In this document: in pieces, positions 1-64,000 of the stretch
Layout: each line of letters begins with the position of its first letter
How positions within the stretch are numbered: the stretch's first letter is position 1
Source of the DNA: Clostridia bacterium
Lineage (GTDB): Bacteria; Bacillota; Clostridia; JAAYHZ01
Length of the DNA: 64,000 nt
Reading direction: 5' to 3'
NCBI GenBank assembly: GCA_050950825.1
Contig: JBMNIH010000004.1
Span: forward strand, 320,001-384,000
The notes under the pieces: generated by a model
Told to the model about the DNA's origin: nothing
The model's database searches: none
Seen by the model: the letters and a program-made list of their open reading frames with translations, nothing else
Translations under genes and position numbers: made by a program

Positions 1-2
1 AA

Positions 3-245
3 AGCTGGAGAAGAGTCGTATCGGCTGCGATTATAAACGGTATCCCGGTACCCGGATTCACCTCGGCTTTATCTTACTTCGACGGATATCGGAAAGAAGT
101 ACTTCCCGCAAACTTACTGCAAGCACAACGCGACTACTTCGGTGCTCATACCTATGAAAGAGTCGATAAGCCCAGAGGAGAGTTCTTCCATACCAATTGG
201 ACCGGAAGAGGCGGAGAAACATCGGCGACACAATACAATGTATAA
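3..245 (+). CDS. gnd: 6-phosphogluconate dehydrogenase (decarboxylating), C-terminal part; 5' end outside window
   Basis: Not in the ORF track. Frame from base 3 reads [53 protein letters not shown]...FHTNW, with the conserved Gnd C-terminal motif [18 protein letters not shown]; stop TAA at 243-245. Confidence 0.93.
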
Positions 246-271
246 AAGAACGAACAAAGTTGGCGAAGAAT

Positions 272-300
272 ATGAGGATGTTTTTCAAAAACATCCTCAT
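272..300. repeat. Perfect 29-bp inverted repeat (14-bp arms) between gnd and the SDR gene
   Basis: ATGAGGATGTTTTT-C-AAAAACATCCTCAT; no U-tract follows on the + strand. Confidence 0.8.
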
Positions 301-329
301 GACATATAATCAAAGAAAGTGGAAGAGGA

Positions 330-1196
330 GTGAATACAGTGAATTTACCGTTTAAAATTGATTTGACGAATAAAGTTGCAGTTATAACCGGTGGCGGAGG
401 AATTTTATGCGGCGCTTTCGCAAAAGCGTTGGCGGCTTGCGGTGCCAAGGTAGCCGTATTGGATTTAAGAAAACCCAATGCCGATAAAGTGGCCGATGAA
501 ATTGTACAGAACGGCGGAATTGCTATCGGCGTAGAATGCAATGTTTTGGAAAAAGAAAGCGTTGAAAATGCAAGAAAGGTCGTAACCGAAGGCTTGGGAA
601 CCTGCGACATCCTCATCAACGGAGCAGGCGGAAACCATCCGAAGGGAACAACCACAAAAGAATACTTGTTTAAAGAAGACTTGCTTAATAAAGAAGAAGG
701 CGTAATTACATTCTTTGATTTGGACCAAAAAGGAATCGAATTCGTATTTAATTTAAACTTTATCGGAACCTTGATTCCCACCCAAGTCTTTGCAAAAGAC
801 ATGATCGACAAGAAGGATGCGGTGGTCATTAACATATCTTCCATGAATGCCTTTACACCGCTGACCAAGATCCCGGCATACAGCGGCGCGAAAGCGGCCG
901 TATCCAACTTTACCCAATGGTTAGCCGTTCATTTATCGAAGGTCGGCATCCGTGTTAACGCCATTGCTCCGGGATTCTTCCTGACGGATCAAAACAGAAG
1001 CCTGTTAATCAATCCGGACGGAACCTACACCGATCGTTCGAAGAAGATTTTAAGCCAGACTCCCATGGAACGCTTCGGAGATCCGGAAGATTTGATCGGT
1101 ACCCTGCTGTGGTTAGTGGATGCAAAGGCCTCCGGATTTGTTAACGGTACGGTAATACCGGTTGACGGCGGATTCTCTGCTTATTCCGGTGTGTAA
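330..1196 (+). CDS. uxuB: SDR-family oxidoreductase, probable D-mannonate oxidoreductase (fructuronate reductase)
   Basis: TGGGGILC Rossmann motif, INGAGGN, YSGAK catalytic YxxxK, NAIAPGFF and C-terminal PVDGGFSAYSGV, typical of SDR-type UxuB; SD GAGGAG region upstream. Confidence 0.75.
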   Translation: MNTVNLPFKIDLTNKVAVITGGGGILCGAFAKALAACGAKVAVLDLRKPNADKVADEIVQNGGIAIGVECNVLEKESVENARKVVTEGLGTCDILINGAGGNHPKGTTTKEYLFKEDLLNKEEGVITFFDLDQKGIEFVFNLNFIGTLIPTQVFAKDMIDKKDAVVINISSMNAFTPLTKIPAYSGAKAAVSNFTQWLAVHLSKVGIRVNAIAPGFFLTDQNRSLLINPDGTYTDRSKKILSQTPMERFGDPEDLIGTLLWLVDAKASGFVNGTVIPVDGGFSAYSGV

Positions 1197-1237
1197 GGAG
1201 GCGGTTTGACGAACCGTAAAAACGGAGGTGAATTGTT

Positions 1238-2512
1238 ATGAAAAGTATCTTTGTGAAGCCCGATAAGGGATTCGTTACCGATGAAATGTTGAATGATGCG
1301 ATAAAACAATCTTTGGAGGGTCGTATAGAAAGCTTGAAAAAAGTTTTGATCATACCTCCGGATTTTACTCGTTTTCATTCTTTAGCGGGAAAAATCACCG
1401 CAATATATTACAATTTATTAAAGAATAGCTGCGAGATTGACATACTGCCGGCATTGGGAACCCATGATCCCATGACAAAGGAGCAGGTTTTGGAAATGTT
1501 CGGACCGGACGTTCCCTTTGATCGTTTTATCCATCATAATTGGAAAAAAGACGTTATCAAAATCGGAGAAGTGCCTGCGGAATTTGTAGCCGAAGTATCC
1601 GAAGGTCTCGTTACAAACGCCATTGCCGTGGAGGTAAACAAGCTCATCATGGACAAATCCTATGACTTGGTTCTTTCCATCGGGCAAGTGGTTCCTCACG
1701 AGGTCGTGGGAATGGCCAACTACAGCAAGAACATCTTTGTAGGCTGCGGTGGCAATACCATGATCAACCAATCCCATATGTTAGGTGCCTTCTACGGAAT
1801 GGAAAGAATGATGGGTCGAGATCATACCCCGGTAAGAAAAGTGTTCGACTATGCCGAGCAAAACTTCTTGAAGGACGTTCCGTTGATGTATGTTTTGACC
1901 GTTACCACGGCGGTTCTGGACGAAGTGACCCTTCACGGTTTGTTCATTGGACGTGAACGGAAAGTTTTCGAAGAAGCCGTCGCTTTGGCTCAACAAAAGA
2001 ACTTAACGTACGTAGATGAACCCTTAAAGAAAGTCGTCGTATACTTGGACGAAAGGGAGTTCAAGAGCACTTGGTTAGGAAATAAATCGATCTACCGCAC
2101 CCGTATGGCCATTGCCGACGGCGGCGAACTTATCGTTCTTGCACCCGGCGTCCATAAGTTCGGGGAAGACGAAAGAAATGACGAATTAATCCGTAAATAC
2201 GGATATGTAGGCCGTGACAGAGTATTGGAGCTGACCAAGACCGAAGAAGACCTGCAAAACAACTTGTCCGTTGCCGCGCATTTGATTCACGGGTCATCCG
2301 ACGGCAGATTCTCCATCACCTATGCGGTGGACAAGCTGACCAAGGAAGAAACGGAGCAAGTCAACTTCATTTACGCGGACTACAACGAGATCATTAAAAA
2401 ATACGATCCGAAAAAATTGAAAGACGGATTTAACACGCTCCCGGACGGAGAAGAGATTTACTACATCAGCAACCCGGCATTAGGCTTGTGGGCGGATAAA
2501 AACAAGTTTTAA
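1238..2512 (+). CDS. LarA-family (nickel-pincer, DUF2088) hydroxyacid racemase/epimerase; candidate D-mannonate/D-gluconate 2-epimerase
   Basis: LarA motifs PDFTR, ALGTH, VPH...NYSK and INQSH; SD GGAGG; context after gnd and a mannonate oxidoreductase. Confidence 0.75.
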   Translation: MKSIFVKPDKGFVTDEMLNDAIKQSLEGRIESLKKVLIIPPDFTRFHSLAGKITAIYYNLLKNSCEIDILPALGTHDPMTKEQVLEMFGPDVPFDRFIHHNWKKDVIKIGEVPAEFVAEVSEGLVTNAIAVEVNKLIMDKSYDLVLSIGQVVPHEVVGMANYSKNIFVGCGGNTMINQSHMLGAFYGMERMMGRDHTPVRKVFDYAEQNFLKDVPLMYVLTVTTAVLDEVTLHGLFIGRERKVFEEAVALAQQKNLTYVDEPLKKVVVYLDEREFKSTWLGNKSIYRTRMAIADGGELIVLAPGVHKFGEDERNDELIRKYGYVGRDRVLELTKTEEDLQNNLSVAAHLIHGSSDGRFSITYAVDKLTKEETEQVNFIYADYNEIIKKYDPKKLKDGFNTLPDGEEIYYISNPALGLWADKNKF

Positions 2513-2521
2513 ATGAAAATG

Positions 2522-2559
2522 AAAACCTTCGAAATGATTTTGAGTTCGAAGGTTTTTTT
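2522..2559 (+). terminator. Intrinsic terminator
   Basis: AAAACCTTCGAA...TTCGAAGGTTTT followed by a T-tract, just after the stop at 2512. Confidence 0.75.
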
Positions 2560-2658
2560 GTAACCTTTTGCTTCATGAAACGGGTGCCATAGGATAGAAT
2601 AAGGAAAAGTCGTTACGGTTGTGATTTTGAACAATAAAGAATAGGAGAGGTGAGCAAT

Positions 2659-3867
2659 ATGAGTGAAATCATCAACAACAGAGAATATCGTCAAAAGGTT
2701 CTGAAGGAATTGATTGGAGAGCTCCATGCGGGAAAAACCGTGGAAGAAGTAAAGCCTCGTTTTGAAGAGCTGATAAAAGGTGTTTCCGTTAAAGAAATAT
2801 CCGAAATGGAGCAGGCTTTAATCAAGGAAGGATTGGCCGTCAAAGAGATTCAACGGTTGTGCGATGTACATGCGGCTGTTTTCAAAGGATCCATTGAAGA
2901 GATCCATAGGGAAACAAAGCCCGAAGAAACCGTAGGCCACCCGGTTCATACATTCAAGGAGGAAAACAAGTTCATAAAAGAGTTGATCGACGAAAAAATC
3001 ATACCGGGCATGAAACGGTATAAGGAGGAGGGGGACAAGGATGCTTTGCTCAAGCCTCTGCAGCAGCTGTTGGAAATCGACAAACACTATTCAAGAAAAG
3101 AGAATTTGCTGTTTCCCTATCTTGAAAAATACAATATTACGGCTCCGCCAAAAGTGATGTGGGGTGTAGACGACCAAATTCGAGACGCTTTGAAGGAATG
3201 TGTTCGGTTGCTAATGGATGATACGGATGCGGATACGGTGATTGCGAAAACCGAAACAGCCGTGAATAAAGTAAATGAGATGATATATAAAGAGGAAAAC
3301 ATACTGTTCCCCATGGCGTTAGATACTTTGTCGGAGGACGAATGGCTGAAGATTGCCAAAGAAAGCTCCGAAATCGGATTTTTCTTCTACGAACCGAAAG
3401 AAGAATGGGTGCCCGAGCGTCAGCCCGAAGTAAGCGGACCGAAAGCCGATATCGGACCCCGGGACCATATCGAATTCGATGCAGGACACATGACTCCGGA
3501 AGAAATCAACGCTCTTTTGAATACATTGCCGTTAGACATTACTTTTGTAGGTAAAGACGGCAGAGTGAAGTATTTCTCCCAAGGCAAGGAGCGTATTTTT
3601 GCTCGTCCTAAAACCGTTCTCGGAAGGACCGTTCAAAATTGCCATCCGCCTGCAAGCGTTCATGTGGTGGAAAAAGTGGTGGAAAATCTCATGAGCGGGA
3701 AAAAGGACCGGGAAGATTTTTGGATCAAGATGGGAGACAAGTTCGTTTTAATACAATATTTTGCCGTAAGAAATGCAAAAGGAGAATTCCTCGGCATCAT
3801 GGAATGCTCGAGAGACATTAAACCGTTACAAGAAATAACCGGAGAAAAAAGACTTCTTTCGGACTAA
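2659..3867 (+). CDS. DUF438 / hemerythrin-like / PAS domain protein
   Basis: N-terminal EI..MEQ.LI.EG...LCDVHA (DUF438); GHPV..F..EN, HY.RKEN and KEE.ILFP hemerythrin-like His/Glu motifs; C-terminal LP.DITFV...NCHP PAS domain. ATG at 2659 preferred over GTG at 2650. Confidence 0.8.
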   Translation: MSEIINNREYRQKVLKELIGELHAGKTVEEVKPRFEELIKGVSVKEISEMEQALIKEGLAVKEIQRLCDVHAAVFKGSIEEIHRETKPEETVGHPVHTFKEENKFIKELIDEKIIPGMKRYKEEGDKDALLKPLQQLLEIDKHYSRKENLLFPYLEKYNITAPPKVMWGVDDQIRDALKECVRLLMDDTDADTVIAKTETAVNKVNEMIYKEENILFPMALDTLSEDEWLKIAKESSEIGFFFYEPKEEWVPERQPEVSGPKADIGPRDHIEFDAGHMTPEEINALLNTLPLDITFVGKDGRVKYFSQGKERIFARPKTVLGRTVQNCHPPASVHVVEKVVENLMSGKKDREDFWIKMGDKFVLIQYFAVRNAKGEFLGIMECSRDIKPLQEITGEKRLLSD

Positions 3868-3883
3868 ATGCATAAAGGTATAT

Positions 3884-3911
3884 AAAAAGGCTGTTCGCAA
3901 CAGCCTTTTTT
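3884..3911 (+). terminator. Intrinsic terminator, potentially bidirectional
   Basis: AAAAAGGCTGTT-CGC-AACAGCCTTTTTT. Confidence 0.8.
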
Positions 3912-4001
3912 ACGCGCATTCCATTCGTTTAATGTCCCTGTATTTGGAAGGAGAAATACCCATAAAGTGAACAAAGTTTCGATAGAATGTACTAAATAAT
4001 C

Positions 4002-4043
4002 AAAAAGAGGCCTGTACATAGCCTTACGGTGTACAGGCCTCTT
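4002..4043 (-). terminator. Intrinsic terminator of the minus-strand epimerase gene
   Basis: AAGAGGCCTGTACA...TGTACAGGCCTCTT, with an A-run on the left (U-tract on the minus strand). Confidence 0.75.
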
Positions 4044-4063
4044 GAACTTACCTGTAAATTTTA

Positions 4064-4930
4064 TTAAACCCAGCCGAGATCCTTCATGACGGATTTAAAG
4101 TAAGCCAAGTCAACCTGTGCATACCATTCGCGGTCACCGGCACGAGGAGCTTCGATGCAAATGGGACCGTTAAACCCGGTTTCTTTCAAGGTTCTCAAAT
4201 ATTCGCGGTGATTGATTTCCCCGTCGGCTAGCGAGGTGGCAACACGTTTGCCGCCCACATTGATGCTGTTCTTCAAGTGAGCATAGAACAGTTTGTCTCC
4301 TAAATTCTTAATGGTTTCTTTGATGCTCGGATTTTTCGGGAAATAAACGGCATTGCCGTAATCCAAGTTGACGCCTACGGAAGGTTCGTCAATCAAGTCC
4401 GCCAATTTCTTCGCGGCGGCAGGCGTATCATGAATGTAATTCATATGGGTTTCAAATGCAAAACGGAATCCCAATTCGTTCGCCAATTTTCCCAATTCTT
4501 TAAACTCGGTCGCCCATTTCCATTGATCTTCCGTAGCAATAAACGAACCGTGCTTGTCGTATTCGGAGTAGGGAGTTCCCGGAGTAGGGTTCATTAAGCT
4601 ACCCGTGAAAGTGTTGACAACCGTTAATTTGAATCTTTCGGATGCAAGACGGAAAAAGTTAATAGCCCATTGAATTTCCGCTTCTCTTGCGCTTTTATCG
4701 GGTTTGTTAAGATTAGGTCCCGGTCCTCCGAAAAGAACATACTTCAAACCGCTTTTCCGAACGCCTTCCGCAATACTGTCCAGATATTCTTCGGTGGTTT
4801 CTTCGACACCGGTTCTTTTGCTTCTGAATTCGACGCCGTCATATCCCCAAGAAACTGCCTTTTCACATATTTCCAATATGGTTTGTCCTTGCTCGCAGTA
4901 ATTAACGTGCATAATAATAGGTATCGACAT
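4064..4930 (-). CDS. Sugar phosphate isomerase/epimerase (xylose isomerase-like TIM barrel)
   Basis: GYDGVE, FETH, NLDYGN, HLKN and CIE metal-ligand pattern (E/D/H/E); SD GAGGAGG. Confidence 0.8.
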   Translation of the reverse strand: MSIPIIMHVNYCEQGQTILEICEKAVSWGYDGVEFRSKRTGVEETTEEYLDSIAEGVRKSGLKYVLFGGPGPNLNKPDKSAREAEIQWAINFFRLASERFKLTVVNTFTGSLMNPTPGTPYSEYDKHGSFIATEDQWKWATEFKELGKLANELGFRFAFETHMNYIHDTPAAAKKLADLIDEPSVGVNLDYGNAVYFPKNPSIKETIKNLGDKLFYAHLKNSINVGGKRVATSLADGEINHREYLRTLKETGFNGPICIEAPRAGDREWYAQVDLAYFKSVMKDLGWV

Positions 4931-5093
4931 ATGACTACCTCCTCGTATATTGTATGCTATATGCCATTGAATCTATTGTATAATCATTATCTTTTGAAGT
5001 CAACGAAACCGCAGTGAAAAACACAGACCGAATATGGAACATTTTGTGATGAGCGTAAATAGAATAATGATATAAGTCAAAAAGGGTGGTTGT

Positions 5094-6365
5094 ATGGAAA
5101 CATTACGAATCGGTTCTACGGGTCCGTATGTGAAACTGATACAGAGTCTTTTGCGGAGAATCGGTTACGACCCCGGTCCGGTGGACGGGGTTTTCGGTAA
5201 TCGTACGCGTCAAGCGGTAGCCGCGTACCAAAGAGACAACGGTCTGGCCTCCGACGGTATTGTAGGACCTCGAACCTGGGAAAGCTTTATGAATATATTA
5301 AGAGGATACGACAGCTATATGATCCGCCCGGGAGATACGCTGTATAACATTGCGAGACGATATTACACGACGGTAAACGCCATTTTGACGGCGAATCCCG
5401 GCATCGACCCCGACAATTTGATCGTCGGCGAATTGCTGATCGTACCTTACGGAATCGATGTGGTCTTTACCGATATTGATTATACATATACCATTTTGGA
5501 AATGAATATAATGGCTCTTCAATCAAGGTATCCTTTTTTGGAAACCGGCACCATTGGTAACAGCGTGTTAGGCAAAAACCTTTATTACATCCGTATCGGA
5601 AACGGACCGACGGAGGTTTCCTATAACGGGGCGCACCATGCTTTGGAATGGATCACGTCTCCGCTATTGATGAAATTTATAGAGGAGTTCAGTAAAGCCT
5701 ATTCGAACGGCACGGCGTTAAGAGGATACGACCCACGGGAAATATTCGAAAGCAGCAGCATCTATATCGTCCCCATGGTAAATCCGGATGGGGTAGACCT
5801 TGTTTTGGAAGGCTTGGAGCCCGACAATCCCTATTACGACGAATTGCTGCAGTGGAACGATACGGGAAGGCCTTTCTCCGCCGTATGGAATGCCAATATT
5901 CGAGGGGTGGATTTAAACCGAAACTATCCTGCCAGCTGGGAAGAGGCGAAAGCCCAAGAAGAACAATTGGGCATCACGGGGCCGGGTCCCACAAGGTACG
6001 GCGGTCCTGCTCCGCTGTCGGAGCCGGAAACCCGGGCCATGGTTCGATTTACACGGGATCACGACTTTAAACTGGTGATCGCTTATCATACCCAAGGCCG
6101 GGTTATCTATTGGAAGTATAAGGACATTCGAACGCCTAGAGATTTGGAGATCGCTAACATCTTCGCCGAAGCGACCGGATATACCGTATCCGATACGCCG
6201 TACGAAGCGGCATTTGCAGGATACAAGGATTGGTTCATTGAAGAATTTCGAAGGCCGGGATATACCTTTGAGGTGGGCTTAGGCGTCAATCCGCTGCCCA
6301 TATCCCAATTCGACACGATTTACCGCAACAACGAGGAAGCGATGCTGTTAGCGCCAATTGTGTAA
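5094..6365 (+). CDS. Gamma-D-glutamyl-meso-diaminopimelate peptidase-like M14 metallopeptidase with PG-binding and LysM domains
   Basis: PG_binding_1 (DGVFG..T..AV..YQ...GL..DGIVGP.T), LysM (Y.IRPGDTLY.IA..Y), M14 zinc motif HALE, GVDLNRN, YHTQG. Confidence 0.85.
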   Translation: METLRIGSTGPYVKLIQSLLRRIGYDPGPVDGVFGNRTRQAVAAYQRDNGLASDGIVGPRTWESFMNILRGYDSYMIRPGDTLYNIARRYYTTVNAILTANPGIDPDNLIVGELLIVPYGIDVVFTDIDYTYTILEMNIMALQSRYPFLETGTIGNSVLGKNLYYIRIGNGPTEVSYNGAHHALEWITSPLLMKFIEEFSKAYSNGTALRGYDPREIFESSSIYIVPMVNPDGVDLVLEGLEPDNPYYDELLQWNDTGRPFSAVWNANIRGVDLNRNYPASWEEAKAQEEQLGITGPGPTRYGGPAPLSEPETRAMVRFTRDHDFKLVIAYHTQGRVIYWKYKDIRTPRDLEIANIFAEATGYTVSDTPYEAAFAGYKDWFIEEFRRPGYTFEVGLGVNPLPISQFDTIYRNNEEAMLLAPIV

Positions 6366-6385
6366 AGAAAAAACATGAAAAACAC

Positions 6386-6415
6386 CGCAACCCGCCGGAT
6401 TTATGGCGGGTTGCG
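6386..6415. terminator. GC-rich hairpin between convergent genes
   Basis: CGCAACCCGCC...GGCGGGTTGCG. Confidence 0.65.
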
Positions 6416-6422
6416 ATGAGAA

Positions 6423-6794
6423 TTATTTACTCTTTATGATTTCCAACCAGTAGCCGTCCGGATCTTCGATAAAATAGAAGCGGCCGTTGCTTTCTTGGCA
6501 AACGCAGCCCATTTCTTGGTGCTTTTTGTACGATTCTTCGTACTCGTCGGTTACAAAGGCCAGGTGAAATTCATTGTCTCCCAAATTGTAAGGCCTGTCC
6601 CAATCCTTAAGCCAAGTTAACTCCAATTGATGTTGACTCGATCCGTCTTCCAAAAAGACCAGAATGAATTTTCCTTCCGGTTGTTCGTAGCGGCGAACTT
6701 CCTTTAAACCTAACGCTTCTTTGTAAAAGGCCAAGCTTTTTTCAAGATCGAATACATTAAAATTGTTATGCACCATCTTAAACTTCATATCCAT
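6423..6794 (-). CDS. gloA: VOC family protein / lactoylglutathione lyase
   Basis: HNNFNVFDLEKSLAFY, LELTW, YNLGDNEFHLAF, FIEDPDGYWLEI. Confidence 0.8.
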   Translation of the reverse strand: MDMKFKMVHNNFNVFDLEKSLAFYKEALGLKEVRRYEQPEGKFILVFLEDGSSQHQLELTWLKDWDRPYNLGDNEFHLAFVTDEYEESYKKHQEMGCVCQESNGRFYFIEDPDGYWLEIIKSK

Positions 6795-6831
6795 TATCTC
6801 CTTTATTTATAGATCTTTTTTATGAAAAGCT

Positions 6832-7587
6832 TTATACGTTTTCTTTTTCGTACTTTATAGTTTGCCCTTTACGGTCAATTACGGCAATCTCAACGGGCAA
6901 TCGGCTGCAAATCTGCTTGAAATCCTTCGTTACCCGATAATTGTCGCCAAAATGCATGGGGACAAACAGATCGGGTTTCATCAATTCAATAAAGTATTTT
7001 CCCCCGAGATAATAATATTCTTTTAATCGGGGATCCACCGGGAAAAACGCCACGTCAACAGGCTCGTCTTTCATTTTCTCCATTTCGTCGATGAATTTTT
7101 GACGGTCTTCGATCAATTCTTCTTCCGTGGATTCGTAGTACCAATACCACATATTCAGATCTCCGGCGTGGAAAATATTCAATCGATCCGTTTGCACGAA
7201 AAAGGATACGCCCAAATCCGTGGAGCCGTATGTCTTTACCGTTAAATCGCCCTTCATATATGTCTCGTAGGGACTCATCAATTTCATGTTGCCGATTCCT
7301 TTGTCAACCTTAATATCGTCGCTTAAAATGTAGTGAATATCGGGAACCTTATCCGCCCATTCCCATATGACGGGGTCATAATGATCCGGATGGCTGTGGC
7401 TGGAGAAAACGATCGTTTCTTTTTCTTTCGGGAACCGGTCGGGATCTAAAAACTCGTCCCGAGACAAGGAGGGTTTTTTGCTTCGTTTGAATCTTTCCCA
7501 ATAGTCGAACACCAGAAACCGCGTCGGTGTTTCTACGGAAAAACCGCTGTGGTACAAATACCGTACAATAGCTTCGGAACGAGTCAT
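6832..7587 (-). CDS. MBL-fold metallo-hydrolase
   Basis: SHSHPDH, HAGD, PMH motifs; SD GGAGG before the ATG at 7587. Confidence 0.8.
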   Translation of the reverse strand: MTRSEAIVRYLYHSGFSVETPTRFLVFDYWERFKRSKKPSLSRDEFLDPDRFPKEKETIVFSSHSHPDHYDPVIWEWADKVPDIHYILSDDIKVDKGIGNMKLMSPYETYMKGDLTVKTYGSTDLGVSFFVQTDRLNIFHAGDLNMWYWYYESTEEELIEDRQKFIDEMEKMKDEPVDVAFFPVDPRLKEYYYLGGKYFIELMKPDLFVPMHFGDNYRVTKDFKQICSRLPVEIAVIDRKGQTIKYEKENV

Positions 7588-7852
7588 AATGAACCTCCTT
7601 TGCATATGCGAACCGTAGGGTTTCACGATTTATCTGTTTTCATTATACAAAACCTTTCGCGACAACTCAATAAAAAACCGTTTTTCCCGTTCTGCAACCG
7701 TACAATTTACGATATAGCAAATTATTACCGGAATTTGGGTTTCTTTTTGTAAGCGGTTATGGTATAAACGAGCTTGTGCTCTTTCCGTGGATTCCTTCTT
7801 TTTACCTAAGGTCGGTTGTATAAAAGAGACGATAAAAAATAATTAAAGTTCG

Positions 7853-7900
7853 AATTAATAATATTAAAAATTTATCAAATTCTAATTAAAAATATTAAAA
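7853..7900 (+). repeat. Two 17-bp AT-rich direct repeats upstream of the promoter
   Basis: AATTAATAATATTAAAA (7853-7869) and AATTAAAAATATTAAAA (7884-7900), 31-bp period. Confidence 0.5.
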
Positions 7901-7906
7901 TTATAA

Positions 7907-7935
7907 TTGACATATTTAATAGGGGAGAATATAAT
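7907..7935 (+). promoter_or_regulatory. Consensus sigma-A promoter
   Basis: TTGACA (7907-7912), 17 bp spacer, TATAAT (7930-7935). Confidence 0.8.
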
Positions 7936-7997
7936 GATGCTGTGAGTCAGATGTCCGGCATCTCGCAAGAAAAATACTGTTGTAGCAGAATGGAGAT

Positions 7998-8258
7998 GTG
8001 TATAATATGAATAACCGTATTTATTTAAAAGAACATGAAAATTACAAGCGCATAAAAGAGGATGATATTAAGCGGTTTTGTGCTTATGAAAATTTGAACG
8101 AAGACTACATAAAAAGCACCTTAAGAAGATCGAGACCCTTGCTTTCTTTATGGAAAGCGTTGAAAAAGAGGTTGGCCCGCAAAAATTCGGCGACAGAGAA
8201 AACAGTGTTGCCTGCGGCGGAGAAACGTTCAATTAGGGTTTTGAAAACGGTAAAATGA
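7998..8258 (+). CDS. Small basic hypothetical protein
   Basis: 86-codon ORF directly behind the promoter and 16 bp before the DUF2089 gene; no recognised motif; start could be 8007. Confidence 0.5.
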   Translation: MYNMNNRIYLKEHENYKRIKEDDIKRFCAYENLNEDYIKSTLRRSRPLLSLWKALKKRLARKNSATEKTVLPAAEKRSIRVLKTVK

Positions 8259-8274
8259 AAGGAAAGGGATATAT

Positions 8275-8667
8275 ATGAAATATGAAGTTCTCCACAAATG
8301 TCCGGTTTGCAGCAGCTCCCTCGTGATTACTTCGCTTGCTTGTGACAAGTGCAATACAAGAATAGAGGGACGGTTTGAACCAAATATCTTTTCCGTATTG
8401 GATGACAGCGATATGGAATTTCTCTTGGTTTTTCTTCGCTGCAGAGGAAGCATCAAAGATGTGGAAAAAGAACTGGGTGTTTCTTATCCGACGGTTCGAG
8501 GAAAGCTGGACCGATTAATACAAAACTTAGGTCTCAATCCGATTCAAACGCTAGAAGAGGATAATAAGGAAAGAGGGAAGAAACGAAAAGAAATCCTGGA
8601 GGCATTGGAGAAGGGCGAGATTTCACCGAAGGAAGCGATTGATTTGATGAAAAACGTGAAGGAGTAA
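8275..8667 (+). CDS. DUF2089 family protein (Zn ribbon + HTH + SHOCT-like tail)
   Basis: CPVC...C..C, F....F..L, G.IKDVEKELGVSYPTVR.KL and C-terminal EIL..LE.GEIS..EA. Confidence 0.85.
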   Translation: MKYEVLHKCPVCSSSLVITSLACDKCNTRIEGRFEPNIFSVLDDSDMEFLLVFLRCRGSIKDVEKELGVSYPTVRGKLDRLIQNLGLNPIQTLEEDNKERGKKRKEILEALEKGEISPKEAIDLMKNVKE

Positions 8668-8685
8668 AAAAAGGAGGGTATAGAG

Positions 8686-9093
8686 ATGGATGAAAAACTG
8701 AAAATTCTGGAGATGATCGAAAGCGGAAAAATTTCGGCAAAGGAAGGGTTGGATTTACTGAAGGCGTTGGAAGGAGAAACTCATACCGAAGTAAAAAAGA
8801 TCCAAGGCCCCTCTTCCGGTTCAACAAAGAAGTATTTGAGGATTCGCGTAAGAAGCGAAGTGGAAGACGTTAAAAACGTCAATATCAACATCCCCTTGAA
8901 ATTGGCGAGATTGGCATCGAAGTTTGTAAATTTGGTGCCCAAGACCGCACGAGATGAAATGGAAGAACAGGGTATTCGTTTGGAGGACTTAAAATTAGAT
9001 GAGATCATCGATACCTTGGAAGAAGATGCGGAGCCTCTTCAGCTGGTGGATGTGAAGGGTGACGGGGTTAACGTGGATATTTCCATCGAGTAG
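8686..9093 (+). CDS. SHOCT-like domain protein (YvlB N-terminus-like)
   Basis: EKLKILEMIESGKISAKEGLDLLKAL followed by LRIRV...VNINIPL. Confidence 0.75.
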   Translation: MDEKLKILEMIESGKISAKEGLDLLKALEGETHTEVKKIQGPSSGSTKKYLRIRVRSEVEDVKNVNINIPLKLARLASKFVNLVPKTARDEMEEQGIRLEDLKLDEIIDTLEEDAEPLQLVDVKGDGVNVDISIE

Positions 9094-9101
9094 GTAGCGT
9101 C

Positions 9102-9416
9102 ATGAGAGAAAATAAAGGTTGGTTTTTTCGAATAAAGGTGGATACCGGTAAGAAGTTCAAGATCAATATTCCGCTCCCCATCTATGTTTTCACCGAATGC
9201 TTCTACTCTCTGGAGGGTTGGTCTTTGATACTCGATTGGGCCCTACCTCGGTTGATGACCAAAAAAGCTTATGACGAAACCTTCGGAAGCTCCTTCGGCT
9301 TCTACAATTTGGTTCAACTGATAACAGGTGTATTTGAAACGCTGCAAGATTGCGGTAGATTTTCTTTAGTGGAAGTGGATTCCGGCGATGCGAAAGTATC
9401 CATTCAAATCTTTTAA
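9102..9416 (+). CDS. Hypothetical protein related to the C-terminal part of the upstream SHOCT protein
   Basis: FRIKV...KINIPLP and LVEVDSGDAKVSIQI echo LRIRV...NINIPL and LVDVKGDGVNVDISI of 8686-9093. Confidence 0.6.
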   Translation: MRENKGWFFRIKVDTGKKFKINIPLPIYVFTECFYSLEGWSLILDWALPRLMTKKAYDETFGSSFGFYNLVQLITGVFETLQDCGRFSLVEVDSGDAKVSIQIF

Positions 9417-9432
9417 ATAGGAGGTAATTCTC

Positions 9433-9795
9433 GTGAGAAAACAGTTGATTATTATGCTTTGCTATGTTGCCGTCATTTTCTTATCCGTACTTATCTTTCC
9501 CGGAGTCGAGTTTCGATCCTTGTCCGCCATTGTCGGAATGGGAATTTTGTTGTGGCTGGTGAATTTGATTATCAAGCCCTTGCTGCTACTGATAACGTTG
9601 CCTTTAAATATCATCACGTTCGGTTTGATGAGCTTGTTCGTGAACACATGGACGATACGAATCGCAGACCGATTGGCCAAAGGATTTTCCTATCCGAATT
9701 TCGGAACCGCTTTTGTTACGGCCCTTATACTCATGGCGGTCCATTTGGTTTTGATTGACAACAAAGAATCCGTATTAATGAAGAAGCTGTCTTAA
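9433..9795 (+). CDS. YvlD/DUF360 four-TM membrane protein (often labelled phage holin family)
   Basis: Signature VN.IIKPLL.LITLPL.I.TFGL..LFVN; SD AGGAGG. Confidence 0.8.
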   Translation: MRKQLIIMLCYVAVIFLSVLIFPGVEFRSLSAIVGMGILLWLVNLIIKPLLLLITLPLNIITFGLMSLFVNTWTIRIADRLAKGFSYPNFGTAFVTALILMAVHLVLIDNKESVLMKKLS

Positions 9796-10604
9796 TCTTT
9801 GAAGAACAGCTTTCTTCTGTTTGCACAGCACTTGCAATCCTCGTGACGGCACAGCGCCAGTACCGGATATTTTTTAAAACAAGGGATTAAGGTTTTCATC
9901 ATACGATAAGAATCGATCAAGTACGATTCGGAAGGACCGATACTGCACTTCTTCATAATGTTTTTTTCCAGTAGCAAAGGGTCGAATATATCGAAGTTCT
10001 TACTGCAGCCCGGAATATATCTTGTCAAAGGATATTCTCTGACGGATCCGTCATCCTGTTCCGTCAAATAGACCGTTCCCTCGGGTAAGGGATAGGACGC
10101 TTCCAAATAAGGAGCATCGGCCAAATGCTCGACTACATGGATGCTCGAATTTCTCGTATTCTTCACGCCTAAAAGCAGAATTTTTCCGCCCATTAACGCC
10201 GCTTTATGAAAAGGAGTATTTTCTTCGAATGCATAGATAAAAGGGGAATGGTGCTCGATGAGCCAATCGGCTTTTTCACCCCATGCCGCCGCCGAATGGG
10301 TAGGATGCAAGCTTCTTTTGACGCCCTCCATTCTCCAAAAGGTGTCGGGAATGACGCCCGTATGTTTTTTGCATCCGGATTTTTTCGGATGAAAAGGTCC
10401 GTTGTCATTGCACGATAAGCTTGAGGTATGGGTAGGCATAATCAAAGCGCCTTTTTCCGTTATGATTTCCTGCAATGCGCGTATCACCGTTAACGCTCCG
10501 CCTTCCACATGGCCAAGACTAGACAAAGAGCTGTGAAGTGCCAAAACATCCCCTTTTTTTATACCGATAGAAGAAAATTCTTGTACCAGACGGTCAAAAT
10601 TCAT
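9792..10604 (-). CDS. AAC(3)-family N-acetyltransferase (YokD-like)
   Basis: GD.L..HSSLSSLG.V.GG, G.L.MPT, TG.IP, RSLHPTHS, ILLLGV, H..E motifs. Confidence 0.8.
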   Translation of the reverse strand: MNFDRLVQEFSSIGIKKGDVLALHSSLSSLGHVEGGALTVIRALQEIITEKGALIMPTHTSSLSCNDNGPFHPKKSGCKKHTGVIPDTFWRMEGVKRSLHPTHSAAAWGEKADWLIEHHSPFIYAFEENTPFHKAALMGGKILLLGVKNTRNSSIHVVEHLADAPYLEASYPLPEGTVYLTEQDDGSVREYPLTRYIPGCSKNFDIFDPLLLEKNIMKKCSIGPSESYLIDSYRMMKTLIPCFKKYPVLALCRHEDCKCCANRRKLFFKD

Positions 10605-10697
10605 GCGTTCTCACCTTTTGCGGTTAATTTTAAATCAGTTTACCATAAAAAAAGAATAACGGCTATACGGATATAAGGTTAAGCGTTCCGGATAATG

Positions 10698-10739
10698 AAA
10701 AACGCAAGGACTAAAAAATACGAAGTCCTTGCGTTTTTT
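10698..10739. terminator. Intrinsic terminator after the GH20-like gene (bidirectional form)
   Basis: AAAAACGCAAGGACT...AGTCCTTGCGTTTTTT. Confidence 0.75.
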
Positions 10740-10749
10740 GTGCTATGCT

Positions 10750-12261
10750 CTAAACGCCCCAAGAAAATTGTGCGGTGGCACCGATACCTAAGTGGAACAT
10801 GAGGGGATGGTAGTTGTACCATGCGGTGGTAATCATTCCTAACGTTCCGGCCACCGCGCATCTTTCCGCGGCGGTTTTGATGTTGGGTATAAACCGCCAA
10901 TAATTAGGCAGCGTGTGGAAGTCGTCGCCGTTTCCAAGGCAGGTAGGTGCTCCGATGACTTGGAATCCTTTGTCCATGTAAAATTCGATATAGGGGTAGG
11001 CTTTGACACGTTTTGGGAACTCGTCGCCGAAATAGCCGCCGTATAAGTCCATGAATTTTTTGCTTAAGCTTTCTTTTAGATTCACGGGACGTATGAAGGT
11101 TTTCATGACGGATGCTTCCAAATCGGACAGCTCGTCTTTCCACAAGTCCTTCCATCTTTCGTCCGCCACTTGAACCGGTTTGCCGTTACGGTCATATCGG
11201 GCAATAAAATAGGGGCTCGGATTGCCGACGGTCCAATAATCCCAATACATAATGACCGTTCTTTTGTCCAACATATCCAAAGCTTCCGGATGAGCGCACA
11301 GCATATCGTCCCATATGATAGGCGTTAATCCTCTTGACAGGACATATTCGCATAACGAGTTCATATAGTCCACGTATAGCCTGCTGATGCCAAGGTTTTT
11401 CACTTTTTCCTTGCAAGCGGGGCATCGCCCTAAGCTTCGGGCCTCGTCTCCGCCTAAGTGTATGTATCGTATGCCGGGATGAGCTTCGATCATTTGATCC
11501 AATAACCCGGTTACAACGCGGAAGGATTCCGGATTTAAAGGACATATTTGCGCCGGGGAATCTCCGTTCTCCCGGATGCTTTGATATCCGTCCAATGTCA
11601 CCATGTATTCAAGATGGCCGATGGTTTGCTGAAGGGGTATAATTTCCATGTCCAATTCCTTGGCTTTTCGGTTGATTTTTTGAATGTCTTCTTCTTTCAA
11701 TGTGGTATTTACCGCCAAGTCCTTGTTTTTCGCAAAGGGGAATCGATTGGAGTATTCGATCAATAGGGTATTCAATTTCATTTCGGCGGCTTTTTCCATG
11801 GCGTATAACGCTTCGCCGATATCCATTTGGCGATAGCTGTCGAAATTGATATGGAATCCTCTCATACCCAACGAAGGCCGGTCTTCCACGATCCCTTGGG
11901 GCGGTTTGCCGTCGGGAGACAGTTGCCACAAGGTCTGCATACCGTATTGAATTCCTCTTATGGAGCCTGCCGTTAAAGCAATTTGCCCTTCGCGTATTCG
12001 AATGGTATAGGCTTCCTTCTCCAGTTTCGAATCGATGCTCCAAAGGATCCTGCCGCCGTCATTTGCGGGTTCGGAAGATAAACGATATTTTTCTTTCCAT
12101 ACTCGGGAAAGCTCTTGAACCTTCGGTTCGTTTGCATCGGAGAGGTTGTCGAGCTTTAGAGTCCAATTTCGGGTCAGACTTATCAAACCGCCGTCAAATA
12201 CGGCTTTTTTGGGCATGGGCATAACCCTTTTATGTCGGTCGGCAATGCTTCCGGTAATCAT
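10750..12261 (-). CDS. GH20-family beta-N-acetylhexosaminidase-like protein
   Basis: GH20b N-domain (EAY.I, G..YG.QTL.QL), D.P....RG, HLGGDE catalytic pair, IIWDD; SD AGGAGG; no signal peptide. Confidence 0.8.
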   Translation of the reverse strand: MITGSIADRHKRVMPMPKKAVFDGGLISLTRNWTLKLDNLSDANEPKVQELSRVWKEKYRLSSEPANDGGRILWSIDSKLEKEAYTIRIREGQIALTAGSIRGIQYGMQTLWQLSPDGKPPQGIVEDRPSLGMRGFHINFDSYRQMDIGEALYAMEKAAEMKLNTLLIEYSNRFPFAKNKDLAVNTTLKEEDIQKINRKAKELDMEIIPLQQTIGHLEYMVTLDGYQSIRENGDSPAQICPLNPESFRVVTGLLDQMIEAHPGIRYIHLGGDEARSLGRCPACKEKVKNLGISRLYVDYMNSLCEYVLSRGLTPIIWDDMLCAHPEALDMLDKRTVIMYWDYWTVGNPSPYFIARYDRNGKPVQVADERWKDLWKDELSDLEASVMKTFIRPVNLKESLSKKFMDLYGGYFGDEFPKRVKAYPYIEFYMDKGFQVIGAPTCLGNGDDFHTLPNYWRFIPNIKTAAERCAVAGTLGMITTAWYNYHPLMFHLGIGATAQFSWGV

Positions 12262-12288
12262 AACGAAATCCTCCTATTCGAATTCAAT

Positions 12289-13746
12289 CTATTCCGTAAA
12301 CAAGCTTTTGTAAAAATCACTTTCCTTGTTCATATAGTTCGAAAGCTTATCATAAGGAATCAAGGCGGTAGGAAATCCGGCAGCATAAGGCGCAATGTCG
12401 TACTGCTGGTAATAAATCTTCAAGCCATCTGCCGTTACGGCGGCATAGTATTCCTCACGGTAGAACTCTTCCAACCTTTCTTCCTCGGGAGCGTCGTCGC
12501 CGATATACAAAAAGATATCGGGCGTTTCCAAAAACACTTGGTTTACAAGCTTGGCTATGGCCATTCTCCAATCCGTATCTTCTTTAAACAAATCCTCCAA
12601 TCGATATTGCTTGCCCGTTGTCTTGTCCAAATAATAGGAGAGGATATAGGAGTTAGGGTGGGCGGCTCCGAACCCGTACCAATAACCTTCAAAATCCAAA
12701 TTCAAGATATTGTTGACGGTTTGAATGCCGTAGCTTACCGACAGCGTTCTCGTAATTTCCGCTGCAGGAGGATCGCCGTGAAGAGGGGTGTCAAGCGCCG
12801 ATTCATCTCCGATAATTCCGTCTAAAATATTGGCCATGCTTTGATTCAATTCATCGGCAAGAGCATTGTCGTCTCCATGGAAGACAGGATAAAAGTAGCT
12901 AGTACCGATGTAGGGAGAGTAGATTTCCGTGGTGTAGAATAAAGAATCGGATATTTTTTCTTCACCCATATATTGATCGATTACTTTCCCCTCCGGCGAT
13001 ACGGTAATAACGATGCGGTCGTTCATGCCTTCGTAAGGCTTTAAAACGATATTGCCGTCTTTGACGGATACATCGGCATAAAACCGAAATACGGGGCTGT
13101 TTTCAATGTATTGTCCCTTCGAATCGATAAACAGGGTGTATCGGCCGTTGTTGGCGACAAAAAGATCCTCCGTTATTTCCTTCGCATCGTAGAATTCCGG
13201 CTCCGTCAGATGATTGCCGTTTTCATCGGTAAAGCGGTATTTGATCATGTTCCAACCGCTGGGGCCGTACTGAGGAAACAGTTCTTTCGGCTCGGATGTT
13301 AAATAGCGGTATTTCCCGGCTCGTAAAATAATGCCTTCCGGCGGAATCACATAATTTCCTTCGGGATCGATCAATCCGAACAATCCTTCGTTGAGCAGGC
13401 CGTAAGAATCCTCATCGGGATTCGGTATTCGGACGATACCGCGATTACCCTCGAAATCTTCCGCATAAGAAAATTGTGGTTTGATAACCGTGTTGTTTTC
13501 GGAATCCTTGTAACCGTACAATTCTCCTTCTTTATAAGCAATAAGGCGAACCTCTTTTTTCGTTTCTTCCTTTGATGTCTCCGGAACGCCGGTCGTTTCT
13601 TTCGTTGTTGTTTCTTTAACCGATTCCGTACCGACGGTAGCGGTTGTGTTCCCTTTTGTTTCTTGAGCAGGTCTGCATCCTGCAAAAAGAAGCAGTAAGC
13701 TTAGTATCCATGTTAAAATAGCAGCTGTTTTTCCTCGGTTTTTCAT
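12289..13746 (-). CDS. Lipoprotein with WG repeats and a C-terminal DUF4163/DUF3298 (RsiV-like) domain
   Basis: Lipobox LFAGC, Thr/Glu linker, repeats YGYKD..N.VIKPQF and FGLID..G.YVIPP, then GAAHPN and YDIAPYAAGFP. Confidence 0.7.
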   Translation of the reverse strand: MKNRGKTAAILTWILSLLLLFAGCRPAQETKGNTTATVGTESVKETTTKETTGVPETSKEETKKEVRLIAYKEGELYGYKDSENNTVIKPQFSYAEDFEGNRGIVRIPNPDEDSYGLLNEGLFGLIDPEGNYVIPPEGIILRAGKYRYLTSEPKELFPQYGPSGWNMIKYRFTDENGNHLTEPEFYDAKEITEDLFVANNGRYTLFIDSKGQYIENSPVFRFYADVSVKDGNIVLKPYEGMNDRIVITVSPEGKVIDQYMGEEKISDSLFYTTEIYSPYIGTSYFYPVFHGDDNALADELNQSMANILDGIIGDESALDTPLHGDPPAAEITRTLSVSYGIQTVNNILNLDFEGYWYGFGAAHPNSYILSYYLDKTTGKQYRLEDLFKEDTDWRMAIAKLVNQVFLETPDIFLYIGDDAPEEERLEEFYREEYYAAVTADGLKIYYQQYDIAPYAAGFPTALIPYDKLSNYMNKESDFYKSLFTE

Positions 13747-13783
13747 ATGTCCTTTTTAACCTTCTTTTCGCTTTTCGTTTATT

Positions 13784-14650
13784 TTATACGAGAGATAAGC
13801 AATACATACCGATATCGTAGCCGATTTTGGCAATGGAATCTCTCAATCGGTCCGGTAAACGGTTGAATTCGTTGTGGGTTTCGTATACGAAATCGCCTTC
13901 GTACCCGATTTCCTTTAAAACCGGCATCACGGAGTGCCAATCGATGGTGCCGTGGAAGGGAAACAGGTGGTCGTCGCCCGAACCGCGGTTGTCGTTTACG
14001 TGGGTAGCTTTTAAATGGGATCCGAGAGTGCGGAGTGCAAAGGTTTGATCCGGGTAAAGCAGGTTTCCGTGGCCGAAATCCCAGCATGCGCCTACAAGAG
14101 GATCATTGTAGGACTCGACCAATGCTTTCAGCTCTTGTGCCGTGCATGCAAATCTTCTTTTTCGAGATCCTTCCACCATGTTCTCAAAAGCGATTCCTAC
14201 CCCGTGCTTTATGGCAAGCTCCACATAAGAATCAAAGTATTCCCGATTCTTTTTGATGCTTGCCTCCGTATCAAAAAAGGCTCTTTGTTTTTCATCGACA
14301 GGATGCATAATTGCCCATTTTACGCCTAATATGGCGCTGGCCATTATCGACCTTTTCATCATTTCATCGTAGATCTCCTGCACCTCGGGCGAAGCTTCCC
14401 GAATATCGCCTACGAAAACGGGATGGGATTGGACGAAGTCTACGTTCAGCTTTTCTCCTGTGTTTCGCAAATCATACATGATGGATTCCCAGTTATCGGC
14501 GGCCAAATCCCCCGCCGGTCGCAAAGCGTGGCAAAAGTTAACGTCAATAACATAAAATCCGGCATCTACACATCTTCGGACGGATTCCGCATACGGTATA
14601 TAACCTTGTTCATTAACGGTGAAAAAATTAGTGGATGTGCCTAGTCTCAT
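13784..14650 (-). CDS. Sugar phosphate isomerase/epimerase (TIM barrel)
   Basis: AFEN, CWDFGH, THVNDN.G..D.HL.P..G.IDW, YE; start moved to the ATG at 14650. Confidence 0.8.
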   Translation of the reverse strand: MRLGTSTNFFTVNEQGYIPYAESVRRCVDAGFYVIDVNFCHALRPAGDLAADNWESIMYDLRNTGEKLNVDFVQSHPVFVGDIREASPEVQEIYDEMMKRSIMASAILGVKWAIMHPVDEKQRAFFDTEASIKKNREYFDSYVELAIKHGVGIAFENMVEGSRKRRFACTAQELKALVESYNDPLVGACWDFGHGNLLYPDQTFALRTLGSHLKATHVNDNRGSGDDHLFPFHGTIDWHSVMPVLKEIGYEGDFVYETHNEFNRLPDRLRDSIAKIGYDIGMYCLSLV

Positions 14651-14828
14651 GATCGTATCCCCCCGTATATTTATATTCTTAGAATATAGCAAGCAATGGC
14701 TTTGGTCAAGTAAAGAAATTTAACGTAAAAAGCCGCCATGACCGGAAAAGAATATGATAAAATGGTGCATAAGCAAAAGCGGCACCGAAAACGGTTTTAT
14801 ACGAAGAAAAGAGAAAGGAGCAAATCGG

Positions 14829-15569
14829 ATGAATATCGTTATTTCCAAAAATCCGCAAGAATTAGGTAAAAAAGCGGCGAAGCATACGGCGGAGTTATTG
14901 AATAAAGCCATTAGCGAGAAAGGCAGTGCAAGAATCGTTTTGTCTACGGGAGCATCCCAGTTTGACACCCTCAAAGAATTGGTGAAACAGGATGTAGATT
15001 GGAGCAAGGTGGAAATGTTCCACTTGGACGAGTATGTGAACCTTTCCGAAAGCCATCCTGCAAGCTTTCGTAAATACTTGAAAGAGCGCTTTGTACAGCA
15101 GGTTCCTTTGAAAAAAGCATGGTTTGTGAACGGGGAGGGAGACGTTCAAAAAAATATTCAAGAGCTGACCGATGCCATACGACAAGCGCCAATCGACGTG
15201 GCTTTAATCGGAATCGGAGAGAACGCCCATATTGCCTTCAACGATCCTCCGGCGGATTTTGATACGAAAGAAGCCTATATCGTAGTCACCTTGGACGACG
15301 ATTGCAAAAAGCAACAGGTAAGAGAAGGCTGGTTCCCGACCACGGACGATGTGCCGAAGCAAGCCATATCCATGTCCGTATACCAAATCATGCAAAGCAA
15401 GGTCATCATCTCCTGCGTTCCTTATGAGGTAAAAGCGAAAGCCGTGAAAGCAACTCTTGAGAACGATACCACCAATCGAATACCGGCTACCATCTTGAAG
15501 GAACACCCCGATTTTACCCTATATATTGACGAAGATTCGGCTTCCTTACTGCCGAAAGACAAATATTAA
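14829..15569 (+). CDS. nagB: Glucosamine-6-phosphate deaminase family protein
   Basis: LSTGASQ, FHLDEY, HPASF, GIGENAHIAFNDP, IPATIL..H; SD AAGGAG before 14829. Confidence 0.8.
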   Translation: MNIVISKNPQELGKKAAKHTAELLNKAISEKGSARIVLSTGASQFDTLKELVKQDVDWSKVEMFHLDEYVNLSESHPASFRKYLKERFVQQVPLKKAWFVNGEGDVQKNIQELTDAIRQAPIDVALIGIGENAHIAFNDPPADFDTKEAYIVVTLDDDCKKQQVREGWFPTTDDVPKQAISMSVYQIMQSKVIISCVPYEVKAKAVKATLENDTTNRIPATILKEHPDFTLYIDEDSASLLPKDKY

Positions 15570-15626
15570 AAATGATTGCTGATAACTGCGGGATTTTCCC
15601 GCAGTAATTTTTCAAAGGGAAAAATT

Positions 15627-16571
15627 ATGCCTAGACCCCGAAGAGAATACGTTTTATCCAATCCCGTCGGGATTGTTCATATCGGAGATCCTTTCGTTTT
15701 GTACGATAACGGAACCTTCTACTTATACGCCACCTCGTCAAAAATCGGATTCAAGGTGTGGAGCTCCGTCGACCTAAAAAATTGGATGGAGCATCCGGAA
15801 TGCTACGAAAGAACGGAAAACTCATTCGGCTACAAAGATTTTTGGGCTCCCGAGGTTCTTTTCCATAAGGGTCGATACATCATGCACTATACCGCCCGCC
15901 GAAAGCGGGACGACCGTTTATGCATCGGTGTTGCCGTCTCCGAATCTCCGTTAGGTCCTTTTTCGGACCTTCGAAACGAACCCATTGCGGATTTCGGATA
16001 TGCCGCTATCGACGGACATGTTTTTATGGACGATGACGGTAAGAATTATTTGTATTTCTCCAAGGACTGCTCGGAGAATATTACGGATAACAGGCACGAA
16101 AGCCGGATTTATGCGGCCTTATTAAACGATGATTTGGACCGTATCGTATCCGAACCGATTCTTTTGACAAAGCCTGAAAAACCGTGGGAAACGCTTTCCG
16201 GACCGGATTGGCTGTGGAACGAAGGCCCTTTCGTATTAAAAAGAAACAACCGGTATTACCTCATGTATTCGGCCAATTGCTATGCTACCAAGGAATACTG
16301 TATCTGCTATGCCGTTTCGGATCGGCCTTTAGGCCCGTTTGTAAAAAGCGAGGACAATCCCATTCTAAAGTACAGGGAAGGGGTGTCCGGACCGGGACAC
16401 AACAGCGTTTTTCGAATCGGAGAAAGCTTGGTATGTGCATACCATGTACACACCGATTGCAATAAGCCCGGCGGGGACAGGCAGGTGTTCTTTGACAAAA
16501 TATATTTCGAAGGTGACAAGCTGCGGATCGAAGGGCCGACAATCGGAAAAGAAACGATTTATCGTGTATAG
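15627..16571 (+). CDS. GH43 glycoside hydrolase (xylosidase/arabinosidase-like)
   Basis: GDP, WAPE, AID, NEGP, GPGH five-bladed propeller motifs; no signal peptide. Confidence 0.85.
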   Translation: MPRPRREYVLSNPVGIVHIGDPFVLYDNGTFYLYATSSKIGFKVWSSVDLKNWMEHPECYERTENSFGYKDFWAPEVLFHKGRYIMHYTARRKRDDRLCIGVAVSESPLGPFSDLRNEPIADFGYAAIDGHVFMDDDGKNYLYFSKDCSENITDNRHESRIYAALLNDDLDRIVSEPILLTKPEKPWETLSGPDWLWNEGPFVLKRNNRYYLMYSANCYATKEYCICYAVSDRPLGPFVKSEDNPILKYREGVSGPGHNSVFRIGESLVCAYHVHTDCNKPGGDRQVFFDKIYFEGDKLRIEGPTIGKETIYRV

Positions 16572-16578
16572 CGATTTT

Positions 16579-17445
16579 TCAGAATAGAGGCAATTGGGTA
16601 AAGGAGGGCTCGGGAAATTCGCTTAAAAAACGAAAAATTTGATCGACATCGTGCATCACGCCGTGAGCTTCGCATTTTTCATGGAATATTTTCATTAACG
16701 AAGGGTGGTTGTCGCTTAAGCAGACGTAAGATGTACCGAATTTTCGTATGTATTTTTGCTTTAACCCGGGAAACCGAAGGTCTAACGCTTGGTAAAAATA
16801 CTCACGATTGCCTTCTCTTAACGTAAGCCCCATACCGAAATTCAATATTCCTTTTACTCCAACGTCGAAGCAGTAATCCAATAATTTTATCAGATTTTCT
16901 TCGGTATCATTTATAAAGGGCAAAATCGGAGAAAGCCACACCACGGTGTCGATCCCGTTTTCCCGCATGATTTTTAACGTTTCGACTCTTTTTTGGGTGT
17001 TGCATACGTTCGGTTCGAGGATTTCACACAAATGAGGGTCTGCCGTTGTCAGAGTCATCTCCACTACACACTTGGCTTGTTTTTGGATGCTTATCAAAAG
17101 GTCCAAATCTCTTAAGATTCGATCGGATTTGGTTTGGATGGAAAGACCGAAGCCGTAGCGATCAATGATTTCCAAACACTTTCGTGTAAGCTTTAACTCC
17201 TCTTCGCAGTGCATGTAGGGGTCGCACATGGCACCGGTTTTGATCATGCAGCGCTTTCTTTTTTTGCTCAAGGCTTTTTCCAACAACCCGGGAGCGTTTT
17301 GCTTGACTTCGATGTCTTCGAAATCATGCTTCATTTGGTAGCATAGGCTTCGGCTGTCGCAATAGATGCAGCCGTGGGTGCAGCCACGGTAGATATTCAT
17401 ACCGTTTTGAGGAGATAAAATTCCTTTGGCATTGACAAAATGCAT
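16579..17445 (-). CDS. Radical SAM protein, SplB/spore photoproduct lyase-like family
   Basis: N.YRGCTHGCIYC (CxxxCxxC), DPY, TKS, PILPFIND. Confidence 0.8.
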   Translation of the reverse strand: MHFVNAKGILSPQNGMNIYRGCTHGCIYCDSRSLCYQMKHDFEDIEVKQNAPGLLEKALSKKRKRCMIKTGAMCDPYMHCEEELKLTRKCLEIIDRYGFGLSIQTKSDRILRDLDLLISIQKQAKCVVEMTLTTADPHLCEILEPNVCNTQKRVETLKIMRENGIDTVVWLSPILPFINDTEENLIKLLDYCFDVGVKGILNFGMGLTLREGNREYFYQALDLRFPGLKQKYIRKFGTSYVCLSDNHPSLMKIFHEKCEAHGVMHDVDQIFRFLSEFPEPSFTQLPLF

Positions 17446-17523
17446 AGATTTCGTAATCTCCTTACTATGAAATAGTAAAAAAGCCGATTACAAGGAGTTT
17501 GTAACCGGCTCCGTCTTTATTTT

Positions 17524-18555
17524 TTAACCTTCCAAAGGCAATCGAACCGGTTTGCCCGTTTCGATGGATTTTGCTATGGCGAAGCAAACCTCCATGGTTT
17601 TCGCCGCATCGGATAAATTGGCGATGGGCTGTTCGCCCTTCAAAATGCAGTCTACGAAGTGATTAATTTCTTCCGCAAAAGGATGGTGAGTAACGTCTCC
17701 GGAATCCGGCAGTATCACGGGATACTCGAAATATCCTTTTTGGCCCGGGAATTTATGTGAATAGACCTTGTTGTTTAATACGGTTCCCTTTTGCCCGACG
17801 ATATGCAAATTGAAGATGTAGGGGGTTTTGCATTCTAACAAGGAGGACACTTTCCCGATGGCTCCGTTTTGAAACTTCAGCACGGCAACTACATTAGGAT
17901 CAAATTCGTAATCCGATCCGTCGAATCCGGGTGCGGAATAACCGAAGACTTCCGTGACTTCTCCGCAGAACCAGCGCAAGGCATCAACCGCATGGCATCC
18001 GGCGGACAACAGGCTGTCCCCGCCGCTTTGCTTTGTTTTGGACCATCGGTATTGCACATAATGGGGGCCGATCCAATGCCAATAATCCGTTTCCATATAC
18101 ATAATCTTGCCTACGGTATCGTCTTCCAATAGTTTTTTCGTGGTTACAAACATGGGATTCCACCGAAGAACGAAGCTGACGACGGTGGAAACGCCGGCCT
18201 TTTCAACGGCATTTTTCATCTTTAAAACATCCTCGTAGGTCATCGCCAGAGGCTTTTCCACCACCAGATGTTTTCCCGCTTCCGCACCTTTGACCACCTG
18301 TTCGCAATGAACGTCAGGGGGCGTGCAAATGGAAATGATATCGATAGCGGGATCCTGTAGCATCTCGTCGTAAGAGGAATATATTTTCCCGGATATACCG
18401 CATTCCGCTAATTTTTCTTGGGCCTTTTGAGCCGTGCGGCTGTAAATGCCTATGACATCCGTATACGGGTTGCTTATGTACGCTTTAATATGCTCTCCCG
18501 AAACCCATCCTGCACCTACAATACCTACGCCGAATCGTTCTTTCGTAATGCTCAT
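17524..18555 (-). CDS. Gfo/Idh/MocA oxidoreductase
   Basis: GIVGAG, EKP, GG.....GCHAVD; SD GGAGG before 18555. Confidence 0.85.
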   Translation of the reverse strand: MSITKERFGVGIVGAGWVSGEHIKAYISNPYTDVIGIYSRTAQKAQEKLAECGISGKIYSSYDEMLQDPAIDIISICTPPDVHCEQVVKGAEAGKHLVVEKPLAMTYEDVLKMKNAVEKAGVSTVVSFVLRWNPMFVTTKKLLEDDTVGKIMYMETDYWHWIGPHYVQYRWSKTKQSGGDSLLSAGCHAVDALRWFCGEVTEVFGYSAPGFDGSDYEFDPNVVAVLKFQNGAIGKVSSLLECKTPYIFNLHIVGQKGTVLNNKVYSHKFPGQKGYFEYPVILPDSGDVTHHPFAEEINHFVDCILKGEQPIANLSDAAKTMEVCFAIAKSIETGKPVRLPLEG

Positions 18556-18636
18556 GTTGAGACCTCCTTCTATTGAAAGATTGGGATTTTCTCTTTTATT
18601 ATACAACATTTCCTTACCTTTGTCCCGGTATTTGCC

Positions 18637-19329
18637 CTATTTATAGGGACAGACCTTGATGCAGATACCGCAAACAGACCCTCGGCCGATATGCTTGAAG
18701 TGTTTGTTCATGTAGACGGAGCAAGCTTGGGGATCCAAAAGCTTTTCTCTTTCCATTCCGTATTCCCACAAGGTCCCTTTCAAGGCTTTTGCAGGGCATG
18801 CGTCCACGCACTTTGTGCAGGATCCGCAAAGGCTTTCCCTCATCGGGTTTCCCGTTTGAAGCTTCATATCCGTCAAAACGGTGCCTAAACGCACGCGGGG
18901 ACCGAAATCCTTATGAATAAACAAACCGTTTTTTCCGATCCATCCCAATCCGGAAGCTACCGCTCCGGTCTTGTGGGGGAAGATACCGCTGAAGGGTATT
19001 TCGGAATCCGGTATGCTTTGGGAAGCCGCGATGGTGTAGGCGTTGTATCCTCGCTTTTGCAGTGTCAGCAATATTTGCAGATTGATTTGATCGATAAGAA
19101 AATTGACGGATCGATAATGGTTGAAATAGTTGTGGGTCGGTTTTTCCAAGTCGATTTCATCGATGATGGCATCGGACAGCTTTATACCGAAGGTGATAGC
19201 ATAAGGATAAGGCTTTAAGTATTCCGGCAAAAGGTCCCGAACATAGGAGAATCCCGTAAAGGATCCTCCCATATTCGTGATTAGCTCGGTTATTTCCTTT
19301 TGAACGGCAATCGTGTCTTGATCATTCAT
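18637..19329 (-). CDS. QueG/reductive-dehalogenase-like 2x[4Fe-4S] protein
   Basis: HK..AV.SGLGWIGKN, FGPRVRL..VLTD, CGSCTKCVDACP and C...CGICIKVCP. Confidence 0.75.
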   Translation of the reverse strand: MNDQDTIAVQKEITELITNMGGSFTGFSYVRDLLPEYLKPYPYAITFGIKLSDAIIDEIDLEKPTHNYFNHYRSVNFLIDQINLQILLTLQKRGYNAYTIAASQSIPDSEIPFSGIFPHKTGAVASGLGWIGKNGLFIHKDFGPRVRLGTVLTDMKLQTGNPMRESLCGSCTKCVDACPAKALKGTLWEYGMEREKLLDPQACSVYMNKHFKHIGRGSVCGICIKVCPYK

Positions 19330-19347
19330 CCTGATCGCCCTTCCTTT

Positions 19348-21264
19348 TTATGCTCTCGGTGCAATTCGGCTGGGCGAAACGACGGCATCATAGAAGTTGG
19401 CATAGGAGATCAAGCCTTCCGTGGGCTTGAAAGGCAATCTTTCTTGCTCCAGCTCTTCCAAACGGTCCAACGTACCGTTTAAATAATCGCCGATTTGCTC
19501 GATGGCGCTTTCGATACGTACCAAAAGAGATCCGTAGCGCATGTCCAAAACATCCCAACCGAGAGGCTTGTTGTTAGCGAACCAAACCTTTTTATGCGTT
19601 TTGCGTAAAACGATGACCCGTTTCTTCAATTCCGGCAGCAGCTCTTCGGCATATTTTCTCAAGGTTTCCTTGTCGCCTTCCCTGTATGCTTTTGTGATAC
19701 GGACTCCCGCTTCGGCTTTGATGGCCAAAACGTTGCTGACATCGTACAGAAGCTCGAAAATGTGGTTGTATTCGCCGTTGCGGCTCCTTGCGGCATCCAA
19801 TACCGCAGTCATTTTTTCATAATGCTCCTGCAAGGGAAGACCCTTGATATGGTAGTCGATGAGTCCCGTTAAGATGTCTTGCCACATCAGGTACTTGGAG
19901 GGGTTGCATTCTCTCGGATTGTCTTTTTCCACGCCCGGCACTTCGTCCAAGTATTTAATGGATATAAAGTCGTCGTAATTGCATCCGGTGCAGAACTCGA
20001 ATCGTTCCTTCAGCTTTTGAAGATCGAGTTCTTTTGCGTAGCCGTGTTCGGCATACAGCTGCAAGCCCAAAAGGTTCATGAACACATCGCCTTCGGTGCC
20101 GTTATCTCCCCAGATGGTGACGAATACTTCTTTAATGCCTTCTTTCTTGCATGCGGAAAGGGCGGGGTTTGTATTATTAAACGTTTTACCCCAGTTGGCG
20201 GTATAGCCGGTCCATGTCCATATGCCTCCTGCGAAGATGGGGTCGGAACCGAACATACGGTGTCTTTTGATCATTTCGTAATAGAACTCTTCGTTGTCAT
20301 GGTAATAATCCCAGTAAACCAATTGGGCGCCTTTCGGTACGGTATCCACCAATTCTTGGGTTAATTCTCCGCCCAAATCGTAATAGTCGCCTCTTTTGGA
20401 TGCCGCTCTGAAATACATATCGCTCCAGTACATGGGGATCAAATCGTACTTTTTTACGATCTCCAGAACACGGGCCATATGGTCGTTCATAATATCGAAT
20501 TTTTTCTTGTAGCCGTATTTATTGAAGTATTGGCCCATTCCCAAATGCCAAGCCTCGTCCATACCGATATGGATTCGTTTGGTGCGGAAGGGAGCGCTAG
20601 CGGCTCGAATATACTCTTCGACAATTTGGTATGTCTTTTCCGAACCTACCAAAAGGGTTTCCTGGTCGTCTCGAGTATCGTGATACACGTACCATTTCAA
20701 CACTTCGTAAAGGTGAGCCAAGGTTTGGATACAGGGAATCATTTCGATTCCGAACATATAGGCGTAATCGTCCAGCTCCTTCATGTCGTCGTAGGTATAT
20801 TTTCCTCGCATGTAGCCGAAATAGGGCTGTTCTTTCACGACATAGCTGTCTTCGCAGTACAGCATCAGCATGTTGAGCCCCATAATCGCCATTCTTCTTA
20901 AAATGTTTTTCACCGATGCCACGTTGATAACGGCGTTCCCTTGGGATACGTCGAACATGGCACCGTTCATGGTAAACTGAGGCGTTTCCATGATTTCGAA
21001 GGATTCATTGCCTTTTTTAAGCTGCTCCAGCAGCAAACCTAAGGCTCTGAAAAAGTGAATCCTTTCGGAATACCGAAGGGTAATGTCCGACCCTTTTTTT
21101 GAAACCATTACGTCGCCGCCTTGGACTTTTTGGACCTTTACCAAAAAGCCGTCGGAGCAGCAGCAGGTATCGTCGCAAAAAACGGGAATAAAGTCAAAAT
21201 CCTTCGATAAAATTTCGATTCCTTGGATACAGTCTTTTACATCACCGAAAAAACAAAGTTTCAT
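19348..21264 (-). CDS. Beta-N-acetylhexosaminidase, GH20 (GcnA-like)
   Basis: MFDVS, YFGYMRG.Y, PCIQTLAH, HIGMDEA, WSDMYF, YWDYY, WGDNG.E. Confidence 0.88.
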   Translation of the reverse strand: MKLCFFGDVKDCIQGIEILSKDFDFIPVFCDDTCCCSDGFLVKVQKVQGGDVMVSKKGSDITLRYSERIHFFRALGLLLEQLKKGNESFEIMETPQFTMNGAMFDVSQGNAVINVASVKNILRRMAIMGLNMLMLYCEDSYVVKEQPYFGYMRGKYTYDDMKELDDYAYMFGIEMIPCIQTLAHLYEVLKWYVYHDTRDDQETLLVGSEKTYQIVEEYIRAASAPFRTKRIHIGMDEAWHLGMGQYFNKYGYKKKFDIMNDHMARVLEIVKKYDLIPMYWSDMYFRAASKRGDYYDLGGELTQELVDTVPKGAQLVYWDYYHDNEEFYYEMIKRHRMFGSDPIFAGGIWTWTGYTANWGKTFNNTNPALSACKKEGIKEVFVTIWGDNGTEGDVFMNLLGLQLYAEHGYAKELDLQKLKERFEFCTGCNYDDFISIKYLDEVPGVEKDNPRECNPSKYLMWQDILTGLIDYHIKGLPLQEHYEKMTAVLDAARSRNGEYNHIFELLYDVSNVLAIKAEAGVRITKAYREGDKETLRKYAEELLPELKKRVIVLRKTHKKVWFANNKPLGWDVLDMRYGSLLVRIESAIEQIGDYLNGTLDRLEELEQERLPFKPTEGLISYANFYDAVVSPSRIAPRA

Positions 21265-21354
21265 AGCGTTAACGAACTCCCTTTTTGTTATATTTTAATT
21301 GTAAACCAAGATTCATTGTATCATAATCTCGGATGAAAGAAACCGGGTATAAGG

Positions 21355-22113
21355 TTAACGGGAGGATTTTTTATTCGTCGAAAGCTTGTACCCGCTTAAA
21401 GCGATCAAGGTCAATGCCGGGGCATAGAAAACCCATATGAATGCGTAAGCGAGGGACCTTTCCATGCCCTTCGGTAAGATCCACGATAATCCGACATTGA
21501 TATCGCAGAAAAGAAAGCAGATCATCCCTATAAATACCAAAAGCCCGTTTTTTTTCGGCAACAGTCTTAATATATAGGCGGAAGCGGCGGCCCAAAGGGA
21601 CAATGAAACGGTACAGGCATAGATCGCCATAAAAACCAAAAGATGCGGCCGGGAAGACAAGGAACGAATAAAGAACAGCAAGGCGGTCGGGAGGATGAAA
21701 CCGACCGAAAGGGAGGGAAGTAAAAGCTTGATAAAATTTCGTTTTAACTTTTCTTTCATTCCCGCGGAGTTCCTTAAAATCAGCCCGGATTGGACCCAAA
21801 TGAAGAAAAAGATACCTACGGTTTGGCTTTCGAAGTATACCAAAGAAAAATCGGCTATGATGATGAGAACATAGATGACCTTCATAAGGAAAGCATCTCT
21901 TTTGTTCAACCCGTCATTTCCCGTTATGAAAACAAGAAGTGTCGTGAGAAAAACAACGAAAGCTTTTAAGGTGTTCGAATCCAAACCGGTACGAAAGGGC
22001 TTTGAATATAGCAGAGCCGTAAAATCCTGCAGCACGAACAAAAGCCATGTTACGATAAGAAGAATAACAACGACGGCAACCGTATATTTTTTATGCGATG
22101 CTATTGCGACCAC
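21355..22113 (-). CDS. YhhN/lysoplasmalogenase-like membrane protein
   Basis: About 8 hydrophobic segments with IAD, G...F..CD..VG and W.FY.P...L.ALS motifs. Confidence 0.6.
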   Translation of the reverse strand: MVAIASHKKYTVAVVVILLIVTWLLFVLQDFTALLYSKPFRTGLDSNTLKAFVVFLTTLLVFITGNDGLNKRDAFLMKVIYVLIIIADFSLVYFESQTVGIFFFIWVQSGLILRNSAGMKEKLKRNFIKLLLPSLSVGFILPTALLFFIRSLSSRPHLLVFMAIYACTVSLSLWAAASAYILRLLPKKNGLLVFIGMICFLFCDINVGLSWILPKGMERSLAYAFIWVFYAPALTLIALSGYKLSTNKKSSR

Positions 22114-22198
22114 CTTCTTTTTTTATCCGAGGTTAGATTTATAATATCACAGGAGAAAGAATCAATTGTGAAATTACCGGTAAAATTGTTATTGATGT

Positions 22199-22227
22199 TT
22201 GAAAAATCGGGATGTTTCGGTTATAAT
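22199..22227 (+). promoter_or_regulatory. Sigma-A promoter of trpS
   Basis: TTGAAA, 17 bp spacer, TATAAT. Confidence 0.65.
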
Positions 22228-22327
22228 ACAAAAAGTTATAGGAATTTGAGTAATAAACAAGACGATTTGCCGTTAGAAAGGAGAAGCGGCTTTTTTGGGT
22301 ATAAATGCTTTGAAGCCGCGATACTTT

Positions 22328-23413
22328 ATGACAATAGAAGAAAAACTCAATTACGGTACTTTTGAAGCCACGGTAGAACGAAGCTTGAAGCTGGAAGAGG
22401 ACCTAATTAAAAACCCCCAAAAATACAGAGTTTTAACGGGAGACCGTCCTACCGGGCGTCTTCATATCGGCCATTTATTCGGCTCTTTGCAAAATCGCGT
22501 TCGGCTTCACCGTTTAGGTGTTCAAACCTTTATCGTTATTGCCGATTACCAAGTGTTAACCGACAGAGACACATTCGAACATATTTCCGAAAACATTAAG
22601 CAATTGACCATTGACTATATAGCCGCCGGGATTGATCCGGAATCCGACAATGTATGTATTTTTCCCCACAGCCACGTACCGGAGCTCAACCAACTGCTGC
22701 TTCCTTTCTTGACGTTGGTGACCATGGCGGAATTGGACCGAAACCCCACCGTGAAGGAGGAAATCGCCGCAGCCGGACTCAAACGCATTAATGCCGGTAT
22801 GTATACGTACCCCGTGCATCAGGCGGCCGATATTTTGTTCTGCAAAGGAAACGTGGTTCCGGTCGGGAAGGACCAATTGCCTCACTTGGAATTGACCCGC
22901 ACCATCGCACGACGCTTCAACGAAAGATTTGCGCAAAATATGGCGGTATTTCCCGAGCCACAGCCCCTTTTGAGCAAAGCTCCCTTGATTTTAGGGCTGG
23001 ACGGCAGCCAAAAAATGAGTAAAAGTCGAAACAACGCCATCATGCTCAGTGCAACGGAAGACGAAACCGCCCAACTCATTAAAAAAGCGAAAACCGATGC
23101 CCAAAGACAAATCACCTACGATCCGGAAAACCGACCGGAGGTTTCGAATTTGTTGACGTTGATTTCTCTTTCCACCGGAGAGGCGCCGGAAGCCATTGCG
23201 GAAAGAATAGGGGACGGGGGCGGAGCGCAGCTGAAAAGAATGCTGACCGAATCCTTGAATGACTACCTCAGACCCTTGAGAGCGAAAAGAAAAGAATTGG
23301 AAGCCAACATGGATTATGTAAGGGACGTATTGAAGCGAGGAGTTAACAAGGCTCGTGAAATAGCGGAAGCGACGTTAGACGAAGTGCGAAGCGTCATGAA
23401 CATGGAAATCTGA
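22328..23413 (+). CDS. trpS: Tryptophan--tRNA ligase
   Basis: TGDRPTGRLHIGH (HIGH), YPVHQAADIL, VPVGKDQ, KMSKS; start at ATG 22328 or TTG 22295. Confidence 0.95.
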   Translation: MTIEEKLNYGTFEATVERSLKLEEDLIKNPQKYRVLTGDRPTGRLHIGHLFGSLQNRVRLHRLGVQTFIVIADYQVLTDRDTFEHISENIKQLTIDYIAAGIDPESDNVCIFPHSHVPELNQLLLPFLTLVTMAELDRNPTVKEEIAAAGLKRINAGMYTYPVHQAADILFCKGNVVPVGKDQLPHLELTRTIARRFNERFAQNMAVFPEPQPLLSKAPLILGLDGSQKMSKSRNNAIMLSATEDETAQLIKKAKTDAQRQITYDPENRPEVSNLLTLISLSTGEAPEAIAERIGDGGGAQLKRMLTESLNDYLRPLRAKRKELEANMDYVRDVLKRGVNKAREIAEATLDEVRSVMNMEI

Positions 23414-23462
23414 CTTTCGTAAGCAACGTAACGACTAAACATCGTTATTGTCTCCAAATTTA

Positions 23463-23500
23463 CCCGCAAAGCTCTTCATAGAGCTCTGCGGGCTTTTTTT
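23463..23500 (+). terminator. Intrinsic terminator
   Basis: CCCGCAAAGCTCT...AGAGCTCTGCGGG + C + T7. Confidence 0.75.
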
Positions 23501-23515
23501 ACGGTATTATCGGTA

Positions 23516-25186
23516 TTACAATCCGTATCCGTAGGAATATTTATCGGAGATGGTAACCGGCAGCTTTCCTTGTGCATTTTTTATGCCGTATAGGATATCC
23601 GCCGCCGTATCCAGAGAATAAATATTATCGGAGTAGGTGCACAAAAGATTGTCCGTTTCGGGCATCTTGCTTGCCACGTAAGGATTTCCTGCGATAACGG
23701 CGGAAACGGAGCGGTTCTTTTCTTTAAGAATGTTCAAAAGCTTCACTTGGGATTCGGGAATGGTACCGCTTCCTTCCTTGTAGCTTAATATTCTTACGAA
23801 GGTAATAAAGATGATGTCGTCGTATCGGCTGCAGTTTTGATCAATATAGGTTAATTGCTCCTTTGTCGGATCTTCGTTTACCAAATACAATTCCGCTTGC
23901 TCCGCATATTTTTTGACGGAGTTGTAGAAATGATAGAATTTTTGGGTAATCAACGTGGCCATATCCTTTGCAGCCGTTAAACCGGCATCGCTCGCGGTGG
24001 CGATCACCAAGGTTTTTCTTCCGCCGTCCGTTGCTTTCAAGGGCAGCGTACGGTTTTCCAAAAGAGTAACGGATTTGTCGGCGATTTTCTTGGAAAGCTC
24101 GATGTGTTCTTTTACGGACATCAGCTTTTCCGTTGTGTCGTAGGATATTTCTTTTCTTTCATGTACCAAAGCCCATTCTTTGTACTTGAGTATTTTCATA
24201 ACGGCGGCATCGACCTGTTTCATATCGATGTCTCCTTCTTTTACGGCTTTGAGCAATGCATTGAAGGTAATCATAGGATCCGAGTTATAGTCTTGAAGGA
24301 TCATGTCGTTGCCCGCTTTAAAAGCAAGAACGGCGGCTTGTTCAATGCCGTAACGGTCCTTTATCGCCCTCATGGTCAGGCTATCGGTAATGCTTAAGCC
24401 TTGAAAGCCCCATTCTTCTTTTAGCAATCCGGTCATGATTTTTCTTGACAAAGTGGCGGGCGTTCCCGGCTCTTCTCCTTCCTGAAGAGCGGGGAAATAG
24501 ATATGAGCGGTCATAAGACCTTTCATTCCTTTTTTAATCAATTCACGGAAAGGTCTTAACTCCATATTGTCCAATATTTCACGAGAGCGATCGACAATCG
24601 GCATGGCAATGTGAGAATCGACGGCCGTATCGCCGTGTCCGGGGAAGTGTTTCCCGTTCGGTATGATCCTTTGGCTCTGCATACCGTCGATGTAGCTTTC
24701 TCCGAAACGAATAACGGTATCCGTATTGTCGCCGAAGGATCGAGTCCCGATAATGGGGTTATTGGGATTGGAATTTATATCCAGTACCGGATTGGAGATG
24801 ATATCAAAGCCTAAGGCCTTGGCTTCTTTGGCGATCGCCTTGGCTACATCGTAAGAAAGCTCCGGATCCCCGGTTGCCGCTATGGCCATTTGGGTGGGGA
24901 AAGAGGTTCCTACATCGTAAAACATATCGCAAATCCCGGTTTCGGCATCCAAGTACATAAAGGGAGGTATTTTGGATATCCTGTACAGCTTGTTCAAATA
25001 CTCGGTAAGCTTTACGGGATCCTTTTTGCATACTTGCCGGACCACCACGGCGCCGATTCCGCCTAACAGGCCTTCCTTCAGCATTTCTTCCATGGAATCA
25101 ATGAAATACAAGCCTCTGGTGATAATCAATTGACCGACTTTTTGCTCCAATGTCAGTTCTTTAAACGTTTGCTCAGCCCAAGACAT
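23516..25186 (-). CDS. GH3 beta-N-acetylglucosaminidase (NagZ-like, two-domain)
   Basis: LTLEQKVGQL, NPIIGTRSFG, KHFPGHGDTAVDSH (NagZ motif), TDSLTM; no signal peptide. Confidence 0.85.
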   Translation of the reverse strand: MSWAEQTFKELTLEQKVGQLIITRGLYFIDSMEEMLKEGLLGGIGAVVVRQVCKKDPVKLTEYLNKLYRISKIPPFMYLDAETGICDMFYDVGTSFPTQMAIAATGDPELSYDVAKAIAKEAKALGFDIISNPVLDINSNPNNPIIGTRSFGDNTDTVIRFGESYIDGMQSQRIIPNGKHFPGHGDTAVDSHIAMPIVDRSREILDNMELRPFRELIKKGMKGLMTAHIYFPALQEGEEPGTPATLSRKIMTGLLKEEWGFQGLSITDSLTMRAIKDRYGIEQAAVLAFKAGNDMILQDYNSDPMITFNALLKAVKEGDIDMKQVDAAVMKILKYKEWALVHERKEISYDTTEKLMSVKEHIELSKKIADKSVTLLENRTLPLKATDGGRKTLVIATASDAGLTAAKDMATLITQKFYHFYNSVKKYAEQAELYLVNEDPTKEQLTYIDQNCSRYDDIIFITFVRILSYKEGSGTIPESQVKLLNILKEKNRSVSAVIAGNPYVASKMPETDNLLCTYSDNIYSLDTAADILYGIKNAQGKLPVTISDKYSYGYGL

Positions 25187-25331
25187 GTTTTTTTCTCCTT
25201 TAATGATTTTTCAATATTTTAAAAAGGTCGAATGTCCGTTTTCCACCTGTTTACCATTATATACGAAGGAGGGGAGGAAACAAATACTTACAAAAAACTT
25301 TTCAGTGAATCCGAAACGGTTCGAAAATATC

Positions 25332-25391
25332 ACTCAAGCGGCGCTTGAGTTTATTTTTAACGGCTATAAAATGATTTCAATAAACGGTTGA
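25332..25391. promoter_or_regulatory. Putative operators (TCAA-N7-TTGA, two copies) upstream of the XRE regulator
   Basis: Perfect 19-bp palindrome ACTCAAGCG-G-CGCTTGAGT (25332-25350) overlapping TTGAGT-16-TAAAAT; second site TCAAtaaacggTTGA (25377-25391). Confidence 0.5.
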
Positions 25392-25455
25392 TTGTCCGAA
25401 TCTTACGGTTGGTTTACAATGATATTAAACGAGAGTACGGATCGGAGGAATAGCG

Positions 25456-26952
25456 ATGTTGGATGCAGGAAAAATTGGACGGTATATATCCTTTTTAAGA
25501 AAAAACAACGGTATGACGCAGGCACAACTGGCGGATAGGCTGAATGTCAGCCACCAAGCGGTTTCAAACTGGGAGCGAGGAGAAACGCTGCCGGATATTG
25601 AACAGCTCATCGGACTGGCTAAAGTTCTGAATACTACTACGGACCGCATTCTTTTAGCCGGAGCATCCGATGCGCCTGAAGCTGAAGCATTGCCGGCGGA
25701 AGAAATGCCGATTGCCGAGGGAATGGACGAGGAAGCAACGGATTTTTCTCCAAGGGACGATTTCACATCCGACACCGGATTCGGAATAAAAGATAAGGAA
25801 GACGGAATCCGTGAAATCAAAGACAGGATAAATGAGCTTCATGATCGAATCCGCGAGCAAAGCAACGCTATGTCGGAGCTTGACGAGAAATATCGAAGGG
25901 CAAAATCCGATAAAGCAATCGACAAAATGCAGGATTATTTGGATGAAGCGCTGGACAGAATCGACGATTTACAGGACGAAGCGGACAAATTGCAGGATAA
26001 AATGGACGAATTGCAAGACGAGGCGGACGAGCTTCAAGATAAAGCGGACGAATACTCGGATGACGAGATTGAAGATTTTCAGGATGAAATAGAAGAGCTG
26101 CAGGATCAAGTGGAAGAACTCCATGATGAAATTGAAGAATTGTATGACGAAATCGAAGAATTGCAAGACGAGCTCGAAGACTTAATCGACGACGAGGACG
26201 ATGCCGATGGGGAAGATGATAAAGAATACACGATTCCTTTGACCTCATCGATGCAGGATCCGAACGATTGGCAGAAAATCATATCCATGGCTCCTTTTGC
26301 ATCTTCCGAAACCCTCGAAAGACTCCTCGAGGAGCTTGATCTGAAAAAGGATATCAACAAGATTGTGCAGCTTGCACCCTTTTTAAAATCTCATACCATT
26401 GAGGATTTGATCATGAAGGCAATGCATGACGAAGATCATCCCGACTGGGATATTATCCGAAAGCTTGCACCCTTTGCACCGGGCGGCGTTTTAGACAAGC
26501 TTGTACCTGTACTGAAGGAGAAAGCGTCCTTTAAAGAAATTTGCCATATCAGTCCTTTTATGAGTAGGTCCGCGTTGGAAAAGCTGTTAATTGACATTTA
26601 CAAGGACTACGGCTTTTCCAAATGGGAAATCATTATGAAGCTGGTACCTTTTGCAGGCGGCTCGGCTCTTGATCAATTGGTTTCCGAAATGGAGACGAAA
26701 GAGGAAATAAAAAGAATACTTCGATTCGCCATGTTTTTAAACCGGGAGACCGTTGATAAACTGATACGGAAAATTGAGGATTTCCTTGATGACGATGCCG
26801 ACAATTGGGATATGATTATGAAGCTGGCGCCTTATGCTTCAAAGGCTTCTCTTGACCGGCTCCTAATGAAGATGGACCCAAAAAGAATAGGAAAGATAGC
26901 GCCGTTTTTGGATAAGAATACCATAGACAGGTTCATCAACCGGAATGATTAG
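25456..26952 (+). CDS. XRE-family HTH regulator with acidic coiled coil and C-terminal helical repeats
   Basis: HTH LRK..GMTQ.QLA.RL.VS.QAVS.WE.G.TLPD; heptads such as LQDEADK; eight I..LAPF......LD.L repeats; SD GGAGG. Confidence 0.85.
   Translation: MLDAGKIGRYISFLRKNNGMTQAQLADRLNVSHQAVSNWERGETLPDIEQLIGLAKVLNTTTDRILLAGASDAPEAEALPAEEMPIAEGMDEEATDFSPRDDFTSDTGFGIKDKEDGIREIKDRINELHDRIREQSNAMSELDEKYRRAKSDKAIDKMQDYLDEALDRIDDLQDEADKLQDKMDELQDEADELQDKADEYSDDEIEDFQDEIEELQDQVEELHDEIEELYDEIEELQDELEDLIDDEDDADGEDDKEYTIPLTSSMQDPNDWQKIISMAPFASSETLERLLEELDLKKDINKIVQLAPFLKSHTIEDLIMKAMHDEDHPDWDIIRKLAPFAPGGVLDKLVPVLKEKASFKEICHISPFMSRSALEKLLIDIYKDYGFSKWEIIMKLVPFAGGSALDQLVSEMETKEEIKRILRFAMFLNRETVDKLIRKIEDFLDDDADNWDMIMKLAPYASKASLDRLLMKMDPKRIGKIAPFLDKNTIDRFINRND
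25927..26181 (+). repeat. Degenerate 21-bp coding tandem repeat (acidic heptads)
   Basis: e.g. TTACAGGACGAAGCGGACAAA / TTGCAGGATAAAATGGACGAA / TTGCAAGACGAGGCGGACGAG / CTTCAAGATAAAGCGGACGAA. Confidence 0.75.
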
Positions 26953-27058
26953 CGGCACGATAAAAATCATTGATTCCGTAAATCGGGAATGATATTATAT
27001 TGAAGAATTGTATCTTAGGTTTTGATAAAAGTTTACGACCCGGTTGGAGGATTCGACA

Positions 27059-28087
27059 ATGAAGTATGAATATAACGGAGTTCAGATACGCCCTTCGGTG
27101 GAAATTTATCATGACTCCATTCCCTACTTAAGCGGCATCACATTAAAAGAGTTCTTTTTGGACAAAGTCAAATGCGCCCAAGCATGGCGGATCGGAAATC
27201 AAAAGATTTACGAATATTTCGGCGATATGCTCCCCTTAAGGCCGATAGCAGGACCGCCCATTTCCTACGGCCATCTGATTTGCATAGGAGCGCCGGTAAC
27301 CTTTCCCGAGGATTCGGAACCGAATGTGAAGCCATTTGTCGATAGTATCGACGAGGGTATTCAAGTCTTGCAGGAAAAGAAAGATATCGATTTTTCGAAG
27401 CAGCCCCTTTTTCAACACTACAAGGAGCTGTGCGATTATCTGCAGGAGCAATTTCCGGAGCAAAAGATTCCGTTTTCCGGTATGGGTTCCCAAGGCCCGT
27501 TAACTTCGGCGATTCTTATGAGAGGTCAAGACTTCATTTTTGACGTTTATGATTATCCCGAAAAAGCAAAAGAATTCTTGCGCCTATTAACCGACAGCAT
27601 TATCGAATTCAGGCGCTTTACGAATCGAGTAAACGGCGCACCCGAAATCAGCCCGTGGGGAACAGGTCTTGCCGATGATTTCGCAAGCCTCATCGCACCG
27701 GATATGTGGGAGGATTTTGTTATCCCCTATTGGAATCAATTCTACGAAGGCTTGACGACGGGTAGAAGATCGCTTCATTGTGAGAATTTATCTCCGAAGC
27801 ATTTGAAGCATTTAAAAGCGACGGGCTTGAGCCATTTCCAACCATCGGTTTCCGATATGTTAACCATTGATAACATTAAAGCCAATACGGACATTCCTTT
27901 CGATTGGCTGTTATACGCTTTCAACATCACCCATATGAGCGACCAAGAGATTCAAGAATGGGTGGATCGCACGGTGGCGAAGGGAATTACATTGATTCGT
28001 ACCCAGTTCGGAAGATTCACCATCGAAGAAGGAAAATTGGACCGAATTAAAGCCTTTTATAAAGCCTTTGAAAAATACAAAGTGTGA
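27059..28087 (+). CDS. Uroporphyrinogen decarboxylase / methylcobamide methyltransferase (URO-D-like) superfamily protein
   Basis: QGPLT.A..MRG..F..D....PE, ADD....I.P..W..FV.PY, LHCE; SD GGAGG before 27059. Confidence 0.7.
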   Translation: MKYEYNGVQIRPSVEIYHDSIPYLSGITLKEFFLDKVKCAQAWRIGNQKIYEYFGDMLPLRPIAGPPISYGHLICIGAPVTFPEDSEPNVKPFVDSIDEGIQVLQEKKDIDFSKQPLFQHYKELCDYLQEQFPEQKIPFSGMGSQGPLTSAILMRGQDFIFDVYDYPEKAKEFLRLLTDSIIEFRRFTNRVNGAPEISPWGTGLADDFASLIAPDMWEDFVIPYWNQFYEGLTTGRRSLHCENLSPKHLKHLKATGLSHFQPSVSDMLTIDNIKANTDIPFDWLLYAFNITHMSDQEIQEWVDRTVAKGITLIRTQFGRFTIEEGKLDRIKAFYKAFEKYKV

Positions 28088-28111
28088 AGTGAACGAAAAG
28101 TAAAAATCGAA

Positions 28112-28154
28112 AAAAGCCTTCCTTTACACGATGTATCGTAAAAAGGAAGGTTTT
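28112..28154 (+). terminator. Intrinsic terminator
   Basis: AAAAGCCTTCCTTT...AAAGGAAGGTTTT. Confidence 0.65.
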
Positions 28155-28207
28155 ATTTATTGCGATTTTAACATAAAGATTTTGCATCGAGAAAAGGATA
28201 ACAACGT

Positions 28208-29344
28208 ATGGGACATCAAAAATTGAATACGGTTAAAATATGCATTTCCTTTGTTAAAAGGAATGCGGTTATGTTTATTGCCTTTTTAGCGGCACTCGTA
28301 ACAAGCTTCGTTATACCGATCGACGAAGCTTATTTCAATTATTTCGACTACAAAACCTTAACCTGTTTGTTTTGTGTTTTGGCCGTCGTGTGCGCATTGA
28401 AAAACATCAATTTTTTCTATATCTTAGCCCGAAAGATCGTGCACCGATTTAATACGGCAAGAATATGTATTTTGGCCTTGGTGTATATCACCTTTATCGG
28501 CTCCATGCTCATCGCCAACGACATGGCATTGATGACCTTTTTGCCCCTCGGCTATTTCGTTTTGACCACCACCGAAAAGCAAAAATACATGGCTTTTACG
28601 TTCATTATGCAAAATATTGCGGCCAATTTGGGAGGGATGCTGACGCCCTTTGGCAATCCCCAAAATTTGTATCTTTATTCCAAGTTTAACATTCCCAATT
28701 TGGAATTCATGTCCATCATGTTTATACCCTTTATCGCTTCGGTGGCGATCATTACCTTGTGCTGCATCGTCTTTGTCAAGCCGGAGAAGCTGAAGCTGGA
28801 TGATATCAAATTGATATTGGATCCCGTTCGAACCGTCGTATACTTGCTTCTTTTTGCCCTGTCCATCGCCATCGTTTTTCGAGGTATACCCTACGTGGTC
28901 GGTTTGGTTGTCATTCCCTTGGCGCTTCTTGTTCTGGACCGCAAAGCGTTAAAAATGGTGGATTATCCCCTTTTGTTTACCTTTGTTTTCTTCTTTGTTT
29001 TTGCCGGAAATATGAGCCGAATCGATTTTGTCAGAGAATTCTTTTCTTCCTTGTTGGATAAAAATACGCTGTTGTTCAGCATACTTTCCTGCCAGTTCAT
29101 AAGCAACGTTCCTTCGGCCATATTGCTGTCTCAATTCACATCCAACTATGCGGACTTGTTAGTGGGAGTGAATATAGGCGGGGTAGGGACCTTAATATCG
29201 TCGCTTGCAAGCTTAATTACCTTTCGTGAGTATACGAGAATTTATCCCGAAAAAACCCGTTACTATTTGGTTATGTTTTCGACCTTTAATTTCAGCTTTC
29301 TCATACTGCTGACCGCTCTTTCCATGTTCTTGAAAACATTGTAG
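28208..29344 (+). CDS. SLC13/CitMHS/ArsB-NhaD superfamily anion permease (YbiR-like)
   Basis: Many TM segments; SMLIAND, AANLGG.LTPFGNPQN, SQFISNVP-like, GVNIGG.GTLI.SLAS. Confidence 0.8.
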   Translation: MGHQKLNTVKICISFVKRNAVMFIAFLAALVTSFVIPIDEAYFNYFDYKTLTCLFCVLAVVCALKNINFFYILARKIVHRFNTARICILALVYITFIGSMLIANDMALMTFLPLGYFVLTTTEKQKYMAFTFIMQNIAANLGGMLTPFGNPQNLYLYSKFNIPNLEFMSIMFIPFIASVAIITLCCIVFVKPEKLKLDDIKLILDPVRTVVYLLLFALSIAIVFRGIPYVVGLVVIPLALLVLDRKALKMVDYPLLFTFVFFFVFAGNMSRIDFVREFFSSLLDKNTLLFSILSCQFISNVPSAILLSQFTSNYADLLVGVNIGGVGTLISSLASLITFREYTRIYPEKTRYYLVMFSTFNFSFLILLTALSMFLKTL

Positions 29345-29436
29345 AAAAGCGTTGAACTCGAAGGTTACGGAAGATATAATGACAGTGTATTCCGGTGAAT
29401 TCGGCAACGAATCCATCATTTGTGAAGGAGTTTAAT

Positions 29437-29922
29437 ATGGTCATTGTTTACGAATCGAAAACCGGCTTTACCAAAAAGTATGCCGAAATGTTAGGAAAAA
29501 AGACGAATTTGAAGGTTTATCACGTCAGCGAGGTCTCTCGGATCGACCAAGCGGAAGAAATTCTTTTTCTCGGGTGGGTCAAGGTAGGGAAAATACAGGG
29601 GCTTAATAAAGTGAGAAAACGGAATCTCGTCGCCGTCTGCGGGTCCGGTACCGGAGAAACCGCCGAGCCTAACCCGGAAACGATGATTGCACGGAACCGG
29701 ATCAACGGGTTGCCCTTTTTTTATCTTCGGGGAGGATGTCTTCCGTTAAAAGAAATCAAAGGATTTGACGGGTTCATGCTGTCCATGTTCGTTAAAATGC
29801 TGAAAAATCGCAAGAAACAAGACGGAAAAACCAAAGAATCCATTGAAATCATAGAGAACGGCTTTGACGGTGTCAAAGAGGAAAATCTCGAACCCGTTCT
29901 TCATTGGCTGAAGGAAAGGTAG
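29437..29922 (+). CDS. Flavodoxin-like protein
   Basis: IVYESKTGFTKKYA FMN-loop motif, FFYLRGG; SD AAGGAG. Confidence 0.7.
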   Translation: MVIVYESKTGFTKKYAEMLGKKTNLKVYHVSEVSRIDQAEEILFLGWVKVGKIQGLNKVRKRNLVAVCGSGTGETAEPNPETMIARNRINGLPFFYLRGGCLPLKEIKGFDGFMLSMFVKMLKNRKKQDGKTKESIEIIENGFDGVKEENLEPVLHWLKER

Positions 29923-29931
29923 TTCGGGCCG

Positions 29932-30165
29932 TTACATTCCGGCACCGTCAACGATACGACGGGTTTTTGCCGTCTGCTCGATGATTTCTTCTTTTATATC
30001 CTTCCATCCCGGACCGGGCGTTACGAGAGGAATGTCCGCGTTCGTTTTAATGTTGTCTTGTCCGTACTTGTCGGCGATGATCTTCGGGCTGCAAAATCCG
30101 ATAGAGGATAGGGAATTTAAAATAGTCGATAGTATGGAAATATCATAACTTGATTTCTTGAACAT
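29932..30165 (-). other. Short ORF, possibly the 3' remnant of a gene
   Basis: 77 codons; the 3' two-thirds look coding-like, the 5' part is AT-rich with no SD. Confidence 0.25.
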
Positions 30166-30236
30166 AGCAAAAAAGTATTTTTTACTTTATTAAAGCTTTT
30201 CGTAACAAATGCTACCGATTCTTTCTCGTTACTGTA

Positions 30237-30265
30237 TTTACATATTCTACAATTCGGTATATAAT
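30237..30265 (+). promoter_or_regulatory. Sigma-A promoter of the 12-gene catabolic operon
   Basis: TTTACA (30237-30242), 17 bp spacer, TATAAT (30260-30265). Confidence 0.7.
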
Positions 30266-30279
30266 TACTTCGGAGTTTA

Positions 30280-30293
30280 CGTTAACGTTAACG
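30280..30293. promoter_or_regulatory. LacI-type operator O1
   Basis: Perfect palindrome CGTTAACGTTAACG with central CG, just downstream of the -10 element. Confidence 0.75.
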
Positions 30294-30343
30294 GAGTAAT
30301 CCGTCTCATTATTCTATTCCGTATACAGTCTCATACGTCGTTT

Positions 30344-30357
30344 CGTTAACGTTAACG
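30344..30357. promoter_or_regulatory. LacI-type operator O2
   Basis: Second identical CGTTAACGTTAACG, 64 bp from O1. Confidence 0.75.
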
Positions 30358-30388
30358 GATAAGCCTACTTGTATGGGAGGTTATCGCT

Positions 30389-31528
30389 ATGATAAAAGTC
30401 GGTATTGCAGGTGCCAGAGGGTTAAGCACCATCAAAGGCTTTCAAGCCAATCCGAATGTGGAGGTTACGGCTCTTTGTGATTTGGACGAGGATTTTGCCA
30501 AGAAGAGGGCTGCGGATCTCAATATTCCCAAACACTATCGAGTATTTGAAGATATGTTGGAAAGCGACATTGATGCGGTCGTTATTGCGACTCCCATGCA
30601 GTGTCACGTGCCCCAAGCTTTGGCGGCGCTGGAGGCGGGAAAGCATGTGTTAAGCGAAGTTACCGCCGGGGTAACCATGGATGAGCTTTTTTGGCTGTGT
30701 GAAAAGGTGGAGGAAACCCAAAAAGTCTATATGATGGCGGAAAACTACATCTATATGCAGGAGATTCAGGTTGTAAAAGGCATGGTGGAGGCCGGCGTTT
30801 TCGGCGAAGTATATTTCGGGGAAGGGGAGTACATTCACGACATTAAAAACATGGTTACATACAGCTATGGGCGGTTTACGAGCGGAAAAACGTCCTGGAG
30901 AAAATATTGGCAATTCGGACGGAGAGGCTCCTTTTATCCCACCCACAGTTTAGGCCCCGTTATGAAGTGGCTCCATGGAGATCGGATCAAAACCGTTCGT
31001 ACGGTAGGTACGGGACAGTGGACCGCTCCTCATTTGCGCAACGACGACTTGGCTTTGACCTTGTGTACTACCGAAAAGGGTAAGCTGATTAAAATCCGGG
31101 TGGATTGTGTATCCAATCGACCTCACTGCGCCACCTATTATTCTTGCCAAGGAACGAAAGGATGCTACGAAGCGGCAAGAGGGTTGGGGGACCAAGCCAA
31201 GGTTTGGTTTGAAGGAATCGACGACAAACAAGAAAAGACATGGTACCCGCTGAAGGATTTCTATGATCAATATTTGCCGGAAAGATACAAAAAGGCCTCG
31301 GAGGATCAAAAGAAATCGGGACACGGCGGAGGTGACTTTTTCATCGTGGAGGATTTTGTCAACGCCATCCTCTACGGCAACCCGCCCGGAGTGGACGTGT
31401 ATGAGGCTTGCGAATGGACGGCGGTGGCTTTCTTGTCGGAGCTATCCGTTATGAACGGCGGGCGTGAGATGGAAATGCCGAAATTCCGAAAGAACATGCC
31501 TTGGGAAGAAAAGATTATCAAAATTTAA
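30389..31528 (+). CDS. Gfo/Idh/MocA oxidoreductase, GH109-like
   Basis: Rossmann N-terminus, SEV, MAENY.Y, GEGEYIHD, YPTHSLGP, SGHGGGDF. Confidence 0.8.
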   Translation: MIKVGIAGARGLSTIKGFQANPNVEVTALCDLDEDFAKKRAADLNIPKHYRVFEDMLESDIDAVVIATPMQCHVPQALAALEAGKHVLSEVTAGVTMDELFWLCEKVEETQKVYMMAENYIYMQEIQVVKGMVEAGVFGEVYFGEGEYIHDIKNMVTYSYGRFTSGKTSWRKYWQFGRRGSFYPTHSLGPVMKWLHGDRIKTVRTVGTGQWTAPHLRNDDLALTLCTTEKGKLIKIRVDCVSNRPHCATYYSCQGTKGCYEAARGLGDQAKVWFEGIDDKQEKTWYPLKDFYDQYLPERYKKASEDQKKSGHGGGDFFIVEDFVNAILYGNPPGVDVYEACEWTAVAFLSELSVMNGGREMEMPKFRKNMPWEEKIIKI

Positions 31529-31549
31529 TCGGAACCGGAGGAAAAGGAT

Positions 31550-32608
31550 ATGACATTCCAATTGAACGCGACGGATGAACGGTTTTACAATACTTACATA
31601 AAGGATTTTATACCGGATAAAATCATCGATGTGCATACCCATGTTTGGCTTACGGAGTTTAAGCGTAAGAAGGAAATTCAACCGCGCCGCACCGTCACTT
31701 GGCCTTCCATGGTCGCCAAAGATAATTCCATCGAAGATCATATGAATTCCTATCGCATCATGTTTCCCGAAAAAAAGGTGATTCCCGTTATTTTCTCCAA
31801 TCTTTCGCCGGGAGACGATTTGGATGCCGGCAACGGATACATCCGTAGCTGTGCGGAGCAATATAAATTGCCGAGCCTGATGTACGCAACCCCCGAAATG
31901 AAAGGGGAGGTATTGGAAAGAGCGGTAAACGAGGGCGGTTTTCTCGGTATCAAGGTCTATCTGGATTTTTCATCTCCTCAAATACCGAAAAATGAAATTT
32001 GCATCTATGACTTTTTAACCCGCGATCATTTGGAAGCGGCGGACAAAAACGGTTGGATCGTGATGCTTCACATACCCCGCAACGATCGGTTAAAGGATCC
32101 TTTGAACATTGCGCAGATGACGGAAATCGATCGAACCTACAAGAACGCAAAAGTCATTATCGCTCATGTAGGCCGTGCCTATTGCTTTGAAGATGTGGGG
32201 GACGCCTTTGAGCATTTGAGAAAAACCGAAAGGCTCTATTTCGACATCAGCGCAAACTGCAACGAACAGGTTTTCACGGAGCTTTTAAAAAACATCGATC
32301 GCAAGCGTATTCTTTTCGGAAGCGATTTGCCCATTCTTAAAATGCGAACCAAACGAATTTGCGAAAACGGTATGTATATTAACTTGATACCGAAGGGACT
32401 GTACGGAGATGTCTCCGGGGATCCCCACATGCGGGAGTGCACGGGAGAGATTGCGGAGCAGATGACCCTTTTCATGTACGAAGAAATCGACGCTTTCCGA
32501 AAAGCCACGCTCAATACGGGGCTCAAAGAAGGTGCCGTTGAAGACATTTTTTACAACAACGCATGCCGTATGCTTCGGGAAGCCGGATTTACGGAAGATT
32601 TGGATTAG
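31550..32608 (+). CDS. Amidohydrolase family protein
   Basis: IIDVHTH, GIK, MLH, IIAHVG, LFGSD, IFYNNA. Confidence 0.8.
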   Translation: MTFQLNATDERFYNTYIKDFIPDKIIDVHTHVWLTEFKRKKEIQPRRTVTWPSMVAKDNSIEDHMNSYRIMFPEKKVIPVIFSNLSPGDDLDAGNGYIRSCAEQYKLPSLMYATPEMKGEVLERAVNEGGFLGIKVYLDFSSPQIPKNEICIYDFLTRDHLEAADKNGWIVMLHIPRNDRLKDPLNIAQMTEIDRTYKNAKVIIAHVGRAYCFEDVGDAFEHLRKTERLYFDISANCNEQVFTELLKNIDRKRILFGSDLPILKMRTKRICENGMYINLIPKGLYGDVSGDPHMRECTGEIAEQMTLFMYEEIDAFRKATLNTGLKEGAVEDIFYNNACRMLREAGFTEDLD

Positions 32609-32623
32609 AAAGGAAGGGTTTAT

Positions 32624-34003
32624 ATGATCAAGGTGGGGTTACTGTCCTTTTACTTAAAGCTTTACGATGATACATCACCTACGACAAGGAAGGAATTTGA
32701 CGGTTTTATGGATGAGATCAAAAAGCTTTTGGAGGACAAAGGCTTGCACATTGTTGCAAGTCCCGTGTGTCGAATTGAAAAGGAATTCGAGGAGGCGGCA
32801 AAGCTTTTTGACGCTCAGGATGTGGATGCCGTTGTCACGCTCCATTTGGCTTATTCTCCTTCTTTGGAATCGGCGAACGTATTAAAGTCTTTAAAGGTAC
32901 CCGTCATTGTATTGGATACCACGCCGGACGAAAGCTTTTCCATGGAGCAAACGGCGGACCGGATTATGTTTAATCATGGTATACACGGTGTTCAGGATAT
33001 GTGCAACCTGCTGCTTCGAAACGGTGTTCCCTTCCATATATGCGCAGGACACTACAAAACCTCCGACTGCTTGGACCGGGTTGCAATATTTGCAAAAGCC
33101 GCCCATATGGCGAAGCGTTTTAAGACCTGCAATATAGGGATTATCGGTTCACCTTTTGCCGGCATGGGAGACTTTGGCATCGGCTTTGACGTCATGAAGG
33201 AAAGCTTCGGTTTCCGGATTACTCCATTCCCGGTAAACGAATACCGTCGTTATGCGGACATGATTAATGAAGAAGATATCCGAAGAGAATACGAAAGGAA
33301 TTTGGAGCGGTTTGTCGTCGAAGTGGAACCGGAGTACCATAAGAAAGCCCTTCTTCCCAATTTGGTTGTACGAAAATGGATGGAAGAAAACCGGCTGGAC
33401 GGATTCACCGCCAACTTTTTGGATATTCGACCCGAAAACGGTTTTACATCCATGCCTTTTCTGGAGGCGTCGGAGCAACTGTCCATTGGAAAGGGATATG
33501 CGGGAGAGGGCGACGTTTTAACGGCCGCATTGACGGCATCCTTGATGTCGGTTTTCAAGAACACTTCTTTTATGGAAATGTTTTGTCCCGATTGGCGCAA
33601 TAACGCGATATTTGTAAGCCACATGGGAGAAATGAACCTGAACTTATGCCATGACAAACCGATTCTAAGGAAAAAACCCTTCCCGTATACCGATGCGGAG
33701 GATCCCATCGCCGCATACGGAGGATTTCGAGCCGGAACCTGCATATTGACGGATCTTGCGCCGGCAGGAGGCGGCAAGTACAACTTGATATTATCCAAAG
33801 TACAAATGCTGGAGCCTCAAGTAAGCACGGATCTTAAAAATTCAATACACGGTTGGTTTAAACCGGAAGTACCCCTTCCCGAATTTTTGGAAGAATACAG
33901 CCGCAACGGAGGAACCCACCATTTGGCATGCGTCTATACGGACGAATTGGAAATCTTGAAGGCCTTCGGCAAGATGATGGGCTTTCATGTAGTTGTTATC
34001 TGA
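32624..34003 (+). CDS. L-arabinose/L-fucose isomerase-family protein
   Basis: AraA-like metal ligands GEGD, SFME, SHMGE, GGTHH, plus NHG.HG. Confidence 0.75.
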   Translation: MIKVGLLSFYLKLYDDTSPTTRKEFDGFMDEIKKLLEDKGLHIVASPVCRIEKEFEEAAKLFDAQDVDAVVTLHLAYSPSLESANVLKSLKVPVIVLDTTPDESFSMEQTADRIMFNHGIHGVQDMCNLLLRNGVPFHICAGHYKTSDCLDRVAIFAKAAHMAKRFKTCNIGIIGSPFAGMGDFGIGFDVMKESFGFRITPFPVNEYRRYADMINEEDIRREYERNLERFVVEVEPEYHKKALLPNLVVRKWMEENRLDGFTANFLDIRPENGFTSMPFLEASEQLSIGKGYAGEGDVLTAALTASLMSVFKNTSFMEMFCPDWRNNAIFVSHMGEMNLNLCHDKPILRKKPFPYTDAEDPIAAYGGFRAGTCILTDLAPAGGGKYNLILSKVQMLEPQVSTDLKNSIHGWFKPEVPLPEFLEEYSRNGGTHHLACVYTDELEILKAFGKMMGFHVVVI

Positions 34004-34025
34004 TTTGTTGGAAAGGATAAAGGTT

Positions 34026-34559
34026 ATGGGAAACAACGAACGATTTTCACCCCAGCTGGTTATGCGTTTGGAAGGCTTTGATTCATTGCCTTCCTTGGAG
34101 CTTCCGGAAGGATACACGGTTCGAGCCGCAAGGCCGGGAGAAGAGTCCTTTTGGGTGGACATCATTAACGATTCCTTCGGCTATTCGGAGAATCGGTCCT
34201 TTAACGATTTGAAAAAAGAGCCTTGTTTTTCTTACGACCGGGTGTTTTATGTCTGTTATAATGACATCCCCGTAGGAACGGCGTCTTCATGGCACAGGAA
34301 GGAATGGGGAGAGGATGTTGCCTATCTTCATATGGTGGGCGTAAAGAAAGAATTTCAAGGAAAAAAACTGGGCTACTATGTAAGCCTGAAGGCCTTGCTG
34401 GATATGAAGGAAAGAGGGTATAAGGCTTGTGTGCTGCAAACGGACGACTTTCGTGAGGCGGCAATCAAAACATATTTGCGCCTAGGCTTCGATCCGTATA
34501 TTACTCATGAAAATCATCCCGAAAGATGGGTCCGTATTCGGAAAAATTTAAACATTTAA
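34026..34559 (+). CDS. GNAT family N-acetyltransferase
   Basis: VGV..EFQGKKLG acetyl-CoA motif A, AIKTY.RLGF. Confidence 0.8.
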   Translation: MGNNERFSPQLVMRLEGFDSLPSLELPEGYTVRAARPGEESFWVDIINDSFGYSENRSFNDLKKEPCFSYDRVFYVCYNDIPVGTASSWHRKEWGEDVAYLHMVGVKKEFQGKKLGYYVSLKALLDMKERGYKACVLQTDDFREAAIKTYLRLGFDPYITHENHPERWVRIRKNLNI

Positions 34560-34586
34560 AATTCGGAAAAAAGCGAGGGAATCATC

Positions 34587-35831
34587 ATGATCAAAGTAGG
34601 AGTTGTGGGTGTCCGAAGAGGGAGTTCTTTCATCAATAGCGCCAAAGAAACAGGCATGGAGCTGGTGGCCATATGCGATATTTGGGAAGAAAAGCTCCAT
34701 GAAGCCGGTAAAAGGTACAATGTGGCAACCTATACCGATTACGACAAGTTTTTGGAGCATGATATGGATGCCGTCATTCTGGCCAATTATTTTCACCAAC
34801 ATGCTCCCTTTGCCATCAAAGCGTTGGATGCGGGATTTCACGTCATGAGTGAAACAACGGCGGTCATTACCATGGCGGAAGGTGTCGCTCTCATCAACAA
34901 GGTAGAAGAAACGAAAAAGATCTATATGTTGGCGGAAAATTACCCGTACTTTCGGTACAACCAAGAAATGCGTAGGCTTTATCGAGAAGGTGAAATCGGA
35001 GAAATGGTGTACGGAGAAGGAGAATACGTTCACCCCATGTCCGTAGAAGACAAAAACAAAATTTCTCCGGGGTTCCGGCATTGGAGAAACAACCTTCCGG
35101 CAACCTATTACAACACCCATGCATTGGCACCGATTATGTACATAACCGACACGATTCCCGTAAAGGTCAATGCTCTGTGCATTCCGTATTTGGATTCCGA
35201 TGAGCAAACTCCGTTGCTGCCCCAAAAGGGGGATACGAGCTCCGTCATATTGACCCGTATGAACAACGAATCCGTGGTTCGGACCATCGGAGTCAATTTA
35301 AGAGGGCACGGCAACTGGTATAGAATTCACGGAACCCGAGGCTTGATGGAAAACTTACGGACCTTTGACCAACAAATGCTGCGGGTAAAACACGACGCTT
35401 TTGAAATGAGGGAAGGAGAGGTCGAAGAAAGAATCTACAAGCCTGAGTTTCCGATTCTTGCGGATGCAGCCAAAAGGACCGGACACGGTGGAGGCGATTT
35501 TTATACCGACTACTTTTTTGCCGAAGCCATACGGACCGGAAAAACGCCGTATTTTGACGTGTACCGCGCCGTTGCCATGTCCGCCGTTGCCATCCAAGGC
35601 TACAAGTCGGCTTATGCACACGGTGCGCCTTACGAAATCCCCGACTTTAAGAACAGTCTTTCGGCAAGAGAAGAATACAAAAACGACAATTGGTGTCCCA
35701 TGCCGGAATTTAAGGATGTTCAGCCGAACCAGCCTTACCCCAGTGTGTACGGCGACAAGTCCATAACCGAGGAGGCCAAAGCATTGGCAAAAAAGTATTG
35801 GAAAGAAATCGGATACGAAGAGAAAGAATAG
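34587..35831 (+). CDS. Gfo/Idh/MocA oxidoreductase, GH109-like (tandem copy 1)
   Basis: MSET, LAENYPY, GEGEY.H, YYNTHAL.P, TGHGGGDF. Confidence 0.8.
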   Translation: MIKVGVVGVRRGSSFINSAKETGMELVAICDIWEEKLHEAGKRYNVATYTDYDKFLEHDMDAVILANYFHQHAPFAIKALDAGFHVMSETTAVITMAEGVALINKVEETKKIYMLAENYPYFRYNQEMRRLYREGEIGEMVYGEGEYVHPMSVEDKNKISPGFRHWRNNLPATYYNTHALAPIMYITDTIPVKVNALCIPYLDSDEQTPLLPQKGDTSSVILTRMNNESVVRTIGVNLRGHGNWYRIHGTRGLMENLRTFDQQMLRVKHDAFEMREGEVEERIYKPEFPILADAAKRTGHGGGDFYTDYFFAEAIRTGKTPYFDVYRAVAMSAVAIQGYKSAYAHGAPYEIPDFKNSLSAREEYKNDNWCPMPEFKDVQPNQPYPSVYGDKSITEEAKALAKKYWKEIGYEEKE

Positions 35832-35858
35832 AGAACGGAGAAAAGGGGGAAGGTCGCT

Positions 35859-37106
35859 ATGATTAAAGTAGGAGTGGTAGGCGTCGGAAGAGGGCGTACG
35901 TTTATCAACAGCGCCAAGGATACGGGTATGGAGCTAGTCGCATTATGCGATATTTGGGAAGAAAAGCTTAATGAGATCGGAAAGCAGTACAACGTGGCAA
36001 CCTACACCGATTTCGACAAGTTTTTGGAACACGACATGGATGCCGTTATTCTCGCCAACTATTTTCACCGGCATGCACCCTTTGCCATCAAAGCATTGGA
36101 TGCGGGATTGCACGTTATGAGTGAAACGACGGCGGTGATAACCATGGCGGAAGGCGTCGCTCTTATCAACAAGGTGGAGGAAACGGGTAAGGTCTATATG
36201 TTGGCGGAAAACTACCCGTACTTTCGATACAACCAAGAGATGCGAAGGCTTTATCAAGAGGGCGAAATCGGGGAAATGGTGTACGGAGAAGGGGAGTACA
36301 TCCATCCGGATTCGGTGGAGGCAAGAAACAAGCGAGCCCCCGGATTTAACCACTGGAGAAACCTTTTGCCTGCCACCTACTACAATACCCATGCATTGGC
36401 GCCGATTATGTATATAACCGACACGATTCCGGTAACGGTGAATGCCCTTTGCATTCCGTTCTTTGATTCCGACGAGCAATCCTCGCTGCTTCCTAAAAAA
36501 AGCGACATGAGCTCCGTCATATTGACCCGTATGAACAACGAATCCGTGGTCCGAACCATCGGAGTCAATTTAAGAGGGCACGGCAACTGGTACCGCATTC
36601 ACGGAACCCGGGGCTTGATGGAGAATTTGAGGACCTTTGACCAACAAATGCTGCGAGTGAAGCATGACGCTTTTGAGCTTCGGGAAGGGGAAACGGAAGA
36701 AAAAATCTACAAACCGGAGTTTCCGGTTCTTGCGAACATAGCGAAAACCACCGGCCACGGAGGAGGCGACTTTTTTACCGATTACCATTTTGCCGAAGCC
36801 ATACGGACCGGCAAAACGCCGTATTTTGACGTATATCGTGCCGTTGCCATGTCCGCCGTCGCCATCCAAGGCTACAAGTCGGCTCACGAACACGGTGCGC
36901 CTTACGAGATTCCTGACTTTAAGAACAGCCTATCGGCAAGAGAAAAATACAAGAACGACAATTGGTGTCCCATGCCGGAGTTTAGGGACCTTCAGCCGAA
37001 CCAACCCTACCCCAGTGTTTACGGCGACAGACCCATAACTGAAGAAGCAAAGGCATTGGCGAGGAAGCATTGGCAAGAGATCGGATACAAAGGAGAGGAT
37101 TTGTGA
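35859..37106 (+). CDS. Gfo/Idh/MocA oxidoreductase, GH109-like (tandem copy 2)
   Basis: Same motifs; roughly 85-90% identical to 34587-35831 by manual comparison. Confidence 0.8.
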   Translation: MIKVGVVGVGRGRTFINSAKDTGMELVALCDIWEEKLNEIGKQYNVATYTDFDKFLEHDMDAVILANYFHRHAPFAIKALDAGLHVMSETTAVITMAEGVALINKVEETGKVYMLAENYPYFRYNQEMRRLYQEGEIGEMVYGEGEYIHPDSVEARNKRAPGFNHWRNLLPATYYNTHALAPIMYITDTIPVTVNALCIPFFDSDEQSSLLPKKSDMSSVILTRMNNESVVRTIGVNLRGHGNWYRIHGTRGLMENLRTFDQQMLRVKHDAFELREGETEEKIYKPEFPVLANIAKTTGHGGGDFFTDYHFAEAIRTGKTPYFDVYRAVAMSAVAIQGYKSAHEHGAPYEIPDFKNSLSAREKYKNDNWCPMPEFRDLQPNQPYPSVYGDRPITEEAKALARKHWQEIGYKGEDL

Positions 37107-38578
37107 CGAATCGATATTACATTGGCATTGACTGCGGTACCAGCGGTACGAAAACCGTATTGATTTGCGACTCGGGAGAGATCGTATCGAAAGCCTATTG
37201 CGGATACCCGTTAATAAAGCCGGGGAAATACATGGTGGAGCAGGACGCGAACCGGTGGTGGGAAGCCGTTGTACAAACGGTGTTAAGCTGCTGCCAAGGA
37301 ATCGATAAGAAAAAGGTCAAGGCGATGGCGGTATCCGCCCAAGCGGGATGCGCGGTCCCCGTTAAGAACGGAGCTCCGTTGGATAATGCGCTTTCTTGGT
37401 TGGATGCCAGAGCCCACGAGGTCACGCAGCGGTATTTCGGGTTATTAGGAAACGATACGGTATACGGGAAAACCGGATGGCCCGTATCCGCCGGTATGAC
37501 CTTTCCGAAAATCATTTGGTACAAGGAAAACAAGCCCTCGATTTTCGAAGCGGCGGATAAGTTCTTGTCAACGGTGGATTACATCAATTTCAAGCTTACC
37601 GGCGAATACGTTATCGATCCGAGCAATGCCGCTTTAACCCAGTGCTACAATTTGGTCGACAACGATTGGGATCAAGACATTTTGGGATTGATTGACTTTG
37701 ATAAAGAAAAGCTGCCTGAGATTCTGGATTCCGGTAAATTAATCGGAAAGCTGACTTCCCAAGCGGCAAAAGAATTGAACCTTTCGGAAGATACCTTGGT
37801 CTATTCCGGAGGTCACGATCAATACTGCGTTGCCGCCGGTGCCGGTGTTTTTACCCCGGGAGAAATGCTGATCGCCACCGGAACCGCGTGGGTAAATCTA
37901 GCGGCTTCCGACAGGCCTGTTTTCGATACGGAAAACCATTTGACGCCCGGAAGGCACGTAAGAGAAAATACATGGGGGCTTTTGACATCCGTTCCCGCAG
38001 CCGGAGCCTCCATGGAATGGTTTAACGACAACTTCGGACAACGAGCATCGGAGGAAAAGGAAGATTCGAAGGAAAGCTTCGGGAAGATCGACTCCGTATG
38101 CAGCGAAAGAATGACGCAAGATTCCGGTGTGATGTTTTACCCCGGACAAACGCGTGTAAGCGGAAAAAGAGGGGCTTTTATAGGATTGGGGCTGGAACAC
38201 GATCGCTACGATTTGTTTTTGGCCATCATGGAAGCCGCCGCTTTTGAAGTACGGATCAAGGTTCAAGCCTTTGAAAAAGTAATCGGGGGCATTCGTTACC
38301 CCATAATGACAGGAGGTGCAGCAAAAAGCAATTTGTGGAGAACCATTTGTGCATCGGTGTTGGATAGGGAGATTTATGCCGTACGCGAACCGGATATGGC
38401 CGCCATCGGGGCGGCGCTTGTTGCGGCATTCGGATACGGCGAATTTGAGGACCTGACAAAAAGCGTCAAAAGGATAAAAATAGAGAGAATCCATGTATCA
38501 CCGGATCCGAATTATGTAAAAAGGTATCGCGAAAAATACGGCAAGTACCTGGAATTTCGAAGGTTTTGTTTGGAGTAG
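37103..38578 (+). CDS. FGGY-family carbohydrate kinase (xylulokinase-like)
   Basis: IGIDCGTSGTK, EQD...WW, W.D.R, GGHDQ, GTA, TGGAAKS.LW; GTG start overlaps the upstream TGA. Confidence 0.85.
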   Translation: MTNRYYIGIDCGTSGTKTVLICDSGEIVSKAYCGYPLIKPGKYMVEQDANRWWEAVVQTVLSCCQGIDKKKVKAMAVSAQAGCAVPVKNGAPLDNALSWLDARAHEVTQRYFGLLGNDTVYGKTGWPVSAGMTFPKIIWYKENKPSIFEAADKFLSTVDYINFKLTGEYVIDPSNAALTQCYNLVDNDWDQDILGLIDFDKEKLPEILDSGKLIGKLTSQAAKELNLSEDTLVYSGGHDQYCVAAGAGVFTPGEMLIATGTAWVNLAASDRPVFDTENHLTPGRHVRENTWGLLTSVPAAGASMEWFNDNFGQRASEEKEDSKESFGKIDSVCSERMTQDSGVMFYPGQTRVSGKRGAFIGLGLEHDRYDLFLAIMEAAAFEVRIKVQAFEKVIGGIRYPIMTGGAAKSNLWRTICASVLDREIYAVREPDMAAIGAALVAAFGYGEFEDLTKSVKRIKIERIHVSPDPNYVKRYREKYGKYLEFRRFCLE

Positions 38579-38681
38579 AAATATTTTATCGGGTTAAAAG
38601 TTTCATACTTCGTTAGTACTACAGCAGTTAGCCCGGTATCGTTGCGGTAAAAAAAGAAAAAACACGATAGAGGTGAATAAG

Positions 38682-40424
38682 ATGAAAAAGCTGTTGTGTA
38701 TGTTATTGGTTGTGTTGATTCTTTTTTCTCTGGCTGCATGCGCAAAAAAAGAATCAAACGGGGTTTCAAACGATGTGACCACCGCCCAAGAGGAGGATCC
38801 GTTCAAGGAGTTTTATGAAATCTCTTGGTTGGTGCAGTACACGAAGGATTACGAAGAAGGACGTTGGGACGAGTTGGAGCTTGAACAAAAGTTCAACATC
38901 GATTTGAAGGTATGGAACGTGGATTATGACAATGCGGAAGAGCTGACCCTCATGGTATCCGCAGGAGACGTTCCGGATATGGGTTTCTATCCGAAGGACC
39001 CCATTGAACTGTACGAGCAGGGTTTAACAAGAACCATCAACATGGACTTGATCAAAAAGTATCTTCCGGGATATTACAAGATCATTGAGGAATATCCGAT
39101 CGGCCTTATGTTTAACAAGGTACCGGATACGGAAAACGAATACTACGGAATTACCATGGCCTCCGCGTTGAGCAAGTTCTACTATTTCAACCACGCACTG
39201 CGTTTGGATTGGCTGGAGAATCTCGGATACACCATTGACGATTTGACGGTCTTCGACGTTCCGGATAACTTTAACGAGTACGGCAATTTCGACAATAACA
39301 TCTTCTTCTCCAACCGTACCTTCTCCTACGAGGAATTTTTGGACATTAATAAAAGGTTTACGGAAGACGACCCGGACGGTAACGGCGTGGACGATACCTA
39401 CTTTGGAATCAGCCTCGGCTTCCATACATGGAACCGTCTGACATTGGCGACCTTCGGGTTATCCATTGACGGGAATCATTTGTATAAGGACACCTTGACG
39501 GGAGACGTGGTACCCTATTACGCTTACGAAGGCTTCCGAGATTTTCTCGTATGGGAAACCGACGCATTGGAAAAAGGGTACATAAGAAAGCTGCCGGGAG
39601 TGGACAATTGGCAAAACGAAGTCTTTGCGGTATGGGCTAGCGGAAAGCACGGTTACTACGAATTGTCCGCACAAGACGTATTTGCCGAATACAAACCGGA
39701 ATACTCCATGTCCTTGGCTCCCGCATCGGTTTTAAAGGAAGACAACGACGCGAAATTCATCATATTCCCGGGCTTTATCGGTCCTTTGGGAATCGGAGGG
39801 AACACCCGGTACTCACCTACGCCTTACAGGGCCGGCGCTTGGGGTACTTGGAAAATCGCCAAAGAAGTTTCCGACGAAAAGTTGGCGAGAATATTGCAGA
39901 TGATGGAGTACACCCACTTTGATAAAGATGCATATATGCGGTATTTTTACGGTATCGAAGGCATCCATTACAAGTGGTTGGGAGAACCCGGGAAAAGCTC
40001 CATCTTAACAATCCCGAATGAACAGGTTCCCGAACAATACCGCTCGAAAGCCCCGATGAATATTTTCGCTTCCAACAAGTTCTTGATGGATATGTCCATT
40101 TGGACGCTGTTCAGCTCCTACTACTACACGTGGCATTTCTACCAAGAAGAAAACGGTTGGAGTAAATACGACATCGAGCCGTACAAATATTTGGATCGGA
40201 TGTACTTTACGGATGAGCTGTGGCAGCAATACGAAAAAGTAAGCCAAGAAGTTTCCGAAGGTATAAATGCCGTTCGTAACGATTTTTGGAACCGGGCTCA
40301 TGAAGGACAGATTGCAAACATTAACCAAGAGTGGTCCGTTTACATCGATAATCTGCACAAGAACGGACTGGACAAATTGGTTGAAATATTCAACAGCAAG
40401 GATATGGCGGAATTTTTGAAATAA
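38682..40424 (+). CDS. Extracellular carbohydrate solute-binding lipoprotein (LplA-like)
   Basis: Lipobox LAAC, AGD.PD, R.DWLE.LG, F...DPDGNG.DDT, YG.EG.HY. Confidence 0.75.
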   Translation: MKKLLCMLLVVLILFSLAACAKKESNGVSNDVTTAQEEDPFKEFYEISWLVQYTKDYEEGRWDELELEQKFNIDLKVWNVDYDNAEELTLMVSAGDVPDMGFYPKDPIELYEQGLTRTINMDLIKKYLPGYYKIIEEYPIGLMFNKVPDTENEYYGITMASALSKFYYFNHALRLDWLENLGYTIDDLTVFDVPDNFNEYGNFDNNIFFSNRTFSYEEFLDINKRFTEDDPDGNGVDDTYFGISLGFHTWNRLTLATFGLSIDGNHLYKDTLTGDVVPYYAYEGFRDFLVWETDALEKGYIRKLPGVDNWQNEVFAVWASGKHGYYELSAQDVFAEYKPEYSMSLAPASVLKEDNDAKFIIFPGFIGPLGIGGNTRYSPTPYRAGAWGTWKIAKEVSDEKLARILQMMEYTHFDKDAYMRYFYGIEGIHYKWLGEPGKSSILTIPNEQVPEQYRSKAPMNIFASNKFLMDMSIWTLFSSYYYTWHFYQEENGWSKYDIEPYKYLDRMYFTDELWQQYEKVSQEVSEGINAVRNDFWNRAHEGQIANINQEWSVYIDNLHKNGLDKLVEIFNSKDMAEFLK

Positions 40425-40466
40425 TACGGGTTTGATGCCATATAGGAAGGATACAAGTACGGTGAA

Positions 40467-40496
40467 TGACGGGCATGATAACCCACATGCCCGTCA
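40467..40496 (+). other. Stable intergenic stem-loop without U-tract after the SBP gene
   Basis: TGACGGGCATG-8nt-CATGCCCGTCA. Confidence 0.65.
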
Positions 40497-40524
40497 ACCG
40501 TTCATAATGGAAGGGATGGATAAC

Positions 40525-42066
40525 ATGTTAAAACCGGTTAAAAGGTCTTTAAGACAACTGTTAGGCGATGAATTTTCGGACCGATTAAAAGAGGGGGCGT
40601 TGTTTTTCGGTGAATTGACCGACCGAGAAACGGAATGTCTCTTGGAGGAAGAAGTGGATTTTTTACCGGATTCTTTTGTACGAAAAAATACGGAGCTTTT
40701 GGATCGCGTCGGTTCCAAAGTGATTTCGGAAATGAACAGCACGGAAGCCGGTGCCGCTACCGACTCCTTTCAAAAAGCGACGGACACGAAGGCTTCTCCG
40801 GTCGGAGGACTCGGCGTATTTCGATTGGGAGAGGACGGTAGACTCTATTTAATCTCAAAAAGCGAGCATTACCACGCTCCCTTAGGCCACGGCTTTCCGG
40901 GATACAAGCTGCTGGATAGGGCAAGTGCGCTGGGAATCGGGAACGCAACCCACAACAATACCCGAGGATATATTACACGACTGTCGGAAAGAGAACTGAT
41001 TCGGCATGCAAACGGTATAAAGAAAAGCGATGAGAAGACATTGGAGCGAGTTCTTACGAGCCGAGAGGAAAAGGTCTTAAACCGAGTCATTAACCTTCAA
41101 ACCGGAAGCTTAGCGGCGGAAGCGGGCATTAAAATGATGTTGGCAAGGTTCTATTCCTTGGATAAAACCTTTCCGCTGCCGAAATACGAAGACCGAATAC
41201 CGGTTTTTTTGGTTATGGGCGACTACGAGGGCGGAGGTACCGCCAACTACCACGGTACCACGATTTTTGCCCAAACCTTGCGCGACATGTGGCCCGGCCT
41301 GTACAATAAAATGGAAAAGGCCGGCATTATGAAAGTGTGTACCGTAAACATTAACGATATTGATGATTTAAAAAGAAAAATAGAGCGTTACAATCGTCCT
41401 CCGTATAAGACGGCAGGATTTTTACACGAAATCATACTGATGAACTACGGAGCCATACGATTGGAAAAAGATTTTTTGCGGCAAGCTTACTCTCTTTGCA
41501 AAGAATACGACACGCCGGTGATGGTGGATGAAATACAATCCTGCATGTGGTACAAGGGAATGTTTTTATTCCGTCTGTATGAGCTGGACCCGGACTTTGT
41601 CATCGTCGGAAAAGGTTTTCCGGGAGGACGGTTCGCAGGGTCCAAAATCATTACCACTGCCCCCATGGATTCTTTGAATCAATTCGGTGCATTGGTTACA
41701 AACGGCCAAGAAGAATTGACATCATTAGCGTATTTGATTACCATGGTCTTTGCCGAGGAAAACGAAGAACATATGGAAATGATCGGGGAGTATTATGAAA
41801 AAAGGCTTAATGAATTGGCAATAAAATACACGGAGCATATCAGAAGCATTGAAGGCTTAGGACTTTTACAAGGCATAACCTTTGACGATATTGAAAAAAC
41901 CGTTCGGTTCACCAAGTATCTTCAAAAAAGGTGCATCGACATTAGCGCACAAACATACAAAGCGTCATGTCCACCTACGGCTTTGACCAAGCTTCCCGTT
42001 ATATCCGTGAAAGAAACGGTGGATTACCTCATCGCCCGTATGGAGGAAAGCCTAAAAGCATTATAA
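40525..42066 (+). CDS. Class III PLP-dependent aminotransferase with long N-terminal extension
   Basis: LGH, TGS.A.EA..K, YHG.T, VDEIQS, PD.VI.GKG (PLP lysine), G.GLL.GI. Confidence 0.8.
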   Translation: MLKPVKRSLRQLLGDEFSDRLKEGALFFGELTDRETECLLEEEVDFLPDSFVRKNTELLDRVGSKVISEMNSTEAGAATDSFQKATDTKASPVGGLGVFRLGEDGRLYLISKSEHYHAPLGHGFPGYKLLDRASALGIGNATHNNTRGYITRLSERELIRHANGIKKSDEKTLERVLTSREEKVLNRVINLQTGSLAAEAGIKMMLARFYSLDKTFPLPKYEDRIPVFLVMGDYEGGGTANYHGTTIFAQTLRDMWPGLYNKMEKAGIMKVCTVNINDIDDLKRKIERYNRPPYKTAGFLHEIILMNYGAIRLEKDFLRQAYSLCKEYDTPVMVDEIQSCMWYKGMFLFRLYELDPDFVIVGKGFPGGRFAGSKIITTAPMDSLNQFGALVTNGQEELTSLAYLITMVFAEENEEHMEMIGEYYEKRLNELAIKYTEHIRSIEGLGLLQGITFDDIEKTVRFTKYLQKRCIDISAQTYKASCPPTALTKLPVISVKETVDYLIARMEESLKAL

Positions 42067-42092
42067 AGACAAGAAAGAAGGGAGGATTGGTT

Positions 42093-43295
42093 ATGGGTAT
42101 AAAGGTCGGTGTGGTAGGCTGCGGAAGCTTTTCTAAAAGCTTTATCCGCTTGTTTCAAGCCCATCCCTATGTGGAGAAAGTCGTTTTGTGCGACTTGGAT
42201 GAGAGCAAACTAAAGGAACGGGGAGCGGAGACCGGGATTACGGATTTTTCTCCTTCTTTGGATCGGTTGTTGGAAACCGATGTGGACGCCGTCGCCCTTT
42301 TTACGCAAAATTGGCTTCACGGTCCTCAAGCAAAAAAGGCGCTGATGAAGGGAAAACACGTGTATTCCGCCGTGCCGATGGGTATCACCTTTGAAGAAAT
42401 AAAAGATATCGTGGAAGCGGTCGAGAAGACCGGTAATATCTACATGATGGGCGAGACCAGCTATTATTACCCGGACGTTATCTATTGTCGAAACCGATTT
42501 CTAGAGGGAGCTTTCGGCGATACGGTCTATACCGAATGTGAATACTACCATGATTGGGATCACGGGTCGTATGATGTCATGAAACGAAGAGGCGGTGCGA
42601 ACTGGAAGCAGACGGCGGGAAGCCCGCCCATGCATTATTGCACCCATTCGGTAAGCTGCTTCGTTTCGGTAACAAATGCATATTTAACCAAAGTATCCTG
42701 TTTCGGTTTTGTGGATAAGAACAGGGACGGTTATGATCTGTACGGAGAAGGCAAGAACCTATGGAACAATTCTTTCAGTAACGAATCGGCGCTGTTTTAT
42801 GCATCGGACGGATCCATCGTCCGGGTGAACGAGTTCCGAAGGATCGGATATCCCGGTGCCGTAAGAGTGAGTATGTACGGAACCGAAGGATCCTTTGAAA
42901 ACCGTAGCTCCGAAGGATCGAAAAAAGGCTGTGTTTGGCTTACGAAAAATCGGGAAGAAACGGTATGCTTGGATGATTTGTTGGAATGTGCGCCCCGATA
43001 TTTGACGGATGATCCGGCGGTCATTCGAGATGAAAAGCCTGTGAATTTCGCGAAAATTCAGCCGACGGATCAATTGCCGGATTCACTTAAAAAGATCAAT
43101 TCGGGTCACTTTATGTCGCATAATTTTCTCATTCATGAATTTGTTCACGCTTGTTACTACAAGACCATGCCGAAAAATAACGCATGGATGGCGGCTCGAT
43201 ACACCATCCCCGGAATTATTGCCCACGAATCGGCAGTGAAATTCGGCCAAATGCTTACGATACCGGATTTGGGTTGTCCGAAAGAATACAGATGA
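42093..43295 (+). CDS. Gfo/Idh/MocA oxidoreductase
   Basis: VGVVGCG, YSAVP, MMGETSYY, EYYHD, PP.HY.THS; SD GGAGG. Confidence 0.8.
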   Translation: MGIKVGVVGCGSFSKSFIRLFQAHPYVEKVVLCDLDESKLKERGAETGITDFSPSLDRLLETDVDAVALFTQNWLHGPQAKKALMKGKHVYSAVPMGITFEEIKDIVEAVEKTGNIYMMGETSYYYPDVIYCRNRFLEGAFGDTVYTECEYYHDWDHGSYDVMKRRGGANWKQTAGSPPMHYCTHSVSCFVSVTNAYLTKVSCFGFVDKNRDGYDLYGEGKNLWNNSFSNESALFYASDGSIVRVNEFRRIGYPGAVRVSMYGTEGSFENRSSEGSKKGCVWLTKNREETVCLDDLLECAPRYLTDDPAVIRDEKPVNFAKIQPTDQLPDSLKKINSGHFMSHNFLIHEFVHACYYKTMPKNNAWMAARYTIPGIIAHESAVKFGQMLTIPDLGCPKEYR

Positions 43296-43314
43296 AGGGG
43301 AATGAAGAAAGGAT

Positions 43315-44406
43315 ATGGAAAGCAAAAAGATTACCTTGAGCGATATTGCAAAGATAGCCGGCGTCACTATCGGTACCGTAGACAGAGCTATGCATAATCG
43401 TCCGGGTATCAGCGAAGAAACGAGAAAAAGAATATTGGAAATTGCAAAAAAATACAATTACAGGCCGGATTTAATCGGAAGAAGCTTGTCCATGAAGGGG
43501 AAGAAGATAAAAATCGGTGTGCTTTTAAGAAGTAATCCGTCTTTTTTCTGGGATCACGTTGCAGGCGGTATTCGCGCCGCAGCAAAAGAGGTGGAGGTAT
43601 TCGGCGTCGAACCGATCATAGAGTTTTATCAAATTCCGAAGGATTTTACCGATGATGATTATGTAAATGCATGCAGAGATAAGCTAAGAAAATTCGCGGA
43701 GGATAAGAATAACGCATGCATTGTTGTACCGCTCCATCTTCGCAGCTGTTTGGAGGATATCAATTATTTGACGGAAAAAGAGATCCCCACGGTAACGTTA
43801 AACGACGATATAGAGGACAGCAAAAGAATATTTCATATCGGCCCGGATAACTACCAATCCGGACGTCTGGCCGCCCAATTGGCCGGAGATTTTCTGGCAG
43901 GGAAAGGAAGGGTGTTGTTGTACACGGCCGGGTATTCCTCCTACGGCTACTACTATAGAAAAGTCGGGTTTATGGATAAAATGAGGGAGTCTTTTCCGTC
44001 AATCCAAGTGGTAGAAAGGAATAACAAAACCATTGAAGAAGCGTTTTTCGGAGAAGACATCGATATTCGCTCCTTTGATCTTGTTTGCAACGTTGATGGA
44101 GATACCGTATCGAAGGGTGTAGATCTTTTGGTGCAAAGCAATGATATCCGAAGAATGAAGTATATCGGGTTCGAAATCAATGACCAAGCCAAAGAATATT
44201 TGTCGAAGGGCTTGATTCAGGGTATCATCAGCCAAGACGGTTTTTCTCAAGGATATTTTGCCATGCGAATGCTATGCGAATCTTTAATCTTTGGTAAAAA
44301 GCCGAAATATGATACTATGTATGTAAGAATCGATATCATTTTAAAAGAAAATATGATTATCAATGACCGGATTGTGAACCCGTACTTCATGGGGATTAGT
44401 GTATAA
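43315..44406 (+). CDS. LacI-family transcriptional regulator
   Basis: TLSDIAKIAGVTIGTVDRA..NR..IS.ETR HTH, hinge Y.P....RSL, sugar-binding domain with GPDNY.SG. Confidence 0.9.
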   Translation: MESKKITLSDIAKIAGVTIGTVDRAMHNRPGISEETRKRILEIAKKYNYRPDLIGRSLSMKGKKIKIGVLLRSNPSFFWDHVAGGIRAAAKEVEVFGVEPIIEFYQIPKDFTDDDYVNACRDKLRKFAEDKNNACIVVPLHLRSCLEDINYLTEKEIPTVTLNDDIEDSKRIFHIGPDNYQSGRLAAQLAGDFLAGKGRVLLYTAGYSSYGYYYRKVGFMDKMRESFPSIQVVERNNKTIEEAFFGEDIDIRSFDLVCNVDGDTVSKGVDLLVQSNDIRRMKYIGFEINDQAKEYLSKGLIQGIISQDGFSQGYFAMRMLCESLIFGKKPKYDTMYVRIDIILKENMIINDRIVNPYFMGISV

Positions 44407-44423
44407 AAAGGAAGGATTCGAAT

Positions 44424-45563
44424 ATGGAAGTTTTTAATGTAGGAATTTTGGGTTTTGGTTTTATGGGGAAAATGCATGCATACGGGTACAAGACCATACC
44501 CTTATACTACGGAGGGCTGCCTTGGAAAACAAAGCTGTGCGGTGTGTGCACATCATCGCCTGCGACGGCGCAGATTGCCAAAGAAGCCATGGATTTTGAG
44601 TTCGCCACGGTGAACCCCGACGATATTATAAACAGAGAAGATATTCATATCATTAACGTGTGCACCCCGAATATTTATCATAAAGATGTCATCATAAAAG
44701 CGTTGAAGGCGGGAAAGCACATTTACTGCGACAAGCCTTTGGCAATCAACTATGAAGAAGCGCAGGAAATCGTGAAGGTGATGAAGGAGAACAAGGACAA
44801 AGGATCCGTTTGCCAAGTCGTCTTTCAAAATCGATTTTTCCCTGCCACATTAAAAGCAAAGGAATTGATCGAAGAGGGGCGATTGGGAAACGTTTTGACT
44901 TTCCGGGCTTCCTACCTTCATTCCGGATCCGTCGACCCTATAAAGCCTATCGGATGGAAGCAGGATAAGGACATCGGCGGCGGAGGCGTGCTGCTGGATT
45001 TGGGTTCTCATATTCTTGACCTGATCTACTACTTGTTAGGTGAGTATCGGTCGGTGTTTGCCAAAACGCAAGTTTTGTATCCGAAAAGACCGGATAAAAA
45101 AGGCGTATGGATTGATATCTCGGCGGAGGATGCCGTATATATGGTGGTGAAAATGAAAAACAACGGCATCGGTACCATAGAAGCTTCGAAGATTGCGACG
45201 GGAACCGACGACGAGCTGCGTTTTGAGATACACGGAGACAAGGGTGCTCTACGGTTCAATTTGATGAACCCGAATTATCTTGAGTTTTACGATAACACCG
45301 CACCGGAAGGCCCTTACGGAGGTATGAGGGGATTTACGAGGATCGAGTGCGTTCAGCGATTTCCGAAGCCGGGAGGAGCATTCCCAAGTCCGAAGGCGTC
45401 CATCGGCTGGATGAGAGCGCATGTTCACTGTCTTTACAGCTTTTTGGACAGTGTGTATAACAAGAAGCAAGCTTATCCTTCCTTTGAAGACGGAGCCTAT
45501 ATTCAATACGTCATGGAAAAAGCGTACGAATCCGACGAGAAACAGTGTTGGACGGAGATATGA
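44424..45563 (+). CDS. Gfo/Idh/MocA oxidoreductase
   Basis: GILGFGFMG, CDKP, GGG.L.DLGSH.LD. Confidence 0.88.
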   Translation: MEVFNVGILGFGFMGKMHAYGYKTIPLYYGGLPWKTKLCGVCTSSPATAQIAKEAMDFEFATVNPDDIINREDIHIINVCTPNIYHKDVIIKALKAGKHIYCDKPLAINYEEAQEIVKVMKENKDKGSVCQVVFQNRFFPATLKAKELIEEGRLGNVLTFRASYLHSGSVDPIKPIGWKQDKDIGGGGVLLDLGSHILDLIYYLLGEYRSVFAKTQVLYPKRPDKKGVWIDISAEDAVYMVVKMKNNGIGTIEASKIATGTDDELRFEIHGDKGALRFNLMNPNYLEFYDNTAPEGPYGGMRGFTRIECVQRFPKPGGAFPSPKASIGWMRAHVHCLYSFLDSVYNKKQAYPSFEDGAYIQYVMEKAYESDEKQCWTEI

Positions 45564-45574
45564 AAATATAAAGC

Positions 45575-45611
45575 AAAAAGAGGCTTACAAAGTACCGTTT
45601 GTAAGCCTTTT
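45575..45611. terminator. Bidirectional intrinsic terminator between convergent units
   Basis: AAAAAG-AGGCTTACAAA...TTTGTAAGCCT-TTT. Confidence 0.7.
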
Positions 45612-45655
45612 GTGAAGGAGAGTATAGTGAAAAAATTATTATAATGAAAAGGAAG

Positions 45656-47473
45656 TTACATGCTTTCGATCCATTTGCCCGAGGCTTTGCGCATATCAAG
45701 CCCGGTTCTTTCCAAATAATTACGTATCTTCTCAAGCTCTAACGGCCTTTTGGTCTTTAGAGTGGTGGTCTTGATCAGATCCTCTTTTGTCATAATGAAA
45801 TAACGAATCATTTTGTATTGGGGAATGGTTTTGTTGATTTCTCGGATAGCTTCTTCAAAGCTTTTTGCCAATTCTTCTTCCGAAGGCAGATTGCCCGAGT
45901 AGTAGTCTTGGTCCACAACGATTTCCGCACAAATTTCCACGTTGCCGTCCGACGCTTTGTTTCCCCATACAAAAGAATCTTTTACTCCCGGAATTTTGTT
46001 AAGAAGCACTTCAAACTCCTCCGGAAACGCTTTTTTCCCATTGGCCAGAACGATCATAGACTTTGCACGGCCGGTTATCTTGATATACCCCTCTTCGTCG
46101 ATGATGCCTAAGTCTCCTGTTTTGAACCAACCGTTTTCGAATACCTCTTCGGTGGCTTCCGGGTTTTCGTAGTAACCCAACATAACGTTGTCTCCGCGAA
46201 CGATGATTTCCCCCATACCGTTTTCGTCCGGACTATCAATGGCAACTTCAATACCGCTCAAAGGATGACCGACGGTACCGGGTCTGTTGGCATAAACCTT
46301 GTTGCAGGAGACAACCGGAGATGTTTCGGTAAGGCCGTATCCTTCCAACAGGGTAATGCCGATTTTATCGAACCAAACGGTTACGGCAGGATCCAAAGGA
46401 GCGGCTCCGGATACCGCAAGCCTTAACGCGGGAGCGAATTTACTCCGAATGGATTTGAACAAAGGCTTGCGAAGGTCCAAGCCCATGGTTCTTAAAAGCT
46501 CGGACAGCGATATTAATGCGTTAACGAGTCGTTCTTTCCCGGCTTTTCGAATGCCTTCTTGCAGCCTTCGGAACATGACATCAAATATGGCGGGCACGGC
46601 TACCAACAGGCTGACGTTGTATTCTTGGAGATTTTTTGCAATATGCTTGATTCCGTCGCAATAGGCGATGCATGCCCCGGTATGAATCATATGGACCAAA
46701 CCGATGGTGTTTTCAAAGGTATGATGATAAGGCAGCAGCGATAAATGTACATCTCCCGGCAATACACGGATGCTTTGGGTAATGGCATTGATATTGCTTG
46801 CGATGTTTTTATGGGAGAGCATGACACCCTTGGCCATACTTGTGGTACCCGACGTAAAGAGCAAGATGGACATTTTTTCCCGATCAATTTCGGCCTCTAC
46901 AAAAGAGCGATCTCCCGAAGCCAGCAAATCTTTACCCGTTTCAATAAGATCGGGGATGGAGGTGAAGTTTTCGCCGTTTTCATCGCTTTGTTTTTCCATG
47001 GAAATATAATAGCGGATACTCGGTGCCCGATGTATTAAATCTTCAGCCATGGCTTGGTAAGACGGACTGTAAAAAATGGCTTCCGCTCTGCTTCGTATAA
47101 TTAAAGCTTCCACTTCGTTTACCGGAAGATGTTTATCGAGCGGTACGGCAATACCCACCCCGTTAACTACGGATAAATACGAAACGGCCCATTCGTAGCG
47201 ATTTTCACCGATAATGGCGATTCTTGCTTCTTTTAACCCCATATTGATTAATGCGGTTCCTAAAGCGTCTACATCGCTTTCCAGCTCCTCGTAAGTTTTC
47301 CCTGTAATATTTCCGCTTTTATCTTTAAAGCGAAATGCATACCGGTTTCCGTATTTTTGGGCGGCACCTTTTACGACTTCACGTAAATCTTGTATGTCAT
47401 CCGACCGATAATATTTTTCACCTTTTACGATTCTCCTACCTTCCGAATATGTTATTGCAGCGCTCTTTTGCAT
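45656..47473 (-). CDS. Long-chain fatty acid--CoA ligase (AMP-binding)
   Basis: FTSGTT..AKGVMLSH, EGYGLTETSP, GWFKTGDLG, ITGR.K; SD GGGAGG favours the ATG at 47473. Confidence 0.88.
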   Translation of the reverse strand: MQKSAAITYSEGRRIVKGEKYYRSDDIQDLREVVKGAAQKYGNRYAFRFKDKSGNITGKTYEELESDVDALGTALINMGLKEARIAIIGENRYEWAVSYLSVVNGVGIAVPLDKHLPVNEVEALIIRSRAEAIFYSPSYQAMAEDLIHRAPSIRYYISMEKQSDENGENFTSIPDLIETGKDLLASGDRSFVEAEIDREKMSILLFTSGTTSMAKGVMLSHKNIASNINAITQSIRVLPGDVHLSLLPYHHTFENTIGLVHMIHTGACIAYCDGIKHIAKNLQEYNVSLLVAVPAIFDVMFRRLQEGIRKAGKERLVNALISLSELLRTMGLDLRKPLFKSIRSKFAPALRLAVSGAAPLDPAVTVWFDKIGITLLEGYGLTETSPVVSCNKVYANRPGTVGHPLSGIEVAIDSPDENGMGEIIVRGDNVMLGYYENPEATEEVFENGWFKTGDLGIIDEEGYIKITGRAKSMIVLANGKKAFPEEFEVLLNKIPGVKDSFVWGNKASDGNVEICAEIVVDQDYYSGNLPSEEELAKSFEEAIREINKTIPQYKMIRYFIMTKEDLIKTTTLKTKRPLELEKIRNYLERTGLDMRKASGKWIESM

Positions 47474-47748
47474 TTCCATCCTCCCGATAATATAACATGG
47501 TATTATTACCTGGTATTATTACTAAGAATTATATACTAATAATATGTCGGTTTCAAGTATTTTTTTACTTTTGGATTTGACTTTTCTTTATTATTTGATA
47601 CAAGCACAGGAATGATGCAAAATGTCGTAAGACATGTCGCAGATCGTTTTTTTCGATAAGAAATGGGGAGAAGATAAAAAAGGGAGGAATCGTTTTTTTT
47701 TGTTCCATCCCTTTTTTGGGTTATGTAAAGCAAAAGACTCCAATGCAT

Positions 47749-48702
47749 TTATAATGATTTTCGGCCTGATATCCAAGTCTTTACTTTTTCTGCTATTTTT
47801 AAATAGGTCAATTTTTGCGCTTCGATTGTAGCACCGCCAATATGGGGTGTGATGACGAGGTTTTGATGCCGGCGGGCATATTCGACAAGGGGCGTATCCT
47901 TGATATTCCTTAAGGTTTCATCCGCAATGACATCAATACCTGCACCGCCGATTTTGCCACAAATCAGTCCTTCCACGAAGGCATCTTCGTCTATAACGGC
48001 TCCGCGAGCGGTATTGATGATGATAACGCCGTCTTTCATCCTATTTATTTCGTCTCTTCCGATCATTCCTTTTGTTTCTTCGTTAAGATGAACATGGACG
48101 GATATGACGTCCGAACGTTTTAGCAATTCGTCCAAAGAAACCGGTTCCGCGTACCGTACATCGATTTGTTTATAAGGGTCGACGGCCAATACCTTCATAC
48201 CCAGAGCATTGCCGTATCGTGCCATGATCTCGCCTAATCTTCCGTAGCCGATAATCCCTAACGTTTTACCGAATAACGTGTTGCCTCGATAATCTTCTCG
48301 GCTCCATCGGCCTTCCTTTACGGCATCAAATGCAAAAGGGATTCGCCTTACCACCGACAGCAATCCTAATGCAAGCTCCGCCGTGGAAGGAATGTTTTTT
48401 AGAAAATCGATATCGTTTTTAATGGACAATACGGCTATGCCGTTTGCTTCGGCGGTTTTCAAATCGATATGATCCGTTCCGGTGGTGGGTGTAGCAATCA
48501 GTTTCAGGTTTTTCGCTTTTTTCAATATATTCTTATCGATGTTTACCGAAAGATTCGGAAGAAATATCCGGTATTTTTCGATATTGGCGAGAATCTCTTG
48601 GTAATCCCAATCCGCATAGTCTACGGTTCCTATGCTTTCCAGTACCGCTTTTGCTTCCATTGCAAAGTCGGGCATGCCGTTACACAGAATTTTTATCTCC
48701 AT
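47749..48702 (-). CDS. D-isomer-specific 2-hydroxyacid dehydrogenase
   Basis: TG.DHID, TAE, GIIGYGRLG, INTARG, TPHIGG.T.EA. Confidence 0.88.
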   Translation of the reverse strand: MEIKILCNGMPDFAMEAKAVLESIGTVDYADWDYQEILANIEKYRIFLPNLSVNIDKNILKKAKNLKLIATPTTGTDHIDLKTAEANGIAVLSIKNDIDFLKNIPSTAELALGLLSVVRRIPFAFDAVKEGRWSREDYRGNTLFGKTLGIIGYGRLGEIMARYGNALGMKVLAVDPYKQIDVRYAEPVSLDELLKRSDVISVHVHLNEETKGMIGRDEINRMKDGVIIINTARGAVIDEDAFVEGLICGKIGGAGIDVIADETLRNIKDTPLVEYARRHQNLVITPHIGGATIEAQKLTYLKIAEKVKTWISGRKSL

Positions 48703-48764
48703 TCATTCACCTTCATTTCACATTTCGCGGGGACGGTTCTCATATTATTGCAAAAGAAAGGATA

Positions 48765-48802
48765 TGGGCATGTTTGTCATTTCTTTGGAATAAACATGCC
48801 CA
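48765..48802 (-). terminator. Stem-loop 3' of the truncated SBP gene
   Basis: TGGGCATGTTT...AAACATGCCCA; weak U-rich tail on the minus strand. Confidence 0.55.
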
Positions 48803-48812
48803 AAGCATTTGC

Positions 48813-49826
48813 TTAATTTAACGATGCGTAGTATTTAAACTCTTTTACCTCGTCCTTGTTCATAAACTCAACCAATTTTTCCAAACCGGCGGCATACAAT
48901 TGCTCGATGTATTGCTCCCATTCGGCGTCCCAATTGGCAATCTGTCCCTTGTTCATTCTGTCTATAAACTCGTTTCGAACTACCGTAATTTGAGGATCGA
49001 ATTCTTTGTTCAGAGCGTCGAATGCTTGGTATTGCTCCGGAGTCATCGTTGACGCATCAAAGAGCTTATCCGGTCGGATCCAGATGTCTTCGTTGTAGTA
49101 ACCTCCGTGATCTTCCCACCACGCAATCCATTGGACGATAAACGGAGTCCAGTTGCGGAACGCTATGGTGTCACCGATGAAGTTTTGGTTACCGAATTGT
49201 CCAAAGCCGGCCGAACCTAAACCTGCATATTTTTTCGGTATTGTGGCAGGGTCGTTATATACCAAAGGACTTTTGAAGGGTTCGCCGACCCATTTGTAGT
49301 GAACGTTCTCAATGCCGGCTTTGTATCTTAACCAGTTTTCTCCGAAATGGGAGTATTCCAAAAGCATAAGCAGCCTAATGAGTTTTGCATCCGGAATGTT
49401 GCCTACTACATACTCATAGAATCTCCATGCCATATTGGCATTTGGTTGGAATTTCCCATATTCACCTTGTGGAACGGTGATAACGAAAGTTGCGTCCGGA
49501 TCGGATTTGAGAAGTATGGATCCCGGAGGGAAGTTGGAGCCGTCGTTACCTAATACTCTGTCCGGATCCCATATGTTATTGTATCCGTTCATTCCCAAGC
49601 TTATGACATCCAGTAAAGCCAAGCCTTGCGGTAATTTTCGAATATATCCTTTTTCCTCCATCTCCGAGAAGAACCGCAAGTAATCTTTATACGGGGTATA
49701 TGCGTAGTAAGGAACATAGTCACCGGTAACAGGGTCCGTGTAGTAATTAGCGGTACTGTTCGAGCTGACGCCGAACATCCAAGATAATGCGTTGTAATCT
49801 TGGGTAGACGGCCAATGCTGCGACTT
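48813..49826 (-). pseudogene. 5'-truncated solute-binding protein (paralog of 38682-40424)
   Basis: Aligns with the C-terminal ~60% of the intact SBP (TGD.VPYYAY, EKGYIRKLP, GQIAN...EW..YI..L...GL.KLVE). Frame open only to 49826; no signal peptide, lipobox or SD. Confidence 0.7.
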
Positions 49827-50724
49827 TCACACCAAGGTCGGAACGGTGCGGTATCCTTCCGCCAAGGTTCATGACTTGTTTATGCCCCAAAGCCGAGGAT
49901 ACGGAAGGTTTTTAGCCAAACATGATGCGCCGGTTCTTGCCGTGGAGGAAGCACATAAAAGAGGGATGGAAATCTACGGCTGGTGGCGAATGAACAATTA
50001 CAGCCTGAATGTCGTACCCGAATTTTGGAAAAAGCATCCCGAATACCATGAAAGAGGACCCGACGGCAAAGAAATACCGAAATTGTGCTTTGCCATACCC
50101 GAGGTTCGAAGGTGGAAGATCGAGATCTTGAAGGAGGTCATTGAACGAGGTGTTGACGGAATCGTCTTGGGTGTTTTAAGACATCCTCCCATGTTGAATT
50201 ACCATCCGGTTTTGACGGAAGGGTTTAAAGCCAAATACGGGGAAGAACCGCCGAAGCTATTCGAACCTCCTGCGAATCCTGATGAATGGACATTGAAGTG
50301 GCTTTTTTATCGTGCCGAATTTTTAACGACTCTTGTACGAGAATTAAGATACGAGATGGAAAGAATGAAGAAAGGCCATCTGAAGCTTGCGGTTTGGATT
50401 CGTCCTTCCTGCTATTTATACGACGGAGTGGACTTGGATACTTGGCTGGAGGAAGGCTTGGTCCATGAGGTTATTGTTTCGGCATACCGCGGCGACGAAT
50501 TACCGGGACCTTTGGAGCTGCAAAAGAAAATACAAGAAAAAGCGGAGTTCCATGTGGAAATCCTAGGCACGGATACGGAGGAGGAGCGAATCAAAAGTAA
50601 GATCGCTTCCTATGCCAACCGAAACGTTGACGGAATATGTATTTATGAAAGTAATTTAGCTGTCACTCGCCCTCTTTGGAGGGAATTGATATCCAAACTA
50701 TGGGGTGAGAAAAGGAAAGAATAA
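49798..50724 (+). pseudogene. Probably 5'-truncated GHL10/DUF187-like TIM-barrel glycoside hydrolase
   Basis: AHKRGMEIYGW.RMN, F..KHPEY, L.FA.PEVR, VDG, W..YR, D...WL.EGLV. Frame opens at 49798 with no strong SD, and the first barrel strands appear to be missing. Confidence 0.55.
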
Positions 50725-50793
50725 AAATTTATAGCGAGAAAAGAGTTAGGCCGTTACGTACTCTTAGGCATTCTAGAGCCTCCATAATCTTCC

Positions 50794-50822
50794 ACTGCAC
50801 ATTTTCCGGTGCAGTCTTTTTT
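50794..50822 (+). terminator. Intrinsic terminator
   Basis: ACTGCAC...GTGCAGT + C + T6. Confidence 0.6.
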
Positions 50823-50912
50823 ATGATTACCTACAGGTTGCATCGAATATGGAGTATAATTTTACACAGAGGCAAAATATCCTACCTATAGGCGGTGAAG
50901 GAGGAATCGAAG

Positions 50913-52154
50913 ATGGTAACTTGGCGCGATAGACCGGAGGATTTAAAAAAGGATGTTTATATACTGCGGGAATTGGGGAAACAATACGCGGAGATTGCGT
51001 CGGATCCCCGGCATACAAAAAATATGGAGAATTGGAAAAAACACAACTCATTAAAGCCCGTCAAACCCATGGTATATATCGACCAAATTCCATGGCATGA
51101 ACTGAGCATCCATGACGAGTTGACCTTGCGGTGCAATCATCCCTACTTAAAAGGAATCGAATGGCAAATCCGAGAAACGCTATATCGGTGGAAGCGTTTT
51201 CCCTGCGATATGGTCGTCCTTCCGTATATTCAAGTATCGAAAGTTGTCCGGCAAACCGATATCGGAATTGCTCCCATAACACAGGACAACGGCTATGCCC
51301 AAACGCATCTTTACGTAGATCAAATCCGTAACGACGAAGAATTAAGCCGTATTCGAAATGTTCATGTGGAATATGAGGAAGAAGAAACAAACCGGCGTCT
51401 TGAGCTTTTGGGTAATATTTTCGAAGGCATTTTACCGGTAAGGCTTACGGGGCATCAGCTATTAATGAACATTTGGGATAAAATCAGTCAGCTTCGTGGT
51501 GTGGAGCCTTGCTTGTATGACTTTATTGAACGGCCGGACTTCTTGCATCGTATCATGTCAAGATTCGTTGACATCGCCATGGACCTGGTTGATCAATACG
51601 AGTCCTTGAATTTATTCGACGACCGATTGCCCTTGTGCCACTGTTCCTATACCTTCACGGATGAGCTGAAAGGGGAGGATTACGACCCGAACCGGATAAA
51701 GGCAAAAAACATGTGGGTCGCCGGAATGGCTCAGCTTTTTTCATGCTGTTCCCCCGAAATGCTCTATGAATTTGATATTAAGCATGTAAAAAGAGTATAC
51801 GACCGATTCGGCTTTGTCTATTACGGATGCTGTGAACCGCTGCACCGTTGCATTGGGTACATAAAAAATATCGATAACGTCCGAAAAATATCCGTAAGTC
51901 CGTGGGCGGACGTTCATATCGCAGCGGAGAATATGGGGAAGGATTATATCATGGCGAGAAAACCGAATCCCGCCTTCTTGGCGGAAGATACTTTGGCGGA
52001 GGATGCCATAAGACAGGAAATTCGAGAAACCTTGGACGCATGTGCAAAAAACAATACGCCGACGGAATTCATTTTAAAGGATATTACCACGGTTCGAAAC
52101 GACCCGTGCCGACTTACCCGATGGTACGAGATCGTAAAATCGGAGATCGAATAG
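50913..52154 (+). CDS. URO-D-like TIM-barrel protein of unknown function
   Basis: LRG.E...YD...RP, SPEM..EF, YYGCCEPLH, KIS.SPW, RKPNP; SD AAGGAGG. Confidence 0.65.
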   Translation: MVTWRDRPEDLKKDVYILRELGKQYAEIASDPRHTKNMENWKKHNSLKPVKPMVYIDQIPWHELSIHDELTLRCNHPYLKGIEWQIRETLYRWKRFPCDMVVLPYIQVSKVVRQTDIGIAPITQDNGYAQTHLYVDQIRNDEELSRIRNVHVEYEEEETNRRLELLGNIFEGILPVRLTGHQLLMNIWDKISQLRGVEPCLYDFIERPDFLHRIMSRFVDIAMDLVDQYESLNLFDDRLPLCHCSYTFTDELKGEDYDPNRIKAKNMWVAGMAQLFSCCSPEMLYEFDIKHVKRVYDRFGFVYYGCCEPLHRCIGYIKNIDNVRKISVSPWADVHIAAENMGKDYIMARKPNPAFLAEDTLAEDAIRQEIRETLDACAKNNTPTEFILKDITTVRNDPCRLTRWYEIVKSEIE

Positions 52155-52250
52155 CTTCCGGAGGAGAAAACGGTGCTTGGCGGATTTTGCTTTTTTGCAT
52201 GTACCGTTTGTGATATAAATAAAGAAAAAGACAGTAAGGAGTATAAGGAT

Positions 52251-53096
52251 ATGAAAGTGTACATTATGACCGATATGGAAGGTTGTGCAGGGATCATCAA
52301 CCGTGCCGATTGGGTCCTGAACGATTCCAAGTATTACGAAGAAGGCAAAATCCTTCTTACGGAAGAGGTGAACGCTGCCGTCGACGGTTTGTTCAGTGCG
52401 GGAGCCACCGAGATTTTGGTTGCGGACGGCCACGGGTACGGCGCCATCAACTTGATGAAATTGGATCCTCGTGTTCGTTTGCAAAGAGGTTTTCCCGATC
52501 CTTGGCCCTTCGGCTTGGATGAAACCTTCGATTGCATGTGCCACATCGGCCAACACGCAAAAGCCTCTACGGAAAAGGCTCACATTTGCCATACGGGAAA
52601 TCACTACGTTATCGACCGGGCCATCAACGGCGTGTCGGTAGGAGAGTTCGGGGAAATGGTATATTGTGCCGAAGAATTGAAGGTAACCCCGATTTTCGCC
52701 AGCGGAGATTTGGCTTTTACCAAAGAAGCGCAAGATCTTGTAGAAGGAATTGTAACCGTCTCGGTGAAGGAAGGATTGATGACCGGAAAAGGCTTGGATA
52801 AAACATTCGAAGAAACCATAAACCGAAATATCGCCGCCATTCATCTTCACCCCTTAAAAGCGAGAGAATTGATTCGAAACGGTGCGTATTCCGCTTTGAG
52901 AAAATTCATCGAAAATCCGGAAAGCTTTAAAATTAAAAAGCCGATTCGGCCGCCCTATGAATGCATTACCCGTTATCGCCCGGGAAAAGATCGTTCGGCT
53001 TGTACAACGGTACAACGACATGAAAACAGCGTGATCGGACTGTTAAACGCCAAAGCCGAAAGAACAGAGGGTGTGGACTTAAGCGATTTGCTGTAA
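52251..53096 (+). CDS. M55 D-aminopeptidase (DppA-like)
   Basis: MKVYI.TDMEG..G, EVNAA..G...AGA.EI.V.DGHG, G.HA, HT, GE, SGD; SD AAGGAG. Confidence 0.85.
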   Translation: MKVYIMTDMEGCAGIINRADWVLNDSKYYEEGKILLTEEVNAAVDGLFSAGATEILVADGHGYGAINLMKLDPRVRLQRGFPDPWPFGLDETFDCMCHIGQHAKASTEKAHICHTGNHYVIDRAINGVSVGEFGEMVYCAEELKVTPIFASGDLAFTKEAQDLVEGIVTVSVKEGLMTGKGLDKTFEETINRNIAAIHLHPLKARELIRNGAYSALRKFIENPESFKIKKPIRPPYECITRYRPGKDRSACTTVQRHENSVIGLLNAKAERTEGVDLSDLL

Positions 53097-53119
53097 AGAT
53101 CATATCAAAAAGAACGTAT

Positions 53120-53148
53120 AACCGGACCGGCAGGTTGTCCGGTTTTTT
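53120..53148 (+). terminator. Intrinsic terminator
   Basis: AACCGGAC...GTCCGGTT + T4. Confidence 0.65.
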
Positions 53149-53154
53149 GTGTTT

Positions 53155-53182
53155 TCATAAAAACCTTCCTCGACCATATATT
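53155..53182 (+). promoter_or_regulatory. Putative sigma-E promoter of spoIID
   Basis: TCATAAA, 13 bp spacer, CATATATT; the spacer is 1 bp shorter than the usual sigE spacing. Confidence 0.45.
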
Positions 53183-53232
53183 TTAATAGGTTGTACAAGC
53201 TTAACCATATTAAGGTGACGGGAGAGGGGAAC

Positions 53233-54210
53233 ATGAAAAAATTAATAACGGTGGAGATTGCTTTTGTTTTGGCGATTGTATTGATTCCTTTTTTAATGTC
53301 CAAAAGCTGCGGTACGGTGTCGGAGGACAAAACATATGTGGATATAAAAATCAAAGTATGGATGCATGAAGAGCAAAAAGTATCGGAGATGGATTTGGAG
53401 GAATACATAAAAGGCGTGGTTGCTGCGGAAATGCCGGCAAGCTTCGAAGCGGAGGCCTTGAAGGCACAAGCCGTTGCGGCGAGGACCTACGCTGTTGCCC
53501 GTCTTTTGGGACTGTATACCCCCAAGGACGGCTACCATACGGATACGCCGATTTGCACCGATCCCGCTCATTGCCAAGGATATAAGACAAAGGAGCAAAT
53601 GACGGAAATACATTGGGGTAAGAGGGCGGCAAATCGGTATTGGAAAAAGATCGCGGAGGCGGTGGAGGAAACGAAAGGTTTGGTTATTACCTGTAACGGA
53701 GAAATAGCAAATCCCGTATACCATTCCAATGCCGGAGGCAAGACGGAAAGCGCATTGGATGTTTGGGGAACACCGGTCTCCTATTTAATCAGCGTACCCA
53801 GTAAAGGAGACCTATACAGCCCTACATTGGATAATAAGCATGAGTTTACGCCGGATGAAATCCGGGAAAAAATCAAGTCGGATCCCGATTACGCCGACTT
53901 TGCTCTTTCGGATAACCCCAAAGACGAAATCGAGATTATTGACTACACCGACGGCGGAGGAGTAAAAAACCTTCGTTTGGGCAACAAGGAGTTTAAAGGA
54001 ACGGAAATTCGGAAATTACTTTCATTAAAATCGACGAAATTTACCGTGTCCATAAATGACGAAAATAAGATATGCTTTTTGACAAAGGGCTCCGGGCACG
54101 GCGTGGGTATGAGCCAGTGGGGAGCGAACTATCTTGCAATGAACGGAGGAACCTATATCGAAATTCTCGAGCATTATTACAATGGAATTATTGTGAAAAA
54201 GTACCGGTAA
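53233..54210 (+). CDS. spoIID: Stage II sporulation protein D (lytic transglycosylase)
   Basis: LEEY..GVVAAEMPASF..EALKAQAVAARTY, HCQ.Y, G.GHGVGMSQWGA. Confidence 0.93.
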   Translation: MKKLITVEIAFVLAIVLIPFLMSKSCGTVSEDKTYVDIKIKVWMHEEQKVSEMDLEEYIKGVVAAEMPASFEAEALKAQAVAARTYAVARLLGLYTPKDGYHTDTPICTDPAHCQGYKTKEQMTEIHWGKRAANRYWKKIAEAVEETKGLVITCNGEIANPVYHSNAGGKTESALDVWGTPVSYLISVPSKGDLYSPTLDNKHEFTPDEIREKIKSDPDYADFALSDNPKDEIEIIDYTDGGGVKNLRLGNKEFKGTEIRKLLSLKSTKFTVSINDENKICFLTKGSGHGVGMSQWGANYLAMNGGTYIEILEHYYNGIIVKKYR

Positions 54211-54213
54211 TAT

Positions 54214-54243
54214 GTATATAAATAGAAAATACCGGCAAAAATA
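54214..54243 (+). promoter_or_regulatory. Sigma-F/G-type promoter of spoIIQ
   Basis: GTATA, 15 bp spacer, GGCAAAAATA. Confidence 0.65.
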
Positions 54244-54264
54244 CATATACGGAGGTGAAGTTTA

Positions 54265-55002
54265 ATGAGGTTAGACGAGAACAAAGACTTCAGACAAAAA
54301 GTTTCGGAATTCCTTGAGAAGAACGGATTTTTTGTAGCCTTGGGTATATGTGTTGTAATCATAGCGGTAGCGGTATTTTCCATAAGGAATAATCAACCGG
54401 AAGAAGAAGACCGGAGTTTGGAAGCATCGGAAACTTCGTATACGGATGAAGTGAAAGGCAATGTAATCGACGACTTTCTTGTTTTAAACGAAGGGTTGCC
54501 CGATGTGGTTGACGGTGAACCGATAGCCGGTACGGACAACGAAGCGATTCCGGTTCATGCCGGTACGGAAGCTTCCTCGGTTACCTCTTCGATGGAATTT
54601 GTAATGCCCGTATTCGGCAGTGTCACGTTCGACTACTCGATGGATCAGCTTACTTACTCGAGAACCTTGGAAGAGTGGCGAGTTCACAGCGGAATGGATA
54701 TTGGAGCTACGATCGGTACTCCCGTAGCTTGTGTCGCGGACGGTACGGTTACGGACATTAAGAACGACCCCGGTTTCGGTTTTACGGTTATCGTGGACCA
54801 TGGTAACGGATACAAAACCGTTTATGCGAATTTGGCAAGAGAAGCCATGGTGGAAGTGAACCAAATCGTTAAGGCCGGTGAAGTTATCGGTGCTGTCGGT
54901 GATACGGCATTGTTCGAATGTGCGGAGGAATCTCATTTACATTTTGAAGTATGGCAAGACGGTAAAGTCGTAGACCCGAAAAACTATTTACCCATGGAAT
55001 AA
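54265..55002 (+). CDS. spoIIQ: SpoIIQ-like M23 peptidase
   Basis: N-terminal TM helix, YSRTLEEWR.HSGMD, HLHFEV; follows spoIID behind a sigF-like promoter. Confidence 0.75.
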   Translation: MRLDENKDFRQKVSEFLEKNGFFVALGICVVIIAVAVFSIRNNQPEEEDRSLEASETSYTDEVKGNVIDDFLVLNEGLPDVVDGEPIAGTDNEAIPVHAGTEASSVTSSMEFVMPVFGSVTFDYSMDQLTYSRTLEEWRVHSGMDIGATIGTPVACVADGTVTDIKNDPGFGFTVIVDHGNGYKTVYANLAREAMVEVNQIVKAGEVIGAVGDTALFECAEESHLHFEVWQDGKVVDPKNYLPME

Positions 55003-55039
55003 CAAAGATGAAGGGAACGGATGAATTTATCCCCCCGGA

Positions 55040-55073
55040 AAAAGGCAGACAGTCTTTACATTGTCTGCCTTTT
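55040..55073 (+). terminator. Intrinsic terminator
   Basis: AAAAGGCAGACA...TGTCTGCCTTTT. Confidence 0.7.
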
Positions 55074-55174
55074 GTCGTTTTAAGACAAGTCGTCCGACTG
55101 CTTGTTCTATCCGGATATGCCCTTGAATATATTTTACTGTGTAAAAATACCTGTTTTAAAAAAGGAGCAAACCT

Positions 55175-56074
55175 ATGGATAACGGCAGATATTTATTGAA
55201 TCGAATCATTCGTTTTTTCTTAATTGTATCCTTTGCCTTTTTAGGTACACTGGTATATATGCTGGAGGACAGTACCAAACCGGAAATACTTATGGGGGTT
55301 TACAATACATCCTACGATTCGGTGAGCTTCGACCATGAAATCCCTTATCTTTTTTCCGACAGCGTCGTTCCCGTTTCCATTGATTCTGCCGGTAATCGCA
55401 GTTGGGGAATCAAACGCAACAAAGGAGCCTTGCCGGACCCGGATCCGGGCAGCGTGGAGCTTTTGGAAAAGCATAACGGCGTGTGGACGGGAGATACAAG
55501 TAAAAAAATCATATATATCACCTTCGACCAAGGATATGAAAACGGCTACACCGACCGGATTTTGGATACGTTGAAAGAGAAAAACGTCAAAACCGTGTTT
55601 TTTGTAACGGGGCCCTATTTGGAAAAGAACGACAGGCTCATACGGCGTTTTGTAGACGAAGGCCATTATGTGGGAAACCATACGGTGCGACATAAAAGCA
55701 TGCCTTTGTTGAGCCGAGCCGAGGCGGAAAAAGAACTATTGGAGTTGGAAAAGGCTTTCGAAGAAAAGTACAATGCCCAGATGCTGTTTTTCCGTCCGCC
55801 TATGGGAGAGTACAACGAAGAAACGCTGAAAATCGCCAAGGAGCTTCGATATACCACCATGTTCTGGTCCTTTGCTTATGACGATTGGCTGAAGGATAAA
55901 GTAAGGGGACCCGAGTACGTGGTTAATTTGGTTTCTCAGAATGCTCACAACGGTATGATCATCCTGTTTCATGCCGTTTCTCCGGACAATGCCAAAGCTT
56001 TAGGTTCCGTCATTGATACGTTAAGGGGTATGGGTTATGAATTCGGTGACCCTATCGAACTGTATAAGCCGTAA
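55175..56074 (+). CDS. pdaA: Spore cortex delta-lactam-forming polysaccharide deacetylase
   Basis: IY.TFD.GYENG.T..ILD.LKE, GNHT..H, FRPP.G, FWS.AY.DW, HAVS.DNA. Confidence 0.8.
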   Translation: MDNGRYLLNRIIRFFLIVSFAFLGTLVYMLEDSTKPEILMGVYNTSYDSVSFDHEIPYLFSDSVVPVSIDSAGNRSWGIKRNKGALPDPDPGSVELLEKHNGVWTGDTSKKIIYITFDQGYENGYTDRILDTLKEKNVKTVFFVTGPYLEKNDRLIRRFVDEGHYVGNHTVRHKSMPLLSRAEAEKELLELEKAFEEKYNAQMLFFRPPMGEYNEETLKIAKELRYTTMFWSFAYDDWLKDKVRGPEYVVNLVSQNAHNGMIILFHAVSPDNAKALGSVIDTLRGMGYEFGDPIELYKP

Positions 56075-56104
56075 TGAAAAATTCAAAAGAGGAGTGTAGC
56101 CAAA

Positions 56105-56380
56105 ATGGGAAAAAGATTAAGGATTAAAGAAAAGTTTGTCAATGCTTTGGAGCTGCCGCGGGAGCTTATTCTCAACGTTCCCAAAATAACGCTCACCGGG
56201 AAAGACAAAATCCTTATCGAATGCTACAGAAGCTTGGTGAGCTACGAGACGGATTGCGTGAAATTAAGCACGGCGATAGGGGTTTTGTCTTTGTACGGTC
56301 GGGATTTGACCATCAAAGAAATCACCGGCGAAGATATCATTGTGCAGGGAAAGGTTAACAAGCTGGAATTTCATTCATGA
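56105..56380 (+). CDS. yqfC: Sporulation protein YqfC (YabP family)
   Basis: LELP......P.ITL.G, IE.Y, G..L.I; precedes yqfD. Confidence 0.8.
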   Translation: MGKRLRIKEKFVNALELPRELILNVPKITLTGKDKILIECYRSLVSYETDCVKLSTAIGVLSLYGRDLTIKEITGEDIIVQGKVNKLEFHS

Positions 56381-56395
56381 TAAGGAGCTGAAATC

Positions 56396-57589
56396 GTGAT
56401 TTTCAAACTGATAAATTTTTTCCGCGGATATGTACATATTAAAATCAGCAACAAGTTTGTCGAGCGATTTATCAATATCTGCACATATCATAATTTGTTT
56501 TTGTGGGATATCGTAAGAGAAGACGACGCAAGCGTAACCGCCTATTTAAGCAGAAGAGCTTTTCGCGAGGCCGGAGCCATAGCGGAGAAGGCCAACGTGA
56601 CCATGGAGGTTTTGAAAAAAGGAGGATTGCCGTATATTCTGGCAAGGTACAAAAAACGGAAAGCCTTTGCGGCGGGGGCATTGCTCTTTATTATCACCTT
56701 CGCATACTTGATGTCTTTGGTATGGTATGTGGAAGTGATCGGCAACGAAAGAATACCGACGGAGGAATTGCTGAACGAAGTGAAAAACAGCGGTATCTAT
56801 ATCGGTGTGTCAAAAGGAAAGATCGACAGGGACAGTGTTATTACCGATATGATGTTGTCCCGAGACGATTTGTCTTGGGTCGGTATCTATGTCAAAGGCA
56901 CCAAGGTTACCGTACACGTTACCGAACGGGATTTAATGCCTCCGGCGGAAGATGACAAGCCCCCTTGCGACATTGTGGCAATAAAAGACGGAGTCGTAAA
57001 GGAGGTCATAGTAAAAGCGGGAATCGCCGCAGTAAAAGAAGGAGACAGCGTGTTCAAGGGGGACGTTTTGATCAAGGGAGACGTACCTTTGAAATTCTCC
57101 GGCGATCTTCTTCATGTACATGCAAGGGGAGAAGTGTATGCCGTTACATGGTATGATATAAAAAAGGAGGTACCGGCTTACAAAACGGTGAAAGACCGGA
57201 CAGGGAAAACATACAAAAAAACAAGGATCGATATATTTGGTAAAAGCGTGTATTTGCCTAAGCTTTCAAATATGTCCTACGCGGAATACGAGGAAGAGGT
57301 CCAATCAAGAACATTGTCTCTCGGACAAAACGTGTATCTTCCGGTGTCCGTTACCGAGTATCGATTCAATGAAATACAAACGGTTCAAGTTTCGCTAAAT
57401 GAAGAAGAGGCGATTGAATACTGTGTATCCTTGATCGAGGAGGAAGCGAAAGATGTGATCCCCGAAAATGCCGAGGTACTTGCAAAGTATCGAAGATATG
57501 TGTATGATGAGAATGGAAAAAAATATGTTGAAATGATTTATGAATGCAAGGAAAACATAGGAGTCACCGTTGTAAAAGCAAAGGGATAA
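56396..57589 (+). CDS. yqfD: Sporulation protein YqfD
   Basis: GYV.I......ERFIN.C, K.GLP, WVGI..KGT, DIVA.KDG, VHA.G.V.A.TW. Confidence 0.88.
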   Translation: MIFKLINFFRGYVHIKISNKFVERFINICTYHNLFLWDIVREDDASVTAYLSRRAFREAGAIAEKANVTMEVLKKGGLPYILARYKKRKAFAAGALLFIITFAYLMSLVWYVEVIGNERIPTEELLNEVKNSGIYIGVSKGKIDRDSVITDMMLSRDDLSWVGIYVKGTKVTVHVTERDLMPPAEDDKPPCDIVAIKDGVVKEVIVKAGIAAVKEGDSVFKGDVLIKGDVPLKFSGDLLHVHARGEVYAVTWYDIKKEVPAYKTVKDRTGKTYKKTRIDIFGKSVYLPKLSNMSYAEYEEEVQSRTLSLGQNVYLPVSVTEYRFNEIQTVQVSLNEEEAIEYCVSLIEEEAKDVIPENAEVLAKYRRYVYDENGKKYVEMIYECKENIGVTVVKAKG

Positions 57590-57595
57590 CAACTT

Positions 57596-58576
57596 ATGGA
57601 AGCGGAGGAATTGGTGGATAATATCGTTCAAAAAAGTATACATTTCACGGACAATGAAATCATGATGAACGTTTTCGGTAATCGGGACGAAAACTTAAAA
57701 ATAATCGAAGAAGCGCTGGGTGTTTCCGTTACCGTTCGTGACAATGAAATTAAGGTTTCGGGAAATCCGGCCGCGGTAGATAAAGCCGTAAGCGTGATAG
57801 AAAACGTAATGCCGATTGCACAATCCAACGATGTCATAACCAAACAAAATATTTTATATTTTCTGTCCTTGGCCGAGGACGGAACCGAAGTGGACAAGCA
57901 CAATTACCCGATTGACTGTGTATGTGTAACGGCAAAGGGATTGCAAATTAAGTCAAAAACCTTCGGCCAAAAACAATACGTGAAGGCAATGAAGGAAAAT
58001 ACCGTCACCTTTGGTATCGGTCCTGCGGGGACGGGGAAGACTTTTTTGGCCGTCGCCATGGCGGTAAGTGCATTTCGAGCCAAGGAAGTGGACAGAATCA
58101 TATTGACTCGCCCGGCGGTGGAAGCGGGAGAAAAGTTGGGATTTTTGCCCGGCGACCTGCAGCATAAAGTGGACCCCTATTTAAGGCCTTTATACGACGC
58201 ATTGTACTTTATGCTCGGACCGGAGCAATTCCACAAGCATCAAGAAAACGGTGCCATCGAAGTTGCGCCCTTGGCCTACATGAGGGGCAGAACGTTGGAC
58301 ACCTCCTATATCATCTTGGATGAAGCCCAAAACACCACTCCGCAGCAAATGAAGATGTTTTTAACCCGAATCGGGTTCGGATCGAAAGCGGTGGTGACGG
58401 GAGATATCACCCAGATCGATTTGGACGGAAAAAGGTCCGGTTTGGTGGAAGTGATGCACATTCTAAAAGGAATTGAGGGTATTGCCTTCGTCCATTTAAC
58501 GGAAAAAGACGTGGTACGGCATGAATTGATACAAAAAATCATCAAAGCATACGAAAAGTACGAGCAAAGACGATAA
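57596..58576 (+). CDS. phoH: PhoH-family ATPase
   Basis: GPAGTGKT, RPAVEAGE.LGFLPG, YMRGRT, DEAQN. Confidence 0.93.
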   Translation: MEAEELVDNIVQKSIHFTDNEIMMNVFGNRDENLKIIEEALGVSVTVRDNEIKVSGNPAAVDKAVSVIENVMPIAQSNDVITKQNILYFLSLAEDGTEVDKHNYPIDCVCVTAKGLQIKSKTFGQKQYVKAMKENTVTFGIGPAGTGKTFLAVAMAVSAFRAKEVDRIILTRPAVEAGEKLGFLPGDLQHKVDPYLRPLYDALYFMLGPEQFHKHQENGAIEVAPLAYMRGRTLDTSYIILDEAQNTTPQQMKMFLTRIGFGSKAVVTGDITQIDLDGKRSGLVEVMHILKGIEGIAFVHLTEKDVVRHELIQKIIKAYEKYEQRR

Positions 58577-58593
58577 GAAGGAGTAGCAATGGG

Positions 58594-60885
58594 GTGAAAT
58601 CCGGAAAGAAAACCGACAAGAAGAAGCCGAAGAAAGAGGAGAGAGTCGAAAAGAAGCAATTGAATAGGTCGGAAAAAAAACAGAGAGTGATTAAAGACGT
58701 CCTTGTATATATCGGGACGGTATTCTTTTGCTATGCCATCATATTAACGGCGGTTATGCCGAAAAAGTACGATATTAAGCCGGGAGAAAGAAGCACCTAT
58801 GACATCTATGCGCCCAGAAATGTGGTCAACATGGTTTTAACGCAAAAACGGGCGGAAGAAATGCGCAACCAAATTCAACCGGTGGTCGTACGAACCGATA
58901 TTTCGTCGGAGCAGTTAAATACCGTAACGGATATTTTTATGTCCATTCGTAACCTACGAAATGAAATGGCCGGTACGGTTGCCGCAAACCGATACGACAT
59001 ACCGGGATTTCAATCCGGAGCCATTGCAAAAGGGGATATTCCCGTCGGCATCCCCATTTTCTCAAAAGAAAGAAAGTTTTTAGACGATTCCTTGGCTTCA
59101 GGGAATAAGCTTTTGGAAAGCTATCATATCGAAGTTACCGGTACAAGCCTTGAAGACATTTACATATACGCTTCGGATAGAGAAATCGATCAATTGGAAA
59201 AAAGCATTCGAGACATCTTAACCTACGTATATGAACACGATATTTTCGATGACAACTTGGATACCTTTTTGGAATTTGCCGATATTCGCTTAAGGGGAGC
59301 GAATATTAAGGGGCATTTGGACGATATAGGACTCAAGATACTGAATTTGACCATCAAGCCTAACTGCATTATCGATCATGAGCACACAAAGATGCTTAAA
59401 GATCAGGCTTATGCCAATGTGATGCAGAATAACAAGGTAGTAATCAATGCCAACGAAAGGATTGTCAGTATCGGGGACATCGTAACGGAAGATATATACG
59501 TCATGCTGGAAGATTTGAATATGATTAAGGACGGAAAGACCAATTACTATTTCTATGTTTCGGTCTTCCTGATCACCGTCCTCATATTCGTTTTCCTTTT
59601 CGGTTTCTATTTCACCGTCATTCGAAACATAAAAAAAGGTAACATTCGACCCGACAATTCCTTGATGATCGGCAGCATTATTATTCTCATGCTGGCAATC
59701 GCAAGGTTGATGCCGAGCAGCTACTTTTATTTCATTCCGATCTATACCGTGGTAATGCTTCTTACCGTTTTGGCCAACGAACGAGTGGCCTTTACGGGAC
59801 ATTTGGTTGTCATTTTATGCATCTCCTTTATGTATAATTGGGATATTCCCTTTATGGTGACCTCCATATGCGTCGGAACCTTCACGGTCTATTTAATGAA
59901 ATCCTTTAAGATGAGCCGCAGCCGTATATCTTTGTGCGGCTTGATTGCCGGAGGCTTGAACGTACTTGTATTGTTTGCCTTTGCCATGTATTATGGCTGG
60001 ACTTGGAAGGATTTCGGCTTGAAAGCGGCTATGATTTTCTTGAACGGGCTGTTTTCCGCCGTCATAACGTTAGGCTTCCTGCCGGTTTTCGAAATGGCTT
60101 TTGATGTAATCACCCAGTTTAAGCTTCTCGAATTGATCAACCCGAAGCAGGAGCTTTTAAAAGACCTGATGTCCAAAGCGCCCGGGACCTACCACCACAG
60201 CTTGATGGTTGCCAATTTGGCACATCAAGCCGCCGAAGCCATCGGTGGAGACGGGCTTTTAGCCCGAATCGGCGCATATTACCACGATATCGGCAAATTA
60301 GGCCGACCTGCTTTCTTCTCCGAAAACCAGCGTGCCGGGTACAACCCCCATGATAGGATGAATCGGCCGGACTTAAGCAAAAAAGTCATTATGGAGCATG
60401 TGGAATACGGTCTGGCGTTGGCAAGAAAATACAAGCTCCCGTCGTTCATCGATGAGTTCATCGTTCAGCATCACGGAACCACGTTGGTGGCCTACTTTTA
60501 CCACAAAGCCAAAGAAAGAGACAAAGAAGGCAACGTAAAGGAAGAGGATTACCGGTATAAAGGGACGAAGCCCATGAGCGTGGAAGCCGCCGTGGTGATG
60601 CTGGCGGATTCGGTGGAGGCGGCGGTAAAATCCTTGGATTTTTCCGAAGAGGAATTAACCAAAGAAAAATTGGCGGCTTTTATTGATAGAATCATTCGTC
60701 AAAAATACGAGGACGGGCAGTTGGAATACTGCGATTTGACATTCGCCGATTTGACGAAAATTCGGGATGCTTTTGTGGAAGAGTACAACGGCTATTTCAA
60801 AATGCGTAATATTGAATATCCGAACGGCAACGGCGAAGACGAAGCAAATAACAGCGGAAAAGACGGTGATAACGCATCAAAATAA
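58594..60885 (+). CDS. pgpH: 7TM-HD phosphohydrolase (cyclic-di-AMP phosphodiesterase PgpH/YqfF)
   Basis: N-terminal TM, extracellular domain, TM bundle, APGTYHHS, YHDIGK, F.ENQ, HHGT, MLADSVEAA. Confidence 0.85.
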   Translation: MKSGKKTDKKKPKKEERVEKKQLNRSEKKQRVIKDVLVYIGTVFFCYAIILTAVMPKKYDIKPGERSTYDIYAPRNVVNMVLTQKRAEEMRNQIQPVVVRTDISSEQLNTVTDIFMSIRNLRNEMAGTVAANRYDIPGFQSGAIAKGDIPVGIPIFSKERKFLDDSLASGNKLLESYHIEVTGTSLEDIYIYASDREIDQLEKSIRDILTYVYEHDIFDDNLDTFLEFADIRLRGANIKGHLDDIGLKILNLTIKPNCIIDHEHTKMLKDQAYANVMQNNKVVINANERIVSIGDIVTEDIYVMLEDLNMIKDGKTNYYFYVSVFLITVLIFVFLFGFYFTVIRNIKKGNIRPDNSLMIGSIIILMLAIARLMPSSYFYFIPIYTVVMLLTVLANERVAFTGHLVVILCISFMYNWDIPFMVTSICVGTFTVYLMKSFKMSRSRISLCGLIAGGLNVLVLFAFAMYYGWTWKDFGLKAAMIFLNGLFSAVITLGFLPVFEMAFDVITQFKLLELINPKQELLKDLMSKAPGTYHHSLMVANLAHQAAEAIGGDGLLARIGAYYHDIGKLGRPAFFSENQRAGYNPHDRMNRPDLSKKVIMEHVEYGLALARKYKLPSFIDEFIVQHHGTTLVAYFYHKAKERDKEGNVKEEDYRYKGTKPMSVEAAVVMLADSVEAAVKSLDFSEEELTKEKLAAFIDRIIRQKYEDGQLEYCDLTFADLTKIRDAFVEEYNGYFKMRNIEYPNGNGEDEANNSGKDGDNASK

Positions 60886-60887
60886 AA

Positions 60888-61367
60888 TTGGATATTGACA
60901 ATCGACACGAAAAGTTTCGATTAACATTGAAGATGAAAAGAATTCTTCGCAAAATAGCGGAAAAAAGCTGTCGGTCGGAGGGTTTTCTATACCCTGTTAT
61001 GATCGGGCTGCTTTTTGTAAATAATGAAGAAATGACCCGCATCAACGGGGAGACTCGAAACATCCATCGCGTAACGGATGTGCTGTCCTTTCCCATGCTG
61101 AACATGGTAAACGGCAAAGTAGAATTAAAGGAAGAGGATTTTACCGACGGTAAAAACACCGTTTATTTGGGAGATATCGTCATTGCGCCGGATGTGGTCG
61201 AAGAACAGGGGAAAGCATACGGCCACGGCTTTACAAGAGAATTGGGATTTTTATTCAGCCACGGTATGTTTCATCTTTTAGGGTACGACCATATGGACAG
61301 CGAAAATGAAAAGATTATGATGGATAAGCAAGAAGAAGTGTTGTCTTCGTTAAAGATAACGAGATAA
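60888..61367 (+). CDS. ybeY: rRNA maturation endoribonuclease YbeY
   Basis: TDVLSFP, LGDIVI, HGMFHLLGYDH. Confidence 0.93.
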   Translation: MDIDNRHEKFRLTLKMKRILRKIAEKSCRSEGFLYPVMIGLLFVNNEEMTRINGETRNIHRVTDVLSFPMLNMVNGKVELKEEDFTDGKNTVYLGDIVIAPDVVEEQGKAYGHGFTRELGFLFSHGMFHLLGYDHMDSENEKIMMDKQEEVLSSLKITR

Positions 61368-61382
61368 AAGAACGGGGGAAAA

Positions 61383-61775
61383 ATGATAAGCGACGGTGAA
61401 TTGGTTATAAAAGCGGCGGAGGCGGCGGAAAAAGCTTATGCTCCGTATTCCAATTATAAAGTGGGTGCCGCCGTATTAACCGAAGACGGAAAGATCTATA
61501 CGGGCTGTAATATTGAAAACGTGTCCTACGGTGCAACCGTTTGTGCGGAACGTACGGCCATCTTCAAAGCGGTTTCGGAGGGACACCGAAAGCTAATAAA
61601 GCTTGCGGTTTTTTCACCCGATTCGAAAGAGTACGTAATGCCCTGCGGCATATGCCGCCAAGTGGCCGTCGAGTTCGGAGGAAAAGACCTTGTCGTATTA
61701 TGTGCCGGCGAAGCGGGGATATATAAAATATATACCTTAGAGCAGCTTTTACCGGAAGCTTTTATGGAATTTTAA
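61383..61775 (+). CDS. cdd: Cytidine deaminase
   Basis: AYAPYS.Y.VGAA, NIEN, CAER, PCG.CRQ. Confidence 0.95.
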   Translation: MISDGELVIKAAEAAEKAYAPYSNYKVGAAVLTEDGKIYTGCNIENVSYGATVCAERTAIFKAVSEGHRKLIKLAVFSPDSKEYVMPCGICRQVAVEFGGKDLVVLCAGEAGIYKIYTLEQLLPEAFMEF

Positions 61776-61796
61776 AAGGAAAGGAAGATCCTTTGG

Positions 61797-62693
61797 ATGA
61801 GTTTTAAATCGGGATTTGTAACCATTGTAGGAAGACCCAATACGGGAAAATCCACGTTAATCAATCAGATAATCGGGGAGAAGCTTGTGATCATTTCGGA
61901 TAAGCCCCAAACTACCCGAAACGTCATAAGAATTATACTCACCGATGAAAACAGCCAATTAATATTTTTAGATACTCCGGGAATTCATAAGCCCCGAACC
62001 AAATTAGGGGAATACATGGTGGATATTGCCAAGGATACTTTAAAAGGTGTGGACGCCGTGGTGTTTCTCACCGACGATTTCCGAGGCGAGATTGGCCCCG
62101 GAGACCGGCATATCATTGAACAGCTGAAAGCCGTAAAAACACCGGTGATTTTGGCTATTAACAAGATTGATACGGTGCCGAAGGAAAATATTCTTAAAGT
62201 GATCGATGTATACCGCAAGGAGATGGAGTTTAGCGAAGTCGTACCCATATCGGCCTTGACGGGGGAAGGGGTTTCACGCTTGGTTTCCCTCCTTCGAGGG
62301 CTAATGCCGGAAGGACCCATGTATTATCCTCAAGACTATGTTACGGACCAGCCGGAAAGGCAGATTGCCGCGGAATACATTCGTGAAAAAATATTGAACC
62401 TGATAAGGGATGAAATTCCCCACGGTACCGGAGTGGAAATCATAACCTTTAAGGAAAGAGAAGAAAAGGATCTTATCGATATCCAAGCGGATATCTATTG
62501 TGAAAAAGAATCCCATAAGAAAATTATTATCGGCAAAAGCGGATCCATGCTTAAAAAGATCGGAACGGAAGCCCGAGTTGATTTGGAAGCGCTTTTAGGC
62601 TGTAAAGTGAACCTGCAGTTGTTTGTAAAGGTTCGTGAAAACTGGCGCAACAGCATAACTGTCATGGATGCGCTGGGGTATCGGAAAAAATAA
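61797..62693 (+). CDS. era: GTPase Era
   Basis: GRPN.GKST, PQTTR, DTPG, NKID, KH domain IIIGK.G..LK.IG. Confidence 0.95.
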   Translation: MSFKSGFVTIVGRPNTGKSTLINQIIGEKLVIISDKPQTTRNVIRIILTDENSQLIFLDTPGIHKPRTKLGEYMVDIAKDTLKGVDAVVFLTDDFRGEIGPGDRHIIEQLKAVKTPVILAINKIDTVPKENILKVIDVYRKEMEFSEVVPISALTGEGVSRLVSLLRGLMPEGPMYYPQDYVTDQPERQIAAEYIREKILNLIRDEIPHGTGVEIITFKEREEKDLIDIQADIYCEKESHKKIIIGKSGSMLKKIGTEARVDLEALLGCKVNLQLFVKVRENWRNSITVMDALGYRKK

Positions 62694-62714
62694 AGAGAAG
62701 GCACGGGAGAACCG

Positions 62715-63467
62715 TTGGAAGTCATTAAAACAAAAGGTATCGTCATAAAAAGCATCAAATATGCCGAACAGGATAAAATCATCACGGTTTTGACCCGGGA
62801 TTTGGGTAAGATTACGGTGATGGCAAAAGGGGCCATGCGACCTAAAGGAAATTTAGGCGTAGTGACCCGTTTTTTAAGCTGCTCGGCTTTCTCCTTATTC
62901 AAAGGAAGAGACATGTACGTACTGCGAGATGCCGAGTTTATTACCAATTATCCCGGTATTGAAGCGGATATCGAAAAGCTGACCTATTGTTCTCATTTTA
63001 CCGAAATGATTGCGGATATCGTACAAGAGGCGCAGCCCAATCAGGAAGCGGTGGATCCCTTTTTGTACGCCGTCATTCGCATGAATACGGCAAAACCGGA
63101 GGATTATGAATCCATACGGATACTTTTTGAGCTGCGTTCGGTTTTTACCATGGGGTATACTCCGCGGCTAGAAGGCTGCATTGCTTGCCGTAGCGAAATT
63201 GAGGAAAAAGGGTATTTTTCCATCACCAATGACGGCTTGTACTGCAGCGTACATAAGCCTTCGGGAAGCTTTGCGGTAGTAACCCGACAGGAAGTGGAAA
63301 TTCTGCGATACATCGCAGGATCCTCCGCTAAAGATTTGTATCGAATTCGCATACCTAAAGAAGCGCAAGATACGTTAGCCCTCGTATCTCGATTGTATGT
63401 AGAAAGCAAGCTGGAAAAAAAGTATACGAAGCTGGATATGCTTTCGGCTTTACGACCGAAAAGGTGA
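62715..63467 (+). CDS. recO: DNA repair protein RecO
   Basis: GIV......E.DKI.T..T...GKI...AKG, GY.P.L..C..C; position after era. Confidence 0.9.
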   Translation: MEVIKTKGIVIKSIKYAEQDKIITVLTRDLGKITVMAKGAMRPKGNLGVVTRFLSCSAFSLFKGRDMYVLRDAEFITNYPGIEADIEKLTYCSHFTEMIADIVQEAQPNQEAVDPFLYAVIRMNTAKPEDYESIRILFELRSVFTMGYTPRLEGCIACRSEIEEKGYFSITNDGLYCSVHKPSGSFAVVTRQEVEILRYIAGSSAKDLYRIRIPKEAQDTLALVSRLYVESKLEKKYTKLDMLSALRPKR

Positions 63468-63475
63468 CGGATTGC

Positions 63476-64000
63476 TCACTCTTTTATCTTTTCCTTTAAA
63501 TAATGAACGGCCAATTCCCATTTGTAGACGGAATATTGGTTCTTTCGGAATATGAAACGGTGATAGTCCTCTCCGATATAGAATTCGAAGATTCGATTGG
63601 ATTGGATGTTACAGCCTACCATATCCTTAATTAAGAATTCGGTGGTTTGCCGTCTTTCGTTAATGAATAAAAGTCGATCCGGTTTTAAAACCATTCTTCC
63701 CAAAGCGATTTTTTTCGGAACGCCGATTTTTTTTCCTTTGAATAAAACCACGTCGCTGTCATCAAAGATTACTTTTTCAGGGTCCGATATTTGGTCCAAA
63801 TCCTCATGCAGCTTTTGGATTTGCCACTTGTTCCAGTCGCGGGGATTGTCAAAGTACAAGGTATCGGATTCGGTTTCAAAAAACCCGGTTTTCGTAAAGG
63901 TGGTTTTGTAATTGCATTCGGTACAGTAAAAATCGTTTCCTCGGGAAACCAAGGTTTCAAGCTGTAGGCACTGAGGACAGGTAAACAGCATAAGCTCCAG
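63476..64000 (-). CDS. C-terminal part of a gene running out of the window; Zn-ribbon-containing tail as in long clostridial lysophospholipid acyltransferases
   Basis: Frame open to base 64000; LE..LF.CP.C......S.GN...C..C motif. The family call is tentative because the catalytic part is outside the window. Confidence 0.5.
   Translation of the reverse strand: MELMLFTCPQCLQLETLVSRGNDFYCTECNYKTTFTKTGFFETESDTLYFDNPRDWNKWQIQKLHEDLDQISDPEKVIFDDSDVVLFKGKKIGVPKKIALGRMVLKPDRLLFINERRQTTEFLIKDMVGCNIQSNRIFEFYIGEDYHRFIFRKNQYSVYKWELAVHYLKEKIKE

Follow-up and report, generated by a model that had tools for sequence, protein, structure and literature searches.

The window analysed here is a 64,000-nucleotide stretch of contig JBMNIH010000004.1 from an anaerobic-digester Clostridia bacterium, and it harbors a genuine repressor-controlled operon of twelve genes. 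All twelve ORFs are present on the + strand between positions 30389 and 45563 (Table 1), separated by 15-27 bp or overlapping, except for gaps of about 100 bp upstream of g08 and of g09. The first-pass annotation had described co-oriented genes mostly less than 30 bp apart, running from one promoter/operator to one terminator and forming a single regulated catabolic unit, and this description is supported on each point, with a promoter match and two perfect palindromes ahead of g01 and a hairpin after g12. Its list of gene families agrees with a Pfam scan, except for g08, announced as a substrate-binding protein (SBP), which has no Pfam hit but is a diverged binding lipoprotein of the LplA-type ABC class. 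GH20 and GH3 genes are also found in the window near the operon.

Table 1. Genes and regulatory features of the operon (positions in the window).
Feature	Position	Strand	Assignment	Basis or remark
Promoter	30237..30265	+	sigma-70-type match, TTTACA-17 nt-TATAAT	11/12 positions; best + strand match in 29800-46000
Operator candidate 1	30280..30293		perfect 14-bp palindrome CGTTAACGTTAACG	sequence search
Operator candidate 2	30344..30357		second perfect copy of CGTTAACGTTAACG	sequence search
g01	30389..31528	+	cytoplasmic GH109-like Gfo/Idh/MocA NAD enzyme, 379 aa	Pfam Glyco_hydro_109_C, 82 bits (cut-off 27)
g02	31550..32608	+	Amidohydro_2-fold metal enzyme, 352 aa	Pfam
g03	32624..34003	+	AraA-superfamily aldose-ketose isomerase, 459 aa	Pfam; PDB AraA down to 1.2e-21
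g04	33993..34559	+	GNAT N-acetyltransferase, 188 aa	Pfam; start uncertain
g05	34587..35831	+	GH109-related Gfo enzyme, 414 aa	Pfam; PDB
g06	35859..37106	+	tandem paralog of g05	87.8% identical over 411 aa
g07	37070..38578	+	FGGY sugar kinase	Pfam; start maybe a few codons downstream
g08	38682..40424 (alternative start 38673)	+	lipoprotein, diverged LplA/"aldouronate"-type ABC substrate-binding protein	
g09	40525..42066	+	class-III (fold type I) PLP aminotransferase, 513 aa	Pfam
g10	42093..43295	+	Gfo/Idh/MocA oxidoreductase, 400 aa, divergent C-terminal half	G002 ortholog 79% identical; start most likely
g11	43315..44406	+	LacI-family repressor	no equivalog cut-off reached
g12	44424..45563	+	Gfo oxidoreductase	closest to levoglucosan and scyllo-inositol/L-glucose dehydrogenases
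Terminator	45581..45608		hairpin, common to operon and convergent acyl-CoA-synthetase-like gene	3' of g12 stop

With up to two mismatches, the palindrome CGTTAACGTTAACG has five matches in the window for 0.19 expected, a number reached in none of 100 shuffles, and with up to one mismatch the 3.55-Mb genome holds these two copies only. An identical palindrome lies upstream of g01 in a relative of the same family, G002 (L019:916), and copies with one mismatch precede the aminotransferase gene of G002 and a g05-like gene of a second relative, G001.

The operon is apparently expressed, as contigs from four biogas-reactor RNA libraries (X1-X3 and X6) cover it from about 30.6 to 45.6 kb. Among 90 aligned contigs, 88 are at least 99% identical to the locus and the other two, among the 30 of X1, are 95-99% identical. 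They bridge the junctions g01/g02, g02/g03/g04, g04/g05, g05/g06, g06/g07/g08, g08/g09 and g11/g12. Contig depth in X1-X3 is 3.5-18.5 over g02-g08, against 0-1.9 over the upstream genes (28000-29950), and is lower (0-8) over g09-g12; such contigs may include DNA, and a single transcript is not provable from them.

Five of the genes encode Gfo/Idh/MocA enzymes. The product of g01 matches solved GH109 structures over its full length (6t2b, 2.8e-34; 2ixa, 8.9e-34), in an alignment that includes the YPTH and GHGGxD stretches, whereas the match of g05 and g06 to GH109 is weaker (1.2e-18; Pfam GH109_C 20.6, below the cut-off of 27). These three GH109-like NAD enzymes are cytoplasmic, since they carry no secretion signal. 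A classical glycosidase is absent from the operon, as the first-pass annotation had rightly reported. Closest to g12 are the levoglucosan dehydrogenase structure 6a3f (3.9e-62) and 5ya8 (3e-40), and its NCBIfam LgdA score is 259 bits for a cut-off of 650. Weak matches link g10 and g01 to DgpA, and g05, g06 and g10 to UDP-GlcNAc 3-dehydrogenase (55-61 bits, cut-off 450); IolG scores range from 47 to 133 bits (cut-off 355).

The isomerase, kinase and metal enzyme also belong to recognizable families. In g03, the residues equivalent to E306, E333, H350 and H450 of Escherichia coli AraA are invariant across nine family members at about 20% identity, with an NCBIfam AraA score of 101.7 (cut-off 622). 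The kinase g07 is closest to XylB (288.6 bits, cut-off 380) and to FGGY-type gluconokinase (GntK, 193 bits). In nine orthologs of g02, H29/H31, K135, H174, H206, D259 and several arginines are invariant, including all HxH/H/H/D metal ligands; its AF2 model (pLDDT 90) is nearest to LigI-type lactonases, decarboxylases and the LigJ hydratase, at TM-scores of only 0.5-0.56. Orthologs of g04 were found in G001 and G002 only, and the metagenome locus L042 carries a GNAT of 29% identity. The lipoprotein g08 bears a signal peptide with lipobox and has no match in Pfam, NCBIfam or PDB sequences; among its 130 homologs, a few are named ABC SBP by their source and a few show DUF3502 or SBP_bac_1/8. No ABC permease gene is found within the operon or adjoining it.

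The aminotransferase g09 most likely starts at 40525, from where eight orthologs of 512-542 aa align. Its DEIQ motif and the PLP lysine of GKGFPGG are invariant in nine orthologs (mean column identity 70%), and at least 413 relatives occur in metagenomes. Members of this well conserved family, which has no name, exceed the usual class-III enzymes by about 100 residues; the AF2 model of g09 is poor (pLDDT 67), and no characterised member was found. Judged from these conserved residues, and from the aligned GH109 motifs of g01, the products of g01, g02, g03 and g09 look functional.

The twelve-gene set as such was seen only within the organism's own family. It recurs with ten genes in G002, which lacks g12 and has a single g05/g06-type gene, and in part on a short contig of G001, whereas distant genomes have two to six of the genes in common; the cluster does recur, but not as a conserved twelve-gene unit. 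The core module is far more widespread and is undescribed, no published description of operon or module having been found in the literature. Recurrent partners of g09 are an AraA-like isomerase, an FGGY kinase, an Amidohydro_2 enzyme and Gfo oxidoreductases, in the order Gfo5-like, Gfo12-like, aminotransferase, isomerase, kinase, Amidohydro_2 in L020 and L022 and partly so in L021 and L023. In the 79 of 88 sources where the ORF caller found the aminotransferase, its neighbours were kinase/Amidohydro_2 (48), Gfo12-like (34 plus 4), isomerase (32), a DeoR regulator (28), Gfo5-like (16), class-II ketose-bisphosphate aldolase (8) and alanine dehydrogenase (7; 513 bits, cut-off 392), counts that are lower bounds because many contigs are short. 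Homologs of g05 (35-39% identical) adjoin the aminotransferase module in L020, L022, L070, L073 and others, and orthologs of g12 (62-64%) lie directly 3' of the aminotransferase gene in L027, L032 and L035. An 804-aa ORF of L042 is a natural kinase-Amidohydro_2 fusion, which would link these two steps. GNAT or M20 deacylase genes are linked to the module in related loci, and in several gut loci Eis-type and other GNAT genes are near it. G006, G012, G016 and G020 carry the isomerase + Amidohydro_2 pair, whether or not the kinase is present, and no match to the aminotransferase profile at E <= 1e-50. The core sugar route thus has no need of transamination.

Taken together, there is about an even chance that this LacI-repressed operon serves to take up and degrade a sugar or small glycoside that bears an amine, through steps that are each deduced from family membership and gene linkage. 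The lipoprotein g08 would bind the substrate outside the cell for a transporter encoded elsewhere, and g01 and g05/g06 would cleave or oxidize the glycoside via a transient keto intermediate. A primary amino group could then be removed by g09, probably to pyruvate, giving a keto sugar whose keto group g12 and g10 may reduce or shift, before g03 converts the resulting aldose to a ketose and g07 phosphorylates it. The Amidohydro_2 enzyme would take an anionic intermediate, with a phosphate or a carboxylate, in a step next to that of the kinase, either preceding or following it, and may make up for the lack of an epimerase, aldolase or decarboxylase. The GNAT might be an accessory confined to the family, with the masking of a second amine as a possible role. 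PLP-dependent deamination, already proposed by the first-pass annotation, finds support in the retained PLP lysine and in the linkage to alanine dehydrogenase, which would fit an amine substrate. Such linkage is known from pyruvate-dependent catabolic transaminases, for instance taurine:pyruvate aminotransferase. The carboxylate-acting relatives of the modelled g02 fold would be left unexplained by a neutral amino-sugar scheme. Other points that weigh against the proposal are the aminotransferase-free isomerase + Amidohydro_2 pairs, the lack of a permease and of any known type of deacetylase in the operon, the absence of g12 and of a second g05 copy from the G002 cluster, and the poor model of g09. 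The earlier interpretation is partly supported overall; its aminopentose or aminoglycoside-like substrates and its order of steps are guesses, and the absence of an aldolase that it stressed holds for the operon but not for related loci.

An unlikely though credible alternative is that the substrate contains no nitrogen and is a sugar, a sugar acid or a glycoside, such as a pentose or uronate derivative. It would be oxidized by Gfo enzymes, with the Amidohydro_2 enzyme serving as a lactonase or a beta-keto-acid decarboxylase, and the isomerase and kinase steps would lead on to the pentose-phosphate pathway. Aminotransferase and GNAT would then be add-ons that let an aminated relative enter the route, or that serve another purpose. 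The isomerase + Amidohydro_2 pairs devoid of aminotransferase, the lactonase- and decarboxylase-like fold of g02, its position directly 3' of g01 and the kinship of g07 to XylB and gluconokinase all point that way, and a pentulose 5-phosphate or 6-phosphogluconate product would make an aldolase superfluous. The aminotransferase is nevertheless embedded between g08 and g10, a place kept in G002, and constantly adjoins these enzymes in metagenome loci, where an association with genes for alanine dehydrogenase and for GNAT or M20 deacylase enzymes indicates amine chemistry. Such chemistry could also belong to a non-orthologous variant of N-acetylhexosamine (e.g., GalNAc) catabolism, in which GH109-like release, deacetylation by Amidohydro_2 (M20 in other genomes) and amine removal would lead to isomerase, kinase and, elsewhere, a DeoR-regulated tagatose/ketose-bisphosphate aldolase. 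This is quite unlikely, despite the match of g01 to an alpha-N-acetylgalactosaminidase (2ixa), the GH20 and GH3 genes nearby, the DeoR and aldolase neighbours that resemble the AgaR/KbaY logic of the aga pathway (DeoR regulator and ketose-bisphosphate aldolase), and the module of L017, which adjoins GH88, KduI, KduD and KdgK-type genes in an arrangement like that for glycosaminoglycan disaccharides. It would be chemically redundant to transaminate at C2 and then use an aldose-ketose isomerase, the substrate cannot be read from GH109-like sequence, the operon has no SIS-type deaminase and no deacetylase of NagA or any other known type, and sugar deacetylases are not known from the Amidohydro_2 family.

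The five Gfo genes, the likeness of g12 to scyllo-inositol dehydrogenase (5ya8), the Eis-type and other GNAT genes of gut loci and the Opp-type transporter adjoining the module in L020 could instead suggest an aminocyclitol, aminoglycoside-like or opine-like compound, as in rhizopine (scyllo-inosamine) catabolism, with Gfo enzymes and transaminase interconverting inosamine, inosose and inositol. An AraA-type isomerase with intact active site and an FGGY kinase are open-chain sugar enzymes, Pfam scans of the operon detect no IolE, IolD, IolB or IolC-type family, and the IolG scores are below cut-off, which makes this very improbable. Finally, a biosynthetic or salvage operon making an amino sugar by Gfo oxidation, transamination and N-acetylation, comparable to kanosamine or diacetamido-sugar pathways, would account for the weak UDP-GlcNAc 3-dehydrogenase matches. 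The combination of Gfo dehydrogenase, aminotransferase and acetyltransferase follows the NtdC/NtdA and WbpB/WbpE/WbpD logic. We consider this extremely improbable, as LacI repressor, substrate-binding lipoprotein, isomerase and kinase are hallmarks of catabolism, nucleotidyltransferase and glycosyltransferase are absent, and the module elsewhere adjoins alanine dehydrogenase, DeoR and aldolase genes; moreover, the aminotransferases known from those biosynthetic pathways are of DegT type rather than class III.

The operon can also be set against known systems. The first-pass annotation did not recognise it as the ara, fuc, rha, iol, nag or frl pathway, in agreement with the failure of all operon proteins to reach NCBIfam equivalog cut-offs for the ara, xyl, iol, levoglucosan and glycoside-3-dehydrogenase routes. 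The GH109 alpha-N-acetylgalactosaminidases (2ixa, 6t2b) resemble g01 over its full length, but identity is low and the operon enzymes have no secretion signal. Among Gfo 3-dehydrogenase routes, levoglucosan LgdA is approached by g12 and C-glycoside DgpA weakly by g10 and g01, whereas scores for Bacteroides BT_2158 and BT_2159 are at most 45 (cut-off 750) and 50 (cut-off 650); unlike these routes, the operon has no xylose-isomerase-like TIM-barrel lyase/hydratase partner. A class-III PLP enzyme beside a bona fide alanine dehydrogenase recalls taurine:pyruvate aminotransferase with Ald, but only in seven of the 79 related loci; the operon has no alanine dehydrogenase gene and the g09 family is longer. 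The aga pathway is similar in the DeoR regulator and class-II aldolase of related loci, whereas the operon itself has a LacI regulator and neither PTS, SIS deaminase, NagA-type deacetylase nor aldolase. Like AraA-AraB-AraD and XylA-XylB of E. coli, it combines an AraA-superfamily isomerase retaining the same four catalytic/metal residues with a subsequent FGGY kinase, nearest to XylB, and a sugar repressor. Unlike them, its isomerase is only about 20% identical to AraA, the AraA and XylB scores are below cut-off, the constant third partner is an Amidohydro_2 enzyme instead of an AraD-type epimerase, and the operon adds an aminotransferase, five Gfo genes and a GNAT.

The region from 30389 to 45563 is filled by twelve open reading frames on the + strand, flanked by a promoter match, a repeated palindrome and a hairpin, which bears out the twelve-gene operon proposed in the first-pass annotation. 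The source genome (3.55 Mb, 97% complete) belongs to a spore-forming member of the Clostridia, as indicated by the presence of a SpoIID gene. Pfam returned the same gene families as had been named from the sequence alone, except for g08, then called a substrate-binding protein (SBP), which carries a lipobox and has no Pfam match. Members of the Gfo/Idh/MocA family (Gfo) recur along the operon, and two of them, g05 and g06, are tandem duplicates sharing 87.8% identity. With the revised starts of g09 and g10, the genes overlap or are separated by 15-27 bp, except that g08 and g09 are each preceded by a gap of about 100 bp.

Features of the operon and of its flanks (positions within the window)
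Feature	Position or size	Strand	Description	Basis
g01		+	Gfo with GH109 C-terminal domain	Pfam
g02		+	Amidohydro_2	Pfam
g03		+	AraA-like isomerase, three AraA domains	Pfam
g04		+	GNAT	Pfam
g05, g06		+	Gfo	Pfam
g07		+	FGGY kinase	Pfam
g08		+	Lipoprotein	Lipobox
g09	start 40525, 513 aa	+	Class-III aminotransferase	Pfam; ortholog lengths and alignments for start
g10	start 42093, 400 aa	+	Gfo	Pfam; ortholog lengths and alignments for start
g11		+	LacI	Pfam
g12		+	Gfo	Pfam
Promoter match TTTACA-17-TATAAT	30237-30265	+	Leader	Best + strand match in the region
Palindrome CGTTAACGTTAACG, two perfect copies	30280, 30344		Downstream of the promoter match
Hairpin	45581-45608		Between g12 and a convergent AMP-binding enzyme gene

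The palindrome CGTTAACGTTAACG is confined to this leader, its two copies being the only ones with at most one mismatch in the whole source genome. A perfect copy precedes g01 in the sister genus G002, and copies with one mismatch precede the aminotransferase gene of G002 and the g05-like gene of G001, another relative from the same family. A palindrome near a promoter and conserved in orthologous clusters, the pattern of a LacI operator regulon, is found here at the sequence level, and this good footprint evidence makes it the putative operator of the repressor g11.

In biogas reactors, the operon is apparently expressed. Twenty-four RNA-library runs from digesters and sludge match part of the stretch 37000-45600, and three of them hold at least half of the sampled words. 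When contigs from four RNA libraries were aligned to 28000-47500, 88 of the 90 were at least 99% identical, the other two (among the 30 of library X1) being at 95-99%, and jointly they span about 30.6-45.6 kb. Contig depth was 0-1.9 over the upstream genes at 28000-29950, 3.5-18.5 over g02-g08 (libraries X1-X3) and 0-8 over g09-g12. Contigs bridge g01/g02, g02/g03/g04, g04/g05, g05/g06, g06/g07/g08, g08/g09 and g11/g12, and no bridging contig over g09/g10 or g10/g11 is present among the 32 pieces listed. Contigs of this kind may include DNA carry-over and cannot prove a single transcript, and they are supportive of expression rather than decisive.

Conservation of the gene set as a unit held only in part. 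The isomerase g03 found matches in 15 of 41 related genomes, and clear orthologs (40-71% identity) in seven of them (G001, G002, G006, G012, G014, G016 and G020). Ten operon genes are present in G002, where g05/g06 is represented once and g12 is absent from the 16 kb examined, and a short contig of G001 conserves g01 through two g05/g06 copies, but in the five other genomes the Amidohydro_2/isomerase pair alone is constant. There, the pair is accompanied by a kinase (G012 and G016), by TIM-like and UPF0047 genes, or by M20 deacylase, URO-D-like and DUF4432 genes. The aminotransferase is patchily distributed: across 300 genomes of the class, its profile detects a member in just 10, from at least six families, and has no match in G006, G012, G016 or G020. 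Searching genome contigs with the aminotransferase gave eight loci, two of which (L020 and L022) show the order Gfo5-like, Gfo12-like (homologs of g05 and g12), aminotransferase, isomerase, kinase, Amidohydro_2, and two shorter contigs (L021 and L023) show part of it.

In metagenomes, at least 596 contig stretches match the search patterns and at least 413 encode an aminotransferase relative; their sources include digesters, guts, fermenters and sediments. We retained 80 metagenome loci, and crude ORF calling on 88 sources yielded 841 ORFs, which were clustered into families named by Pfam and NCBIfam. An aminotransferase ORF was called in 79 of these sources, the other nine being excluded. Numerous contigs are short, and the following neighbour counts are therefore floors: the kinase/Amidohydro_2 cluster at 48 of the 79 loci, Gfo12-like at 34 (plus four true g12 orthologs), the isomerase at 32, a DeoR regulator at 28, Gfo5-like at 16, a class-II ketose-bisphosphate aldolase at eight, alanine dehydrogenase at seven (513 bits against a cut-off of 392), an SSF symporter at four, and a DeoC/LacD-type aldolase and GH4 at three each. 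ABC transporters of several kinds are also found among the neighbours. One of the 68 members of the kinase/Amidohydro_2 cluster is a fusion, an ORF of 804 aa (L042:14049-16463, +) joining an FGGY kinase (residues 7-436) to an Amidohydro_2 domain (residues 462-800).

The enzymes encoded by g01, g02, g03 and g09 look intact, since their key residues or motifs are kept. g01 matches solved GH109 enzymes over its full length (6t2b, 2.8e-34; 2ixa, 8.9e-34), its YPTH and GHGGxD stretches align with theirs, and its GH109 C-terminal domain (PF21252) scores 82 bits against a cut-off of 27, all of which place it with GH109 by similarity. The match of g05 to a solved GH109 enzyme is more distant (1.2e-18), its C-terminal domain remaining under the cut-off at 20.6 bits. 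Neither protein carries a signal peptide, and both would therefore be cytoplasmic NAD-dependent glycosidase-like enzymes. Similarly, g03 is only about 20% identical to AraA of Escherichia coli, and E306, E333, H350 and H450 (E. coli numbering), which we take to be the catalytic and metal residues of AraA, are invariant in the E. coli enzyme and nine sequences of the g03 family; by this residue criterion g03 is a predicted AraA superfamily isomerase. The aminotransferase g09 belongs to class III (fold type I), with an Aminotran_3 score of 76 bits against a cut-off of 30.5. Its D335-E-I-Q stretch and K363, in GKGFPGG, are invariant across nine orthologs that are 50-70% identical, and presumably represent the Asp of the DExQ motif and the PLP lysine. 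Its AF2 model (pLDDT 67, low near this lysine) is too poor for a fold search.

The Amidohydro_2 protein g02 keeps an HxH motif, H174, H206, D259, K135 and several arginines. Its sequence, like that of g08, has no match among solved structures, where a profile of nine g02 sequences gave weak matches at best (2f6k, 3.7e-4). A Foldseek search with its AF2 model (pLDDT 90) recovered the Amidohydro_2 fold, with LigI-type lactonases, aromatic-acid decarboxylases and the LigJ hydratase at TM of just 0.5-0.56, values from which the specific reaction is not readable on the predicted structure. For operon proteins, the ESM Atlas provides automatic names only ("Predicted CDS Pa_7_10880 family" and "Amidohydrolase").

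The lipoprotein g08 also lacks a PDB match, and only a few of its 130 homologs are named ABC substrate-binding proteins or carry DUF3502 or SBP_bac_1/8 domains. No permease was found within 5 kb of it. The source genome encodes 40 paralogs of g08 against 11 matches to the PF00528 permease family, and three permease queries placed no match within 5 kb of any of the 40. Only two CUT1-like permease pairs are present (C4:687.8-689.7k and C4:694-695.9k), adjoining a 998-aa SBP_bac_1 protein and a DUF5696 protein, and a third pair comes after a TOBE-type ATPase in a Pot-like arrangement. With so many paralogs, so few permeases and none nearby, either many binding lipoproteins would depend on a handful of translocators to deliver their ligands, or they would not be SBPs for transport at all, and because permeases are missing we kept the latter as a possibility. 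Nearby, an ORF of 321 aa (48813-49778, -), 34% identical to g08 with a faint DUF3502 match, has about half the family length and may be a truncated SBP paralog.

Several neighbouring genes deserve mention. Upstream of the operon, a URO-D/MtaA-like (methylcobamide methyltransferase-like) gene (27044-28087, +) is followed by CitMHS transporter and flavodoxin-like genes, and in the unrelated genome G020 a URO-D-like gene (L015:8492-9622, -) directly adjoins the isomerase gene; such genes could point to a step in which methylated sugars are demethylated. Further upstream (10750-25186) lie two GH20, one GH3 and one GH43 gene, a NagB/6-phosphogluconolactonase-like gene, a xylose-isomerase-like TIM-barrel gene and another Gfo gene, a glycan-degrading set that suggests a lifestyle on amino-sugar-rich glycans. 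In G012 (L017, 810-17455), the isomerase-kinase-Amidohydro_2 unit comes with TIM-like, UPF0047 and M20 deacylase genes, amid GH88, GH3, GH29, KduI, KduD-like, PfkB and polysaccharide deacetylase genes, as would be expected if the substrate were glycosaminoglycan-like. Elsewhere in the source genome (C4:475455-477835), a paralog of the kinase (26% identical to g07) directly precedes a class-II aldolase, itself 45% identical to the aldolase adjoining the aminotransferase in other genomes, and which could provide the aldolase step absent from the operon.

Two nested units appear from these comparisons. The inner one is formed by the isomerase and Amidohydro_2, usually with the FGGY kinase, and stands alone in some genomes. 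The outer one pairs the 513-aa aminotransferase with one or two Gfo enzymes; only some genomes have it attached, in a patchy pattern, and alanine dehydrogenase at times accompanies it. This occasional partner fits a pyruvate-dependent deamination, by which the outer unit would supply a keto sugar to the inner one. In the present operon, these units are accompanied by a LacI repressor and a GNAT, together with GH109-like enzymes and a putative binding lipoprotein. The general scheme of the first-pass annotation is still the simplest reading: after uptake, the substrate would be cleaved or oxidised with NAD and transaminated, its keto group would be reduced, and isomerisation and phosphorylation would follow. 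As an addition to this scheme, the Amidohydro_2 step is probably coupled to that of the kinase, given the fusion and the constant adjacency of their genes, and its substrate is probably an anionic intermediate, since the arginines are invariant and the fold relatives use carboxylates; it could be a lactonase, a decarboxylase or a deacylase, or stand in for an epimerase.

The nature of the substrate admits several explanations. As the inner unit can occur by itself, one rival is a nitrogen-free sugar or sugar-acid route to which the aminotransferase brings an aminated side entry. Concerning amino sugars proper, we infer that each enzyme would be employed once with the amine at C3 or C4, and that with the amine at C2 the isomerase would be redundant. 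Further rivals are a variant HexNAc route, a route for aminocyclitols or opines, and biosynthesis. We tentatively propose, as a possibility that we hold to be rather unlikely in its full form, that this operon represents one form of a widespread, undescribed transaminase-dependent pathway of anaerobes for amino sugars without a known catabolic route, the candidates being 3- or 4-amino-deoxy, diamino and amino-uronic sugars of microbial cell envelopes, and that Amidohydro_2 catalyses a new reaction on a sugar phosphate or sugar acid where an epimerase or aldolase would be usual.

The aminotransferase-isomerase-kinase-Amidohydro_2 module is common, and none of its enzymes has a curated functional assignment. 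With the substrate identified, several large protein families would gain names and a missing route would be added to models of how carbon and nitrogen turn over in anaerobic digesters and guts, and the Amidohydro_2 and GH109-like folds might prove to have new chemistry. The operon is a good entry point, being complete and having a clear putative LacI operator, a candidate binding protein and apparent expression in biogas reactors.

Comparison with described pathways agrees with the initial impression that this gene set differs from the ara and iol pathways. None of the twelve proteins reaches an NCBIfam equivalog cut-off, and the module is not described in the titles and abstract openings returned by full-text searches of the literature outside subscription journals and supplementary files. 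The ara, xyl, iol, levoglucosan and BT_2158/9 pathways were discarded on scores under these cut-offs: g03 scores 101.7 bits against 622 for AraA (NF002795), the kinase 288.6 against 380.25 for the xylulokinase XylB (TIGR01312), and the operon proteins 47-133 against 355 for IolG (TIGR04380), at most 45 against 750 for the BT_2158 family and at most 50 against 650 for the BT_2159 family of Bacteroides 3-dehydrogenases (NF058561 and NF058563). For levoglucosan dehydrogenase LgdA (NF052479; cut-off 650), g12 scores 259.2 bits and the others at most 52; the nearest solved structures of g12 are levoglucosan dehydrogenase (6a3f, 3.9e-62), then scyllo-inositol/L-glucose dehydrogenase. IolE, IolD, IolB and IolC domains are absent from all twelve proteins. 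Whereas araBAD includes an AraD-type L-ribulose-5-phosphate 4-epimerase, none of the twelve carries a class-II aldolase/epimerase domain. At the level of protein families, the aminotransferase and its constant partner, Amidohydro_2, fit none of the curated pathway models. The folds are all known and the overall plan follows that of sugar operons under repressor control; it is the combination of genes that has no known precedent.
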